DNA from: Paraspadella gotoi
Taxonomy: Eukaryota; Animalia; Chaetognatha
NCBI GenBank assembly: GCA_051294375.1
Contig: CM119264.1
Coordinates: forward strand, 15,154,682-15,218,681
Length of the DNA stretch: 64,000 bases
Direction of reading: 5' to 3'
The position numbers and the translations under genes are program-made. The notes below the pieces were generated by a model, which saw only the letters and a list, made by a program, of their open reading frames with translations, did not search any database and was not told the origin of the DNA. Position 1 is the first letter of the stretch, and the number at the start of each line of letters is the position of its first letter. This document shows, one piece after another, positions 1-64,000 of the stretch.

Positions 1-1067
1 TTTCCTCGGCATTGACTAATGACTACTGCCTGCATTTATCTGGGCATGCTCTCATACAGCAAATTAGGGTATGACAGTGAAATGTTTTTCTACATCTTTA
101 ACACAATTCTTTTCAGAACCGATATTAATATTGCGCGTCTTTCCCTTTTTTCTGAGAGCTATAATAGCACTTAGTAACATTGTAACAATATTTTTTTGCC
201 TGTAACTTCTACCCCGTGAGCCAAATCCGATGATACGAAAGAAAAATTAATTATACGTAAACTGTACGCCAATAAGAAAAATTTAGACCATTTGAAAGAA
301 AAATCAATGACATTTTTAAAAATTTCAAAACATTGCTCACAAACGCTTTCAAACATTCTAAAAATACAATCCAAACTAGTAACAAAAAACTCGGCATCGT
401 TAAAAAAATTATTATTCATGGAGCAAAAAACCTTGTCCAAAAGGAACTCTAATTTTATTACCATTAAAAATGTTGAATGCTGATAACCACTTTGGTTTCT
501 GCTGGCAAACCTTTTAATAATAAATTACCACAAGAAAAAAAATCAGATTTTACAGGTTGGAACCTCACCTCACCTTCTCAAGCTGATCTTTCGGTAAAAA
601 TTTCGTTAAAAAAATTTTATGCAGCCGATGCTGTGATGCACTGGTCCCTCTATTGAGCTTATACTACCAATTTTTCAAATTGTTTTGCCATAAGCCACTC
701 CAGTTTCTTTAGTTTTTCAAGGGAGGACAAGCTAATTATAGGCAGTAAATACCCAATCTTCGTCTTGCCAATAATCCATTTGGCACAGAAAAGAAGTTTT
801 GGAAATTGCTTATTCAGCCAGCTAGAATTGTTTGAATAAAGGCTAGAGTATCATTCTCCCAGGCACCATAAGGTTTATGGACATAGTAGAGGGCAAAAAA
901 GCCCAAATATATCGGTACCAGGGTCTTAAAATCTTAATACAAAATTGTTTATTGCACTTGATTTTTAACAAATATGATTCGCGACAATTTGGCGATTTTA
1001 GCATCTTCATGAGAAAAAAAGATTTGAAGTTGTTAATGATAATGGATTAAATTAAAATTTATACATG

Positions 1068-2307
1068 AACAAGTTTGAGCAAACAATGTCGGATCTGCCC
1101 ACGATCATTATCGGTAATTAATTAATTAATAATTCAAATTAATTAACTTTAATTAATTATTTAATTAATTAATAATTAATTTAAGTTAATTATTTATTTA
1201 ATTAGACAATTAATTAATGTGATCCGAAATGTTTGTTTTGATTGATTGACTGATTAATTAATTATTGATTAATTAATACATCTTGCATTTACGTTTAAAA
1301 TAAAAATAAAAAAAGCATAATCAAATAGTGAAACTGGTTCTTTGTTTTTTCCATTTAAACTCATTTTCACTTAAACTTGATTTCCAGTTTAATCACATAC
1401 TTTTCTACCCAAATACAAAAATTTCAAGTCAATCCCCCATCCACTCATATGAGTAATAGTGAAATAATAATAATAATAGTGAAATATATTTTTTGGTTTT
1501 TTCCATTTAAACTCATTTCTACTCGGATGATTCCATCGAAACTTCATATCCAGCTCAATCACCCACTTCCCTACCCACACACAAAATTTCATATTAATCC
1601 ATCCGTGCAATCACGAGTAATTGGTGTATTTTGCTAAGTTGGGACGGACGGACAAACAGATGGATGGACATCGTTTTTTTTTGCATAATTTATCATAATT
1701 CGATATTCTGACATGATTTAAGTTAATGCCCGACAAAGTGAATTATAGTGAATTATATCGGGATCTGTGGCGAACGGTTGCTTAACGTTGCCACGTGCGT
1801 CTCTGACTCCAAAAGTTTAGCTAAACAATAAAATGTTTTCCAGAACAAAGTCTTTTATTTGTTCGTTATTAAAAACAGACCTTAATAAAATAATCAAAGC
1901 ATATAGATATTCTATATGCATATCAACAAGGAAAAAGCAATAGCAAGCAATAGCAAGCAATAGCAAGCAATACTAATATTCGTTAAGAATCATTAATAAA
2001 CATTAACAATAATAAAATTAACATATATCAAATCAAATCCTTGTGAGGCAAAAATAAGAGAATAATAAAAGAAGTTTCCATAAATAGAGATTTACAACAA
2101 TACTACTAGTGTTCTCTTGACTATATACAATTATAGTGTTCATTTGTTTTACGTAAAGTAATACTATAGTAAAAAGGTAAATGGAATATCTATGTTTCAA
2201 CATGTCGCAGTGGCGACAATAATAAAGGTAACGATCGTGGCCCAGAGATTGAGGGATCGAGTCCAGTTGATCCTATAGATCTGCTTTTAAGCAGATCCGA
2301 CTAAAAA
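1068..2307 (-). mobile_element. HINE family 1 (non-autonomous Helentron/DINE-1-like), interrupted by a solo LTR
   Basis: Subterminal IR GTCGGATCTGC/GCAGATCCGAC, terminal palindrome, (GTCY)n microsatellite, small hairpin and CTTGTT end on the - strand, poly-T flanks. Confidence 0.7.
1766..2277 (-). mobile_element. Solo LTR (512 bp), Gypsy-like
   Basis: Interrupts the HINE palindrome; 4-bp TSD GATC (1762-1765, 2278-2281); TG start and TA (probably mutated CA) end on +; AATAAA on the - strand. Confidence 0.7.
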
Positions 2308-2330
2308 CGTCAAACAGTTAGTTATCATTT

Positions 2331-3150
2331 AACAAGTTTGAGCAAACAATGTCGGATCTGCCCACGATCATTATCGGTAATTAATTAATTAATAATTAAA
2401 TTATTCAAATTAATAAATTAGGCAATTATGTATTTAATTTGATCCCAAATGTTTATTTTTAGGTCTTTTCGTCACTAACCACGACAATGAGAATAATGCC
2501 GATAACGATTGACTTGATTAATTAATTATTGATTAATTAATTGACTAATTGATTAATTATTTGATTAATTAATACATCTTGCATTTACATTTGATATAAA
2601 AGGAAAAAGAAGCATAATCAATTAGTGAAACAGGTTTTTTTGTTTTTTCTATTTAAACTCCTTCCCATTCAGACGATTCCATCGAAACTTGATTTCCCGC
2701 TTAATCACACACTTTCCTACCCAGTAGTACCTATACACAAATTTTAATTCAAATCCACAATAAAATCCCACATACCAAATTTAAGGTCAATCGCCTCATC
2801 CACTCATGAGCAATTGGTGTTCAAATAGTGAAATATATATATTTTTTTCCCTTTATACTCATTTTCACTCGGACGATTCCATCGAAACTTCATATCCAGC
2901 TCAACCACACACTTCCCTACCCAGTAGTACCCACACACAAAATTTCATTCAAATCCATACATCCAATCACGAGTAATTGGTGTTTTTTGCTAAGGTGGGA
3001 CGAACGGACAGACATTTTTTTTGCATAATTTATCATAATTCGATGTTCTGACATGATATAAGTGTGCCCGACAATATTGAGAGGGCGGACCGACGGACCG
3101 ACAAAGTGAATTATAGAGTCGGGATCTGCTGATAAGCAGATCCGACTAAA
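2331..3150 (-). mobile_element. HINE family 1 full copy
   Basis: Same termini AACAAGTTTGAGCAAACAATGTCGGATCTGC ... GCAGATCCGACTAAAAA. Confidence 0.75.
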
Positions 3151-3351
3151 AAAATCTCAACTCAGTAAAGTACGGCAGTGGTTTCTTTCGTATCATCGGA
3201 TTTGGCTCACGGGGTAAACGATTTGACCTAAATAGAAGAAAGCTACTGAAAAAAAATTGAATATAAATTTGGAAGCATAATTTTTTTTAAATCAAATAAG
3301 AAAGATCAGATATCCTTTTTTTAAAAATGAGATATACTTGTTTCTTAGATA

Positions 3352-5574
3352 CAGGGTAGTGATTCAAAACTTAGAAAATCCGTATCACCTCATCTTTTTT
3401 TCATTTTGTGACGCATTGGGTGCATTTAAGAAAAAAAATTTAATTGAAGATACCTAACCAGACCTTGCAATGCGACAAGCACTGGTGCAAAAACCACTCC
3501 TGCTACAGCACCCAAAAGAATCACAGCTGCTGTTCATTAACGCTTCTGAAAGATTGAGCCACAGCTCCGAAACGGTTTACCCTACGCCATTGATATTTTG
3601 GTTGAAAGTCATATGGGACTCCCCCTTTAAAACGCCTTTCTTAGCACATTTAGGGGAATTAGATGTGGATATTATCAGACCCGAAGATCATTTAGTCAAA
3701 AATTAAAATGTTGCTGCAGCTGAAATCTTTATTTTTTTCAGCTGTATACAACAATGCCCTTTGTTACAGCCTTGCATAATAACCCCAAGAGTATTGGCTC
3801 TTTATACATGTCAAGAAATGGAATCTCAGAACAATATAGTAGACTGCAGAAATGGATTTTTGCCCAGTAGAAAAAATATAAGGAAGTATTTTTCTTTCAT
3901 CTGAAGCAGCAGTAGATTGCATTAAGCTATTATATATTTTATACAGAGAGTCCAAACTACATCAGTTATTGATTTCATAAGCTCACAGAGATGGCACTCA
4001 ACCAGAGAGGCTGATACAGTGTGAACTTAAGAAAAAAAAAAAATTTTACAGCATCTTAGAATTGCTTTTATTTATTAAGGTTAAAATAGGTCTTGTTAAA
4101 CTGCGGCAGTTTAATGGCCATAGGATGGTAAAGATAAGACGCAGAGACAGATCACGCTTAATTTGCTTCCCACCCTACTTATGATCATTTTTACTTCACT
4201 GGTCGCCATATTTGATTCATAATCTTTTAGCTATAGTTGTTGTTTGGTACTCGGAGACCTAAGGTACTGTCTCCTTGAGTGTCAACCGCCCAAAAGAAGG
4301 GCAATAGGGTCAGGAAAAGAAGAAATCTGACAAAAAGGCCAGAAAAATGCTTACAAAAAATTGTAGTAGCGTTATGTTAAAAGCCTTGGTTACCTTACGA
4401 ATATACATAATGAGCTTTAACAATAGATATTCATTATCTACAAAAAAAGAGCAATATTTCAGACCCATTATTAAATAATTTTTTATAGTACAAAAAATGC
4501 AAATGAATTATGATACTAGAATTACAAAAGAATTTTTTCTTTTTATCTATATTTGAACTTGTTCATTGTAATAGACCATCATCATCAACAGCAAAGATTT
4601 TCAAAAAGATTTTTTAAAAGAGCAATCTTTTGCCAATATGCATGATAAATTTGGCTGCTTAATATGCAAGAATAATATGCTTAATTAATTTTTAATTATT
4701 AAAGAAGATAGAATAATTCAATTTTCAAAAAAAATATTTTTGTGTTCAGAATTTTAGATCTAGACTCAATTTATCCTATTTGTATTATACCTAAATTTCA
4801 AAATAAAAACTAAAGAAAAATTTTTTATCATCTAGAGACATATCACTTTCAGTTGTACCCATCGTCTTAATCATTTATGGCTTATGGTTTAAGAATTCAG
4901 AGAAACAAAGTATCTCGTCCAAATTTCAACTTTTACACTGTATTTTACTGTATCATTCAAGCCGAATCATATTTTGCATGTATTTTTCCAGCATAACTAT
5001 CAGGAAGGGATGGCTTATTAGTACAAATGGTCAGGCAAAGTAAATTCAATGACCGATAATTATTTTTTCGTGCACATGAAATTAAGCGTGATCTGTCTCT
5101 GCGTCATAAGATGTCCTAGTAAATATTTCTAAATGGAGTTCTTCATTTGCTCTCTTGAGAATTTTCCTATTAGCATAGAAATGAGCTACTAGCGTGCATA
5201 TTGTTGGTTTTGAGTATGCTGCAATTGCTACCTTCAGCATCCTTATAAATGGCCCTATTCGACTCGGGCTTGAGCGCACGATTTCCCGACTTAGAATATT
5301 ATTATTATTATTATTCCTATTCTTAATAGCCTTCTTAATAATATAACATACTGCTAGGGAACATTAACATATTTAGTAGTGGTTTTAAGCTCTAAACCGG
5401 CGCAGAGCAAATTCGACCAATGTTGCATTCTTTTTAGTAGCATAGCGTATTGTAAGAGCATGATAAAAATAAAACCTATATCAGAAACAGAAAACATCAG
5501 TGATTATTTTAGTGTATTATAAAAAAATAAAATCTGATGGTAAATACTATTCTAAGTTTTGATTCACTACTCTG
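3352..5574. mobile_element. Tc1/mariner-like non-autonomous element (TIR CAGGGTAGTGATTCAAAACTTAG)
   Basis: TIR pair; homologous inverted copies at 54186-55887 and 58104-59770 with TA flanks. Confidence 0.75.
4138..5105. mobile_element. Nested TIR element (Kolobok-like termini)
   Basis: TIR GACGCAGAGACAGATCACGCTTAATTT, ATAA duplicated on both sides; empty site visible in the host copy near 55110; right end repeated at ~44680-45010. Confidence 0.65.
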
Positions 5575-7825
5575 AAGTATACTATAAAAAAACTTATGTT
5601 AGACGAGAATCTCGCTTAAGAAAAAGGGTCATTCAATTCAACTTCAAAATAGGCCAAAATGGAGTACAAATTCAGAAGGCTGAGCTCCTGCCGATTCCGA
5701 AAATGTATTCACTTTAAACATTTGATGCATTCTACGCCATTTTATATCGGTTTTAATTATAATATAAAATAAAAGAAACCTATCTGAAGAGTTGCAGGTC
5801 AAACGAAAAAGCCAATCCATCTGATATTTTTTATGAATTTTTTATTAGTGAATTCGAAAAATGTAATAGAGAGACATTTTTAAATTTCAATTTGTATCAT
5901 TGAAAATGAAACATTTTTAAACTTGAACCCTGAATTCTTCATAACTGGAACGCGTTTATCAAAATGTCTCTCTATTACATTTTTACAAATGTTTTTAAGA
6001 TTGCTAATCAAATTTTTAATTCAATATTATTGCAGTCGTTTAGGCTGCAACTCTTCAAATTCAGTATAGATTCACTGTAGCTCAAATTTCTTTACCATCT
6101 ATTTAACTGAAGATTTTGTTCATGACTGGAAAACCAACAGAGTAACAAGAGTAACCCTTCTAAATTATCCCTTACCGTGTTTTAACTTCTTACCTAGAAT
6201 TTTTTAATAATCAGATTGAAAAACTAATCTTTAAAAAATGTGCTTACCCATTTAACTTAACAATTTTGTTATTTACCGATTTAAAAAAATGATTGAAAAC
6301 AGAATGTTTACATATAAATAAAAACTTCTTTTTTTTTTGTGATTACTGATGACTATAATGTATTTCTCGAAGTATTAGCTCTTATACATCAAAGATTATG
6401 CATTGTTATGCTGAATGACCTTTCCTCTTAAAAAAAAATTCAACATTTTTCTAGCTAGCCAAATTCGTCTATGGCATTTGATAAAGGATTTAATATCAAC
6501 AAGCCAGGGGAAATGCACTAGTCATCTCCGGAGAATTTCAAACCTTGTTTTTACTATAGAAATGAAAGGGAAATTTTGCTTTTCAAAAATTGTAAATGGG
6601 GCTAGGGTATGTTAACATTATAAATATTACTCTCGAATTTTGAGATTTGAAAGCCTCTTGTCTCAAGAGCTTGCCAAATTTTTCTTTTCATTATTGACCA
6701 AACTCTTCATAGTAAACCAACGTTGTAAAGTCCATTGTCTGGTTTGACAACATGAAATTTTTATTTAATAAGAAATTAAAAGGAAGGTTGAAGAGAAAAA
6801 CTGATTTTTCCTGATATCTCTTGAAGGAACAAAGATACAGGGATGGCAATAGTACCAAAATGAAGCCATAATCATTGGGCACATACAAGTTACAATATTA
6901 GAATTATTTTTCTGAAACTCTTTACAGGGTGAGTGTCAAACTAAGTCAAAATTATAATGAATTTTAAAACTAATGAAACCCATAAAAATAAATGAAATTA
7001 AATTCTTTTTAGTGATTCTGAAAGAAAAAAGGCTAAATTGTACTCTAGTAAAACTTTAAAGTTTTTTGGATAAAGAAAATATAATTTTTTTTCACTTAAA
7101 TATTTGCTTGACTGATATTACAAGCATGCTTACAAAATTCTAACAAATATTATTCACCCCATCACAGCCTAACTATTTATCTTTCTTTTCCACCAGCAAA
7201 AAGTAAACATTATTTTATGTTAGAGAACAGGGATGTTTACTGAAATGAGCTGGAAGACGTTCAACTACTTCACTTTAATGTCATTTTTCAATAATAAAAT
7301 AGGCGAATCTTTTAATTATTTAACTCTCACAGGCTTCACAAGACATTTTACTTTCATAATATCCCAATGTTAATGTAATTCATTATATTTTTTTACCCAG
7401 AAATCATAAAATAACAGAAAGTTATGGATTCCCTTCGCTCGTTTAAGAAAAAAAAATTAACTAGTGGAATTATAAGTTTGTAAGAGGAAGTCAGAATCGG
7501 CGAAAATCTTAAAAGGCGAGAATGTTGAAAAAAAGGGGTGGAATTTTGATGGGTTTCCTAAGATTTCTCCACAATGTGAGGTCCGATTAAAGCGAAACTT
7601 GTGATTTACAATATTCCCGTCATTCACAATCTATCGATATAAAAATATAAGAAAAAAGTCACTGGCTTCTTTTTCTATAGCAGCTTCCTACTTATGTACT
7701 TATATCTAGCAAGAAATTTGTACAAGCAATTTAAAAATTATCTATTTAATAAATAAGTAACTATCTTGCCCCAAAGTTTGGACAGACTATGGTGGGCTAT
7801 TATTTCTACTGTCTTCAGGAGCTAA

Positions 7826-7984
7826 CCAATTAAACATGTCAAGCCAAAACGCGCAACCCGCCGCGTTGATGGAGGCGTCTGGACCCACGAGGCGCTGAAA
7901 CTCTCCGATGAGATCATCGCCGTCGCTCGTATTCAGGCAGTGAAACTGCGTCAAAATCCCATCCATATCTTCGTCGACTTCCAT
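7826..7984 (-). CDS. ILRUN: ILRUN/C6orf106 homolog, first coding exon (UBA-like N-terminus); remaining exons not found in window
   Basis: QFHCLNTSDGDDLIGEFQRLVG..NAAGCAFWLDMFNW matches ILRUN KFSCLGTTDKDVLISEFQRLLG..NPAGCAFFLDMTNW; GT donor inside the W codon. Confidence 0.85.
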
Positions 7985-8254
7985 GGCGCATTTACTGATT
8001 TAAGCCCCCTTCAGTTGTTCAACTTTGTCTCAAAAATGCTCATCCCAGAAAAGTTCACCTTATTCCAGGGCACAAATAAAAGACGACGCTTTCTTTTGAG
8101 CATCGTTTAAAATGAAATCTAGAATATTTGGAAATGAAAAATACTCCATGACTAGGGAAGGTAAAATGAAATGTATATGAATGCGAGACAATATTAAATT
8201 ACAGGGAGAAAAAATATGATGAAAACTAACTAATGGGAAAACGATCTGAAAATG

Positions 8255-11200
8255 TCAAAGATCAAAAGCTGGTCTGGCTTTGGGAACGAGTCTCTCGATG
8301 GCGGCGTTGACGTCGCCGGCTGTTGATTCGAGGGTATCGATAACAGCCTCTCGATTGTGAAAACCCAACGCTGCCAGTTGCTTCGCCTGGGGAGCGTACT
8401 TCGTTTCCGGGGGCTGCGAATGAGTTGTCGAACCTGTCGATGTGTTAAAGAAGTCGAAAAATTGAAGAGAACCATTCCTTCGAAAACTGAAAGCTGTAGG
8501 TTACTTTCTTCGAAACAGACCAGGAACTCCAGCGGCGATAAGGTTGGTCATTTGGTTGAGCAACAACGGGAGCTCCTCCTTCGGGTCACGCGCCTTGGGT
8601 GCCGTCTTCTCGAGTGATTCTTCCCTCCCCTCTTTCGTCAGATTCGCAGGCGAATCAGGCTCTTCCGCCTCCTCAGTTTTTTCTCTCTTTGGGGCGTAGG
8701 GAATTGCCAAGTCATCCACCAAGGACGGGACTTCAGTCTGTAACGCCGCCAAACCGCGTTGGATCTAAACGGGAAAAAATTTTATCTTCGTTATACGTTC
8801 TGCGCTTTCTTCCTTTTCTCTTCAACCCTACCGCCATGCCTGCATTAAAGCCTGAAGCGCTTTCGGATTAGTCATGAGCCCTTGTACTGCTGGGTCCTGC
8901 ATCTGCGAAGTGAGATGGGGGATTAAGTCGGGGATCTTCGCCTTCAGCTCTTCGTTGCCTTCGAGCGCGGGATTTTGTGAGGCCACGAATTCTGCCATTT
9001 CCGGGTTCGCGGCCAGTGCCGACATCATCGTCTGCACGTAGGGCGCCGAAAACAAGTTTTGCATTACTTGAGGCGCCTCCATCATTTGGAGCAAAAGACT
9101 GCGAGTGGGCGCTGTATTAAACATGTGGCTGACAGGCGGCGGAAGGCGGCGGCCTCGCGGACCCCAGGGCCCGCGTAGAAAAGGTCCCAAGCCTCCGGGA
9201 CCGCCGAGAGAGCGAAATGAACCGACGCCTAACTCTTCCGCGGTTCCCATGAAAATGATGTCATCGTCTTCCTCAGGAAGGCGAACTCCGAGGCTGGGGC
9301 CGATGTCTTCTGAACTGGTGAGCGCGATGCGGTCTTCGTTTCGGACTAATTCCTAAAGAAATATGTTATTAAGAGAGATAGAAATGAAAAAAAGAATTAA
9401 GTGGCAGAGTAGTAGATAGGACGTGCTAGGTTACGATGAACAAAACAAAGGGGTTAATTGATTTTTGAACTGACTTGAAGCATGGCAGGGTTGTGAGCCA
9501 AGTTGGCGATAGTGGACATGAGCTCTTTGTTTCGCATCATTTGCGTTATTTCAGGATTAACTTCTATTAATTCTTTCATCGCCGGATTTGCTAACATAAG
9601 TTGGTGCATTTGTTCCGGTTCATTCATCAAGTGTCGAACTGTGGAGAAAAAATCTTAAAAGTATAGTGATCTCCCCAGACGTTACTATCAAGGAAAATTA
9701 ATAAAAAAATCCGGAAAAAAAAAGAATGATTGAAGTGATAACAAATTATTGATGTGATAATATTTAATTATTGAAGCGATGATAACAAATTATTTATTTG
9801 ATAAACAATTAGTAATACCATCATAACTAATTATTGATATGATAATTAATTATTAATACGATAATAACCAATTATTAATGTAATAATTAAGTATTGATTT
9901 GATGATAACCAATTATTTATGCGATGATACCAAATTAATAATGTGATGATAGCGAATCATGGGTAGGAAAATGGTTATAAAATATGAATTAATAAAACTA
10001 AATAAAATTAATTGAATAAAATTAATTGAATGAATGAATTCAACTAATATTTAATTAAAATAAATAAAAAAATATAAGGTTTGCAATGGTAAAATGATAA
10101 CATGCGCAAATGCGATGATTAGCATGACAAGTTTGGTCCTGATAATTTTTGAAAGAAATAAAATCAGAGAGAAAGAGAGAGAAGTCCAGCCGCTTTAAAA
10201 CTTAACTCGTTTTAAAACGAAAAAAAAAAAAAAAAAAAGAGAAATCCAGCCGCTACAGAGAAAAACTCAGTGACGATGATAACGACAACAACGGCAAAAA
10301 GAAGTAATAGTAAACGATTATCTTGCCTAAGACGGGCTTAAGCCCGTCTGGCAAGATAAAAAATCTTAATAGTATAGTGATCTCGCCAGACGTTACTATT
10401 AAAGAAAATTAATGAAAAAAAAACCCCAAAAAAATGAATGATTAATGCGATAACAAATTATTGATTTAATAATAACTGATTGATAGAGGTAATAATAATT
10501 GATTGATTGATGTAATAATAATTGATTGATGTAATAATAATTGATTGATTGATATAATAATATTGATTGATGTAATAATATTGATTGATTGATGTAATAG
10601 TAATTGATTGATTAATGTAATAGTAATTGATTGATTAATGTAATAGTAATTGATTGATTAATGTAATAGTAATTGATTGATTAATGTAATTGATTGATTG
10701 ATATAATAATAATTGATTGATATAATAGTAATTGACTGATATAATAATCATTGATTATTGATGGGATGATAACAAAATATTGATGCGATGATAATCAAAG
10801 GATTGATGCGATGATAACAAAGGATTGATGCGATGATAACCAAATGATGGATGTGATGATAGTCATTCATTGACGCGATGATAGTCATTCATTGACGCGA
10901 TAACAGTCATTCATCGTAAATTAAACAAACAAATGCGTGTATTTGTGTGCGTGTGAGAGAGAGAGAGAGAGCCAGAACGACTACACTATAAGAGCTTAGT
11001 AGTAAGGCGTAGTAAAATTTCTCAATTTAACTTTAATTAAAATTCTAAAAGTGAGGAACGAACAACATTATATTAATAAACATTTATGTAATAAAAAAAT
11101 TTTTAATAAATTTTACAATTTACGCAGTAGGCCATATTTATACTAGTACTAAACCAATAAATGTTAAAATTTAATTTTTTAAGATTTTTTTGCAGATTTG

Positions 11201-12657
11201 GATTTGTCATAAAAAGTTGATAAAAAAAAAATATAACTCTTTTTGAAAAATTCCTTCATTAAGTCGGTCAAAAATTAGAAAAAGCTATATTTTAAGCTGA
11301 AAATTAATTTTTTATATATAAAACATAGTTTTTTCAATTTTTAACCCACTTAAAAGAAAATATAAATCATTTTTAAAAATTCTTTCATTATCAACTTTTG
11401 ACGAGGAATTCAAATATGCAATCAAAATTAAGAAAAGCCTGTTTTGAAATTTTTCGATTTTATAAGGATAGTACTATATATAAATATAGCTTACTGCAAA
11501 AATTAAAAAACATAAAATTAATTTTTTTTACAAATTAATGTTCGCTGATGGTATGTTGTTCATAATTGACTTTTAAAATTTTTGTATGTAACTTTCACTA
11601 CTATCACAGGACCTCGCTATCGAGCCAGAACCACTAGTCGGGCTTTCGCCCGTATGGCGAGATAAAAAGGGTATGTACGAGCGCTGTAGTGCCATTAAAA
11701 ATATACATCGGATACGAAGAAATATTTAAAAGACATAACCTCCACTATAATTTAAATTAACGATGCAATAGTATCCGATATCGACGAGAAAAAATGAGAA
11801 AATCTTACCTAAAGGATTTTCCACGATGATTCTTAGAGATTCAGGATTAGACAGCAATTCCCTTTGGAGCCTTTGCTGCATTTCCATGAAGTTAACGCCT
11901 CCCATACCGACGGAGGCCACACCTGCGAGCCCTCCCATGGTTCCGAGACCGAAGGGAGTCGCTGTGATGTCCGATTTTTGTGGCGCCGGCGCCAAAAATC
12001 CCTTCGATGCGGCAACGAGGTCCGCAGTCACTTCTGCTTGATTTTTATTAACTTGCTTAATGACCATTCGGCAGGTGGAACCATGCCGAAGCCCATAGTC
12101 AGATAAAGGCTTTGTATCTTCAAGAATCTATGATTGAAAAAATAATTGTGTAGCCATTTAATTTTAGATACGAGTTTATATAGCGAAACTCACTCTGCCG
12201 CCATAAATCAAACAGAGCGTGTCGTCCCCCGTGCACCAGTGGGCGGCAATTTTTTTACGAAAATCCTTGACAGAATCCTCAAGACGAACTTCGATGAGTT
12301 TTCTCTCTTTCATAGTCTTGACGTAGATCCCGACAAACCCTTCAGCCATTGGCCGTTCGTGAGGCGGCGGCGTACGCGCCGGCGGCGGAGCCGGTTGTGG
12401 CAGCTGTTGATGCTCGGAATGTTGTCGAGAGTGATGGTGTATTTGGTGTTGATGAGAGGGTGATTGCTGTATTTGATGAGTATTTTGAAGGTGATCGACT
12501 TGATTCTGAATATGTAATAATATAACATGAAAATGTATAAAACTAAAATATTGAAATTGCTCTTGACAACCTGGTGGAGATGCCCTTGATGCAGACCATG
12601 ATGCTGGGGCAAATGATGGCGTCCTAACTGGTGATGATGCTGCTGATGAGGATCCAT
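8255..12657 (-). CDS. UBQLN: Ubiquilin (UBL-STI1-UBA), 7 exons approx. 12657-12571, 12505-12194, 12127-11809, 9638-9476, 9352-~8832, ~8764-8504, 8433-8255
   Basis: UBL (VKTMKERK..LCLIYGGR|ILEDTKPLSDYGL), STI1 (FMEMQQRLQRELLSNPE, ANPAMKELIEVNPEI), UBA (QAKQLAALGFHNREAVIDTLESTAGDVNAAIERL); GT-AG introns; one frameshift near 12230-12258. Confidence 0.92.
9650..11668 (-). mobile_element. Two tandem HINE family 2 copies filling a ubiquilin intron (9650-10362, 10363-11668)
   Basis: Shared end AAATCTTAA(A/T)AGTATAGTGATCTC(G/C)CCAGACGTTACTAT, subterminal IR CGTCTGGCAAGAT, palindrome GACGGGCTTAAGCCCGTC, internal ATTGAT minisatellites. Confidence 0.65.
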
Positions 12658-13008
12658 CTTGTGAAAAATTCTGAATCTGACTTCAATTTAAAAATCTATT
12701 AAAGATAAAAGTCAGCTTTATTAAGATTTAGGGATGACAGAGCTGCATGTGTTCAAAGTAAACAGCAACAAGAACCAGTGGCTGCGCCAATACATGCAAA
12801 TCACATAAGAGAGCTTAATCTGAACAGTTACTGCGGCACTAATATCATTTTGGTACTTAAAAAAAATATTTTATAAATCAAAACAATATTATTTTTGTTT
12901 TGATATTTGATATATGATTAAAGTTATAGAAGTTATAGAACAATAAATAGAATAAAATAAAATATAATAACAAAAAAATTTTGAAAAGATTTAAGATAAT
13001 AAAAATGT

Positions 13009-13710
13009 AAACAAGTTTGAGCAAACAATGTCGGATCTGCCCACGATCATTGTCGGTAATTAATTAATTAATTTGATTAATTTTATATCCGAAATGTTTG
13101 TTTTAATTAATTGACTGAATAATTATTGATTAATTGACTAATTGATTAAGTAACTGATTAATTATTTGATTAATTAATACATCTTGCATTTACATAGAAT
13201 ATAAAAAGAAAAAGAAGCATAATCAATTAGTGAAACAGGTTTTTTATTTTTTTCTATTTAAACTCATTTCCACTGAAACGATTCCATCGAAACTTGATTT
13301 CCAGCTTAATTACACACTTTCCTACCCACATATAAAATTTTAGGTTAATCGCCCTATCCACTTATATGAGTAATTGGTGTTCAAATAGTGAAATTAATTT
13401 TTTTGTTTTTTCCATTTAAACTCTTTTCCACTCGGACGATTCCATCGAAACTTCATATCCAGCTCAATCACTCAACTTCCCTACCCACACACAAAATTTC
13501 ATTCCAATCCATAAATCCAATCACGAATAATTGGAGTTTTTTGCTAAGGTAGGATGGATGGACAGACAGACGTACATCGTTTTTTTGCATAATTTATCAT
13601 AATTCGATGTTCTGATATGATTTAAGTTAATGCCCGACTAGATTGGGGGGGCGGACCGACAAAGTGAATTATAGAGTCGGGATTTGCTGATAAGCAGATC
13701 CGACTAAAAA
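13009..13710 (-). mobile_element. HINE family 1 full copy
   Basis: Both diagnostic termini present. Confidence 0.75.
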
Positions 13711-14204
13711 ACAATTGCCATTTTGTTGAAGAGCAGGTGCAAGTGAAGCTCTAGTGGGTGGAGCTAAAGTTTATTTTGAATATTCCTTTACCTTACAAAA
13801 AGCTTCCTTCTTTGTAGAGCCCTTTAGTACGATAGGGTGAAAACACACAAATTTAATAGGACTATTCTTTTGTTTCAGAAAAAAAAGATTAAAATATCAG
13901 GTACACTTTTTATAATTTTTTAAAAATTTTATTGCTCTTTTGGTTTTACAGCCATCTGGTTTATTAAGACTAAAGCATATAATTTTTTTTTATTTTGTTG
14001 AAGAGCAGGTATAAGTAAAGATCTAGGGGGTGCAGACAGAAGAGCAAATTTCTATAGATAGTAAAGGGAAAAAAAATTACAATTTCAGGGGGTAAACTGA
14101 TTTACAAAAAGTAAATTTCTGGACAAAAACAATTTTTGAGACAAAATATATATAAAACAACCGTAAATTGGATGTCAGCCAAAATGCAAAAGATAACAGC
14201 TTTT

Positions 14205-15882
14205 TTAAAAATCCCAGCGTGACTTCTTCTTCTTCGAGTCGTCGGGAAGAGGAGGGGGAGAAAACACATGAGGGTCGGGCGCGGGCTGGGGTGGGGGTGG
14301 CGGTGGCGGAACCGGCATGGGATGGGCGGAGGAGTATGTCGGAGACGGCTTTGCCGTGTACCCGGGGGGAGGCGGGGGAAGGTGTCTCTTCTGGCGTTTC
14401 ATGGTCTCTTCAATTTGATCGTCTGTAATGACTTTTCCATAGGAGAACATATTTTCCTCTTTTGTGTCCGACCTTAGAAAATTACAAATTAAGTTCCGGA
14501 CAAGAAATTGCGAAAGTTAAAAATAATTAATATAGTATGGTAGACTAAAATCCACCAACCGTTCATCAGCGACCATTAGTGCAGGATGCAAGTCCTTCGC
14601 CTCCCAACCCAAAGGTCCGGGGTTCTAGCCCGGTGGTTGCCTAGCAGTTAAGAGGGACCGGGCGCTTCACCCGCCTGTAACACGGTGTTACAGCCCGATC
14701 TGAAGCTCAGGGGCTGCTTATATTCTAGACTTACGCTCGCTTGAGGATGCCCTTAGGGGGTTCAACACCCGTTTCGTTCTGCCGCTCAAGTTCTGAAGCA
14801 AGTGCGCGCGATCGAGTCTCCGACTCCCAACCTTCTACTCCGGCGGACTGGAAATGGGATCTGAATAGAGAAATAGGAAAGAGGGTTTTTCATTGCAGTA
14901 AGAGATGGAACTGCAAATTCAATTCGATTTTACTTGTATTGGCCGATAAAGGCGGAGCGAATAGTGGCAACTCGGTTGGTCTGTTGTCCGGATATGTTGA
15001 ATATCGAGGCGGAAGTTCCCTTTGATCCACCAAGTGCTTCGCGGGCGTCGGCAGTCGTTCCGCCCGGAGTGGAAGGACCGGCGGTACCGCTTTGGCTGCT
15101 GCCAAGGCCAGGTCGTTCACGAACACCGAAGGAACCGAGTTTTTTTCCTTTTCCGCCCTTGTATCGTGAATTTCTGAACCAAGACGACTGCATGGCTAAC
15201 TCCATTAAGTCGGCCGGCACCTCCTGATTAACGCTCTCTAAATTGCGAACCAAGTGGCCTGCAAATTCTTTGTCCTTGGCAACGACAAGAGTATACGCAT
15301 CGCCCGTTTCCCCGGCCCGGCCAGTCCGACCAATACGGTGCGTGTGCGTATCGATGTCACGGGCAACGTCGTAATTGACGACAGTTTTAATGTGGGGAAT
15401 GTCGAGACCGCGGGCTGCCACGTCCGTGGCAACGAGAACGGGAAACTCTTTCTTCTTAAACCTACAAATAATTCAAATCATAAACATTTATAAATAAATT
15501 AAATATACATTGATATACAATATACAAGGAAGTTCGAGTTAAGTTTTTATTTATTAGTTTTAATTTAATTATTAACTTATGAGAGTTTCAAGGATTAGTA
15601 AGAAATAATAAATGGAACGGCCGTTTTTATATACCTGGCGATGACGTTGTTCCGATCAACCTGATGCATGTCTCCATGAAGAAGCTCCAAAACAACGTCC
15701 TGCTTCTTCAAATTCTCCGCTAACTCCTCAGAGTTTTGTTTCTTGGTGACGAAGATAAGGACAGAACCGAGAGAGGTGAATCTGACGATGTTGGATGTGA
15801 GCCATTTCCACTTGAGAGAAACCTCTTTAAAAACTATGACATGTTGACGCACGTTCTCGTTGGCTTCCCCCACCGCCTCACC
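14205..15882 (-). CDS. DDX42: DEAD-box helicase DDX42, C-terminal half (exons approx. 15882-15635, 15461-14936, 14859-14735, 14473-14205)
   Basis: [72 protein letters not shown] and terminal KKKKSRWDF typical of DDX42. Confidence 0.93.
14536..14724 (+). mobile_element. Truncated, decayed LTR of the tRNA/twister TRIM inside the last DDX42 intron
   Basis: Aligns with the LTR at 56026; twister cleavage motif TAA mutated to TCA; 3' end missing. Confidence 0.8.
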
Positions 15883-17984
15883 CTATCGAAAAGAAAGCGT
15901 TACCTACTCACTAAGGCGTACGTAGTAAAATTTCTTAATTTATGTATCTTTAAATAAAATTCTAAAAGTGAGGAATGAACAACATTGTACTAATGAAGAA
16001 TGTAATAAAAAAATGTATTATTAATTTTGCTATTTTCGCAGTAGGCTACATTTATATACCGGCTCCGCACGCGCTTTTGGGAATAATTTGAAAAATTCAT
16101 TTGAAGTAATAAAAATCTTTTTTTTAAATAAAAAATGGTATGGTGTGAGAAAAAGTTTCAGGATCATGTTTACATGATCATAATCCTAATTAACAATTAT
16201 CGCTCTCGATAAATGACTACAAAGGGAAGGAGAGTTTTTTGCAACTGCGCACCGAAAAACTGACCCAATTGCAGCTGCATAAATAAGTCAGTAACAATGT
16301 AATTTTTGAATGTAATTTTTGAACCTACCCTTTAAAAACCCTTAAAATATGACTCTTGAAGAAAACAAGTTTGAGCAAACAATGTCGGATCTGCCTACGA
16401 TAATTTAGTGGTAATCAACTAATCCGATGATAAATCACGATAATTCTTTCTGACCTTAACAGATTATAACAAAAAAAAAAAAATAATAATAATAATAATA
16501 ACAGACTTCTTAATAAATCTATGAAAAAATCTATAAATCAATTAATCTATAAATGAACCAGTAGCTGCAATTAAATATGAATATATTTTTCAGTTAAAAA
16601 AATTAATATAGTAGCATGATAAAATGTTTTAAATATGTAAAATTATAAAAAAAAATTATTTTAAGTTTGATATAAACAGTTTAGATGTCTACCTTCTTGT
16701 CTGTGAAAAAAAATCGTCATTTTTCATTATCTTTAACTGGAAACAAAAAGCTTGACCCACTGCTTGTTTATCATATTAACATTTGAAATAGATACAAAAA
16801 TTCAAGCTTTCATCATTTTCTTTTTTATATAAAATATTTAATATTCTCAATTTGACCAAAGCTTTATTTCTTTGAAAACTTTGAAAAAAATATTCGACTT
16901 GACCAATCATCATTCAGAATTTTAGTTTTGTATGAAAAATAAAGATATGAAAAAACGAAAAACATCAGATTGTTCCAAAATCGAATGCCATGAATCTGAT
17001 TTTTCAAAATTCAAAATTTTGATTCATAGTCTAGATCTAAAATTCTGAACACAAAAATATTTTTTTTTGAAAAATGAATTAATTAATAATTGATGCAATA
17101 GTAATTGATTGATTATGGATGCAATATTAATTGATTGATTATTGATGCAATAGTAAATGATTGATTATTGATGTAATAGTAATTGATTAATTATTGATGT
17201 AATACTAATCGATTATTGATGTAATAGTAATTGATTATTGATGCGATAATAACCAATTATTGATATGATGATAATCATTCACTGATGTGATGATAGTCCT
17301 TTTAGAGCAATATATAATTAAAAGAGCGACATATAAATTATATTATAATTGAAACGTAATTCGTAGTAGTTTTTATATAAAAATTATTTTGTAAATAAAA
17401 CTAACAAATGCGTGTAGCAATATGAAACGTGACTATTTAAAAGACCTCAATGATGAGAAGTCATATTTAAATTTTTAACTTCCTATGATATCACACTTTT
17501 ACAAGAATCAATCATAATTTGTAATAGATTTTATATAAAAAATAGATAATTGTTTTATAAATAAAACAAATAAATCCGAGTTTTGATATGAAACTTGACA
17601 ATTTAAAAGACCTTGATGATAAGAAACCAAAACTAATTTTTTTACTTCCTATGGTTACACACTTTTACAATTTCCAATTGTAAACAAGCGTGATGACGAC
17701 GACAACAACGACCACGATGGCACAAAGAAGCAATTTTAAGAGATTATCGAGATAAAAAGAGAACGAGATAAAAAGAAAAAACTAAACAAATGATAAAAAA
17801 AAATAAGAAAAAACATTTATAACTAAGGGATGAAGGCGAGAACAATGCCTTTTTAGTTAAATGAGCAGTCAACAAAAACAAAACAAAATCTCAAAAGTAG
17901 AGTGATCTCGACAGACGTTACTATCAAAGAAAATTAATAAAAAAAATCCCCCAAAAAAATGAATGATTGATGCAATAACAAATA

Positions 17985-18384
17985 ATCTAATAATAATTGA
18001 TTAATCTAATAATAATTGATTAATCTAATAATAATTGATTAATCTAATAATAATTGATTAATCTAATAATAATTGATTAATCTAATAATAATTGATTAAT
18101 CTAATAATAATTGATTAATCTAATAATAATTGATTAATCTAAATAATAATTGATTAATCTAATAATAATTGATTAATCTAATAATAATTGATTAATCTAA
18201 TAATAATTGATTAATCTAATAATAATTGATTAATCTAATAATAATTGATTAATCTAATAATAATTGATTAATCTAATAATAATTGATTAATCTAATAATA
18301 ATTGATTAATCTAATAATAATTGATTAATCTAATAATAATTGATTAATCTAATAATAATTGATTAATCTAATAATAATTGATTA
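17985..18384. repeat. 19-bp tandem array (TAATAATAATTGATTAATC) ~21 copies within a HINE family 2 copy starting ~17886
   Basis: Directly visible near-perfect repeats. Confidence 0.95.
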
Positions 18385-18584
18385 TTGATGCGATGATAGC
18401 CAGTCATTGATGCGATGATAGCCAGTCATTGATGCGATGATAGCCAGTCATTGATGCGATGATAGCCAGTCATTGATGCGATGATAGCCAGTCATTGATG
18501 CGATGATAGCCAGTCATTGATGCGATGATAGCCAGTCATTGATGCGATGATAGCCAGTCATTGATGCGATGATAGCCAGTCATT
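18385..18584. repeat. 22-bp tandem array (ATTGATGCGATGATAGCCAGTC) ~9 copies
   Basis: Directly visible perfect repeats. Confidence 0.95.
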
Positions 18585-19210
18585 AGACACATTTGAATCC
18601 GACAATGTTTTAAATAAACAACCAGTCTCGGTGTCATTCTGTTCGTTTTTCCAAGCTCTTTTTAACTAAAAAAGTTTTATTTAAAAAAAAAAAACTTTTT
18701 CGCCCGAGCCAGGGGTGGTAAAGAGCCAAAATATGGAATTTCACCTTTTATGAGTATTTTTTAGCTTTTTTCAGTAATTTTTTTAATATAATTATCATTA
18801 ATCAAGTTAATTACTAATGATAATGCTTTTAAATTATCATATTTAACTATTTTTAAAACATTCATTTGCAAAAAATATTGGTTTAGGGCTTAAGCCAGGG
18901 GTGTTAAAGAGCTAAAATTTCTAAATTGTTTTTTTTAATATTTTCAAATAATAATTTACTATTTTTTTAAGGATTACATATTTTAATCATGATATTAAAA
19001 ATATTTGAAAATTTTAAATGGTTTTTTAAGTTAAGTAACATAGTTAATTATTTTTTTTATAATTAAAAGCATTAAAAAAATTGTAACCTATTTCTAAAAA
19101 GTTTTTTTTAAAAGATTCATCTTAAAAACAAAGAAATTTATAATTTTTTTTAATCATATAATGAAATTGTTATAACCAGGGATGTGGAGCTGGAGCTGGA
19201 GTCGGAGCTG

Positions 19211-19310
19211 NNNNNNNNNNNNNNNNNNNNNNNNNNNNNNNNNNNNNNNNNNNNNNNNNNNNNNNNNNNNNNNNNNNNNNNNNNNNNNNNNNNNNNNNNN
19301 NNNNNNNNNN
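19211..19310. other. Assembly gap (100 N); further gaps at ~35009-35033 and 62541-62565
   Basis: N runs. Confidence 1.
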
Positions 19311-22300
19311 AGGGTCGGTCTCTAGTTCGATCCTTCTTTCAGTTGATCCGCCGTCCGCGATGTATACTTTGTCATCATTCCCGGCCTCAGATGACACCTT
19401 GTCCCTTCAAGGTTTTCCAGGTATCCTCTGTTAGAAGTTAGCCTTGTTTTCCATCTCGATCCTTTTTCAGCATGAATTTGTAAGGCAGTTTGTTCGTCGA
19501 TGCTTCGCTAGCGCTAGCATCTGCTGCTTTTAAAGCTTCATGTTTGTTACCAAACAGTGTGCGTTATGGGTTTGTTATCCATTGACGCAATTTGCAAATT
19601 TTGCCTTTGGTCGGACGGTTGGACTACCCAAAGCTGGTCAGGGGCTCGGTTTGTGATGGCGGTTTTCCGATGATTATGTCTTGGTCATTATTCGTCCGGC
19701 CGAGACATAAAAAACAGTGCCGTAAAACCCAGCATTGAAACATCACCCTTAGGTTAATCCTTTCAGTCAAGGTGATTGTTTCCAGTGGCCGGTTGATAAC
19801 CGCAGTGGCGTTCCGTGATACACGTGATTCGACAAGCCCATTTTTTCTACGAATTTCCTCGGTACAGTGTTGATGGAGGCGCCTGTGTCATACAAACAAC
19901 TGGCGCGCTCCCGCGATTACCGCTGGGATGTAACTGTGTTTCTGCCCAGTGGCAGGCGAGATTCGTGTCGCTCGTCTAGGTTCTGGTCCAGGTCCTTCCT
20001 CAATCGAGTTGGTGATTCTTTCCGGTAAGCCAGGCATGTAGATTTCATCTCGGCCAGTCTCCGGCTTCGCCTTCGAGGAGGGAAGATTTCCGGTTGATGC
20101 ATTCGAGTTCTATTCGCCTGATTGTGGCCTGATGGAGGGATTCTCCAGTTTGTTCGCCGGCTTATATAGCGATAAGTAGGTTGTTTTTGCTGCCGGTCGG
20201 TTCGTAACTTTCTCAGGCCTAAATTTTCCGTTTGCGTTTTTTCTGGTTTTGGTCTGTTTGTTTGTTTTTGGATGAGGGTAAGCCTTCGGGAGGCGCCAAA
20301 AGATTGGTTGGGCTGGTCGTATTGACTTGATCGAGTGGCCTTGTTGAGCAACTTTGATTGATTTGACTGGTTGACTGTTCGTCGAGTTGTTCGGATCGAT
20401 TGTGGTTGGTTGATGGCTGATTGGTTGATTGGTATGTCAAGTGATTGTTAGGCTGATTTGCGACCGGCGTCGTTACGTTTTGCTCGCCTCATTAGCTTGG
20501 CGCAGGCCTTTGACCTTGATATTATAGCCATTTTCCCGGCTGTGTCCGTGAGAGGCCATTCTTTTCCATCCCATTTTGTGGAGAAATTTGTTAGCGAGAG
20601 CCGAGTTCGTTGGCGTCAAAGAGTCTAAAGCAGTTTTATACATTCGTGATGCTGTTTGATTTTCCTCTTAGCCTATTCGTCTGTGTCTGCTAATTCTTTT
20701 ATTTTTCCCCCTGAGACAGGGTCAACGTTTCGCGGTATTAATCGACATTACCTTTCTCACCGAGCTCCTTGTAAGATTCTTTAGCTGTTGTTCTTTAGTT
20801 CTTCGACTTTTTTAATTTTGTTTACAACGCATTGTAGTAGAATTCATTTTATTTTCGTCAATATCAGAAGCAGAATCAATATCAATATCTCGAGTTAAGT
20901 CTACGATGTCCCTTCTTTTCCAAAATAATGGCTTTTTCTCCCTTTCTTTCTTCGCGCCAGCTTTGCTTTTTGTCGCTTTTCCAGTCGCGGCGGTTTTTGA
21001 AAGGTTTCCTTTTCTTTGGTCCCTGTAGGGCTGTGTCGTTCTCGACGCTCGAAGCGATCCTCTCGATCAGATTGGCGTCCGGTCCTCCCTAACTCCTTCA
21101 AGCTCCTTCATCATTTCGCTCATGTTGTTCATTTTCTTGCAACATTGAGCCTTGATAAAAACGCTGTTGCACTGGCGTCTGGGTCCTTTGTCGGTTTGTC
21201 CTTTCTGAACAAGGGCGTTCACTAATTTTTCTTTGTCATCTTCCGATATGGTTTTTACGACCTTCCTGACGGCGACGTCGGCGTTTTTCTTGAGGTAGCC
21301 CCTCAATTTGTATTCTATCGCCTTCCCAAGGCGGCGAGTTTCGCCTTGTTCCAGCATCGTCGTCCATTCCAGTGTTTCCGACGTGATCCCGGGGACATAA
21401 GGTTCCAGGGCCTCTACAAGCATTTGCGCCACGTAGTCGGGGATGGAGGCCCTGTCCTTCTCCCTTACCGCCTCGAAGTTTTCCTTAGCGGCGTTGACGA
21501 GCGCCAATCCGTATTTGGCATGCACCTGCGGGTCCACCTCGATTTTTGCTTCTGTTAGGGCTTCGGCGATGCTCACGGTGGATCCTTCGCAGAGTGCTCC
21601 TCAGCCCAAGCCACATGGACTGGCTTATGGGCTCGACATAGCGGCTGGCGACCTTGTCCCTGGCGAGGAGGCGCGCAGTTGCTGTCGACTTTATCCGGCG
21701 TTGGTGAGTCCTTAAACGCTTCATAGAAGCTGCGGAGAAAGTCGGCAGGGGATTTCGTCAGATCTCCTTTTCTCGAGCTTGATTGGTTGCTCGGGTGGGG
21801 TGTAAGAGGGCGGGTCGCTTCTCCCGCTTTCTGACGGCGTTTCGTCTCTGGAGCTTTGACAGGGTTTCACTGACGGCTGTCTTAAAAAGTTTTCGCGAGG
21901 TTGATCCGGACGAGCGGCTTCGCGGAGATCAGGGTATAATCCTGATGGTGAGGCCTGGGCGCGAGACAAGCCCATGGGCCTCTCGTTGACATCCCGGTGA
22001 TTATTGTTGCTGACTTGAGTCATCATTTGCTGCATCATTCCGCGGAGGTCATCAATTTTTGATCCAAGGTTTGCTTCGCAGTCTTTGACGCGATTTTTTA
22101 AGATGGCAATCTCTTGCTTGTTTTGTTGGTTGACGTCGTTGATTACTTTGAGCACCTGGCGGGTCACCTCCGCCTGGTCGTTGCCCAATTGGCAGTGTTC
22201 CTGCAGATAACCGTTGAGTTCAAACGTGTAGAACTCGTGGTCTGCTGCGGTACTGCTACCGTCTTGTCCCAGCGCGGCGCCCGTGGTTGGCGTCGCGGAC

Positions 22301-22748
22301 CCCTTTTTCCATCCCACTTTAGCGCGTGAGATTGTTGGGGTGGTTGGTGTGTCCATTTTCTTTAAGGGTGGCGTGGTCTTTGGTGGGTAAGGCGAGTTCT
22401 CTTCGTGGAGACGTGGTGTGTCGAATCCACTCCTGTCACCACAATTTAGTAAGTAGACAGGGATTTCTGAGCGAAACCAAAGTGGATTTTATTTCTTCCA
22501 AAATAAACGATTAACAAGACGGTGTCAATTTCAAGGCAGAGTGAATCATACAGAATTTGGTCCCTTTTATACAGCCCAAACGGATCGGAGGTAAGGGTAA
22601 AATATCCTCGCGAAGGAAGCCCATCTGACCATTGGCGGTGCCATTTGTTGCCTCGACCAATGAGAATGTTTCATTCTGGTTCCGGTGGATTTTTCCCCCC
22701 GAGTCGCTGATCCGATTTCGACTTTGGAGTTCTGATTCCCTCTGCGAT
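19311..22748 (-). mobile_element. Degenerate Gypsy-like LTR retrotransposon 5' part: LTR (~22442-22748), tRNA-Leu-like PBS (22421-22441), gag-like ORFs, aspartic protease
   Basis: PBS TGGTGACAGGAGTGGATTCGA; TATA and AATAAA in LTR; frameshifted ORFs 22356-21721 and 21576-21067; retropepsin motif CLYDTGASINTV at ~19900-19865. Confidence 0.75.
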
Positions 22749-22749
22749 G

Positions 22750-24207
22750 AAATAATTAATTTATAGATAAATAATTGATTTAATTGAATAATTAATTGAA
22801 TAATTAATTATTGATTAATTGAATAATTAACTGATTAATAATTTGAATAATTTTACATCTTGCATTTACATTTAATATAAAAAGAAAAAGAATCATAATC
22901 AATTAGTGAAACAGGTTTTTTGTTTTTTCCATTTAGCTCTTTTCCACTCAGACGATTCCATTGAAACTTGATTTCCAGCTTCATCACACACTTTCCTACC
23001 CACATACAAAATTTCAAGTCAATCTTCCCATCCACTCCTGAGTACTTGGTGAAAAAAAGTAAAAAATATTTTTTTTGTTATTTCCATTTAAATCCTGGGG
23101 TCGTGGGTTCGAGCCCCACATTGGCGCCAGATGTTGCGGATTTCGGGCCGCAAAAAAGATCAATCCTACAATACCCAGTAGCTACTTTTTCCTATCAGGA
23201 AAAACGTTTTATTAGAGTTTTATTTGTAGTTTATTAGCATCCTTTATTTCCAACATGGAGGGCCGTTGCCAGGCCAAGGATTTCCTATCCAGGGAGATTT
23301 GGGCATAGTTCCTCTATGATCCTGAGGTCCGCTGGTCTTGCTGGGGCGCAGTTGTTCTTCTTTCTTCTTGGGAGGCCGCTGAACTGCCCCAGAAGCCTTG
23401 TTACACTCCTTTTTATAGAAAATCCTAGCCTACCCTTCCTCCTCATCTACATAAAATAGAGCATCTCATTGGTGCAAGGCTAAGGAACCTGAGTACCCCT
23501 TGAGGACCCTCAGCTCTCCTCTCTCTCCTAGTTGGCTGAGGGCTGTGGTATCTGAGATCTCTCTTTCCTCCTCTCTCTCTTGCTGAGGTGTGCAAGCTTG
23601 TCATTGGTTCTTCTGTTTTCCCGCCAACTTCTCATTAGATGATCTATGCTGAGATAGCTGACATAGCAGAGAAGTGACGAGAAAACTTGCTCAGGTACCT
23701 ATCGCTTCCTTCCTAACCTCAGGTAGAGAGCAGGGGCGAGCAGACTAGCTCAGGTACCTCTCTCTTCCTTCCTAACCTTAGGTTGCTGAGCAGGGGCGAG
23801 GAGACAAGCTGAGGAACCTCTCTCTTCCTTCCTATCCTTAGGTTGCTGAGCAGGGGCGAGAAGACTAGCTCAGGTACCTCTCTTTCAAAACTTCCTATCC
23901 TTAAGTTGCTGAGAGATCCCTCGCCTCGTAACACACTCGTACGATTCCATCGAAACTTCATTTCCCTACCCACTCACAAAATTTCATTCCAATCCATCCA
24001 TCCAATCACGAGTAATTGGAGTTTTTTGCTAATGTGGGATGGACGGACAGAGAGAGACGGACGGACATGGTTTTTTTTTTTTTTTGCATAATTTATCATA
24101 ATTTGATATTCTGACATGATATATGTGAATGCCCGACAAGATTAAGGGGACGGACCGACAAAGTGAATTATAGAGTCGGGATCTGCTTATAAGCAGATCC
24201 AATTAAA
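22750..24207 (-). mobile_element. HINE family 1 partial copy interrupted by an LTR-tRNA insertion
   Basis: Body and palindromic end match other family 1 copies. Confidence 0.7.
23091..23933 (-). mobile_element. Single 802-bp LTR (23132-23933) followed by a 39-nt tRNA-Lys(CUU)-derived sequence
   Basis: TGTT...AACA termini, TATA and AATAAA on -, 60-bp tandem repeats, then TGGCGCCAATGTGGGGCTCGAACCCACGACCCCAGGATT. Confidence 0.8.
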
Positions 24208-24424
24208 AAAGTTAAAACAATTTTTTACCGTTATTAACGGTTAATTTTTATCAGTTAAGGAATCTGCTGATAAGCAGATCCGGCTAAAAAACGATCACCG
24301 AGCAAAGTCCAGTGTAGTCCCACCTTAGCAACGGCGGCGTCGTCTCCTCTTTTAGTCGCGGTCGTTGTATTCTTGGTCGAAAAGTTTTTTACAAATCAAA
24401 GAACTTTGTTTAAATACTTTAAAG

Positions 24425-27400
24425 ATGGAACTAAGAGATCAATCGACTCAATTTTTACGACAATCCCAGAAGGCTCAGGTATGTAGTTTTGTATGTAAGT
24501 ATGTAAGTTGTTTGTATGTAACTATTTATGTACAATCCCAGAAGGCTCAGGTACTAGGTAGCTCTGTATGTATGGAGATTTGTTAAAAACTTAAAAGATA
24601 TATTTTTTCACAATAAAAGTTTTTCTTTATTAGTTTTTTTTTCGTTTTTCGATTGAAGGGCCAAGACGAAACCACAAAGGAGATAGATCATCAGGCCGTC
24701 GTAGCAAAGTCGATTTTCGGAAACGTAATGAACGACGGGGAGTACCACTCCGAGTTAAACATAACCCCGGCGATTGAAATTTTAAAAGCGTCTCTACAAA
24801 GTAAACGCCTTATTAACGTCCTAAGGTTTCTTATATATTAAACTTAACCCCATGGGCAAGTCGAAAAGCCACTTTTCACGTTCAGGCGGCGTCGTCGCGG
24901 AGCCAAAAGCAGCGCGACTGATGGCATCGTTAGAAACGATGAAATTTGAGCAACGACGTTCGATGATGAGAAGAGCTACACTGGAAGCCGAAATAATGGG
25001 GTCTTTAATTTTTTTTTTAAATGACATAGACATATCATCCTGCTTATTGACTGAATAGAGTCTAGCAGGCTAGCAACTTTGAAATATTGACTGATTGATG
25101 GTCAAATTTACTATTCATTTTTAAGGCTTGAAAACCTTGTCACCTTCCAATCCGCGACAGAATTTTCTTCACGTCTTCGTTGGAATCATGTCGCCGATGA
25201 CAACCTCCGGATAATTCGTCATAAATTGGGGCGACTAGATTCTATCCAAAGCGGAAAGGACTGTGATGGCGACGCGGACGAGGTCGACAATAGATTTGCA
25301 GATACTGCGCAGCAAACGGCAGCTCCTTCGACAAGCGAGTTTGGCGAGGCAACGCCGATGGAAGATGTGACACCCAACGTGACTGAAACGTTACGGCTGC
25401 AGCTTTATTTTCAGGAAAATGAGATTTTAAAGGTTAAGTCAGAAGATGTATACGTACCATTTTGAATAGAGATACTAACATTGCCTCGAATATACATAAG
25501 TTTTAATACCAAATCAAGGAGACGAATAATTTATTTGCAACAACAATTTTTATTATTAGACGAACAGGTTTCGGCTCACAATTAGCGAATAATTAATTAA
25601 TCAGTCAATTAATCAATCAATTAATTATTTAATACTTAATTGACTAATTTATTAATTAACTGATTAATTATTTGATTAATTTATACTTCTTGCATTTATT
25701 TAATATATTAAAAAAAAGCATAATCAATTGGTAAAACAGGTTTTTTGTTTTTTCCATTTAAACTCATTTTCACTCAGACGATTCCATTGAAACTTGTTTT
25801 CCAGCTTAATCACACACTTTCCTACCCACATACAAAATTTTAAGTCAATCGCCCCATCCACTCATGAATAATTTGCGTTCAAATAGTGAAATAAATTTTG
25901 TTTTTTCCATTTAAACTCATTTCCACTCGCACGATTCCATCGAAACTTCATAACCAGCTCAATCACACACTTCCCTACCCTCACACAAAATTTCATTTCA
26001 ATCTATCCATCCAATCACGAGTAATTGGTGTTTTTTGCTAAGGTGGGATGGACGGACATCGCTTTTTAGTTGCGCCGCGAGTACTCGCTGAGCAACTCTA
26101 TAAGTCACTTTTCGGTCCGTCGGTATGTCGATCCATTGGTCTGTCCCACTTACTTAAAAACGCTTATAACTTGTTTATACTGTTACGAAATAACTATCTT
26201 TAATATTACGAGGAAATCCAGCTTCTCTACCTTTTCCCCGTTGCTCTTTTGCTCTTTATTACTGACATCGAAAATGCTTTAGGCTCTTTCTTTTGTTTAT
26301 ACCTAAGTACAGAATTCCGAAGGCAGTGTACAGCTGATTCTGATTGGTGCCTGTGATTTCGATAGATTTCGATTAAGATTCTAATCGAATTCTGGCCTCG
26401 TGGCATCTTCAGATCTCAAAGTTGTCACTGGGTTTTTAGTTCTTTTCAGAGCATAGAAACTCTTTTATTAGATATCTCGGAATCTTATTTTTTGTGTGAT
26501 CGCTGGTTTGGTGGACTTTTCTATGAGAGAAGCATCTCTATTTTTGCATATTATTGGCTTAAGAAACAAGTAAGAAAGACACTTTAAATTTATATATATT
26601 TGCTGAGTTTGTATTAAATGTTTTGTTATTCCTTGCCCAGGACTTCTAACTCTTCGATTACAATCTACTACGACTTAGACTACTACTTCAACAGACTTAC
26701 ATCTACTTTGTCAAGTCCTGGGCTTCGTAGATCGTCGTCCTTTCGGCCTTAGCCGACGTCATTTACTGAGACTCTGTCGTCGTCATCTCCAGGGCGTTTT
26801 GACCGGCGCCATCGTCTCTTCTGCGCCATTTTATACCCGATTCCATCTGGTCTTCAATGCGCAGAATTAGTCCAGTCAGTTAGAATTCAAAGACAGCCCC
26901 TTCTCCGAACTTAGTTCAACACATATAGTTTGTTGCTCATTTGTTATAAATGATATGATAAGTAAAAAGAAAAGTAATGCGGCGTAACACCTTGGAATAA
27001 TCGTTCCTTGTTTTTGCATAATTTATCATAATTCGATGTTCTGACATGATATAAGTATGTAGTCGGGCAATGCCCGACTACAAGTATACGAGATCGTTAA
27101 AAATAATTACCGGGCTTACACTGATTATTCATAATATCAGCATCAAGACAAGATTGAGGATCTGGATGCGACATTGGAGTATCTGACGGGCTTAAAGATG
27201 GATTTTGAGGAGGAGTTGAAAGCGATCAAATCGGCGATGTCAGCGGTGACGACTAAGACAACGACCAATCAACTGCAGCGAGAAATAAAGGAAATGAAAT
27301 TTGACATGGCAGAAACGCAGAAAGAGATCAGGCAAGTAATGATTTGTACAATTCCAAAAAAAATGCTAAAGTGTTAGCCTTAATCAGCGCTTTATATAGT

Positions 27401-30400
27401 TCAGAAAAGAGTATTGTATGAAAAGATCACTCCCTTAAGTATTAGATCGGGGAATACTATATGTATTCCGCACTAGTATCAAAATACAAGGAGCTGAATT
27501 TTAAGAAATTGGTACAAACAATATAAAAAAAATCTTAAAAGTATAGTGATCTCGCCAGACGTTACTATCAAAGAATATTAATTTTTTTTTCTGAAAGCAA
27601 ACAAAGCAAACAAATAATTACGGGAATAATTGCAAAAAGTTCCTATGTTAATAATAAATATAAAAAAAATGGAAAATAGAAAAGATCAAGGGACAGTCAA
27701 TGAAAAAATCCGGAGAATAAAACGAGTCATTCATTGACGCGATAAGTCATTCATCGTTAATAAAACGAAACAAATGCGTGTATGAGAGAGAGAGAGAAAG
27801 AAAGGAAGGTTGATATGTTATGAATTGTGAAATTGAAATGGAAGGAGAGGAGGAGAAAGAAGAGAAGGAAAAGGAAGAAGAATAAGAAATAAAAAAATAA
27901 AAAGGATAAAAAATTGATGCGATAATAATCAATTGATACAATGATTACCAAATAATTAATGCGATGATAACCAAATGATTGATGCAATGATAGTCATTTA
28001 TTGATGTGATAATAATCATTCATTGATGCAATGAATCATTCATCATAAATAAAACAAATAAATGCATGAATGAGTGAGAGAGAAAGAGAGAGAAATAAAA
28101 AGAGAGAAAAAAAAAGAAAAGAAGAGAAGTCAAACTGTAAGAGATGATTATTTAATATGATTTTAAATGAGATTGAATTTCTTAATCTCATTTACATATT
28201 GCAGTATTTGATTTATATGTGTTTATTTTCATTTTGCTGATGTTTTTAAAGGTATTAAGTCAAAGTTGACCCTCTGGAAAACTCGGCCATTGCTAACCTT
28301 AGGAAGGTTACTAATATATTTCTGTATTCTGCTTTATGGTATAGAACAGAATTGTTGACGCCTTCGTTTGGAGATATTAATGCTTTAAAAACTGACGTAG
28401 AAAATTGGATGTTTTATGGTAGAAAAGAGATTGCTAAGGATAGGCTGAGGGATTCTTATTATAATTGTGGAGCGCAATTAATGGATATCAGAGATAAGGT
28501 TAAAGCACAGAGAATAATGTGGATTAAAAGGTTGTTAAGCAATTATGAACAACATACCATCAGTGAACATTAATTTGTAAAAAAAATGTATTTTATGTTT
28601 TTTAATTTTCGCAGTAGGCTATATTTATATATAGTACTATCCTTAGGAGAAAAACAGTTTTTGTTTGACAACGATTTATTTGACATAGTTTAGTCAGACA
28701 TGTTTCGGCTCTTTCACTTAGAGCCTTCATCAGTGGTTTGATAATCAATATTTAGTCTCTGTTGAAGTAAGTTTTTGAGAGAGAGAGAGAGAGAGAGAGA
28801 AAAATTGAGGGAGAGTTTCCAACAAAGAATAAGGTAAGGGACAGTGGTCAGATGTGAGGACAGCTGAAGGTGAGGAGACGGAAGAAGTAAGTCTTTGAAA
28901 AATGAAAAGAGAGTGGGGGAGAGAGAGAGAGAGAGAGCAAAGCAAAAATTTAAACAATACATTTAGCAATGTACATTGGGTGGAGTGATGAAAAGATTGA
29001 GTTGATTGAACATTATTTTTTTGCTGCTTATGGACATATAATTATGAAATTTTTTTTTAAATCTTTTAAAATTTTTTAGCAAACAGTTATAGCAAATTCA
29101 ATTATTTATTGTCAGTTATATCCTTAATAAATTGTCAAATTTCAAATAATTTTTTTATTTTTAAGAACTGATTTGGATCGCTGTAAAAAACTAAGAAACT
29201 TTGGTTTCGCGTACAATCAGTGTCTTTTAACAACGAAATCTGAACTTCAATAATTACCATATTTCTTGATCTCATTGGTTAGTACGAAGCTTTCTTCATT
29301 TAAAAAAACGGGTAGTCTCAAGTATCTCCTTCTTATTATGAGAACTTCCCATGTAAATTTCTATGAGTTATAAAATACGGTAAGACATGATTTTCTTCAA
29401 TGAAACTTGTCATCTAATCTCATTAACTGCTTAATTTAGAAAAAAGTATGCTTGAATTTTTATGGTACAGATGATTTTTAAGATCGAATTCCTTATAAGA
29501 ATCCTCATGTCTTTTACTTACACAAAAGATTTTAGGTAAAGACGCAAATTATCTATACAATTTTTTTTTCTTTCATACGCTTTTCCTGATTATTCTTCTT
29601 CACCTCTTTTCTTCTCTACTTTTTATTTTTCTCTTCCTCTTTCCTCCTTACTTCTCTTGCTGTCACTTACCATTTTTTTTTTTTTTTTGGCCCACTTTTT
29701 TCGTCACTCATGCACTTTCCTCACCTTTTTTTTCTCATCTTCATTCTTTCCCTTTTTCCCCTCTTTTCTTTCCATTTTTCCCCTCTTTTTTCTTACCTTA
29801 TAATTGTTTCATCCTATTTTTTCCCCATTTGCCTTCGTTTTTTTTCCTTTCACCCTCTCTTTCATATCTCTTCCCTTTTCTCCTTTTTTTCCCTTTCCTA
29901 TTTCTCTCACTACGTTTACATTGAGCCAAATCAAATAAAATATTTAAAATGCATTATAAGAAAGAAAATGAACGGTAACGCATGATTTTTTTTTCTCAAT
30001 TTTTGGTTGCTAGCAAATTTAGTAAATCGACAGATTTTGCGGAAAAATTTTCGCAAAATCTGTCGATTCTGAGAAAAAAAGGGTCCTGATGCTTTCCAAT
30101 TGGGTTAAAAGGATGCGGTTTTTTTTTTTAATTAATCAAGGTCAGTATGTCCTCATCTTTAAAACTAATAAATGTTGAAAATATTCTCTTTATCAAAAAT
30201 AATGCAGTCACAAAAAGTCACAAATTTAAATACGTCTTTAAAAATTATTTTGTGGCTAAACCAAAAAAGTTTTTTTTGATAATTTTATAGGTGTTAAAAG
30301 CTTATTCAATAGGCTATATTTTCTGTTAATTTCAACCAAATTTGATTATTTTTGTTTAACAAATTATGATAAAGACTGGAAACTCCAACTTTTGGACTTG

Positions 30401-33400
30401 TTACTTTAAAATTAACTCATAGGCAAACTATAAATGATTTAAGCTAATAAATTTACCCAGGAGGTAAAAAAGATAAGAAAGAACGGATTTCCAAAGTAAA
30501 AAAATTTTTCTCACTTTTCCTTGGCATTCAAAATCAGAAGTGTAAGTAAAAAATGGACAAAAATGGACATAATTTTTTTTCCTAAAAGTTGCCAAAATGG
30601 TACTCTTTTTATCATTAGAAACGGGTGGAGGATGTTTCTAACCAATCCTTCGTTCGGCCTAATTTGTGTTGTGGTACAAAGTAATTAACATTTAAGTAAC
30701 AACTGAACAATAGTGGAAAGAGTCGTTTTTTTTCCTAATGCAACGTTTGTACGCGGAACCTTTTATAAAATATGTTATATGATATTTTAATGTTTAGATC
30801 ACAAAAAATGACTAAAACGTTTTAACATATATAAGTTTCGACTACAGAGAATAAAAAAGTTAGGAATTTTCACCTTTTTTCTTATTTTAAACATTAAAGA
30901 TGACAGAATTTTTGATAACATGTTTTATATTTTTGATTCAACTTTTTATGAAGAATCTGAATCTTTATTAAAAGTTTTATAAAAATTCTTTTTAAAATTT
31001 ACTATTTTATAAGGATATTACTACAAATATATTATATTTTACTATTCTGTTCCCGAGATAATATGAACAAAATATTTTTTGTACTAGTTAATCGTACTAT
31101 CTCACATCTAAATATCATTGTTCAATCATTCAAATAAATTTTTTGTTCTTGAGTGCTCCACTCTAATGTACAACAGAGATAGAGTGCATTAAATAAACCT
31201 AAACATAAAATGAAATTAAATGTTAACAATAGAAAATAAATAAGTTGATAGAATAAAGTGAAATTTGAAATAGAAAATAAGTGGTGAGGGATAGATAAGT
31301 GAAGAAAAGTGAAAGTAAGTAAAAGAAAGAGCTCAAAAATGAGCTGGCCCCCCCCGGCCGGGCAAATGGAGGACGTTGACGATAAGTTCGGGTCATTGGC
31401 CTGTCATAGGTTGCGAGGGTATACTTGTAGAGTTTGACATGCTGGGATCCGGAAGAGATCTGCCTGGGAAAATGCCAATGCTACTCGTATATCCCTTTGG
31501 CCTGATAAGCCTGCCGACAGCCTCCTCTCACCTGACGGTGAGGCAGGCAGTTGCCTGTTCTGGCCTGTTTTGCTACAGGAGATACTGACTCCTCTCCCTC
31601 CTCCTGTAGCCGTCGTTTTGGGCGACGCTCGGCGGCGAGGAGAGTCGCGCCAAGTTGCTACAGGCTCAGGAAAGGTATCGGACGTCCATTGCCTGCTGAG
31701 AGGCCTCCGCCTGACCCGTTGAGTGGGGACGGGGAATCATTGTGCGGTTGGGGTGGCTCTGGGCTTTCCACCACCATTTGGATAAGCGAATCATAGCTTG
31801 GAGGGAGGTCAAATTGTCCTCCATCATGGTTCAGAGAGGGTTCGAGAGCTTTGATGTAGATTGCCTCTCTAATACCTCTGGAAAACCAGTTTTGGTCATG
31901 GGACAGCACGAGACAGTCAGTTTCTCTGAACAGATGGCCAGAATTTGCCGTGTGCTCGGCAATGGCCGGTAAGTAATGACCACGTGGGTCCCGATATGGC
32001 TTTGTGTGCTGCTTGAACCGATCTGTCAGAGACTTTCCTGTCTCGCCCACGTATGCTGCTGTGCAGGGTTGGTTGCCCTTCCCTGCACAGGCCGCCCAGT
32101 AGACGGCTCCTGATGTTTTCGGTCTGGGGATTTTGTCTTTCGGTTTCACCAATTGCTCACGTAAGGAGCCGCGGGTCATCACTGCACTGGAGATCCCCTG
32201 CTTTGCCAGCACCCGCACCAGTGCTTCAGTGATCCCCTGGTGGAGGGAGGGAGACATGACCCACGTTCCTGAGACGCTTCTGCTTATCTCCCACTTGCGC
32301 TGTGGTGGGCGCGGTCGGTCCTTCAGCAGCAAGGTCTCGTTCGTCCTCCTGGGGGGCGGAGGTTGAACTTGCTTTAGCAGTTACTTGGGCAGCCCCTAGG
32401 TGGCCACTGCCCTCAGCCAGGTTCAGCCGGAACCTTGCCTTCTCGTAAGCCCACAGAGGGTAACCATTGAGCGCCAAGGCTCTTTTGACATGCTCAAGCT
32501 CGGCGGCCTGGAGCTCGGGGTTGACGGAATCAGCTGAGCTCTTCTGGTAAGGGATCTGACCATGGCGAGCTTGTGCGACAAGGGAGCATACAAATCGAAG
32601 GAATGTATTGATCAGTATGTGTTGGTTTGCGATAGACAGAAAATTCTAATGAGCCACCCTCTTTGCGCTTTATAAGCACATCGAGCATTGGAATTTTACC
32701 ATTCTCCTCCTTTTCGCAAGTCCACTTGATACTCGCTTCGATGCTGTTCAAATGGGTCAAAAGGGTATCAAGCAGATCCCCTTTCACGGCCAGAATAGTA
32801 TCGTCTGCTTTCCGATACCAGAAGAGGACTGACCTGCCCCATGCAGAGATCGAAAAGAAGCCAAAGCTTCCACCTCATAGTCCTCCATATAAAAGTCTGC
32901 CAGAGGACTTGAAGTGGACTTGCCCATCCCTAAGCCACCAGGCTGGGCATAGTACCGTCCATCGAACCTGAAGTACGCCAGTTCCAGGTCGAGCCGCAGC
33001 AATGCCATGATATCATCCAATTGGATTGGCGTACGCTCGTGCAACAACCGGTCTCCTTTCAGGCGGCGCTCTGCTGAGCCTATTATATGATAAAACGTTT
33101 TGGTAATTTTTTGAAGCTTTAACCTAAAAATATCATGTAACATATTTTACAAAAGTTTTTCAGTTTTTTCCGGCGAATCCGAAACTGCTCTTAAAAATAT
33201 ATATAAATATATATATATATATAAATCATAGACGACGCTGGGACTATAAACTTCGTTTTTGCATTCAATTCGGAGGAAGAAATGAATAACTTTTATGACG
33301 TCTCATCTGCAAAAATCAATAAGAAATTCGGCGCCTCTTCGTACCTGCACCAGCATCATTCAAGTCCCTTGTGAAAGCACCCCCTCCTGGTTGGCGGCCG

Positions 33401-36400
33401 TCGAAAACAAGAGAGGTCTCAACCTCCACTAACGCTTTTACAATAGTTCACGCCTCTACCGGAACTAATTCCATTGTCTACAAAAACGCCTCCACTCTCA
33501 CCAGTGCTATTAAGTGCAGCGACGCCGCTTGTGCGACAGAAGACAAACTCATGGTCAACGCCGAAGTCACAACAGAAAACGAAAAATCAGTCGACGCCGC
33601 AACACAGACAAAATTTGACGGGGCAAGTAAATGTCGCCGACGCCATGACGGCTGCTATCGATGTCCTTAATGCAGCGCGGCTATCGGCTCCGTCTCTGAG
33701 CAACGACTCTCACCGTCTCATCGGCGTGGCTATTGCATCTATACGCGCCGTCCGTCGCGACCTTGGAGTTGTGCCAACGCCTCCAACGCCTTTCAGGACG
33801 GCTCGGCAATCTCAGCAGATTCCACCCTCTCGGATTTTTCCGCCATCTCGGCCGTTTCTGTCATCTCGCCCGTTTCCGTCATCTCGGCCGGCTCCGCCAT
33901 CTCGGCCGGCTCCCGCAGCTCCGCGGCCGGCACCACGACTTCCTTGGCGAGATCCGCCACCTCCATGGCCAGCAAAGCTGACTTCCATTTCAGTGCCTCT
34001 AAAGTCAGCTCGGCCTCCACGATCCTACGCCGCTGTTTGTGCAGCTCCGCCTGATTCTCGGCCAGCAGCGCCTCCAAGATTTAAATACGCGCAGACTTTT
34101 CCAAGTCGTCACCTTCCAGCCTACGCCCGCAGACAGTCACGCGATCCACCAAAAGAAGAAAGTCCTTCGGACTTTTCGCGGGGGGCGGGGATGTGGCGAC
34201 GACGGTTTCGTCGCTACGGGGTTGACCCCAGCTGGCCACTATGTTTGGTGGTCGCAAGGGAAGCCGGCTACTGACACTCTCTTTCTTAGCCGGTGCCCCG
34301 TTTCTCTAGTTAGTCTCATCTCAATATCTTGTACATTTAATGTCTCTCCGTTTCCTTCTGTTATTTAACCTGCTAATAAAATATTATGTACCCCTACATA
34401 AACTTTGTTTTCTCTTAATTATGAATATCAACTTATTAATTGAATGGTTGAATGATTGATTGATCAAAAGAGTTATTAATTAATAAATTTTTTTTTCAAT
34501 TTTATTAAAGTAAAGTATATCATCATTGAAAGATAGTTTTAGTTAGCCTTAATGTCTTTTCAAAGATTTATTCCTTCTATTGTTCATTTTTTAAATGTTT
34601 TCTAATAAATTTTAGTTTTTTTTAAATTTATTCTGTTTTATTTTATTTACTTCTATGTTAATTTTAAAAAGGGAAAGAAAAAGTGAGAAAAAGTAAAATT
34701 AGAAAGATTATTTTTTTTTTATTAGCAAAATAGAATATTATTGCATGTAAGAATTAATATAATATGCAGATGCATATTATATTTCAAAATATTCTTTGAT
34801 GTAAATGTATAAAATTAGCTGAAAGGAAAAACGAAAACAATTAGGAGAAAGTAAGTAAAAAAATACTGGAAGGGCCGAAAAAAACGATAAGAGATTAGGA
34901 TAGAAAAAAGATTAAAAGGGTTGAAAATAACAAAGGGAAAAAAATGAAAAAAATGTAGAAGAGACGGGGGAAAATATAGTGAGAAAGGGAGAGGAGAATA
35001 AGAGAGGANNNNNNNNNNNNNNNNNNNNNNNNNTGACATGGCAGAAACGCAGAAAGAGATCAGGCAAGTAATGATTGTACAATTCCAAAAAAAATGCTAG
35101 TGTTAGCCTTAATCAGCGCTTTATATAGTTCAGAAAGAGTATTGTATGAAAAAGATCACTCCTAAGTATTAGACGGGGATACTATATGTATTCGCACTAG
35201 TATGAAAAATCAGGACTGAATTTTAAGAAATTGGTACAAACATATAGAAAAAATCTTAAAAGTATAGTGATCTGCCAGACTTAACATCAAAGAATATATT
35301 TTTTTTTCTGAAAGCAAACAAGCAAAACAAATAATTACGGGATATTGCAAAAAGTTCCTATGTTTAATAATAAATATAAAAAAAAATGAAAATAGAAAAG
35401 ATCAAGGGACAGTCAATGAAAAAATCCGGAGAATAAACGAGTCATTCATGACGCGATAATCATCATCGTTAATAAAACGAAACAAATGGGTGTATGAAGG
35501 AGAGAGAAAGAAAGGAAGGTTATATGTTCTGAATTGTGAAATTGAAATGGAAGGAAGGAGGAGAAAAAGAGAAGAAAGAGAAGAATAGAAATAAAAAATA
35601 AAAAGGTAAAAAAATTGATGCGATAATAATCAATTGATAAATGAATACCAAATAATTAATGTGATGATAACCAAATGATTGATGCAATGATAGTCATTTA
35701 TTGATGTGATAATAATCATTCATTGATGCAATGAATCATTCATCAATAAATAAAACAAATAAATGCATGAATGAGTGAGAGAGAAAGAGAGAGAAATAAA
35801 AGAGAGAAAAAAAAAGAAAAGAGAGAAGTCAAACTGTAAGAGATGATTATTTAATATGATTTTAAATGAGATTGAATTTCTTAATCTCATTTACATATTG
35901 CAGTATTTGATTTATATGTGTTTATTTTCATTTTGCTGATGTTTTTAAAGGTATTAAGTCAAAGTTGACCCTCTGGAAACTCGGCCATTGCTAACCTTAG
36001 GAAGGTTACTAATATATTTCTGTATTCTGCTTTATGGTATAGAACAGAATTGTTGACGCCTTCGTTTGGAGATATTAATGCTTTAAAAACTGACGTAGAA
36101 AATTGGATGTTTTATGGTAGAAAAGAGATTGCTAAGGATAGGCTGAGGGATTCTTATTATAATTGTGGAGCGCAATTAATGGATATCAGAGATAAGGTTA
36201 AAGCACAGAGAATAATGTGGATTAAAAGGTTGTTAAGCAATTATGAACAACATACCATCAGTGAACATTAATTTGTAAAAAAAATTTATTTTATGTTTTT
36301 AATTTTCGCAGTAGGCTATATTATATATAGTACTATCCTTAGGAGAAAAACAGTTTTTGTTTGACAACGATTTATTTGACATAGTTTAGTCAGACATGTT

Positions 36401-39400
36401 TCGGCTCTTTCACTTAAGCCTTCATCAGTGGTTTGATAATCAATATTTAGTCTCTGTTGAAGTAAGTTTTTGAGAGAGAGAGAGAGAGAGAGAGAAAATT
36501 GAGGGAGAGTTTCCAACAAAGAATAAGGTAAGGGACAGTGGTCAGATGTGAGGACAGCTGAAGGTGAGGAGACGGAAGAAGTAAGTCTTTGGAAAAATGA
36601 AAAGAGAGTGGGAGGAGAGAGAGAGAGAGAGCAAAGCAAAAATTTAAAACAATACATTTAGCAATGTACATTGGGTGGAGTGATGAAAAGATTGAGTTGA
36701 TTGAACATTATTTTTTTGCTGCTTATGGACATATAATTAATGAATTTTAAATCCTTTTAAAATTTTTTTAGCATAAAGTATAGCAAATTCAATTATTTAT
36801 GTAGTAATATCCTTATAAAATGTCAAATTTCAAATAATTTTTTTATTTTTAAGAACTGATTTGGATTCGCTGTAAAAAACTAAGAAACTTTTATAAAATA
36901 TGTTATATGATATTTTAATGTTTAGATCACAAAAAATGACTAAAACGTTTTAACATATATAAGTTTCGACTACAGAGAATAAAAAAGTTAGGAATTTTCA
37001 CCTTTTTTCTTATTTTAAACATTAAAGATGACAGAATTTTTTGATAACATGTTTTATATTTTTGATTCAACTTTTTATGAAGAATCTGAATCTTTATTAA
37101 AAGTTTTATAAAAATTCTTTTTAAAATTTACTATTTTATAAGGATATTACTACAAATATATTATATTTTACTATTCTGTTCCCGAGATAATATGAACAAA
37201 ATATTTTTTGTACTAGTTAATCGTACTATCTCACATCTAAATATCATTGTTCAATCATTCAAATAAATTTTTTGTTCTTGAGTGCTCCACTCTAATGTAC
37301 AACAGAGATAGAGTGCATTAAATAAACCTAAACATAAAATGAAATTAAATGTTAACAATAGAAAATAAATAAGTTAGTAGAATAAAGTGAAATTTGAAAT
37401 AGAAAATAAGTGGTGAGGGATAGATAAAGTGAAGAAAAGTGAAAGTAAGTAAAGAAAGAGCTCAAAAATGAGCTGGCCCCCCCCGGCCGGGCAAATGGAG
37501 GACGTTGACGATAAGTTCGGGTCATTGGCCTGTCATAGGTTGCGAGGGTATACTTGTAGAGTTTGACATGCTGGGATCCGGAAGAGATCTGCCTGGGAAA
37601 ATGCCAAGTGCTACTCGTATATCCCTTTGGCCTGATAAGCCTGCCGACAGCCTCCTCTCACCTGACGGTGAGGCAGGCAGTTGCCTGTTCTGGCCTGTTT
37701 TGCTACAGGAGATACTGACTCCTCTCCCTCCTCCTGTAGCCGTCGTTTTGGGCGACGCTCGGCGCGAGGAGAGTCGCGCCAAGTTGCTACAGGCTCAGGA
37801 AAGGTATCGGACGTCCATTGCCTGCTGAGAGGCCTCCGCCTGACCCGTTGAGTGGGGACGGGGGAATCATTGTGCGGTTGGGGTGGCTCTGGGCTTTCCA
37901 CCACCATTTGGATAAGCGAATCATAGATTGGAGGGAGGTCAAATTGTCCTCCATCATGGTTCAGAGAGGGTTCGAGAGCTTTGATGTAGATTGCCTCTCT
38001 AATACCTCTGGAAAACCAGTTTTGGTCATGGGACAGCACGAGACAGTCAGTTTCTCTGAACAGATGGCCAGAATTTGCCGTGTGCTCGGCAATGGCCGGT
38101 AAGTAATGACCACGTGGGTCCCGATATGGCTTATGTGTGCTGCTTGAACCGATCTGTCAGAGACTTTCCTGTCTCGCCCACGTATGCTGCTGTGCAGGGT
38201 TGGTTGCCCTTCCCTGCACAGGCCGCCCAGTAGACGGCTCCTGATGTTTTCGGTCTGGGGATTTTGTCTTTCGGTTTCACCAATTGCTCACGTAAGGAGC
38301 CGCGGGTCATCACTGCACTGGAGATCCCCTGCTTTGCCAGCACCCGCACCAGTGCTTCAGTGATCCCCTGGTGGTAGGGGAGGGAGACATGACCCACGTT
38401 CCTGAGACGCTTCTGCTTATCTCCCACTTGCGCTGTGGTGGGCGCGGTCGGTCCTTCAGCAGCAAGGTCTCGTTCGTCCTCCTGGGGGCGGAGGTTGAAC
38501 TTGCTTTAGCAGTTACTTGGGCAGCCCCTAGGTGGCCACTGCCCTCAGCCAGGTTCAGCCGGAACCTTGCCTTCTCGTAAGCCCACAGAGGGTAACCATT
38601 GAGCGCCAAGGCTCTTTTGACATGCTCAAGCTCGGCGGCCTGGAGCTCGGGGGTTGACGGAATCAGCTGAGCTCTTCTGGTAAGGGATCTGACCATGGCG
38701 AGCTTGTGCGACAAGGGAGCATACAAATCGAGGGAATGTATTGATCAGTATGTGTTGGTTTGCGATAGACAGAAAATTCTAATGAGCCACCCTCTTTGCG
38801 CTTTATAAGCACATCGAGCATTGGAATTTTACCATTCTCCTCCTTTTCGCAAGTCCACTTGATACTCGCTTCGATGCTGTTCAAATGGGTCAAAAGGGTA
38901 TCAAGCAGATCCCCTTTCACGGCCAGAATAGTATCGTCTGCTTTCCGATACCAGAAGAGGACTGACCTGCCCCATGCAGAGATCGAAAAGAAGCCAAAGC
39001 TTCCACCTCATAGTCCTCCATATAAAAGTCTGCCAGAGGACTTGAAGTGGACTTGCCCATCCCTAAGCCACCAGGCTGGGCATAGTACCGTCCATCGAAC
39101 CTGAAGTACGCCAGTTCCAGGTCGAGCCGCAGCAATGCCATGATATCATCCAATTGGATTGGCGTACGCTCGTGCAACAACCGGTCTCCTTTCAGGCGGC
39201 GCTCTGCTGAGCCTATTATATGATAAAACGTTTTGGTAATTTTTTGAAGCTTTAACCTAAAAATATCATGTAACATATTTTACAAAAGTTTTTCAGTTTT
39301 TTCCGGCGAATCCGAAACTGCTCTTAAAAATATATATAAATATATATATATATATAAATCATAGACGACGCTGGGACTATAAACTTCGTTTTTGCATTCA

Positions 39401-42400
39401 ATTCGGAGGAAGAAATGAATAACTTTTATGACGTCATCTTGCAAAAATCAATAAGAAATTCGGCGCCTCTCGTACCTGCACCAGCATCATTCAAGTCCCT
39501 TGTGAAAGCACCCCTCCTGGTTGGCGGCCGTCGAAAACAAGAGAGGTCTCAACCTCCACTAACGCTTTTACAATAGTTCACGCCTCTACCGGAACTAATT
39601 CCATTGTCTACAAAAACGCCTCCACTCTCACCAGTGCTATTAAGTGCAGCGACGCCGCTTGTGCGACAGAAGACAAACTCATGGTCAACGCCGAAGTCAC
39701 AACAGAAAACGAAAAATCAGTCGACGCCGCAACACAGACAAATTTGACGGGGAAGTAAATGTCGCCGACGCCATGACGGCTGCTATCGATGTCCTTAATG
39801 CAGCGCGGCTATCGGCTCCGTCTCTGAGCAACGACTCTCACCGTCTCATCGGCGTGGCTATTGCATCTATACGCGCCGTCCGTCGCGACCTTGGAGTTGT
39901 GCCAACGCCTCCAACGCCTTCCAGGACGGCTCGGCAATCTCGGCAGATTCCACCCTCTCGGATTTTTCCGCCATCTCGGCCTTTTCTGTCATCTCGCCCG
40001 CCACCTCCATGGCCAGCACAGCTGACTTCCATTTCAGTGCCTCTAAAGTCAGCTCGGCCTCCACGATCCTACGCCGCTGTTTGTGCAGCTCCGCCTGATT
40101 CTCGGCCAGCAGCGCCTCCAAGATTTAAATACGCGCAGACTTTTCCAAGTCGTCACCTTCCAGCCTACGCCCGCAGACAGTCACGCGATCCACCAAAAGA
40201 AGAAAGTCCTTCGGACTTTTCGCGGGGGGCGGGATGTGGCGACGACGGTTTCGTCGCTACGGGGTTGACCCCAGCTGGCCACTATGTTTGGTGGTCGCAA
40301 GGGAAGCCGGCTACTGACACTCTCTTTCTTAGCCGGTGCCCGTTTCTCTAGTTAGTCTCATCTCAATATCTTGTACATTTAATGTCTCTCCGTTTCCTTC
40401 TGTTATTTAACCTGCTAATAAAATATTATGTACCCCTACATAAACTTTGTTTTCTCTTAATTATGAATATCAACTTATTAATTGAATGGTTGAATGATTG
40501 ATTGATCAAAAGAGTTATTAATTAATAAATTTTTTTTCAATTTTATTAAAGTAAAGTATATCATCATTGAAAGATAGTTTTAGTTAGCCTTAATGTCTTT
40601 TCAAAGATTTATTCCTTCTATTGTTCATTTTTTAAATGTTTTCTAATAAATTTTAGTTTTTTTTAAATTTATTGTTTTATTTTATTTACTTCTATGTTAA
40701 TTTTAAAAGGGAAAGAAAAAGTGAGAAAAGTAAAATTAGAAAGATTATTTTTTTTTATTAGCAAAATAGAATATTATTGCATGTAAGAATTAATATAATA
40801 TGCAGATGCATATTATATTTCAAAATATTCTTTGATGTAAATGTATAAAATTAGCTGAAAGGAAAAACGAAAACAATTAGGAGAAAGTAAGTAAAAAAAT
40901 ACTGGAAGGGCCGAAAAAAACGATAAGAGATTAGGATAGAAAAAAGATTAAAAGGGTTGAAAATAACAAAGGGAAAAAATGAAAAAAATGTAGAAGAGAC
41001 GGGGGAAATATAGTGAGAAAGGGAGAGGAGAATAAGAGAGGACAGGAAAAAAACTTTTCTCTTAAAAAATAAAAGTTTTCCTAACAAAAAATAACAAAAA
41101 TCATACATGAAAATTAACCGAATTTAACCGTTAAAATAAATATATTAACGGTTAAGTTAAAATTATTTTGAACTGTTAACGGTTATCGGAACTCTAAAAG
41201 CGATTGCGACGATAAAAAAAAAGGTCAACCGACGACGACGACCACCGAGGCTTCACCATAGTTCGGTGAAATGATTCATTGTGACTGAGGCTATCTTGAT
41301 GACCTAGATCAACTCCAGTCCCCAGAAAATAACCTTTTATTTTTGGAGCCGAGATAAGTGTCTCGATTACTCACAGCTCATAAAAACTAGCCGCCTTGTT
41401 TTATATTCCGTGGACAGGATGATCAGGGAGGAGTTGGAGGAAACGCAGCACAAAAATCGTCTCATCGAAGATTCTGTGAAGAAAAGGCAAGAAAAACAAA
41501 GAGAAAAAGAAATGGAGAGAAACCAGAGACACTCGGACGTGGACTCGCTCACGAAAGAATTCAAGCGGATCACCGAGTAAGAGCTGTTGGAGAATAAAAT
41601 CTAAAATCAGCGAAAGAAAAGGAATCATGATCCACAGTAAAAGGGGTAACAAACTCGAGCGGTTACCGGGGAGGTTAAATGTAATGCTAATTACGAGTGG
41701 GTTGCCAGTATAATAACAAGTTTGAGCAAACAATGTCGGTTCTGCCCACGATAATTAAGCAGTAATTAGCTAAATAAAAAAGAAAAAAAATTTAAAAAAA
41801 TAAAAAAGAAATAAAAAAATAATATATTAGAAATAATTACAAGTACAAATAATTTTTTTAACTATTATTATTTTTTCAACTCGCATCATTTTTTTCAACT
41901 CGCATCATTTTTTCACTTAATTAAAACATTCACGAGTAAGCATAAATAATAAAAATTCAAATCAAACTGACTTTGGTTTTTTCCATGCAAACTCATTTCC
42001 ACTCCTCGATTCCATAGAAACTTTATATCGTGCTCAATCACACACTTTCCTACCCACACACAAAATTTAATCTCAATCTATCCTTCCAATTATAATTAAT
42101 TCGATTAATTTTGGATTACATTTATTAAAAAGATTCAAATAAAAGTGACAATTATGATTAATTTGATTAATTATGGGTTCAAATTAGTAAAAAGATTTAA
42201 GTTAATGTTACTTTTGTTTTTTTCCATTCCAACTCATTATCACTCCACACTTTCCTAACCACACAAAATATTTCATTCCAATCCATTCATCCAATCACGA
42301 GTAATTGGAGTTTTTTGCTTAGGTGGACGGATGGATGGACGGACGGACATCGTTTTTTTTTTGCTTAATATGATGTTCTTATGTGATAAAAATGATTTAC

Positions 42401-45400
42401 CGACAAGATTTAGGGGTGGGACCGACAAAGCGAATTATACAGTCGGAATCTGCTGATAAGCATATACGACTAAAAAGATTCCTTATTTATTAACTATCGT
42501 ATTCAACTTAGGACCGCTTCCTACATATAATTTATAAAAGTTTAAACTTAGATTTAAGAAATGAGAATTTAATTACCGTTCTGTTCTCAATTAATTTTTT
42601 TTCGATACACAGGAAAAAAGAAAAAACAGTGAGGTTGAAAAAGACTTTGGAAGAGGACTTTCAGCGAACGACGGCAGTTGAGGAAGAGACGAAAAAATCT
42701 GCCGTAGAGCTGGAAAGGGACAGAGACGCCAAAGCACGGGAGCGTCACGAGAAGCAAATTGAGATGGAAGAACTAGAGAAGCTAACAGTAGCCAAGTAAA
42801 AAACGATACTTAAGCGGAGATTTAAAGCCGCCTCACTACTTATTTAACTCGCTCCATCCAATGAGACCCAGAGGGTCAACGCAACATCCCTATCTTGCGT
42901 CTCTGCTTCGATACCAGAGCTCCGCGCTACTAACCTGGCAAAGCGTGACGGATTTGGCTTTACCTTGTGGTTGAGGCCACTACTGACGAGGGTGAAGTGA
43001 AAGTTTGGAATCAAAATTTAGCAGTTATATATTGAAAATTATCATATTAGTGAATATTACAAGGTGACACACAATCGCCCGCCGCTAAAAAAATCGTCAT
43101 TTGCAAACGTACCAAGATTTTAATCTGAAAAAATTTTTCTGTAGTAAAGACCTAAGGCAACTTTTCTCCGCTCATTGCCAAGTCAAATCATAACCAATCA
43201 ATATGAAATTTGGATATATAATTATAAATTATTTAAGTCTTTACTACAGAAAAAATATTTTAGATTAAAAAAAATTTTGCACATTTGCAAATGATGATTT
43301 TTTTTAGCGGCGGGCTGTCGTGTGTCACCTTGTAATCTATAGTTATTTTTCTTTTTTTATAAATATAATAGCCCATTTTGTATATAGTACTATAGTACTA
43401 CCTTTATATAATGTTAAAATTTCAAAATTTTTTTAAAAAATTTTTAGAACAGTTTCAGATTCCTAGTTAAAAGTTGATTGAAGAAAATAAAAACCTTTTT
43501 CAAAAATTATGTTATTAAATAGGTTAAAATTACAAAAAACTATATTTTTAAGCTCGAAATTAAAAATCGGCATTTTGAATATAGTTTTTTTTTATTTTTG
43601 ACCAATTTAATGAAAAAATTTTTAAAAAAGAATTATACTTTTATTTATTAACTTTTTACAAGGAATCCAAATCCGATCTTAAAATTTAAAATTTTTTATT
43701 TTGAAATTTTAGCTTATTATATATTTATTACTGATTACGAAGTTGTTATTACTATATATAAATGTAGCTCACTGGTGCCCACTAATGTATAAAATTAAAA
43801 AAATAAATTTACCAAAGTATTTTTATTGGTTTTTATTTTCATGTTTTATATGTTAAATTTTAATTATTTAAAATTCTATCATTTTCACATCACTCTACTA
43901 CTGAGGGTCCATAGCCAAATGGAGAGAGGTGCTTCATTAGGGTGTGCCAAAATTTTCAAAATTATAGTAGCTTAATTTATATCTGGAATAATATGGGTAG
44001 GCTTAAAAAAATGTTTGTGGCATACCTTTGACTAGATGAGTGATTGCCTCAAAAGTATAAATGGTTTTAGCATCTACCCACATCATATGAATTTTTTGAA
44101 CATTTTTTTTCCAAAAAAAATTTACAATAAATGCTGCAACTTTGAAAAAAAAGGAGAAAAAATGGTAAAAAAAAGACTTTGTGCTAAATATCTTTAAAAG
44201 CTTTATTGCTAGAGGGACGAAACCCAAACTATCTTTTAGAGCGGAAAAAATTGACTATGTTACATACCTTGCATTATAAATTAAGTTAGTTTTTTACTAA
44301 GGAAAAGGAGTAAAGGAGTAAAAGAGCTTTATTGGTAATCAAAATGTAATCAGTCTTTCCTTTTTCCAAATCTGAAAGAAAAACAAAAAAAATATATGCC
44401 TTCATTAAAATTTTTAACTCCGAAAACTGTTATACTTTTAACTAGGTTTTAAACAAATCCTGTCTTAACATTTTTGGATAAAATTTATAGAAACTAGTTC
44501 AGAAAGGTGCCCCAAGATTAGGGCTTTAATTTGATACCTCGCCCACCAATCCTATCTCTTTTCTTTCAAAAGTTATGCAAAAAATTAACTTTTTTTATCA
44601 TCGGAGAACTAAGGATTTGAACTACGCAGTACAAATCTTTGTTAAATAAAAATTTCGGCAAAGCGGGAGTATCTATATTTATCCTATTTGTATAATACCT
44701 AAATTTCAAAATAAAACTAAAGAAAAATTGTTATCATCTAGGACATGTAACTTTCAGTTATACCCATCGTCTTACTCATTTATGGCTTATGGTTTAAGAA
44801 TTCAGAGAAATAAAGTATCTAATCCAAATTTCAACTTTTACACTGTATTTTACTGTATCATTCTAGCCGAATCATATTTTGCATGTATTTGTCCAGCATA
44901 ACTGTCAGGAAGGGATGGCTTGTTAGTACAAATGGTCAGACAAAGTAAATTCAATGACCGATAATTTTTTTTTCGTGCACATGAAATTAAGCGTGATCTG
45001 TCTCTGCGTCTTATGTTTTATCAAAACAAACAAATTTTCTCTCTTTATTTTCATATTTCTCTCTCTTTCTCTTTTTTCTTTTAATTACATGTCTCTCTCC
45101 CTCTCTCTTTTCCCTATTCACTGATTCATAATCATAGGGAAAAAAACGAGTCTGCAGGGGCTTTTTCTTTTTCTCTATTTTCTCCTGCTGCTTTTGCTGC
45201 TGCCTTTTGAGTCTGCAGCTGGCTCTGCAGGGGCTCTCTCTTTTTCTCTCTTTCTCCTGCTGCTTCTGCTGCTGCCATTTGATTTCTTTCTTTTCTCTCT
45301 CTCTCTCTCTGTGTTTTTATTAAAAAAAAAATTGAATTGGGATTGAACTCGTAAAATTAAGCATCGCATTCGTGCATGTTATCATTTTGCTATATTAACA

Positions 45401-48400
45401 TGGGGTTTTTATTTCACTTTAGTCTTTCAAGTCTGATTCAAGTTTCACTTTGTCTTTTGTCTGGGAATTCTGACAGTGTTTAGAGAGGTCGCATTCGATC
45501 AAACTGCTCGCTTATGCGTGCTTAAAGTAAAACAAAAGTACCTTCAATAATGTTACTCCAGTCTTAGCACTTGCTAAAAATTAAACTCGAAAATAAGTTA
45601 TTTTATTGTTTTATATTTATTCTTTTGACAATGAAAAAGTTTTTTTTTTTTTAGAAACTAACTGTAAATTGACAATCGCAAAATAGAATTTTTCTTTCTG
45701 TTTATAAATTAATTTTCTTTTTTTCCCCTTTATATTCTTTCTTTCCTTTCTTTCCTTTCTATTCTTTCTTTCCTTTCTTTCTATTCTTTCTATTCTTTCT
45801 TTCCTTTCTATTCTTTTTTTTCTATTCTGTCTTTCCTTTTTTTCCTTTCTATTCTATTCTTTTCTTCTTTTTCTTTCTGTTTATAAATTTTTTTTTTCAA
45901 ATTTGATTTTTTTTAGTATCAAAATTTGTCGTCAATCCAGATTTTTCTTATGCAATTGTGACGATCCTTATGCTTTTAAGATTTTTTCGATATAAAATAA
46001 AAAGAAAAATTGACAAAAGTGATTAAATGTGACAAAAAGAGTAAAATTAATGAAAGTTAAGCAACTGAGAGAAGAGTTGCTTGCTGCTTAGCGATCGAGT
46101 AAAAAAGTCATCGTCCAAAGAAAGAAAACTAGTTATTCTATTTTTTTCATTCATTACCTTTGTCAAGCTTGTTCTACAGAACTGAGTTGAATTATAATTT
46201 GGGTTAAATATATTGCCTAATCAAAGGTTGTAAAAGACTTGGAAAAATATATTAAGCTTGCTTGATTAATTTAAGAATAGATCCGACTTGTTGATAAATT
46301 CATCAACTATACAAGATATGAAATGAATAAAAATCAAAGATGAATTAAAAATTATATTTATTTCAAAACTAAATTGACTCTTTACAATAGACTTAATTAT
46401 TAACTATAAATCATGAATAGATAACAAAAAAATAGAATAACTAGTTTTCTTTCTTTGGCACTATAGATGATGATCTTTTTTTTTCTCGACCGGCAAGCAG
46501 CAAGCAACTCTTTTCTCAGTTGCTTAACTTTCATTAACTTTACTCTTTTTGTCTCATTTTATCAATTTTTAATCATTTAATCACTTTTATCAATTTTTCT
46601 TTTTATTTTATATAAAGAAAAAATTTTAAAAATTACCTTATTTAAAAGTCATATTCCTTTATAAAATAATAAAAATTTAAAAAAAACTTTAAGGACCTGG
46701 TGAAACAAATCAGAATTTAATATTTTTTTATTTACAGAAAAAAGAAAAGAAAAGAAAAGTGAAAAAGAGAAAAAGAGAAAAGTTCATTCCCTTTTTCCCT
46801 TTAGCCTAGTTCAAACCTATTAAAAAATAATAATAATTAAGGAAAGTGATTTTTTTAAATTTAAAAAATTATAACTTTTTAACCGATAATCTTTTTTTAA
46901 AAATTCTTTCAGCAAAACAAAGGCAATTCGCCATAATTTTTTTTAAAAAATATTTCACGAACATTGTTAAAAATATCATTTTTAAAAAATTTTATCAAAA
47001 ATTGCCCAAAACAATAGGTTTTAAAAAAAATTTTCCTTAGTAAAAAACTAACTTAATTTATAATGCTGACTACTACCATCTACAACTCAGATGCTCTTTT
47101 ATATAGGAGATATCGACGTTCGTCTCTTTCTCTCTTTTGCGTTCATTCCAGATTCTGCGTTGAAACGGGACTCTTCTCCAAAATAATGAACGTTTGTGGA
47201 TTCTTTGTGGACGTTTAGTGGTTTCTTCGTGGATTTGTTTATTTGATTATATTGCTTCTTTGATTAATCATTTGATTATTAGTTAGTATTTCATTGATTG
47301 TATTGTATGAATATCTATATGCTTTGATTATTTTATTAAGGTACCATTGAAGAGACAGTAATTATTGATAAGTGTTAATGACAGAACCATTCAATATAAG
47401 CAGTTCCTGAGCTTCGGATCAGGCTGTAACACCGTGTTATAGGCGGGTTAATCGCCCCGTCCCTCTTAACTGCTAAGCGGCCACCGGTCTAGAACCCCGG
47501 ACCTTTGGGTTGGGAGGCGAATGACTTGCCTCTGGCACCAATGGCCGCTGATGAACGGTTGGTGGAATTTAGTCCACCATACATCCCCCCCTCCCGTAGG
47601 GAGAAGTCCGTTGCGTCTCTTCAGTGAATTGTTGTTGGTGGAAAGTGCGTCACCAAGTTGAGGCATGTCGCCTGATGTGTTGTGGGCGGAAAGTGCATCG
47701 CCAGGTTTTAGGCATGTCGCCTGAAAGTGTTGTTGTTGCTGTTGGGTTTGGAAGTCGGGCTCACCAATGAAGAGACAGTAATTGTTGATAAGTGTTAATG
47801 ACAGAACCGTTCAATATAAGCAGTCCCTGAGCTTCGAATCAGGCTGTAACACCGTGTTACAGGCGGTTTAAGCACCCCGTCCCTCTTAACTGCCAAGCGG
47901 CCACCGGGCTAGAACCCTGGACCTTTGGGTTGGGAGGCGAATGACTTGCCTCCGGCACCAATGGCCGCTGATGAACGGTTGGTGGAATTTAATCCACCAT
48001 ACCATTAAATATCAAGACTCCAAGTGGATAAGAAACTTATAAACTTTACGGCGCCAGCGGTCCCGGTCTTCAGTCTAGTTTCTCTCCCGACGTCTTCTCT
48101 CTCTCCGCTAGGTCAAGGAGGGGGTTCTTACAATGCGAGGTATGTAACAGTCAATTTTTTCCGCTCTTACAAGATAGTTGGGGTTTCGTCCCTCTAGCAA
48201 TAAAGCTTTAAAGATATTTAACAAAAATCCATTTTTACTTTTTTTTTTCATTTTTTCAAAGTTGTCAGCATTTACTGTAATTTTTTTTTTTTGAAAAAAA
48301 AAGTTCAAAAAATTCATATGATGTATGGGCACCTTTTACACAACTCGTTTTTTGATTTCAAAACTTTTCATATATGGAAAGGTCTAATCCCACGACCCGT

Positions 48401-51400
48401 AATCATCATCTTTCAATAATTTTATTATTTTTTCTTAATTTTGACCAAAAAAACAAAAATTTTTGAAAGTTATATTTTTATTTAACTTTTTATGCTCTAT
48501 CAGAATCCATCAAAAATAAGTTAATATTGATTAAAAAAGTTTTTATCATTATATAGTAATATTATAATTTTGAAAGCAACATTAAAAGCATTAAAATCGA
48601 ACTTTTTTTTAAAATTCTTTTTTTACCTAAAAATAGACTTCAAGACAAAAGTTTTGAACCCGCGCCCCTATTGAATTTAATTTCATAGTAGATTTCTACC
48701 AGTAACCACCTTTAACCCTAAATACCCCTAACCTTAACCAAATTTTATATATAGGAATAAAAAAAAATAACCGACCGGTTCCGGTGGGCGAAAGTACAAT
48801 TATGCCCAAGATAATAATCTACTTACTCATCATCATATTAATCTACATACTCAGACAGAAGCTTCAGTCTTTAGCGATTCAAAAATGCGAAGACCTCAAC
48901 TTTGAAGGAAGACTTTTGGACTCAAAACGCGCGGAGATGGAGGGAAAGTTAAAGACGAACAAAAGCCAAATTTACTCGCAACAGCGACATCTAGAAAAAT
49001 TGAAGAGAAAGTCAGACAAAATGGATTTAAGAAATAAAATAGAAAATGATTCTTTGGACATCGTCGTTAAAAGGCACGAAAAGGTAAAAAAAAGATAATT
49101 TGCCCGAGAAAAGAAATTTGTTTGACCAAAATGAAATTTCTTTTGATATATAATTTAGATGAGAAAAAAGAAATTCTTTAAATCAACGATGGTTTATTAA
49201 TATCCGTACATCCGTACAACATGTTTCGACTTTAGGTTAAGTCTTCATCAGCGCTTGACATGTTGATACAATGATACATAATTTGAAATCTTAGTTACAA
49301 CTCGAAGTGGAAAAAAGTCCTTGCTTGCCGAGCGACGCCATTACACAATTAACTAACTTGAAGCACGAAGTGGACGCAGCAAGAAGGAATCTTTTCTTTG
49401 AAGGAAGTTTGAGCATCGCGGAACAACTCGCCACCGAGAAAGCCAAAGGGATTGAGTTCGCGATGGTCAAGGAGCTCGTAAGTAATAAGTAATAAGGGGG
49501 GAAATTTTGCTGATTGTGCTGCCGATCATACATACAGTGTGTCCCAATGGTACTGTCGGTTAACTTTGACATTGTTATTTCAGAAATGAGATTTAATAAT
49601 ACAGTTCCGCACAATTTGTAAAAGATAAGTTATTACCATTTATGATACGATATTTCGAATTCAATTTTTATCAATTTTTCTTTGCAGAACATTCAATTTA
49701 AATGAGTCATCATTTCTCACTTTTTAAATTTTTAGATATTTTTTTATTTTAAAATAAATTTTATTAAAAAAATTAAATAAAAAATATTTTAAATAGATAT
49801 AAATTATTTAAATATTAATTTGTATATAATAAGTGCATTAATAAATAAAAATAAACAAATATACAAAATACAAAATTGATAAAAATATGCTAATTAATTT
49901 TATATTTAAATTTTATTATTTGAAGTTGTGAGCGACTAAATCATTAAGCCAGAACAAGATGGTTGCTATTAATTCAATAATAAAATTACAATTAAAAAAA
50001 TAATATAAATAAGGTAAGTAGATAATTTTAAAAATAATGATTACTGAATTATAAAATCTTTGGAGCTAAAAATATGAGGTAGTTTCTTACTGTCCTACAT
50101 ATAAAGAAAAGATTTAAAACATTATTTAATCAATATTATAAAAAATATTTGTTAAATATTAAAAAATATATAATTAAATTTTTTTGGTTCAAAATCACTG
50201 AAAAAATTGGAGTTTGCTTTGTTCAATTTTTAAAATTTAGGTATCCTATAAAATGGTCCATATTTGTGCGCATATTCATTATAATGAATTTGTGGAGGAC
50301 AGTCGACGACGACTATGGTCGACGATTCGACCGACCTTTTCGTCCCCGTTGGGTCACTTGATATGACCGACGTTTCTCTCTCTTTCTGACTCGTGCTCCC
50401 CTCCTTATAAGTAGATACCGTCACTCGAATAAACCTTTCATTGTTATTCTTACATTTTACATTGTAATAAATGTATATTATCATTAAACATTGTTTCCTT
50501 TTCCAACGTCGCTATAAATTAAAGTTTTTCGATCTGGTCTAAGAGCAGTAAGCTTTTCTTAACAGACAGTACCATTGGGACACTCTGTATAAGTGTATTG
50601 TCTGGTGGTCCTATCACCACAGATGGATTAAAGCTGTTTCTTTCGCAGCGCCTCAGTGGCTCAGTGGACTAATGCACCATCCCAATGTGCGTCCCTGGTT
50701 CGAGCCCTGAGGTTGTCATGTAGTAAGTGGGATGGACCGGGTAACCCGCCTGTAGGCATGGGCCTACTGCCAGATCCAAAGCTCTGGACTACATGAACAT
50801 GCTGTCTCGCTGTCGCCACGAGGTGACACCGCTGCGGGGTGTGGCGCCCTGTAAACTAGTGTTCCGTTAACCGTTAACTGTTAACGGTTATTAACGGTTA
50901 AAAATAATTTTAACTTAACCGTTAATATATTCATTTAACGATTAAATTCGGTTAATTTTCAAATGTGATTTTTTTATTTTTGGTATGAAATCTTTAAATT
51001 TAAAAAAAAAACTATTTTTTTTCTTTCTCTCTTATTCTCACCATATTTTTACCCCTCTCTCTTCTCTCAATTTTTCCCGGCTTTTTTCCTTTGTTATTTT
51101 CTCCTTTTTTTCTATCCTCATCTCTCTCTTATTCGTTCTTCCCCTTTATTTATCTCCTCCTGTTCCTTTCTTTTTCTTTCTCACTTTTCCCCTTTTTCTT
51201 CCCCCTTTCTTTTTTCCCTTTTTTCGCCCTTTGCTTTTACCTTTTTCCTTTTTTTTGCCCTTTCATGCAATAATATATATTCAATTTAGCTAAAATAAAT
51301 AATCCCTTTTATTTTACTTTTTCTCTCTTTTTCTTTCCCTCTTTAAAATTAACAAAGAAGCAAATGAAATTAAACCGAATGAATGAAAAAAAATGAATAA

Positions 51401-52777
51401 AAACCAAATAAAAAATTCTTTTAAAAAATTTAAAAATTAATAATAGAAGGAACGAATCTTAAAAAAGACATATAAAAATAATAATGATGATATACTTTTT
51501 AATTAAAATGAAAAATATATTTATAATCAATAAATATTTTGATCAATCGATAAATCAACCAGTCTATCAATAAATTAAAATTCATATTTATATTTATGGT
51601 CAATGACCATTGCATTGGTCATAGTTTATGAAAAACTTACAACAGAAAACAAGCGTTTAAGAAACTACAAAAATAATGGGGAATAGAAGAAGTAGAGAAA
51701 GAAAAAGAAAGCAAAAGAGAGAAAGAGAAAACAAAATATAGAATTAGAATTTGATGGTATCCTTTCGTTCGTTGTGTGTTATGAGATTAGCAAAAATATT
51801 TTTTGTTACAACAACAATTTTATTTGACATAAAAAATAGACATATTTCGACTCTGTTTCAAGTCTTTATCAGCGCATTCAAGAGCCAGAGTTAAAGAGAA
51901 AATACCATTAAATACTTTATTTTGTTTTAAATCTTAATATTTTAAATTTAAAGTTGAATTATAAAATTAACCGATCTTAACGGTTAACCGTAAAAATGTT
52001 AGTTTTAACGCGTTAAGCGGAATTTCCTAAAAAATTAACGGTTATCGGAACTCTATGTAAAACCAGCCTCTTCAATATATCAAATCTGAAAAACGTTTTG
52101 TAAATTTAATGTGTGAGGCTATCAAAATGTCAAATTCTGCTAATACCAGGATAAACTTCGAACTGAAGGAATTGAGATGGGTCGATTGACTACCCTTTTG
52201 ACGACAGATAGAGAAGAGAAGTCTCGCGACGTTATGAAGGCTCAGGACAGACTTAAACTGGCCAAGGAAGACAAGAAAGTAAAGTCGCAGGTGAGATGCG
52301 CGTCATAATAAATCATAAATTAAGCTTAAGAAATTATCAAAATGTGTCTTCACAATTCACTTAAAAAACATTTGTTGTATTTTAACATTAAACGTTCAGA
52401 CAATAGACTATCACGAAAAGAAATTGAAAGAGGTGCAAGATAATCTTCGAAGGTTCGCCCAGTTTTATGAAAAGGAAAAGAAGTTAAGGAACGACGCTGT
52501 TTTTAAAATTCAGGAGGTACATTTAGAATTATGATCGTTTTTTATGATCTGTCATTCGATTTTACCTCTGATTTACAAATATCAACCTCAGTGTCAGCAG
52601 TTGGAGGTGGAGATGAAGGAGAAGATTCACCATCACAGCAACGAGATTCAAAATCTGGAATTTCTCTTCAAAAGACTGGACGGCCAGCTGCTGCGGCGCG
52701 CAAAACGGTCCGTCGAGACCAAAAGCCTCAGGGATGCCATCAAAAGGGACACGGAACAAACAAGCGCCAATATTCAG
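24425..52777 (+). CDS. CCDC146: CCDC146/MBO2-like axonemal coiled-coil protein, partial (exons approx. 24425-24478, 24659-24800, 24886-24999, 25126-25432, 27141-27331, 41418-41576, 42613-42795, 48855-49083, 49295-49477, 52150-52290, 52400-52516, 52591-52777); C-terminal third not in window
   Basis: DREEKSRDVMKAQDRLKLAKEDKKVKSQTIDYHEKKLKEVQDNLRRFAQFYE aligns with CCDC146 DEKEQKSKDFLKAQQKY..KAKDLEIRIHKKK..RLREFAKLYD; LKHEVDAARRNL ~ LHKEVEVAKRNL; LNITPA ~ LSETPA; colinear order. Confidence 0.8.
25580..27082 (-). mobile_element. HINE family 1 partial copy hosting HINE family 3
   Basis: Body homology; resumes at 27013 after the insert. Confidence 0.65.
26068..27012 (+). mobile_element. HINE family 3 (Helentron derivative) inserted in a T-run
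   Basis: 5' palindrome AGTTGCGCCGCGAGTACTCGCTGAGCAACT, 3' subterminal IR GCGGCGTAAC, hairpin GGAATAATCGTTCC, CTTGTT end, no TSD. Confidence 0.7.
28140..28573 (+). mobile_element. L1/Tx1-clade non-LTR retrotransposon ORF2 fragment (post-RT region); duplicate at ~35840-36271
   Basis: KLTLWKTRPL..TNIFLYSALWY..KEIAKDRL..YYNCGAQLMDIRDKVKAQRIMWIKRLL resembles the L1/Tx1 'GGLGL.D...K.KA....WI.RLL' segment. Confidence 0.6.
28694..28736 (-). ncRNA. Minimal type I hammerhead ribozyme (PLE pLTR); duplicate at 36390-36431
   Basis: CA-CUGAUGA-A-GGCUCU(loop)AGAGCC-GAAA-CAUG-UC^UG; palindromic ACAUGU stem III. Confidence 0.85.
28976..31165. mobile_element. hAT-like non-autonomous element inserted in the PLE 3' UTR
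   Basis: Termini T(T/A)GGGTGGAG...CTCCACTCTA, ATGTACA duplicated at both flanks; left end also at ~57305 and ~61179. Confidence 0.6.
33230..34398 (+). mobile_element. 3' end of an LTR element: orphan ORF, PPT and ~207-bp LTR (34192-34398); duplicate 39361-40440
   Basis: G-rich tract GGGGGGCGGGA directly before TGTGG...CTACA with internal AATAAA; GC-rich frameshifted ORF upstream. Confidence 0.55.
35034..41040 (+). repeat. Near-identical tandem copy of ~27302-35008 (probable haplotype/assembly duplication)
   Basis: Begins at an N gap with many indels; same nested TE order; lacks ~29200-30760. Confidence 0.85.
36341..39213 (-). mobile_element. Second copy of the Penelope-like element
   Basis: Near-identical to 28646-33080 with the same 5' truncation point. 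Confidence 0.9.
41714..42475 (-). mobile_element. HINE family 1 diverged full copy
   Basis: Both termini present. Confidence 0.7.
42810..42965 (-). mobile_element. Possible old tRNA-derived SINE
   Basis: GC-richer island with B-box-like GGTATCGAAGC and terminal hairpin GCGG..CCGC; single copy here. Confidence 0.3.
43060..43332. mobile_element. Tc1/mariner-type MITE with long imperfect TIRs
   Basis: TA|CAAGGTGACACAC...GTGTGTCACCTTG|TA, inverted similarity over ~90 bp. Confidence 0.85.
45990..46612. repeat. Foldback element/MITE with ~160-bp inverted arms
   Basis: 45990-46147 is the imperfect reverse complement of 46427-46612. Confidence 0.75.
47400..47473 (-). ncRNA. Type-P5 twister ribozyme in 3' LTR (a more mutated one at 47820-47893)
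   Basis: GCAGUU-AAGAGG-GA-CGG-GGCGAU-U^AA-CCC-GC-P3-CCUGA-UCCGAAGC-UCAGG-AACUGC. Confidence 0.8.
47897..47968 (-). promoter_or_regulatory. 72-nt tRNA-like internal Pol III promoter in the TRIM LTR (not a functional tRNA)
   Basis: 7-bp acceptor stem GCGGCCA/TGGCCGC, A-box-like TGGTGCCGGAGG, B-box-like GGTTCTAGCCC, loop CTCCCAA. Confidence 0.75.
49215..49255 (-). ncRNA. Hammerhead motif in a solo PLE pLTR remnant (CCDC146 intron), weak stem I
   Basis: CUGAUGA-A-GACUU..AAGUC-GAAA-CAUG-UU. Confidence 0.6.
50716..50796 (+). ncRNA. Type-P5 twister ribozyme, family 2; predicted cleavage 50742/50743
   Basis: UCAUGUAGU-AAGUGG-GA-UGG-ACCGGG-U^AA-CCC-GC-P3-CCAGA-UCCAAAGC-UCUGG-ACUACAUGA. Confidence 0.82.
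50857..52055. mobile_element. hAT-like MITE; related inverted partial copies at ~34400-35008 and ~40441-41196
   Basis: TIR TAG(T/A)GTTCCG(T/A)TAACCGTTAA, subterminal AACCGTT motifs, ~8-bp TSD TGTAAA(A)C. Confidence 0.8.
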
Positions 52778-53160
52778 GTCGGTCAGAGAGACAATGTTTG
52801 TGTGTTTATTATGTAACAAAAAGGTTATAAGAATCATGTGTAGCAAAAATATTAAAATAATCAAAATTCGAATAGAAGATTAAGAACAGGCTTGTACCTG
52901 TGAACTTTTTTAAATAAAAACAATTTAATTTTTATTTTTTAATTTCGCATACGCCCATATTTATACATAGAAAATATTAAAATTTTAAAATGTTTTTTCT
53001 TATTTTTAAAAGCAGATTCGAATTCCTGACAAAAAGTTGACATAAGGAAATATAACTCTTTTTCGAAAATTATTTCATTAAGTAGATCAAAATCCTAAAA
53101 AAACTATTATTATTAACCTCGTCGTGAACTTCCTTTCTTTTTCGTTGTGATTGCGCATTG

Positions 53161-53983
53161 GAAGACGTTTTTAATGTTTTTCTACAACGACTTTATTTGT
53201 AAAAACGTACATGTTTCGGCTTACATACAAGCCTTCTTCAGCGTTAACAAATTATTTGTGAATTTTTAAATTGATTTGTGCAAAAGAAGAAGAGAGAGAG
53301 AGAAAGAGAGAAAAATAGAGAGAGAGGGCGATTCGATCTCCCTCCAAGCTATGATAGGCTTATCAAAAGCGTGGTGGAGGCCCCGTCTCCACCACGTCCG
53401 CACAATGATTCCCCTGTATCCACTCAACGAAACAGGCGGAGACCTTTGCGTAAGCAATGGGCGAACGATGCCTCTCCTTCACCAGCAGCAACTCACTCTC
53501 TCTCTCTGTGGAGTGAGCGCCCACCCAAAAGACAGCTGCAGGAGGAAGGGGAGGAGTCCACAACTCGTGTTGCAAAAGTAGCAAGAATGGACAACCGCCC
53601 ACCTCGCCAGCCGGCGAGAAGAGGGCAGTCAACAGCCGTACCAGGCCAGAGAGACATTCGGGTAGCCCTTGGACTCTTCCCACAAGGAAGCCTCCCTTGT
53701 CCAGCTCAAACAGGCTCAACCGACTTGTCCTCTCAACCACTGACGCGTCAATGACGACCCCATCGATTAGGCCTTTCATTTGCTTCAACCATCTCTGTGT
53801 TGGAAACTTTGCCCTCTCTCTCTATTTTTCTCTCTTTCTCTCTTCTTCTTTTGCACAAATCAATTTAAAAATTCACAAATAATTTGTTAACGCTGAAGAA
53901 GTGAAGAAGGCTTGTATGTAAGCCGAAACATGTACGTTTTTACAAATAAAGTCATTGTAGAAAAACATTAAAAACGTCTTCAA
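53161..53983 (+). mobile_element. Short Penelope-like insertion: inverted pLTR (53161-53329), ORF C-terminus, pLTR
   Basis: GRFDLPPSYDRLIKSVVEAP.. matches the PLE tail; 53161-53329 is the reverse complement of ~53811-53981. Confidence 0.88.
53204..53245 (-). ncRNA. Minimal type I hammerhead (intact); sense copies at ~53889-53938 and ~57810-57860 carry an 8-nt core duplication
   Basis: AACG-CUGAAGA-A-GGCUU..AAGCC-GAAA-CAUG-UA^CGUU. Confidence 0.85.
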
Positions 53984-54185
53984 ATACTATTAACCTATAA
54001 TTAGTTTTCAGTATAAAAAATATAGTTTTTTAAATTTTTGGCTAACTTAATGAAAGAATTTTTGATGAAGAGAGATTAATTAATTAATTAAGAGATTAAT
54101 TAATTAATCTCTTTGAGGAATTCGAATCTGCTTTCAAAACTAATAAAACGTTATTTTAAAATTTTAACATTTTCTATGGTAAGTA

Positions 54186-55887
54186 CAGGGTAGTGAATCA
54201 AAACTTAGAATAGAATTCATAAGATTTCGATGGCAAAAAATTAATGAATTTTATTTTATAATACATCAAAATAGTCACTGATATTTTTTCTCTCTGATAG
54301 CGGTTTCATTTTTTTCATACTTCACGGTACCGAGAAGAATGCAACGTTGTATGGTGGACTAAAAGTCCACCAACCGTTCATCAGCGGCCATTGGTGCCGG
54401 AGGCAATCATTAGCCTCCAACCCAAAGGTCCAGGGTTCTAGCCCGGTGCTGGCGAGCAGTTAAGAGGGATGGGGCGCTTAACCCGCCTGTAACATGGTGT
54501 TACAGCCTGATCCGAAGCTCAGGGACTGCTTATATTGAATGGTTCTGTCATTAACACATATCAATAACTACTGTCTCTTCATTGGTGAGCCCGACTTCCG
54601 AACACAACAGCAACAAACACTTTCAGGCGACATGCCTCAACTTGGTGACGAACTTTCCACCAACAACAATTCACTGAAAGACGCAACAGACTTCTCCCTA
54701 CGGGAGGGGGGATGTATGGTGTTACAGCCTGATCCGAAGCTCAGGGGACTGCTTTATATTGAATGGTTCTGTCATTAACACATATCAATAATTACTGTCT
54801 CTTCAGTTGGTTGAATTTGCTCCGCGCCGGATTTCAGCTTAAAACCACTATTAAAATATATTAATATTCCCTAGTAGTAGGTTATATTATTAAGAAAGTT
54901 ATTAAGAATAGGAATAACTAGTATTCTAGGTCGGGAAACCGTGCACTAAAGCTCAGTCGATTAGAGCCATATATAAGGGTGCTGTAAGCAACAATTGTAG
55001 CATACCCAAAACCAACAATAGACGTGCTGGAAACACCTTTATATGCTAAAAGGAAAATTCTAAAGAGAGAAAATGAAGAACTAAATTTAGAAATATATAC
55101 TGGGACATGTTATCTTTATTACCCTATAGCGATTAAGCTGCAGCAGTTTGAAAAGTTATTTTTATCCTTGATTATAAAAAGCAATTTTAAGAGGCTGTAA
55201 AGATTTATTTTTTTTCTCAAGTTCACACTGTAGTGGCCCCTCTGGCTGAGTGCGATCTCTGTGATCTTATGAAAACAATAACTACTGAAGTTGGGACTCT
55301 ATGTATAAAATATCAAGTTAATAGCATAATGCAACCTACTGCAGCGTCAGATAAAAAAAATTTTTCTTTGTATTTTTGCTACTGGGTGAAAAATCATTGC
55401 TGCAGTCTATTATAGAGTACTGAGATTCCATTTCTTGATATTTATGAAGAAGCAATACCCTTGGGTTTAATATGTATGGCAGTAACAAAGAGCTTTATTG
55501 TTTACAGCTGAAAAAAATAAAGATTTCAAATGCAGTAACATTTTAATTTTTGACTGAAGGATTTTTCGCTTGATATTATTATTATTATTATTATTAAATT
55601 CTTTTTAACTTTGCTAAGTAAGGCGTTTTAAAGGGCGGCACCCGTATGACTTTTAACCAAAATATTGATAGGCGAGGATAATCCGTTTATGAACAGCAGC
55701 TGTGATTCTTTTGGGTGCTGTGGCAGGTGTCGTTTTTGCAACAGTGCTTATCGCATTGCATTAATAGTTAGAACAAGGTCTGGTTAAGTATCTTTAATTA
55801 ATTTTTTTTCATTAAATGCACACGATGCATCACAAAATAAAAAAAAGATGGTGATACGGATTTTCTAAGTTTTGAATCACTACTCTG
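54186..55887. mobile_element. Tc1/mariner-like non-autonomous element (same family as 3352-5574) hosting a TRIM
   Basis: TA|CAGGGTAGTGAATCAAAACTTAG...CTAAGTTTTGAATCACTACTCTG|TA. Confidence 0.8.
54350..54805 (+). mobile_element. TRIM copy with internally deleted 3' LTR; twister at 54456-54529; duplicate 58265-58717
   Basis: TSD GTTG, PBS, PPT; empty site seen in the host family copy at ~5410-5430. Confidence 0.9.
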
Positions 55888-56025
55888 TACTATGTATAAA
55901 TATGGGCGTATGCAAATATTGAGAAATTTAAACAAACTTTTTTTATATATCTATGTTCTTTAGTCCAAGACTGTTCATGTTTAACTATTCAAATTTGATC
56001 TGAAACTTTCGCTACGCCTTAATGT

Positions 56026-56676
56026 TATGGTGGACTAAAATCCACCAACCGTTCATCAGCGGCCATTGGTGCCGGAGGCAAGTCATTCACCTCCCAACCC
56101 AAAGGTCCGGGGTTCTAGCCGCGTGGTCGTCTTGGCAGTTAAGAGGGACGGGGCGCTTAACCCGCCTGTAACATGGTGTTACAGCCTGATCGAAGCTCAG
56201 GGACTGCTTATATTGAACGGTTCTGTCACTAACACATATAAATAATTACTGTCTCTTCATTGGTGAGCCCGACTTCCGAACACATCAGCAACAACAACAC
56301 TTTCAGGCGACATGCCTCAACCTGGGATGCACTTTCGCCCACAACACATCAGGCGACATGCCTCACTTGTGACGAACTTTCCACAACAACAACAATTCAC
56401 TGAAGAGACGCAACAGACATCTTCCTACGGGAGGGGGGATGTATGGTGGACTAAAATCCACCAACCGTTCATCAGCGGCCATTGGTGCCGGAGGCAAGTC
56501 ATTCACCTCCCAACCCAAAGTCCGGGGTTCTAGCCCGGTGGTCGTCTGGCAGTTAAGAGGGACGGGCGGCGCTTAACCCGCCTGTAACATGGTGTTACAG
56601 CCTGATCGAAGCTCAGGGACTGCTTATATTGAAACGGTTCTGTCACTAACACATATAAATAATTACTGTCTCTTCA
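56026..56676 (+). mobile_element. Complete TRIM copy (tRNA+twister LTRs); duplicate 59909-60552
   Basis: Two LTRs, PBS TGGTGAGCCCGAC, PPT, TSD ATGT. Confidence 0.92.
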
Positions 56677-57539
56677 ATGTGTATGTTATTTATTAGTTAT
56701 TACGATAACTTAACCTCTCACAAATTTTAACTCAGAAGTTATTAGAAATATTTTTCTTTCAAATTGATAAAAACTTCATTGTGTCGTACAAAGACTTAAT
56801 TTTTATCTCACCAGACGTGCAAGGCCCGTCTTGGAGTGATTTAGCATTGTTTCTTTGTGCTATCGTCGTCGTTGTCGTCACAATTTTTTACAGTTAAAAT
56901 TTATAAAAGTGTGTAATCATAAAAAGCTAAAAATTTAGATTATATCTATTTTTATGTAAAAACTATTACGAATTGCGATTGATTCTTGTAAAAATCCGAT
57001 CATAGGAAGCAAAAAATTTAGTTATAAAACAATATTTTTAAAGATCTTGATAATGAGAAGCCATATCGATACTCAGATTTGTTTGTTTTATTTACAAAAC
57101 AATTTTTATATAAAAACTACTACTACTACTACTTTTTCTCTGTCGCTGCCTCTTCTGATTTGTTTAAAAACGAGTTCAGCTCTGCAACGGCTAAACTTCT
57201 CTTTCCCTTTTTTTTCCTTTCTCTCTTTCTCTTTCTCTCTCTTTCACTCATACACGTGTTTTATTTATCGCATGAATAATTAGGTATCATGGCATTAATA
57301 ATTAGTAGGGTGGAGTGATGAAAAGGTTGAGCGATGGAACAATGTTTTTTTGTTGCCTTTGTATATGTAATTTAAAAAAATTAAACCCTTTTTTAAATAA
57401 ATTTTGCATAACAGTATCATTAATTAAATTTTCTTTATAGTAATATCCTTATAAAATCATAAAATTTCAAAAATCATATTTTTTTTAATTGGATTCGCCG
57501 GAAAAAACTAAAAAACTTTTGTAAAATAAAGAGAGAGAA

Positions 57540-60500
57540 TGAGAAGAGGGCAGTTTCACAGCCGTACCAGGCCGAGAGACATTCTGGAGCCCTTGACTCT
57601 CCCACAAGGAAGCCTCCCTTTGTTCCAGCTCAAAAGGCTCAACCGACTTGTTCTCAACCACTGACAGGCGTCATGACGACCCCATCGATTAGGCGCTTTC
57701 ATTTGCTTCAACCATCTCTGTGTTGGAAACTTTGCCCTCTCTCTCTATTTTTCTCTCTTTCTCTCTTCTTCTTTTGCACAATTCATTTAAAAATTCACAA
57801 ATAATTTGTTAACGCTGAAGAAGTGAAGAAGGCTTGTATGTAAGCCGAAACATGTACGTTTTTACAAATAAAGTCATTGTAGAAAAACATTAAAAACGTC
57901 TTCAATATATTAACCTATAATTAGTTTTCAGTATAAAAATATAGTTTTTTAAATTTTTGGCTATTACTTAATGAAAGAATTTTTGATGAAGAGAATTAAT
58001 TAATTAATTAAGAAGATTATTAATTAATCTTTGAGGAATTCGAATCTGCTTTCAAAACTAATAAAACGTTATTTTAAAATTTTAACATTTTCTATGGTAA
58101 GTACAGGGTAGTGAATCAAAACTTAGAATAGAATTCATAAGATTTCGTGGCAAAAATTAATGAATTTTATTTATAATACATCAAAATAGTCACTGATATT
58201 TTTTCTCTCTGATAGCGGTTTCATTTTTTCATACTTCACGGTACCGAGAAAGAATGCAACGTTGTATGGTGGACTAAAATCCACCAACCGTTCATCAGCG
58301 GCCATTGGTGCCGGAGGCAAGTCATTAGCCTCCCAACCAAAGGTCCAGGGTTCTAGCCCGTGGGCTGCGAGCAGTTAAGAGGGATGGGGCGCTTAACCCG
58401 CCTGTAACATGGTGTTACAGCCTGATCCGAAGCTCAGGGACTGCTTATATTGAATGGTTCTGTCATTAACACATATCAATAACTACTGTCTCTTCATTGG
58501 TGAGCGACTTCGCGAACACAACAGCAACAACACTTTCAGGCGACATGCCTCAACTTGGTGACGAACTTTCCACCAACAACAATTACGAGAGACGCAACAG
58601 ACTTCTCCCTACGGGAGGGGGGGATGTATGGTGTTACAGCCTGATGCCGAAGCTCAGGGACTGCTTTATATTGAATGGTTCTGTCATTAACACATATCAA
58701 TAATTACTGTCTCTTCATGTTGAATTTAGCTCCGCGCCGGATTTCAGCTTAAAACCACTATTAAAATATATTAATATTCCCTAGTAGTGGTTATATTATT
58801 AAGAAAGTTATTAAGAATAGGAATAGTATTATCTACGGAGACAGTGCACTAAAGCTCAGTCGATTAGAGCCATATATAAGGTGCTGTAAGAAACAATTGT
58901 AGCATACAAAAAACCAACAATAGACGTTGCTGGAAACACCTTTATATGCTAAAAGGAAAATTCTAAAGAGAGAAAATGAAGAACTAAATTTAAGATTATA
59001 CTGGGACATGTATCTTTATTACCCTATAGCGATTAAGCTGCAGCAGTTTGAAAGTTATTTTTATCCTTGATTATAAAAAGCAATTTTAAGAGGCTGTAAA
59101 GATTATTTTTATAGATATCTTAGTGCTCTGCTGAGTGCGATTTGTGATCTTATGAAAACAATAACTACTGAAGTTGGGACTCTATGTATAAAATATCAAG
59201 TTAATAGCATAATGCAACCTACTGCAGCGTCAGATAAAAAAAAATTTTTCTTTGTATTTTTGCTACTGGGTGAAAAAATCATTGCTGCAGTCTATTATAG
59301 AGTACTGAGATTCCATTTCTTGATATTATGAAGAAGCAATACCCTTGGGTTTAATATGTATGGCAGTAACAAAGAGCTTTATTGTTTACAGCTGAAAAAA
59401 ATAAAGATTTCAAATGCAGTAACATTTTAATTTTTGACTGAAGGATTTTTCGCTTGATATTATTATTATTATTATTATTAATTCTTTTTAACTTTGCTAA
59501 GTAAGGCGTTTTAAAGGGCGGCACCCGTATGACTTTTAACCAAATATTGATAGGCGAGGATAATCCGTTTATGAACAGCAGCTGTGATTCTTTTGGGTGC
59601 TGTGGCAGGTGTCGTTTTTGCAACAGTGCTTATCGCATTGCATTAATAGTTAGAACAAGGTCTGGTTAAGTATCTTTAATTAATTTTTTTTCATTAAATG
59701 CACACGATGCATCACAAAATAAAAAAAAGATGGTGATACGGATTTTCTAAGTTTTGAAATCACTACTCTGTACTATGTATAAATATGGGCGTATGCAAAT
59801 ATTGAGAAATTTAAACAAACTTTTTTAATATATCTATGTTCTTTAGTCCAAGACTGTTCATGTTTAACTATTCAAATTTGATCTGAAACTTTCGCTACGC
59901 CTTAATGTTATGGTGGACTAAAATCCACCAACCGTTCATCAGCGGCCATTGGTGCCGGAGGCAAGTCATTCACCCCCAACCCAAAGGTCCGGGGTTCTAG
60001 CCCGGTGGCGTCTGGCAGTTAGAGGGACGGGGCCTTAACCCGCCTGTAACATGGTGTTACAGCCTGATCCGAAGCTCAGGGACTGCTTATATTGAACGGT
60101 TCTGTCACTAACACATATAAATAATTATTGTCTCTTCATTGGTGAGCCCGACTTCCGAACAATCAGCAACAACAACACTTTCAGGCGACATGCTCAACCT
60201 GGCGATGCACTTCCGCCCACAACACATCAGGCGACATGCCTCAACTTGGTGACGAACTTTCCACCAACAACAACAATTCACTGAAGAGACGCAACAGACA
60301 TCTTCCTACGGAGGGGGGGATGTATGGTGGACTAAAATCCACCAACCGTTCATCAGCGGCCATTGGTGCCGGAGGCAAGTCATTCACCTCCCAACCCAAA
60401 GGTCCGGGGTTCTAGCCCGGTGTCGTCTGGCAGTTAAGAGGGACGGGGCGCTTAACCCGCCTGTAACAGTGTTACAGCCTGATCCGAAGCTCAGGGACTG

Positions 60501-61400
60501 CTTATATTGAACGGTTTGTCACTAACACATATAAATAATTACTGTCTCTTCAATGTGTATGTTATTTATTAGTTATTACGATAACTTAACCTCTCACAAA
60601 TTTTAACTCAGAAGTTATTAGAAATATTTTTCTTTCAAATTGATAAAAACTTCATTGTGTCGTACAAAGACTTAATTTTTATCTCACCAGACGTGCAAGG
60701 CCCGTCTTGGAGTGATTTAGCATTGTTTCTTTGTGCTATCGTCGTCGTTGTCGTCACAATTTTTTACAGTTAAAATTATAAAGTGTGTAATCATAAAAAG
60801 CTAAAAATTTAGATTATATCTATTTTTATGTAAAAACTATTACGAATTGCGATTGATTCTTGTAAAAATCCGATCATAGGAAGCAAAAATTTAGTTATAA
60901 AACAATATTTTTAAAGATCTTGATAATGAGAAGCCATATCGATACTCAGATTTGTTTGTTTTATTTACAAAACAATTTTTATATAAAAACTACTACTACT
61001 ACTACTTTTTCTCTGTCGCTGCCTCTTCTGATTTGTTTAAAAACGAGTTCAGCTCTGCAACGGCTAAACTTCTCTTTCCCTTTTTTTTCCTTTCTCTCTT
61101 TCTCTTTCTCTCTCTTTCCACTCATACACGTGTTTTATTTATCGCATGAATAATTAGGTATCATGGCTTAATAATTAGTAGGGTGGAGTGATGAAAAGGT
61201 TGAGCGATGGAACAATGTTTTTTTGTTGCCTTTGTATATGTAATTTAAAAATTAAACCTTTTTTTTAAATAAATTTTGCATAACAGTATCATTAATTAAA
61301 TTTTCTTTATAGTAATATCCTTATAAAATCATAAAATTTCAAAAATCATATTTTTTTTAATTGGATTCGCCGGAAAAAACTAAAAAACTTTTGTAAAATA
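57540..61400 (+). repeat. Near-identical tandem copy of ~53617-57527 (probable assembly overlap artefact)
   Basis: Same TE order and TSDs; indel-rich at the junction. Confidence 0.85.
60430..60501 (+). ncRNA. Type-P5 twister ribozyme with intact core; predicted cleavage 60453/60454
   Basis: GCAGUU-AAGAGG-GA-CGG-GGCGCU-U^AA-CCC-GC-CUGUAAC..GUUACAG-CCUGA-UCCGAAGC-UCAGG-GACUGC. Confidence 0.8.
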
Positions 61401-61604
61401 TGTTTTATGATATTTTTAGATTAAAGCTGCAAAAAATAACTAAAACGTTTCATCATATAATAGTTTCTACTACAGAACGTAAAAAAGTAGGATATTTTAA
61501 TCTTTTTTTCCATTTTTGATACTGAAGGCATTGAAATTTTTAATAACATATTTTTATATTTTTGATCTAACTTTTTATGAAGAATCAGAATCTTTAATAA
61601 AATA

Positions 61605-62264
61605 CTATGATTCGCTTATCAAAAGCGTGGTGGAGGCCCCGTCTCCACCACGTCCGCACAATGATTCCCCCATCTCCACTCACGAGATAGGCGGAGACCC
61701 TTGCGCAGGCAATGGGCAGACGATACCTCTCCTTCAACTGCAGCAACTCATTCCCTTCCTCTGTGGACTGAGCGCCGCCAAAGCGACGGCTGCAGGAGGA
61801 AGGGGGGAGGCCACCACTCCTGTCGCGAAAGTGGCAAGAATGGACAGCCGCCCACCTCGCCAGCATGCCAAGAGGGCAGTCGGTAGGCGTACCAGGCCAG
61901 AGAGACATCCGAGTAGCCTTTGGTTTCTTCCCGCAAGGAAGTCTTCCCAGCTCTGCACTAGTAGGCTCCACCAACCTGTCCTCTCAGCCAATGACACACC
62001 AATGACCCGACCTTATCAATCTAACCTTTCATTTGTTCATAACCAAGGGGGGCCAGCTCATTTTTGAGCTCTTTCTTATTACTTGAAATTTCCCTTTTCC
62101 TAATTACTTAGCTATCCCTCACTAACAATAAATATTTCACATTTCTGAACTTCTATTTCATTTCACTAATTTATTATGTAGCTAATTGTTGATATTATTC
62201 ATTATTAAAGTTTACCAAATTTTAACATTGTTGTACATTTCATAATGTAATATATTTTCAGGCA

Positions 62265-62310
<46 letters not shown>

Positions 62311-62540
62311 CAATTTCTTTTCACAAACTATCTCTGTCCTCACCTTCACCTGTCCCTAATAAAAAACTGAACACTATCCTTTCTCTCAAACTCTGTGTTG
62401 GAAACTTTGCTCTGTCTCTCTCTCTCTCTCTCTCTCTTTCTTTATGCACAAAATTCTCTTCAAATTCACAAATTGAATTGGCGCTGAAGAAGACTTGCGT
62501 GAGTCGAAACATGTCCGTTTCACTATGAAATGAAAATTCG
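61605..62540 (+). mobile_element. Third Penelope-like subfamily 3' end with hammerhead at 62481-62519
   Basis: YDSLIKSVVEAPSPPRPHNDSP tail; GCG-CUGAAGA-A-GACUU..GAGUC-GAAA-CAUG-UC^CGU. Confidence 0.85.
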
Positions 62541-62565
62541 NNNNNNNNNNNNNNNNNNNNNNNNN

Positions 62566-64000
62566 GTGTACGGAAAATAACTTATTCTCTAATATTTCGA
62601 GTAAATTTGCCAGCTTCTCTACTTTCCCGTTGTCTTTGCCTCTTTATACAGACATCCGATAAATGGCCTTCATTGCTGCGATGACACGAACATCTTTAGG
62701 CTTTTTCTCTTTTGTTTCTACTTAAGTAACAGATCTCGAAGGCAGTGTACAGCTGATTCTGATGGTGTGCCCGTGATTTAGATTAGATTTCGATTAAGAT
62801 CTTATCGAATTCTACCCAGTGGCATCTTCAGATCTCAACGTTGTCACTGGGTTTTTAGTTCTTTTCAAGAGCATTAGAAACTCTCTTATCAGATATCTCG
62901 AAGCTTATTCTTTTGTGTGATCGCTGGTTTGGTGGACTTTTTCTATGAGAGAAAGCATTCTCTATTTTTGTATATTATTGGCTTCAGAAACACAGTAAGA
63001 AAGACACTTTAAAATTTATATATATTTGCTGAGTTTGTAATAAATGTTTGTTATTCTTTGCCAGGACTTCTAACAGACAATTGCTACAACTCCAACGACT
63101 CTACAATCAAGCTACGAACCCTTCAACGACTTTACAAGCCTACTCTACAACATTTCGTCAGTCTGGGCTTAGTTGGACAGTCGTCATTTCGCCATTCGCC
63201 GACGTCGTCTACTGAGCACTTGTCTCAGCATCTCCAGGCGTCGGACCCGGCCATCGCTCTCTTCGCGCCATTTAAACCCAATCCATCTGGTTGAATCGCA
63301 GAATAGTCAGCATTAGAATTCAAAGACGCCACTTTCTCCGAACTATATTCAAAAACATAGAATCCTCGTTGCGGGAAACACCTCTCAAGTGCTTCGTCTA
63401 TTAAGCTCATCCCGCGAGTTGGCGACTCCACCGGAAAAGATCCACCTGCCGTCATCTCTAGCGAACTGAGTCGACTTGTCCATCAATCGAAGCCCTTGCC
63501 ACGGCCTCGACGACGAAGGATCCGCGGCAGCCTCGCTGCTGTCATTGCGATTACGCTCCTCGACTACGCGACGCCACGGCGCGCGAATTGGACACGTCGA
63601 CGATTGTTCACCCGGCTCTATCTCGAAACTGCAGTGAGATGGGAAGTCCGGTTTCGACTGGTTTATTCTTCGTCTTGCGTCGCGGCGCCACCTGATCTTC
63701 GCGAAGCCTCCTCGACTTCAACGCCTCTTTAAATCCATCTGGCGCGACGAATAGAACGGGAAGAAAAAGCGCCCACATCAAAAATACGTCGAAGCTCGAG
63801 TCCGAACAGCCTTCAAGGAACTCCCTTCGCTCTTTGTGGATTCGCCCTCTTTGTTAAGACGAATCACTCGCGCTAGTGCCAAAGAGAAACATCGACGACA
63901 TTAAGACGGCCGGGCTGATACCCCTCCAACTAAGCCACCGCAAGATATCCGACAACCTTCTTCACAACGGCGACAACCCTTTTCCCGACATCAAGACCCT
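62566..64000 (+). mobile_element. Longer relative of HINE family 3 (possible Helentron 5' region)
   Basis: ~62700-63355 aligns with ~26280-26925, then continues as GC-rich sequence absent from the short copy. Confidence 0.5.

What the first reader, a model, noticed from the sequence alone, without database searches (positions are those of the whole stretch)
47348..60552. Candidate new system: miniature LTR retroelement whose LTRs pair a tRNA-like Pol III promoter with a twister ribozyme (a twister 'retrozyme')
Seen: three independent insertions (47348-48001 -, 54350-54805 +, 56026-56676 +; TSDs ATGG, GTTG, ATGT) of a ~650-bp non-coding unit LTR-PBS-186 bp-PPT-LTR. Each intact 234-bp LTR holds a 72-nt cloverleaf with A/B boxes followed within ~4 nt by a sequence with the twister landmarks: U^AA, GC (T2), P3, P4 with loop UCCGAAGC, and GA+CGG pairing to the loop (T1), closed by P5. 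Established: Cassandra and Helenus TRIMs carry Pol III small-RNA sequences in their LTRs, and plant retrozymes carry hammerheads in LTRs and make circular RNAs. I do not recall an LTR element combining a tRNA promoter with a twister. Inference: Pol III transcription from the 5' LTR and cleavage at both twisters would release a unit-length ~420-nt RNA (234+186) with 5'-OH/2',3'-cyclic phosphate ends, ready to circularise and to be reverse-transcribed by a Gypsy partner via the PBS/PPT.
Basis: partly seen in the sequence, partly recalled or inferred. Interest (0 to 1): 0.95.

Follow-up and report, generated by a model that had tools for sequence, protein, structure and literature searches.

The report
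Animal LTR retrozyme with twister ribozyme
An invertebrate genome carries two families of tiny non-coding retrotransposons whose terminal repeats join a tRNA-like head (likely a promoter) to a conserved twister-type RNA fold, which is predicted to cut the element's RNA to unit length and possibly let it circularise, a design so far described with hammerhead ribozymes in plants.

Summary
The window has a high-copy, ~650-bp Helenus-type TRIM (234-bp LTRs, PBS, PPT, 4-bp TSDs). Each LTR carries a tRNA-like head followed by a P5-permuted twister motif with intact catalytic A and G and both pseudoknots. Between the two families 26 of 27 predicted pairs are kept, 6 by double changes (null P 5e-6 to 4e-4; registers set by hand). 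Against this: no Rfam twister model hits, P1 is only a 6-nt palindromic linker, P2 is bulged, the cloverleaf is partial, and there is no RNA evidence. Published Helenus consensus sequences showed no twister, but two wasp families appear, by eye, to carry an unreported hammerhead at the same position with a nearly identical PBS. Best reading: a likely Pol III-transcribed LTR retrozyme whose twisters release a ~420-nt unit that probably circularises (0.5). Main rival: the ribozyme mainly forms the 3' end of a linear RNA (0.25). New variant of a known kind.

The parts
47348..48001 (-). Family-1 complete element (LTR 47768-48001, internal 47582-47767, LTR 47348-47581), TSD ATGG; LTRs differ at 13 of 234 sites, so an older insertion
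47897..47968 (-). 72-nt tRNA-like head of the 5' LTR: 7-bp acceptor stem, T arm, weak A box, B box with one mismatch (3' LTR copy at 47477-47548)
   Evidence: no tRNA called
47818..47896 (-). Twister-like motif of the 5' LTR, predicted cut U47870/A47869; this copy has point changes in P2 and L4
47398..47476 (-). Twister-like motif of the 3' LTR, predicted cut U47450/A47449
47754..47766 (-). PBS, 1 nt after the 5' LTR; 12 of 13 nt match the tRNA-Trp-type PBS printed for Helenus-2_SyJa and Gypsy-32_NVi
47582..47595 (-). Polypurine tract plus the TG dinucleotide that precedes the 3' LTR but is absent at integrated 5' ends
56026..56676 (+). Family-1 complete element, TSD ATGT; motifs at 56132-56209 and 56546-56625 (1-nt gap in L4, possibly an assembly error)
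59909..60552 (+). Tandem-duplication copy of the 56026 element; motifs at 60012-60088 and 60427-60503 (predicted cut U60453/A60454, general base G60442)
54350..54805 (+). Family-1 element with intact 5' LTR (motif 54453-54531, T1 G-U variant) and internally deleted 3' LTR, TSD GTTG
58265..58717 (+). Tandem-duplication copy of the 54350 element (motif 58368-58446)
14536..14724 (+). 3'-truncated, decayed family-1 LTR; the A at the cleavage site and T1 are changed
50601..50856 (+). Family-2 LTR, main piece: tRNA-like head ~50648-50716 with consensus A box (50657-50667) and B box (50697-50707), then twister-like motif 50717-50795 (predicted cut U50742/A50743)
52056..52074 (+). 3' end of the family-2 LTR, separated by a TIR element at 50857-52055; it ends in the same CTCTTCA as family 1
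   Evidence: (loose ends behind 50855)
60344..60516 (+). 9-bp inverted repeat (60344-60352 / 60508-60516) that encloses head plus ribozyme; the 5' arm lies upstream of the head. It is present, sometimes with a wobble, in family-1 LTRs

Best explanation
This is a non-coding, Helenus-type miniature LTR retrotransposon of an invertebrate whose LTRs join a tRNA-like head to a conserved twister-type fold; it is likely transcribed by Pol III from the 5' head, is predicted to cut itself at U^AA in both LTRs into a ~420-nt unit, and that unit would probably be circularised and copied by a likely Gypsy-type helper. Shown: LTR-PBS-PPT-LTR anatomy, 4-bp TSDs, many insertion sites, two families, all catalytic and pseudoknot nucleotides, compensatory changes, and no TTTT on the sense strand. 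Inferred: Pol III transcription (A/B boxes, no T-run); cleavage (twister chemistry leaves 5'-OH and 2',3'-cyclic phosphate); circularisation (double cleavage leaves no R repeat, the problem plant retrozymes solve with circles); helper identity (4-bp TSD, tRNA 3'-end PBS). P1 is replaced by a 6-nt linker with a palindromic core, so the ribozyme may work as a P1-less monomer or as a dimer.
For: Anatomy and TSDs. Hundreds to thousands of contigs in three runs of one organism, and 41 and 65 contigs leaving the LTR end into unlike flanks. The second family is multi-copy, begins after a G-rich tract, ends CTCTTCA, and one contig joins LTR end back to LTR start. Segment-by-segment match to the S. mansoni twister table (UAA, P2, GC, P3 start, L4, GA+T1). 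Family 1 vs 2: 26 of 27 pairs kept, 6 double changes; on 20 non-anchor pairs 19 kept against null means of 10.6-12.5, P 5e-6 and 4e-4. T1 third pair seen as G-C, G-U and A-U; 95% of cells paired against 26-46% when slid. Control: 0 of 21 chance matches of the anchor pattern in three prokaryote/virus collections form more than 2 bp of P4, against 6 of 6 window matches with 5 bp. The motif is the best-kept part of the LTR (56/81 against 48/80 head, 21/44 U3, 25/61 U5). No TTTT in 5 of 5 elements (3% of dinucleotide and 27% of mononucleotide shuffles). Literature passages: P1 is dispensable; P1 and P2 imperfections are tolerated; retrozyme double cleavage gives an R-less RNA that circularises. 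Parallel case read by eye: a hammerhead behind the tRNA head in Helenus-2_SyJa and -2_SyUm.
Against: No Rfam twister-P1/P3/P5 hit even at E<=10 on 191-1001-nt stretches. Three departures from the consensus: no real P1, a 3-bp bulged P2, and A-U where the pair closing L4 is described as an essentially invariant G-C. The tolerance data come from type-P1 ribozymes only. Covariation rests on two families with hand-set registers in P3 and P5; the tool's row-shuffle control gave 23 of 500. The predicted circle is 51-52% paired (z -1.3 to -2.4), below the >70% given for metazoan retrozyme-like RNAs. In pseudoknot-free folding of family-1 LTRs the twister-compatible fold costs 2-12 kcal/mol and P5 often does not form. 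The family-1 A box is weak. A minority of contigs show another letter at the cleavage-site A (the reference has indels nearby).
Confidence: 0.5

Rival explanations
1. The twister is active but serves mainly as the 3'-end former of a linear RNA, in place of a Pol III T-run. The 5' copy often escapes cleavage, so the RNA runs from the tRNA head to the 3' U^A site with a ~100-nt R repeat and is reverse-transcribed in the ordinary LTR way.
For: The head-to-cut distance is 95-100 nt, a usable R. No TTTT in the element, whereas most hymenopteran, fungal and many mollusc Helenus LTRs read have a T-rich run after the head (fish families do not). A U3:U5 inverted repeat exists only in the 3'-LTR copy of the transcript, and it raised P5 pairing in 3 of 7 family-1 LTRs. 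The circle is weakly structured.
Against: The U3 effect was absent or reversed in 4 of 7 family-1 LTRs and absent in family 2; for the LTR-only folds the energy differences were about 2 kcal/mol or less and of both signs. The two ribozyme copies are otherwise the same sequence. Plant elements with this layout make circles.
Confidence: 0.25
2. The motif is a twister-derived passenger, captured with a tRNA-headed SINE or an RTE-like 5' end, that no longer cleaves; the element is an ordinary Helenus.
For: No Rfam hit; three consensus departures. Helenus is proposed to arise by SINE insertion into an LTR, and twisters occur at RTE/Perere-3 5' ends. Several window copies carry damaging changes.
Against: A neutral passenger would not keep 26 of 27 pairs through 15 substitutions, nor every catalytic base, while U3 and U5 fell to 41-48% identity. 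The motif is in the P5 permutation, not the P1 form tabulated for S. mansoni.
Confidence: 0.15
3. The conserved fold is real but has another role, such as an RNA dimerisation or packaging signal through the palindromic linker, or a helper-protein binding site; it may be derived from another small RNA and only resemble twister.
For: Both families keep a 4-nt palindromic core of different sequence in the linker, with self-duplex energies of -8.3 and -8.1 kcal/mol (1 in 16 by chance for the second family). A resemblance of part of family 2 to the 3' half of 5S rRNA is recalled, from no call.
Against: No 5S or other relevant Rfam family at E<=10. Both pseudoknots and the catalytic A/G are kept in twister order and spacing, which a packaging role does not require.
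Confidence: 0.1

Closest known systems
Helenus TRIMs (TRIMp3; Kojima 2024, PMC10886601)
   Same: Short non-coding LTR element; tRNA-like sequence with A/B boxes in each LTR; PBS, PPT and 4-bp TSD as in animal Helenus. TA...CA ends also occur in some wasp Helenus. The PBS is nearly that of Helenus-2_SyJa.
   Different: A twister follows the head. The paper's main text has 0 occurrences of 'twister' and names 'ribozyme' only in a reference. Exact searches for the loop and core motifs in its supplement found no twister. No family-level sequence match was seen in the 5 of 11 supplement parts read.
Helenus-2_SyJa and Helenus-2_SyUm (Synergus wasps, same supplement)
   Same: By eye: tRNA-like head, no T-run, then a self-cleaving ribozyme motif in the LTR; Trp-type PBS; 4-bp TSD and 277-bp LTR listed for SyUm.
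   Different: The motif reads as a type III hammerhead (GUC site, CUGAUGA, GAAA, three stems, complementary loops), not a twister. It is not mentioned by the author and was not run through any tool here.
Plant LTR retrozymes (Cervera et al. 2016, PMC4918200)
   Same: Non-coding; one ribozyme in each LTR; PBS, PPT, 4-bp TSD; double cleavage gives a unit without R.
   Different: Type III hammerhead, tRNA-Met PBS, 600-1000-nt highly paired circles, plant hosts, and no tRNA-type promoter described. Metazoan retrozymes are described as lacking LTR, PBS and PPT.
Schistosoma Sm-alpha-type SINE-like repeats with hammerhead (reviewed in PMC6765202)
   Same: A Pol III promoter followed by a self-cleaving ribozyme; tandem copies needed to release a unit.
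   Different: Non-LTR, hammerhead, no PBS or PPT.
Twister variants of Perere-3/RTE non-LTR elements (Liu et al. 2021, PMC8501958)
   Same: Closely similar core: UAA, GC, start and end of P3, L4, GA+T1, variable or weak P1.
   Different: Type-P1, one copy at the 5' end of an autonomous LINE. Here it is P5-permuted, one per LTR, behind a tRNA head.

Membership tests
Helenus | Non-coding TRIM within the described length range, two LTRs with PBS and PPT between them | tested here: met
   644-654 bp; (family 2: LTR ends and a PPT-like tract seen, PBS not seen)
Helenus | tRNA-like sequence with A and B boxes in the LTR | tested here: met
   Family 2 has consensus boxes; family 1 has a weak A box, a B box with one mismatch, and paired acceptor and T arm. 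No tRNA call, as for most Helenus
Helenus | 4-bp TSD (animal type) | tested here: met
   3 of 3 independent family-1 insertions; the single family-2 copy has no clear TSD
Helenus | Sequence relationship to a published Helenus family | tested here: inconclusive
   Only exact short-motif searches and reading 5 of 11 supplement parts; no alignment was run; Repbase and Dfam not available
Helenus | Pol III transcription | not testable with these tools
   No RNA holder listed; also unproven for Helenus itself
Twister ribozyme | U^AA site with general-acid A, and general-base G followed by A | tested here: met
   Present in both families and 9 of 10 motif-bearing LTRs; changed in the 14536 copy
Twister ribozyme | Pseudoknots T1 and T2 | tested here: met
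   T2 invariant; T1 with G-C, G-U and A-U at its third pair
Twister ribozyme | Stems P2 and P4 in consensus form | tested here: inconclusive
   P4 is 5 bp with a compensatory change but has A-U instead of the near-invariant G-C next to L4; P2 is 3 bp with a bulge; such P2 flaws were tolerated in type-P1 tests
Twister ribozyme | Stem P1 | tested here: not met
   The 6-nt linker forms no hairpin, only a self-duplex; P1 is reported dispensable
Twister ribozyme | Match to an Rfam twister model | tested here: not met
Twister ribozyme | Site-specific self-cleavage | not testable with these tools
   needs in vitro transcription
LTR retrozyme | One ribozyme motif per LTR, PBS, PPT, 4-bp TSD, no ORF | tested here: met
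LTR retrozyme | Type III hammerhead and tRNA-Met PBS | tested here: not met
   The motif is twister-type and the PBS Trp-type; so it works like a retrozyme but is not a member as defined
LTR retrozyme | Highly self-paired unit RNA | tested here: not met
   51-52% paired, z -1.3 to -2.4, in 3 of 3 units
LTR retrozyme | Circular RNA accumulates in vivo | not testable with these tools
   only contig-level, DNA-like runs were available

The most novel reading that the evidence does not exclude
Animals harbour an unrecognised class of Pol III-driven LTR retrozymes in which the ribozyme is an exchangeable module behind a tRNA-like promoter: a P1-less, possibly dimer-forming twister in two families here, and a type III hammerhead in two already-catalogued wasp Helenus families. 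Both would make circular RNA templates for Gypsy reverse transcriptase.
Probability: 0.4. Interest if true: 0.9.

Novelty: new variant of a known kind. Interest (0 to 1): 0.78.

Why it matters
In the papers seen, LTR retrozymes are plant elements with hammerheads and animal retrozymes lack LTR, PBS and PPT. Twisters in genomes have been tied to a function only at the 5' end of LINEs. If the motif cleaves, this would be an LTR retrozyme-like element in an animal, a retrozyme built on a twister, and a natural P5-permuted twister without a P1 hairpin. It also makes an open question directly testable: how a Pol III-promoter TRIM defines its RNA ends when both LTRs are identical. The same position seems to hold a hammerhead in two wasp Helenus families. 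That suggests the solution arose more than once, and that TRIM libraries hide ribozymes which Rfam models miss.

Tried and rejected
Rfam at gathering score on the window and at E<=10 on three stretches: no twister, tRNA or 5S family; only weak chance-level hits. ARAGORN: 0 genes. No host genome is held, so there was no genome-wide copy set, host tRNA or Gypsy partner search. Pattern scans of viral, metagenome and prokaryote genome contigs gave 1, 14 and 6 matches, none with a P4 stem, so no homologues; they were used as a negative control. A scan for canonical P5-type twisters with short linkers in viral contigs gave 1 match without P4. Sequencing-run search: no RNA holder listed; the run guessed as RNA has the same depth profile as the DNA runs, so nothing is concluded on expression. 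Organism B gave 2 contigs only; organism D gave none for family 2. A covariance model from 6 motifs found no third family in the window: beyond known copies and their opposite strands, the best hit was E 0.3. One search used a mis-registered structure string and is discarded; one search replaces it and leaves out P5 and inner P3, which the MAFFT alignment misplaces. The idea that U3 switches on only the 3' ribozyme was inconsistent across copies. Host lineage: the DDX42 exon groups with four unnamed sequences on a long branch, best named hit at most 64% over the full exon, so the phylum is unresolved. Earlier findings of the scan: none in 3 look-ups. Two literature searches timed out.
Full report
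Observation. The window is animal DNA (36% GC, exons of DDX42-like and ubiquilin-like genes, Penelope-like fragments named from recall). The lineage could not be resolved and no whole genome is held. Three independent insertions have 4-bp TSDs: 47348-48001 (-), 56026-56676 (+) and 54350-54805 (+). The copies at 59909-60552 and 58265-58717 belong to a 3.9-kb tandem duplication. The 54350 and 58265 copies have lost most of the 3' LTR, and 14536-14724 is a truncated, decayed LTR. LTRs are 234 bp and run TA...CA; the 3' LTR is preceded by a polypurine tract and a TG that is absent at integrated 5' ends. The 47348 LTRs differ at 13 sites. The 56026 and 59909 LTRs differ at 2 sites plus 5-6 gap columns, which look like assembly errors. 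In three public runs of one organism 851, 2838 and 1777 contigs lie on one LTR plus internal part, and 41 and 65 contigs leave the LTR end into unlike flanks, so the family has many insertion sites (depth there is not a copy number).

The tRNA-like head. A 72-nt segment begins 33 nt into the LTR. In the 47348 copy its acceptor stem pairs over 7 bp and the T arm forms, but the D and anticodon arms are degenerate, the A box is weak and the B box has one mismatch. ARAGORN and Rfam call no tRNA. It is a SINE-like head, as described for Helenus, most of which are not functional tRNAs. None of 5 elements has TTTT on the sense strand; 3% of dinucleotide shuffles and 27% of mononucleotide shuffles lack it too. 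That fits Pol III read-through, weakly.

The ribozyme-like motif. Within a few bases of the head the sequence reads P5 - UAA - P2' - GA - T1' - 6-nt linker - U^AA - P2 - GC - P3 - P4 - L4 - P4' - P5'. These are the segments of the S. mansoni twisters tabulated by Liu et al., in the type-P5 circular permutation (types defined). The general-acid A, the general-base G and both pseudoknots are present. Three things depart from the consensus. P1 is a linker that forms no hairpin but can self-pair (-8.3 kcal/mol). P2 has 3 pairs and a bulge. The pair closing L4 is A-U, where a review calls G-C essentially invariant. No Rfam twister model hits, even at E<=10 on short stretches; whether these departures cause the miss was not tested. 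High-throughput tests of about 1,900 natural type-P1 twisters found P1 and P2 imperfections tolerated and pseudoknot or catalytic changes harmful, and P1 can be deleted. Those data do not cover the P5 permutation.

A weak BLAST match at 50677-50787 is part of a different LTR. It has consensus A and B boxes, then the same motif. A TIR element splits it at 50857-52055, and its end at 52056-52074 is CTCTTCA as in family 1. Public contigs show that it is multi-copy (162, 124 and 68 contigs in three runs, 0 in a fourth of another organism). Flanks diverge at 50601, a G-rich tract precedes the LTR in some contigs, the LTR end is confirmed, and one contig runs from LTR end back to LTR start. Its PBS was not seen, and this copy has no clear TSD. 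Between the families identity is 21/44 in U3, 48/80 in the head, 56/81 in the motif and 25/61 in U5. Of 27 predicted pairs 26 are kept through 15 substitutions, 6 by changes on both sides. Leaving out pairs used as anchors, 19 of 20 are kept against null means of 10.6 and 12.5 (P 5e-6; 4e-4 with transition bias). Registers in P3 and P5 were set by hand, and only two lineages are compared. On a MAFFT alignment of 6 motifs, the 18 pairs it can represent are 95% paired against 26-46% when slid; the third T1 pair occurs as G-C, G-U and A-U; the row-shuffle control gave 23 of 500. As a control, the anchor pattern matched 21 places in virus, metagenome and prokaryote collections. None forms more than 2 bp of P4 and 6 of 21 pair at T1, against 6 of 6 window matches with 5-bp P4 and paired T1. 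Both families keep a 4-nt palindromic core of different sequence in the P1 linker.

Mechanism. Shown: anatomy, mobility footprints, conservation of the fold. Inferred: Pol III starts at the 5' head; the twister cuts about 100 nt later and again in the 3' LTR, giving 416-420 nt with 5'-OH and cyclic-phosphate ends and no R repeat. Plant retrozymes face the same lack of R and circularise, after which the PBS primes a Gypsy reverse transcriptase. The PBS matches the Trp-type PBS of Helenus-2_SyJa and Gypsy-32_NVi at 12 of 13 nt; the host tRNA could not be checked. I give this cycle 0.5. Against it, the predicted circle is only 51-52% paired, family-1 LTRs do not favour the twister-compatible fold in pseudoknot-free calculations (2-12 kcal/mol; family 2 2.8), and there is no RNA evidence. 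The main rival (0.25) is that the 5' copy often escapes cleavage and the ribozyme forms the 3' end of a linear RNA with a ~100-nt R. A U3:U5 inverted repeat could bias cleavage to the 3' LTR, but the effect appeared in only 3 of 7 family-1 LTRs and not in family 2. An inactive passenger (0.15) or a non-catalytic role (0.1) explain the covariation and the kept catalytic bases less well. The motif being a true twister homologue is about 0.9, and its being active in master copies about 0.75.

Comparison with what is known. The element meets the Helenus definition (TRIM, tRNA-like LTR, PBS, PPT, 4-bp TSD). That paper never mentions twister, and exact motif searches of its whole supplement found no twister core (line breaks can hide matches). 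Reading 5 of 11 supplement parts showed none either. Two wasp families in it, Helenus-2_SyJa and -2_SyUm, have what reads by eye as a complete type III hammerhead right behind the tRNA head, no T-run, and a Trp-type PBS. Of 5 matches to the hammerhead core string, 2 are these; the other 3 are in fungal entries and showed no hammerhead context in the passages displayed. This was not run through a tool. The element works like a plant LTR retrozyme but is not a member as defined: different ribozyme, PBS and host, and a weakly paired unit. Reviews and a 2026 preprint describe animal retrozymes as non-LTR and hammerhead-based. Pol III promoter plus hammerhead is known in Schistosoma SINE-like repeats, twisters at LINE 5' ends, and twister-bearing circular RNAs in metatranscriptomes.

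Literature seen. PMC10886601: main text parts 1-4 of 6, term search, supplement parts 1, 5, 7, 8, 9 and three string searches. PMC8501958: abstract, passages, section 19. PMC11662667: abstract and passages. Passages only: PMC7761336, PMC6765202, PMC4918200, PMC5408937, PMC13570524, 10.64898/2026.07.22.740005, 10.1101/2022.07.19.500677. The original twister paper (Roth 2014), Repbase and Dfam were not available. Nine answered searches listed no paper describing an LTR or TRIM element with a twister; most hits were seen as listings only, and subscription journals are not covered.

Verdict. A real and unusual element: a new variant that combines two known kinds, with good structural evidence for the ribozyme and no direct evidence yet for cleavage or circles. 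Interest 0.78.

Noticed in passing
PMC10886601 supplement DataS1, Helenus-2_SyJa-LTR and Helenus-2_SyUm-LTR: An apparently complete type III hammerhead behind the tRNA-like head, with 12-nt complementarity between loops 1 and 2; not mentioned in the paper; judged by eye only.
   Followed up: partly
PMC10886601 supplement, Ajax-1_NGe-LTR and Ajax-1_LiLo-LTR: These share a 12-nt string with the family-1 cleavage-site region, followed by a hairpin, but show no matching L4 or T1 by eye; probably chance.
   Followed up: partly
window 53616-57528 and 57541-61400: A 3.9-kb tandem duplication at 96.5% identity with many 1-nt indels; may be a real duplication or an uncollapsed long-read haplotype.
   Followed up: partly
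window 49534-50588 and 50857-52055: Two TIR-bounded non-autonomous DNA elements flank or split the family-2 LTR (one TA-flanked and Tc1-like, one with a roughly 8-bp TSD and hAT-like; class names recalled).
   Followed up: partly
window 31658-32380 (-), 37611-38156 (-), 53275-53821, 61501-62067: Fragments of a Penelope-like element with a GIY-YIG-type C-terminus (named from recall), with large duplications at 30756-35008 / 36884-41042; not checked for hammerheads.
   Followed up: no
window 14930-15472 (-), 8828-9352 (-), 12176-12682 (-): Exons of a DDX42 helicase and a ubiquilin-like gene; the DDX42 exon is 72-78% identical to four unnamed environmental proteins and at most 64% to named animals over its full length.
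   Followed up: partly
window 56301-56375 and equivalents: The internal region has a ~41-bp direct repeat in two copies in the 47348, 56026 and 59909 elements and one copy in the 54350 and 58265 elements, so at least two subfamilies exist.
   Followed up: no
window 54714-54722 and 58627-58635: The 3'-LTR deletion joins two copies of a 6-nt microhomology and removes the head and the catalytic half of the motif from one LTR only.
   Followed up: partly
window 17888-18610: Adjacent 19-bp and 22-bp minisatellite arrays, with related degenerate arrays near 9700-10900 and 17060-17330.
   Followed up: no
window 50648-50716 and 47897-47968: Both families keep a paired acceptor stem and B box with different sequences while the anticodon arm decays; possible RNase P/Z or RT recognition was not tested (weak mascRNA hit, E 4.1).
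   Followed up: no

Follow-up and report, generated by a model that had tools for sequence, protein, structure and literature searches.

How would a retroelement that has no genes, is headed by a tRNA-like sequence and carries what looks like a self-cleaving ribozyme be copied? The question is raised by a single sequence, here termed family 2, which lies in a window of 64,000 nucleotides of Paraspadella gotoi DNA (the whole stretch that was analysed) together with several copies of a related one, family 1. Our best explanation, for which we judge the chances to be about even, is that the family 2 sequence is a solo copy, split by a MITE, of a second family of tRNA-headed, non-coding LTR mini-retrotransposons; that the twister in its LTR likely cleaves itself, probably as a dimer of two LTRs; and that the RNA unit so released is likely circularised and reverse-transcribed. 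The parts of this explanation that are directly observed are the fold, its covariation and the A and B boxes; in family 1 they also include the LTRs, the PBS, the PPT and the 4-bp duplications of the target site (TSDs). That the tRNA-twister cassette is functional, as the initial annotation stated, we infer from its sequence. The analysed DNA is AT-rich animal sequence, taken from an assembly in which noise has left numerous small indels, and includes a DDX42 exon, whose best named relative is a spider protein (61%), and ubiquilin-like pieces; Penelope-like elements with hammerheads are also present in the window.

Family 2 is represented in the window by one 268-bp LTR-like unit interrupted by a 1.2-kb MITE (Table 1), which we take to be hAT-like and which has relatives within the window at 40458-41179 and 34416-34751. 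The 3' tail of the unit, which gives no alignment to family 1, runs up to the MITE and ends with the left one of the two copies of its target duplication, and family 2 contigs without the MITE occur in the public runs X1, X5 and X8, among the contigs listed. X10, a biofilm run, contributed short pieces (14 contigs). In X1 the cover is about 85000-95000 on family 2 and 30 on the unique flank (~3000-fold), these being summed contig depths and not copy number. The element had initially been taken to start at 50599, and a start there with a GTAT/ATAT target duplication was rejected: loose ends among the contigs listed, together with the analogous termini of family 1, place the start at 50601. The flanks, ATTG and ATAT, form no clean target duplication, and there is no PBS, PPT or second LTR for family 2 within the window, so the copy is best read as a solo LTR, a broken remnant in which the ribozyme motif is nonetheless intact.

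Both the A and the B box are perfect in the tRNA-like head of family 2, which is likely, to judge from these motifs, to be an internal Pol III promoter. ARAGORN makes no call in the window at its default setting and calls the head only at the 80% threshold, at which it makes 41 calls across the window; its relaxed thresholds are unspecific (41 and 217 calls). The features first described as common to the two families, namely the UCCCAA loop, the TGGTGG..CACCA hairpin and the CTCTTCA end, are all present, with the qualification that the 5' hairpin is clear in family 1 (z -2.5) and weak in family 2 (z -0.47), and that CTCTTCA is joined to the rest of family 2 only past the MITE.

Family 1 has the layout of a complete retroelement: an LTR (234 bp, TATGG...CTCTTCA), a PBS, about 170 bp of non-coding sequence, a PPT and a second LTR, with a twister-like motif in each LTR and a total size of 651-655 bp. 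Perfect 4-bp target duplications (ATGT, ATGG, GTTG) flank the elements at all three independent two-LTR loci. With its LTRs, PBS, PPT, 4-bp TSDs, lack of coding sequence and a length below the limit of about 1.3 kb, family 1 thus falls within the definition of animal Helenus, that is, of a tRNA-headed TRIM. The LTRs begin with TA in family 1 and with TC in family 2, and a beginning with TG was rejected. At one locus (54350..54805) a deletion between two short repeats has removed from the 3' LTR its tRNA head together with half the twister. The LTRs of a pair differ unequally, with 2 mismatches at 56 kb and 13 in 235 at 47 kb, which implies that the insertion of family 1 was spread over some time. 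A tandem duplicate of 3.9 kb, 96.5% identical (53.6-57.5 and 57.5-61.4 kb), doubles two family 1 loci; the ten rows of our alignment could therefore not be treated as independent, and family 1 comprises four independent loci. Of the 13 bases of its PBS, 12 are also those of the tRNA-Trp PBS in Gypsy-32_NVi and Helenus-2_SyJa, and no autonomous partner with this PBS was found in the window. The tRNA-like unit has a B box and a cloverleaf-like fold, its A box being degenerate: where one would be expected, the A-box pattern goes unmatched. No TTTT occurs on the sense strand of the family 1 elements, which is weak evidence, since 23-26% of shuffles are likewise free of it. The LTR nature initially proposed is therefore displayed by family 1, with its LTRs and target duplications at three of three independent loci; the copy of family 2 does not itself display it, and the ends that it has in common with family 1 make it highly probable that family 2 too is a true LTR family.

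Table 1. Features of the two families in the window
Feature	Position	Strand	Details
Truncated, decayed family 1 LTR	14536..14724	+	core and T1 mutated
Family 1 two-LTR element	47348..48001	-	TSD ATGG; 420-nt unit; older copy
Family 2 5' leader (U3-like)	50601..50649	+	begins T-C-TGGTGG; family 1 counterpart T-A-TGGTGG
Weak hairpin in family 2 leader	50603-50619	+	TGGTGG..CACCA
Family 2 tRNA-like head	50650..50713	+	7-bp acceptor-like stem; fold z -3.4
A box in head	50657-50667
UCCCAA loop in head	50680-50685		Gly-CCC-like
B box in head	50697-50706
Type-P5 (circularly permuted) twister-like motif	50716..50796	+	predicted cut 50742/50743
P5	50716-23/50789-96		8 bp at family level
P2 3' strand	50727-30
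G-A	G50731-A50732
T1	50733-35/50776-78
Self-complementary linker replacing P1 hairpin	50736..50741	+	6 nt, A-CCGG-G; predicted inter-copy P1
UAA	50742-44
P2 5' strand	50745-47
T2	50748-49/50781-82
P3	50750-69		incl. 50752-50757/50762-50767
P4	50770-74/50783-87
Family 2 3' tail	50797..50856	+	two hairpins, 50811-50828 and 50833-50853
MITE inserted in family 2 copy	50857..52055	.	terminal inverted repeats; about 8-bp target duplication
Last 19 bases of family 2	52056..52074	+	end CTCTTCA (52068-52074), as family 1 LTRs
Family 1 element	54350..54805	+	TSD GTTG; second copy at 58265-58718
Family 1 two-LTR element	56026..56676	+	TSD ATGT; second copy at 59909-60552
Parts of 56026..56676			LTR 56026-56259, PBS 56261-56273, PPT 56429-56441, LTR 56442-56676
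Predicted cuts in 56026..56676	after 56158 and 56574		unit 416 nt

Is the motif behind the tRNA head a twister? Its strand order (P5, AA, P2 3' strand, GA, T1, linker, UAA, P2 5' strand, GCC, P3, P4 with the loop UCCAAAGC, P5) is that of the type-P5 permutation. The minimum-energy fold finds P5, P3 and P4 unaided (-31.6 kcal/mol, z -2.4), and a core descriptor has five matches in the window and none in 100 shuffles. The core letters of the twister, i.e. the UAA site, the general-base G with the next A, the GC of T2 and the UCCNAAGC loop, are found in family 2 and in the intact copies of family 1; T2 is paired in all ten aligned copies and T1 in 96% of cells, with one double change. All the pairings first listed (P5, P3, P4, T1) are indeed present in the sequence, the P5 of family 2 at 50716-50724/50788-50796. 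Its innermost pair, U50724-A50788, proved nevertheless not to be a trait of the family and to be private to this copy: the public contigs read A at 50724 (88763 of 88796 depth in X1, likewise in X5, X8 and X10), so that the P5 of the family is 8 bp long. The sequence UAACCCGCC, which had been called invariant, is intact in 8 of the 10 copies in the alignment; among the 9 from family 1, the T1 pair is C-G in 7 cases and U-G in 2.

Rfam, run on the window and on three sub-regions, reports no twister at the gathering threshold or at E up to 10, and the motif is not a member of the type-P5 family RF02684 as modelled. It resembles RF02684 in strand order, UAA site, GA, GCC, UCCNAAGC loop, T1 and T2, with a P3 near that of the type-P1 family RF03160 (three type-P1 loci were used only to show the RF03160 consensus); it is scored by neither model, and four departures from consensus are common to both families: (i) there is no P1 hairpin, which has 8 bp in the RF02684 model; (ii) P2 is short, with 2 bp plus a mismatch or bulge and a 5' strand of 3 nt, where the consensus has four pairs; (iii) P4 has 5 bp; (iv) the top pair of P4 is A-U and not the near-invariant G-C, the pairing itself being kept. 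Changes in P2 length might disrupt the twister active site, according to one structural paper (PMC5408937), and flaws in P1 and P2 are tolerated among some 2600 natural type-P1 twister candidates (PMC11662667). Phage RNAs that pass Rfam Twister-P5 show a T1 of CCA/UGG and a P2 5' strand of 3 nt (L260, L277 and L357 alignments; L363, L379), and L260, L277 and L357, which are Rfam-positive, provide a precedent for the 3-nt strand; the ten loci in that comparison were picked by structure score from 119. In the rice twister Osa-1-4 the nucleotides G13, G30, A46 and G48 tolerate no change (PMC5113685), and their equivalents, by our own mapping, are present in both families. We consider it very probable, on these letters and pairings, that the twister is catalytically active. 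Since Rfam is blind to the motif, further such elements have probably been missed.

A search of the window with a covariance model built from the ten copies brought up no third family, and a strict descriptor had no match in metagenome contigs or in prokaryote genomes. A relaxed descriptor did have matches, at 119 loci (of about 170) from metagenomes and at 4 from viruses, which we rejected as relatives and treat as chance because none of the 125 parsed outside matches reached full P4+T1+P2 pairing (best 9/11), versus 5 of 6 window matches. When outside candidate loci were run through Rfam, 20 of 120 gave no match, and a run of 20 of 22 gave four RF02684 matches.

Has the fold been kept by selection? 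Of the 228 cells in the ten-copy alignment 97.8% are paired, a value that none of 500 shuffles attains and that slid controls (27-49%) do not approach, and four pairs have changed on both sides. As these rows are related, the fair test is the comparison of family 2 with family 1. Set against the clean family 1 copy at 60.4 kb, family 2 has 20 identical pairs, 5 double changes and 1 unpaired position; one of the double changes, the outermost P5 pair, was excluded from the exact test. Compensatory double-sided changes are found in P5, P3, P4 and T1, with nine substitutions in 25 pairs, and the exact chance of at least four double changes with at most one break among these nine is 8e-6 to 4e-5, or 4e-5 to 2.4e-4 when only the 17 pairs of the variable helices are counted. 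The sole break, U50751.U50768, is the consensus state in RF03160 (type P1), and the outer P3 pairs of family 2 are the RF03160 consensus letter for letter. P5, which had been presented as differing between the families throughout, shows, in homologous register, one or two compensatory changes plus an extension and is not a wholly new stem. The tRNA head (44/79) and the twister (53/81) align better between the families than shuffles do; for the leader and the tail, shuffles align as well in 306 and 322 of 500, and this divergence is the only sign that the families are deeply diverged, their age itself being undated. The claim that the twister fold has been under selection across two families is supported by the four double-sided changes (exact chance 8e-6 to 2.4e-4), in what is a single two-family comparison with one family 2 copy.

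We propose the following life cycle. Pol III would initiate within the 5' LTR, at its tRNA head, and, there being no TTTT, read through the element. The 5' half of each twister would then pair with the 3' half of the twister in the other LTR, the palindromic linkers forming P1, and cleavage at both U/A sites would release an RNA of 416-420 nt with a 5'-OH, a 2',3'-cyclic phosphate and no terminal repeat. A host RtcB-type ligase could close this RNA into a circle, as RtcB does in vitro with the monomers of metazoan (hammerhead) retrozymes (PMC7229834); holding one linker only, the circle could form no P1 and would therefore be cut slowly. A Ty3/gypsy reverse transcriptase, primed by a tRNA-Trp-like primer, would travel round the circle and rebuild two LTRs, as has been proposed for plant retrozymes (PMC4918200; PMC7761336), and the gypsy integrase would insert the rebuilt element. 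We regard a circular template for reverse transcription as rather probable.

The main rival, which we hold to be unlikely, is a linear, Cassandra-like cycle in which the twister would only make the 3' end in place of a Pol III terminator, the RNA starting with the 5' LTR's tRNA head and stopping where the 3' LTR is cut; its 100-nt terminal repeat would be kept, and it would be copied in the manner of any ordinary LTR element, no circle being formed. Cassandra does make a terminally redundant linear RNA, the motif occupies the site at which most Helenus LTRs have a T-run (PMC10886601), and a ribozyme that is slow and has no P1 might fail to cut at the first site. However, the same motif is present in both LTRs and nothing seen explains why the first should be spared; a symmetric dimer would cut both sites, and circles accumulate from the plant LTR elements that have a ribozyme in each LTR (PMC4918200; PMC7761336).

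The dimer step in the cycle that we prefer turns on the linker that stands in place of P1. Family 1 has G-GCGC-U here, and family 2, by a G>C / C>G double change, A-CCGG-G; the linker is self-complementary in the central four positions in family 2 and in full in 6 of the 9 family 1 rows (broken in 1, gapped in 2). That P1 is replaced by a self-complementary linker suggests a dimeric twister between the two LTRs: two copies swapping halves could form P1 between them, at a predicted 7-9 kcal/mol on isolated cores. Palindromic short helices mark the dimeric hammerheads, which are thought to cut multimers and to spare circles (PMC4209133; PMC7229834). The palindrome is modest evidence for a dimer, the chance of a self-complementary linker being 0.06-0.14 per family and the families being related. 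When two-LTR transcripts are folded whole, the swapped arrangement with P1 comes out ahead of two monomers in just one of three elements; all folds constrained to the twister are 11-27 kcal/mol above the free minimum, with pseudoknots unscored, and for each of the three elements the unit is predicted to be closed by an 8-bp helix that joins the 3' part of LTR1 to the LTR2 leader. On balance we hold dimer-assisted cleavage to be slightly more likely than not. A monomeric, P1-less 'mini-twister' whose palindromes arose by chance seems to us quite unlikely: it would accord with the env22 twister, in which P1 is dispensable (PMC5408937), with the type-P1 survey, in which cleavage was no lower for P1 flaws (PMC11662667), and with the lack of a consistent preference for the dimer in constrained folding, whereas both linkers have 6 nt, are self-complementary and show the double change, and an unguarded monomer would re-cut its own circle.

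Improbable, too, is a SINE-like family 2, moved by a LINE or a Penelope-like element and sharing with family 1 the tRNA-twister cassette and not the LTR cycle. A mover of the Penelope type, hammerhead-bearing, is at hand in the window, the copy here has no TSD, PBS, PPT or second LTR, its contig cover is very deep and the sequence before 50601 is varied; yet both termini are those of the family 1 LTRs, 49 nt precede the tRNA head, the 3' end has no poly(A), A-rich or repeat tail, and solo LTRs are frequent in Helenus and in retrozymes (PMC10886601; PMC7761336). There is, furthermore, a small chance that the fold descends from a twister and no longer cuts, being kept for dimerisation, packaging or binding of the reverse transcriptase. 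The four departures from consensus common to both families and the blindness of Rfam would fit such a relic, but the unpaired catalytic letters G50731, A50732, A50743 and A50744, the UCCNAAGC loop and both pseudoknots were kept while leader, tail and linker diverged. Finally, template switching at local inverted repeats is a known process and P3, P4 and P5 are such repeats, but an origin of the compensatory changes in DNA-level hairpin correction or gene conversion, and not in RNA selection, is very hard to credit: T1, a long-range pseudoknot of 3 bp, shows a double change and, at one family 1 locus, a U-G intermediate, and the unpaired core letters are conserved too.

How, then, do these elements relate to the systems already described? 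(i) Like Helenus (TRIMp3; Kojima 2024, PMC10886601), family 1 is non-coding and below 1 kb, with two LTRs that contain a tRNA-like A/B-box unit, a PBS and a PPT; the 4-bp TSD is that of animal Helenus and the tRNA-Trp-like PBS that of Helenus-2_SyJa and Gypsy-32_NVi. In contrast to Helenus, the two families have a twister-like motif in the LTR, no T-run after the tRNA part, and LTRs starting with TA or TC and not TG. The accessible text of the Helenus paper (PMC10886601) has no match for twister or self-cleav, and in the accessible Helenus consensus file, in which line breaks could hide matches, the twister loop motifs are absent except for one chance match in an internal region. (ii) With the plant LTR retrozymes (Cervera 2016, PMC4918200; de la Pena 2020, PMC7761336) family 1 shares a ribozyme motif in each LTR, a PBS, a PPT, a 4-bp TSD, the lack of coding sequence, a presumed dependence on gypsy and a unit lying between two predicted cuts. 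The plant elements differ in having a type III hammerhead, a tRNA-Met PBS and LTRs of about 350 bp, with no tRNA-type promoter noted in the accessible text; of metazoan retrozymes it is stated that LTR, PBS and PPT are lacking (PMC7229834; PMC7761336). (iii) The T-variant twisters of Schistosoma Perere-3 (Liu 2021, PMC8501958) are likewise twisters in a retrotransposon with a weak P1, but are of type P1 and lie, one per element, at the 5' end of a non-LTR RTE, with no tRNA promoter or LTR described in the accessible parts of that paper, which places the known retroelement twisters at RTE 5' ends. (iv) Dimeric hammerheads of type I, found in Penelope-like elements and in the retrozymes of amphibians (PMC4209133; PMC7229834), resemble them in the short palindromic helix, able to form only between two copies, and belong to another ribozyme class and to non-LTR hosts. 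(v) The Tornado system (bioRxiv 10.1101/2023.07.11.548538), as far as its accessible text goes, combines, as the proposed cycle would, a Pol III transcript, tandem twisters and a circular RNA in animal cells, but is engineered and driven by a U6 promoter.

Our best reading of the sequences is therefore a putative LTR retrozyme of an animal, in which a twister is combined with a Pol III promoter; it would join two known kinds of element, Helenus and the retrozymes. It is likely that a gene-less, tRNA-headed LTR element is here copied via an RNA circle, a route reported to date only in plants, from elements that carry another ribozyme. In the literature searched, outside which lie most subscription papers and Repbase, we found neither a twister in an LTR element nor an LTR retrozyme from any animal, and no dimeric twister of natural origin. 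If cutting occurs, the first two of these would be at hand, neither having been found in print; Helenus and the retrozymes would be tied into one life cycle, and the role of the twister would extend beyond the 5' trimming of RTE elements. A dimer-dependent twister would also be a new regulatory form, useful for the engineering of circular RNA; in Tornado the ribozyme cores reportedly end up outside the circle.

The position of the ribozyme, 3 nt past the tRNA head, finds a parallel in Helenus itself. A T-run (at least 4 T) follows the tRNA part in 9 of the 11 complete Helenus LTRs, scored by eye in part 9 of the supplement (PMC10886601). The two LTRs without it, Helenus-2_SyJa and Helenus-2_SyUm from Synergus wasps, carry at that place, again by eye, a motif that reads as a type III hammerhead and goes unremarked in the accessible text of PMC10886601. 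If this reading is right, the sequences would imply that a ribozyme has replaced the Pol III terminator twice. Tentatively, and with somewhat less than even confidence, we suggest that animals have LTR retrozymes of their own, tRNA-promoter TRIMs in which the terminator was swapped for a ribozyme more than once, and that the twister among these is an obligate dimer with a P1 formed only between LTRs, by which transcripts of full length would be cut and the circular monomer would be spared, as in a natural Tornado. Both Synergus elements have the same Trp-type PBS as family 1.

In several phage RNA loci, among them L260, L277, L357, L363 and L379, we found type-P5 twisters in which P2 reads as 3 bp, and of ten loci chosen out of 119 by structure score, nine passed the Rfam threshold.

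Two LTRs published in Data S1 of PMC10886601 (Helenus-2_SyJa-LTR and Helenus-2_SyUm-LTR) lack, on inspection by eye, the run of four or more T after the tRNA part. In both we read, again by eye, a motif resembling a type III hammerhead whose loops I and II are complementary; the paper makes no mention of it.

The window contains further repeats and host exons, as follows.

Further features of the window
Feature	Position	Strand	Remark
Minimal hammerhead motif	49251	-	palindromic ACATGT 3' of GAAAC
Minimal hammerhead motif	53241	-	palindromic ACATGT 3' of GAAAC; adjoins Penelope-like fragment
Minimal hammerhead motif	62484	+	palindromic ACATGT 3' of GAAAC; adjoins Penelope-like fragment
Copies related to these motifs	near 53890 and 57817
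Tandem duplicate, 3.9 kb	53616-57528 and 57541-61400
Second large near-identical duplicate	30756-34300 and 36884-40400		spacing ~6.1 kb
Element, ~1.05 kb	49534-50587		32-bp inverted ends, TA on flanks
Arrays of 19-bp and 22-bp units	17888-18628
DDX42 exons	14888-15873	-	immediately downstream of truncated family 1 LTR
Ubiquilin-like exons	8828-9352 and 12176-12682	-

The Penelope-like fragments beside two of the hammerhead motifs are presumably GIY-YIG-like. The two copies of the tandem duplicate are 96.5% alike, with 95 gap openings and 27 mismatches, and this duplicate may be an assembly artefact; the second duplicate contains Penelope-like and LINE gag-like frames, for which Pfam returned no match. 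The element with inverted ends, which we take to be Tc1/mariner-like, has its right-hand limit 13 bp upstream of family 2, the MITE-split LTR-like unit, and 22-bp units akin to those of the array recur near 9.7-10.9, 17.2 and 28.0 kb of the window.
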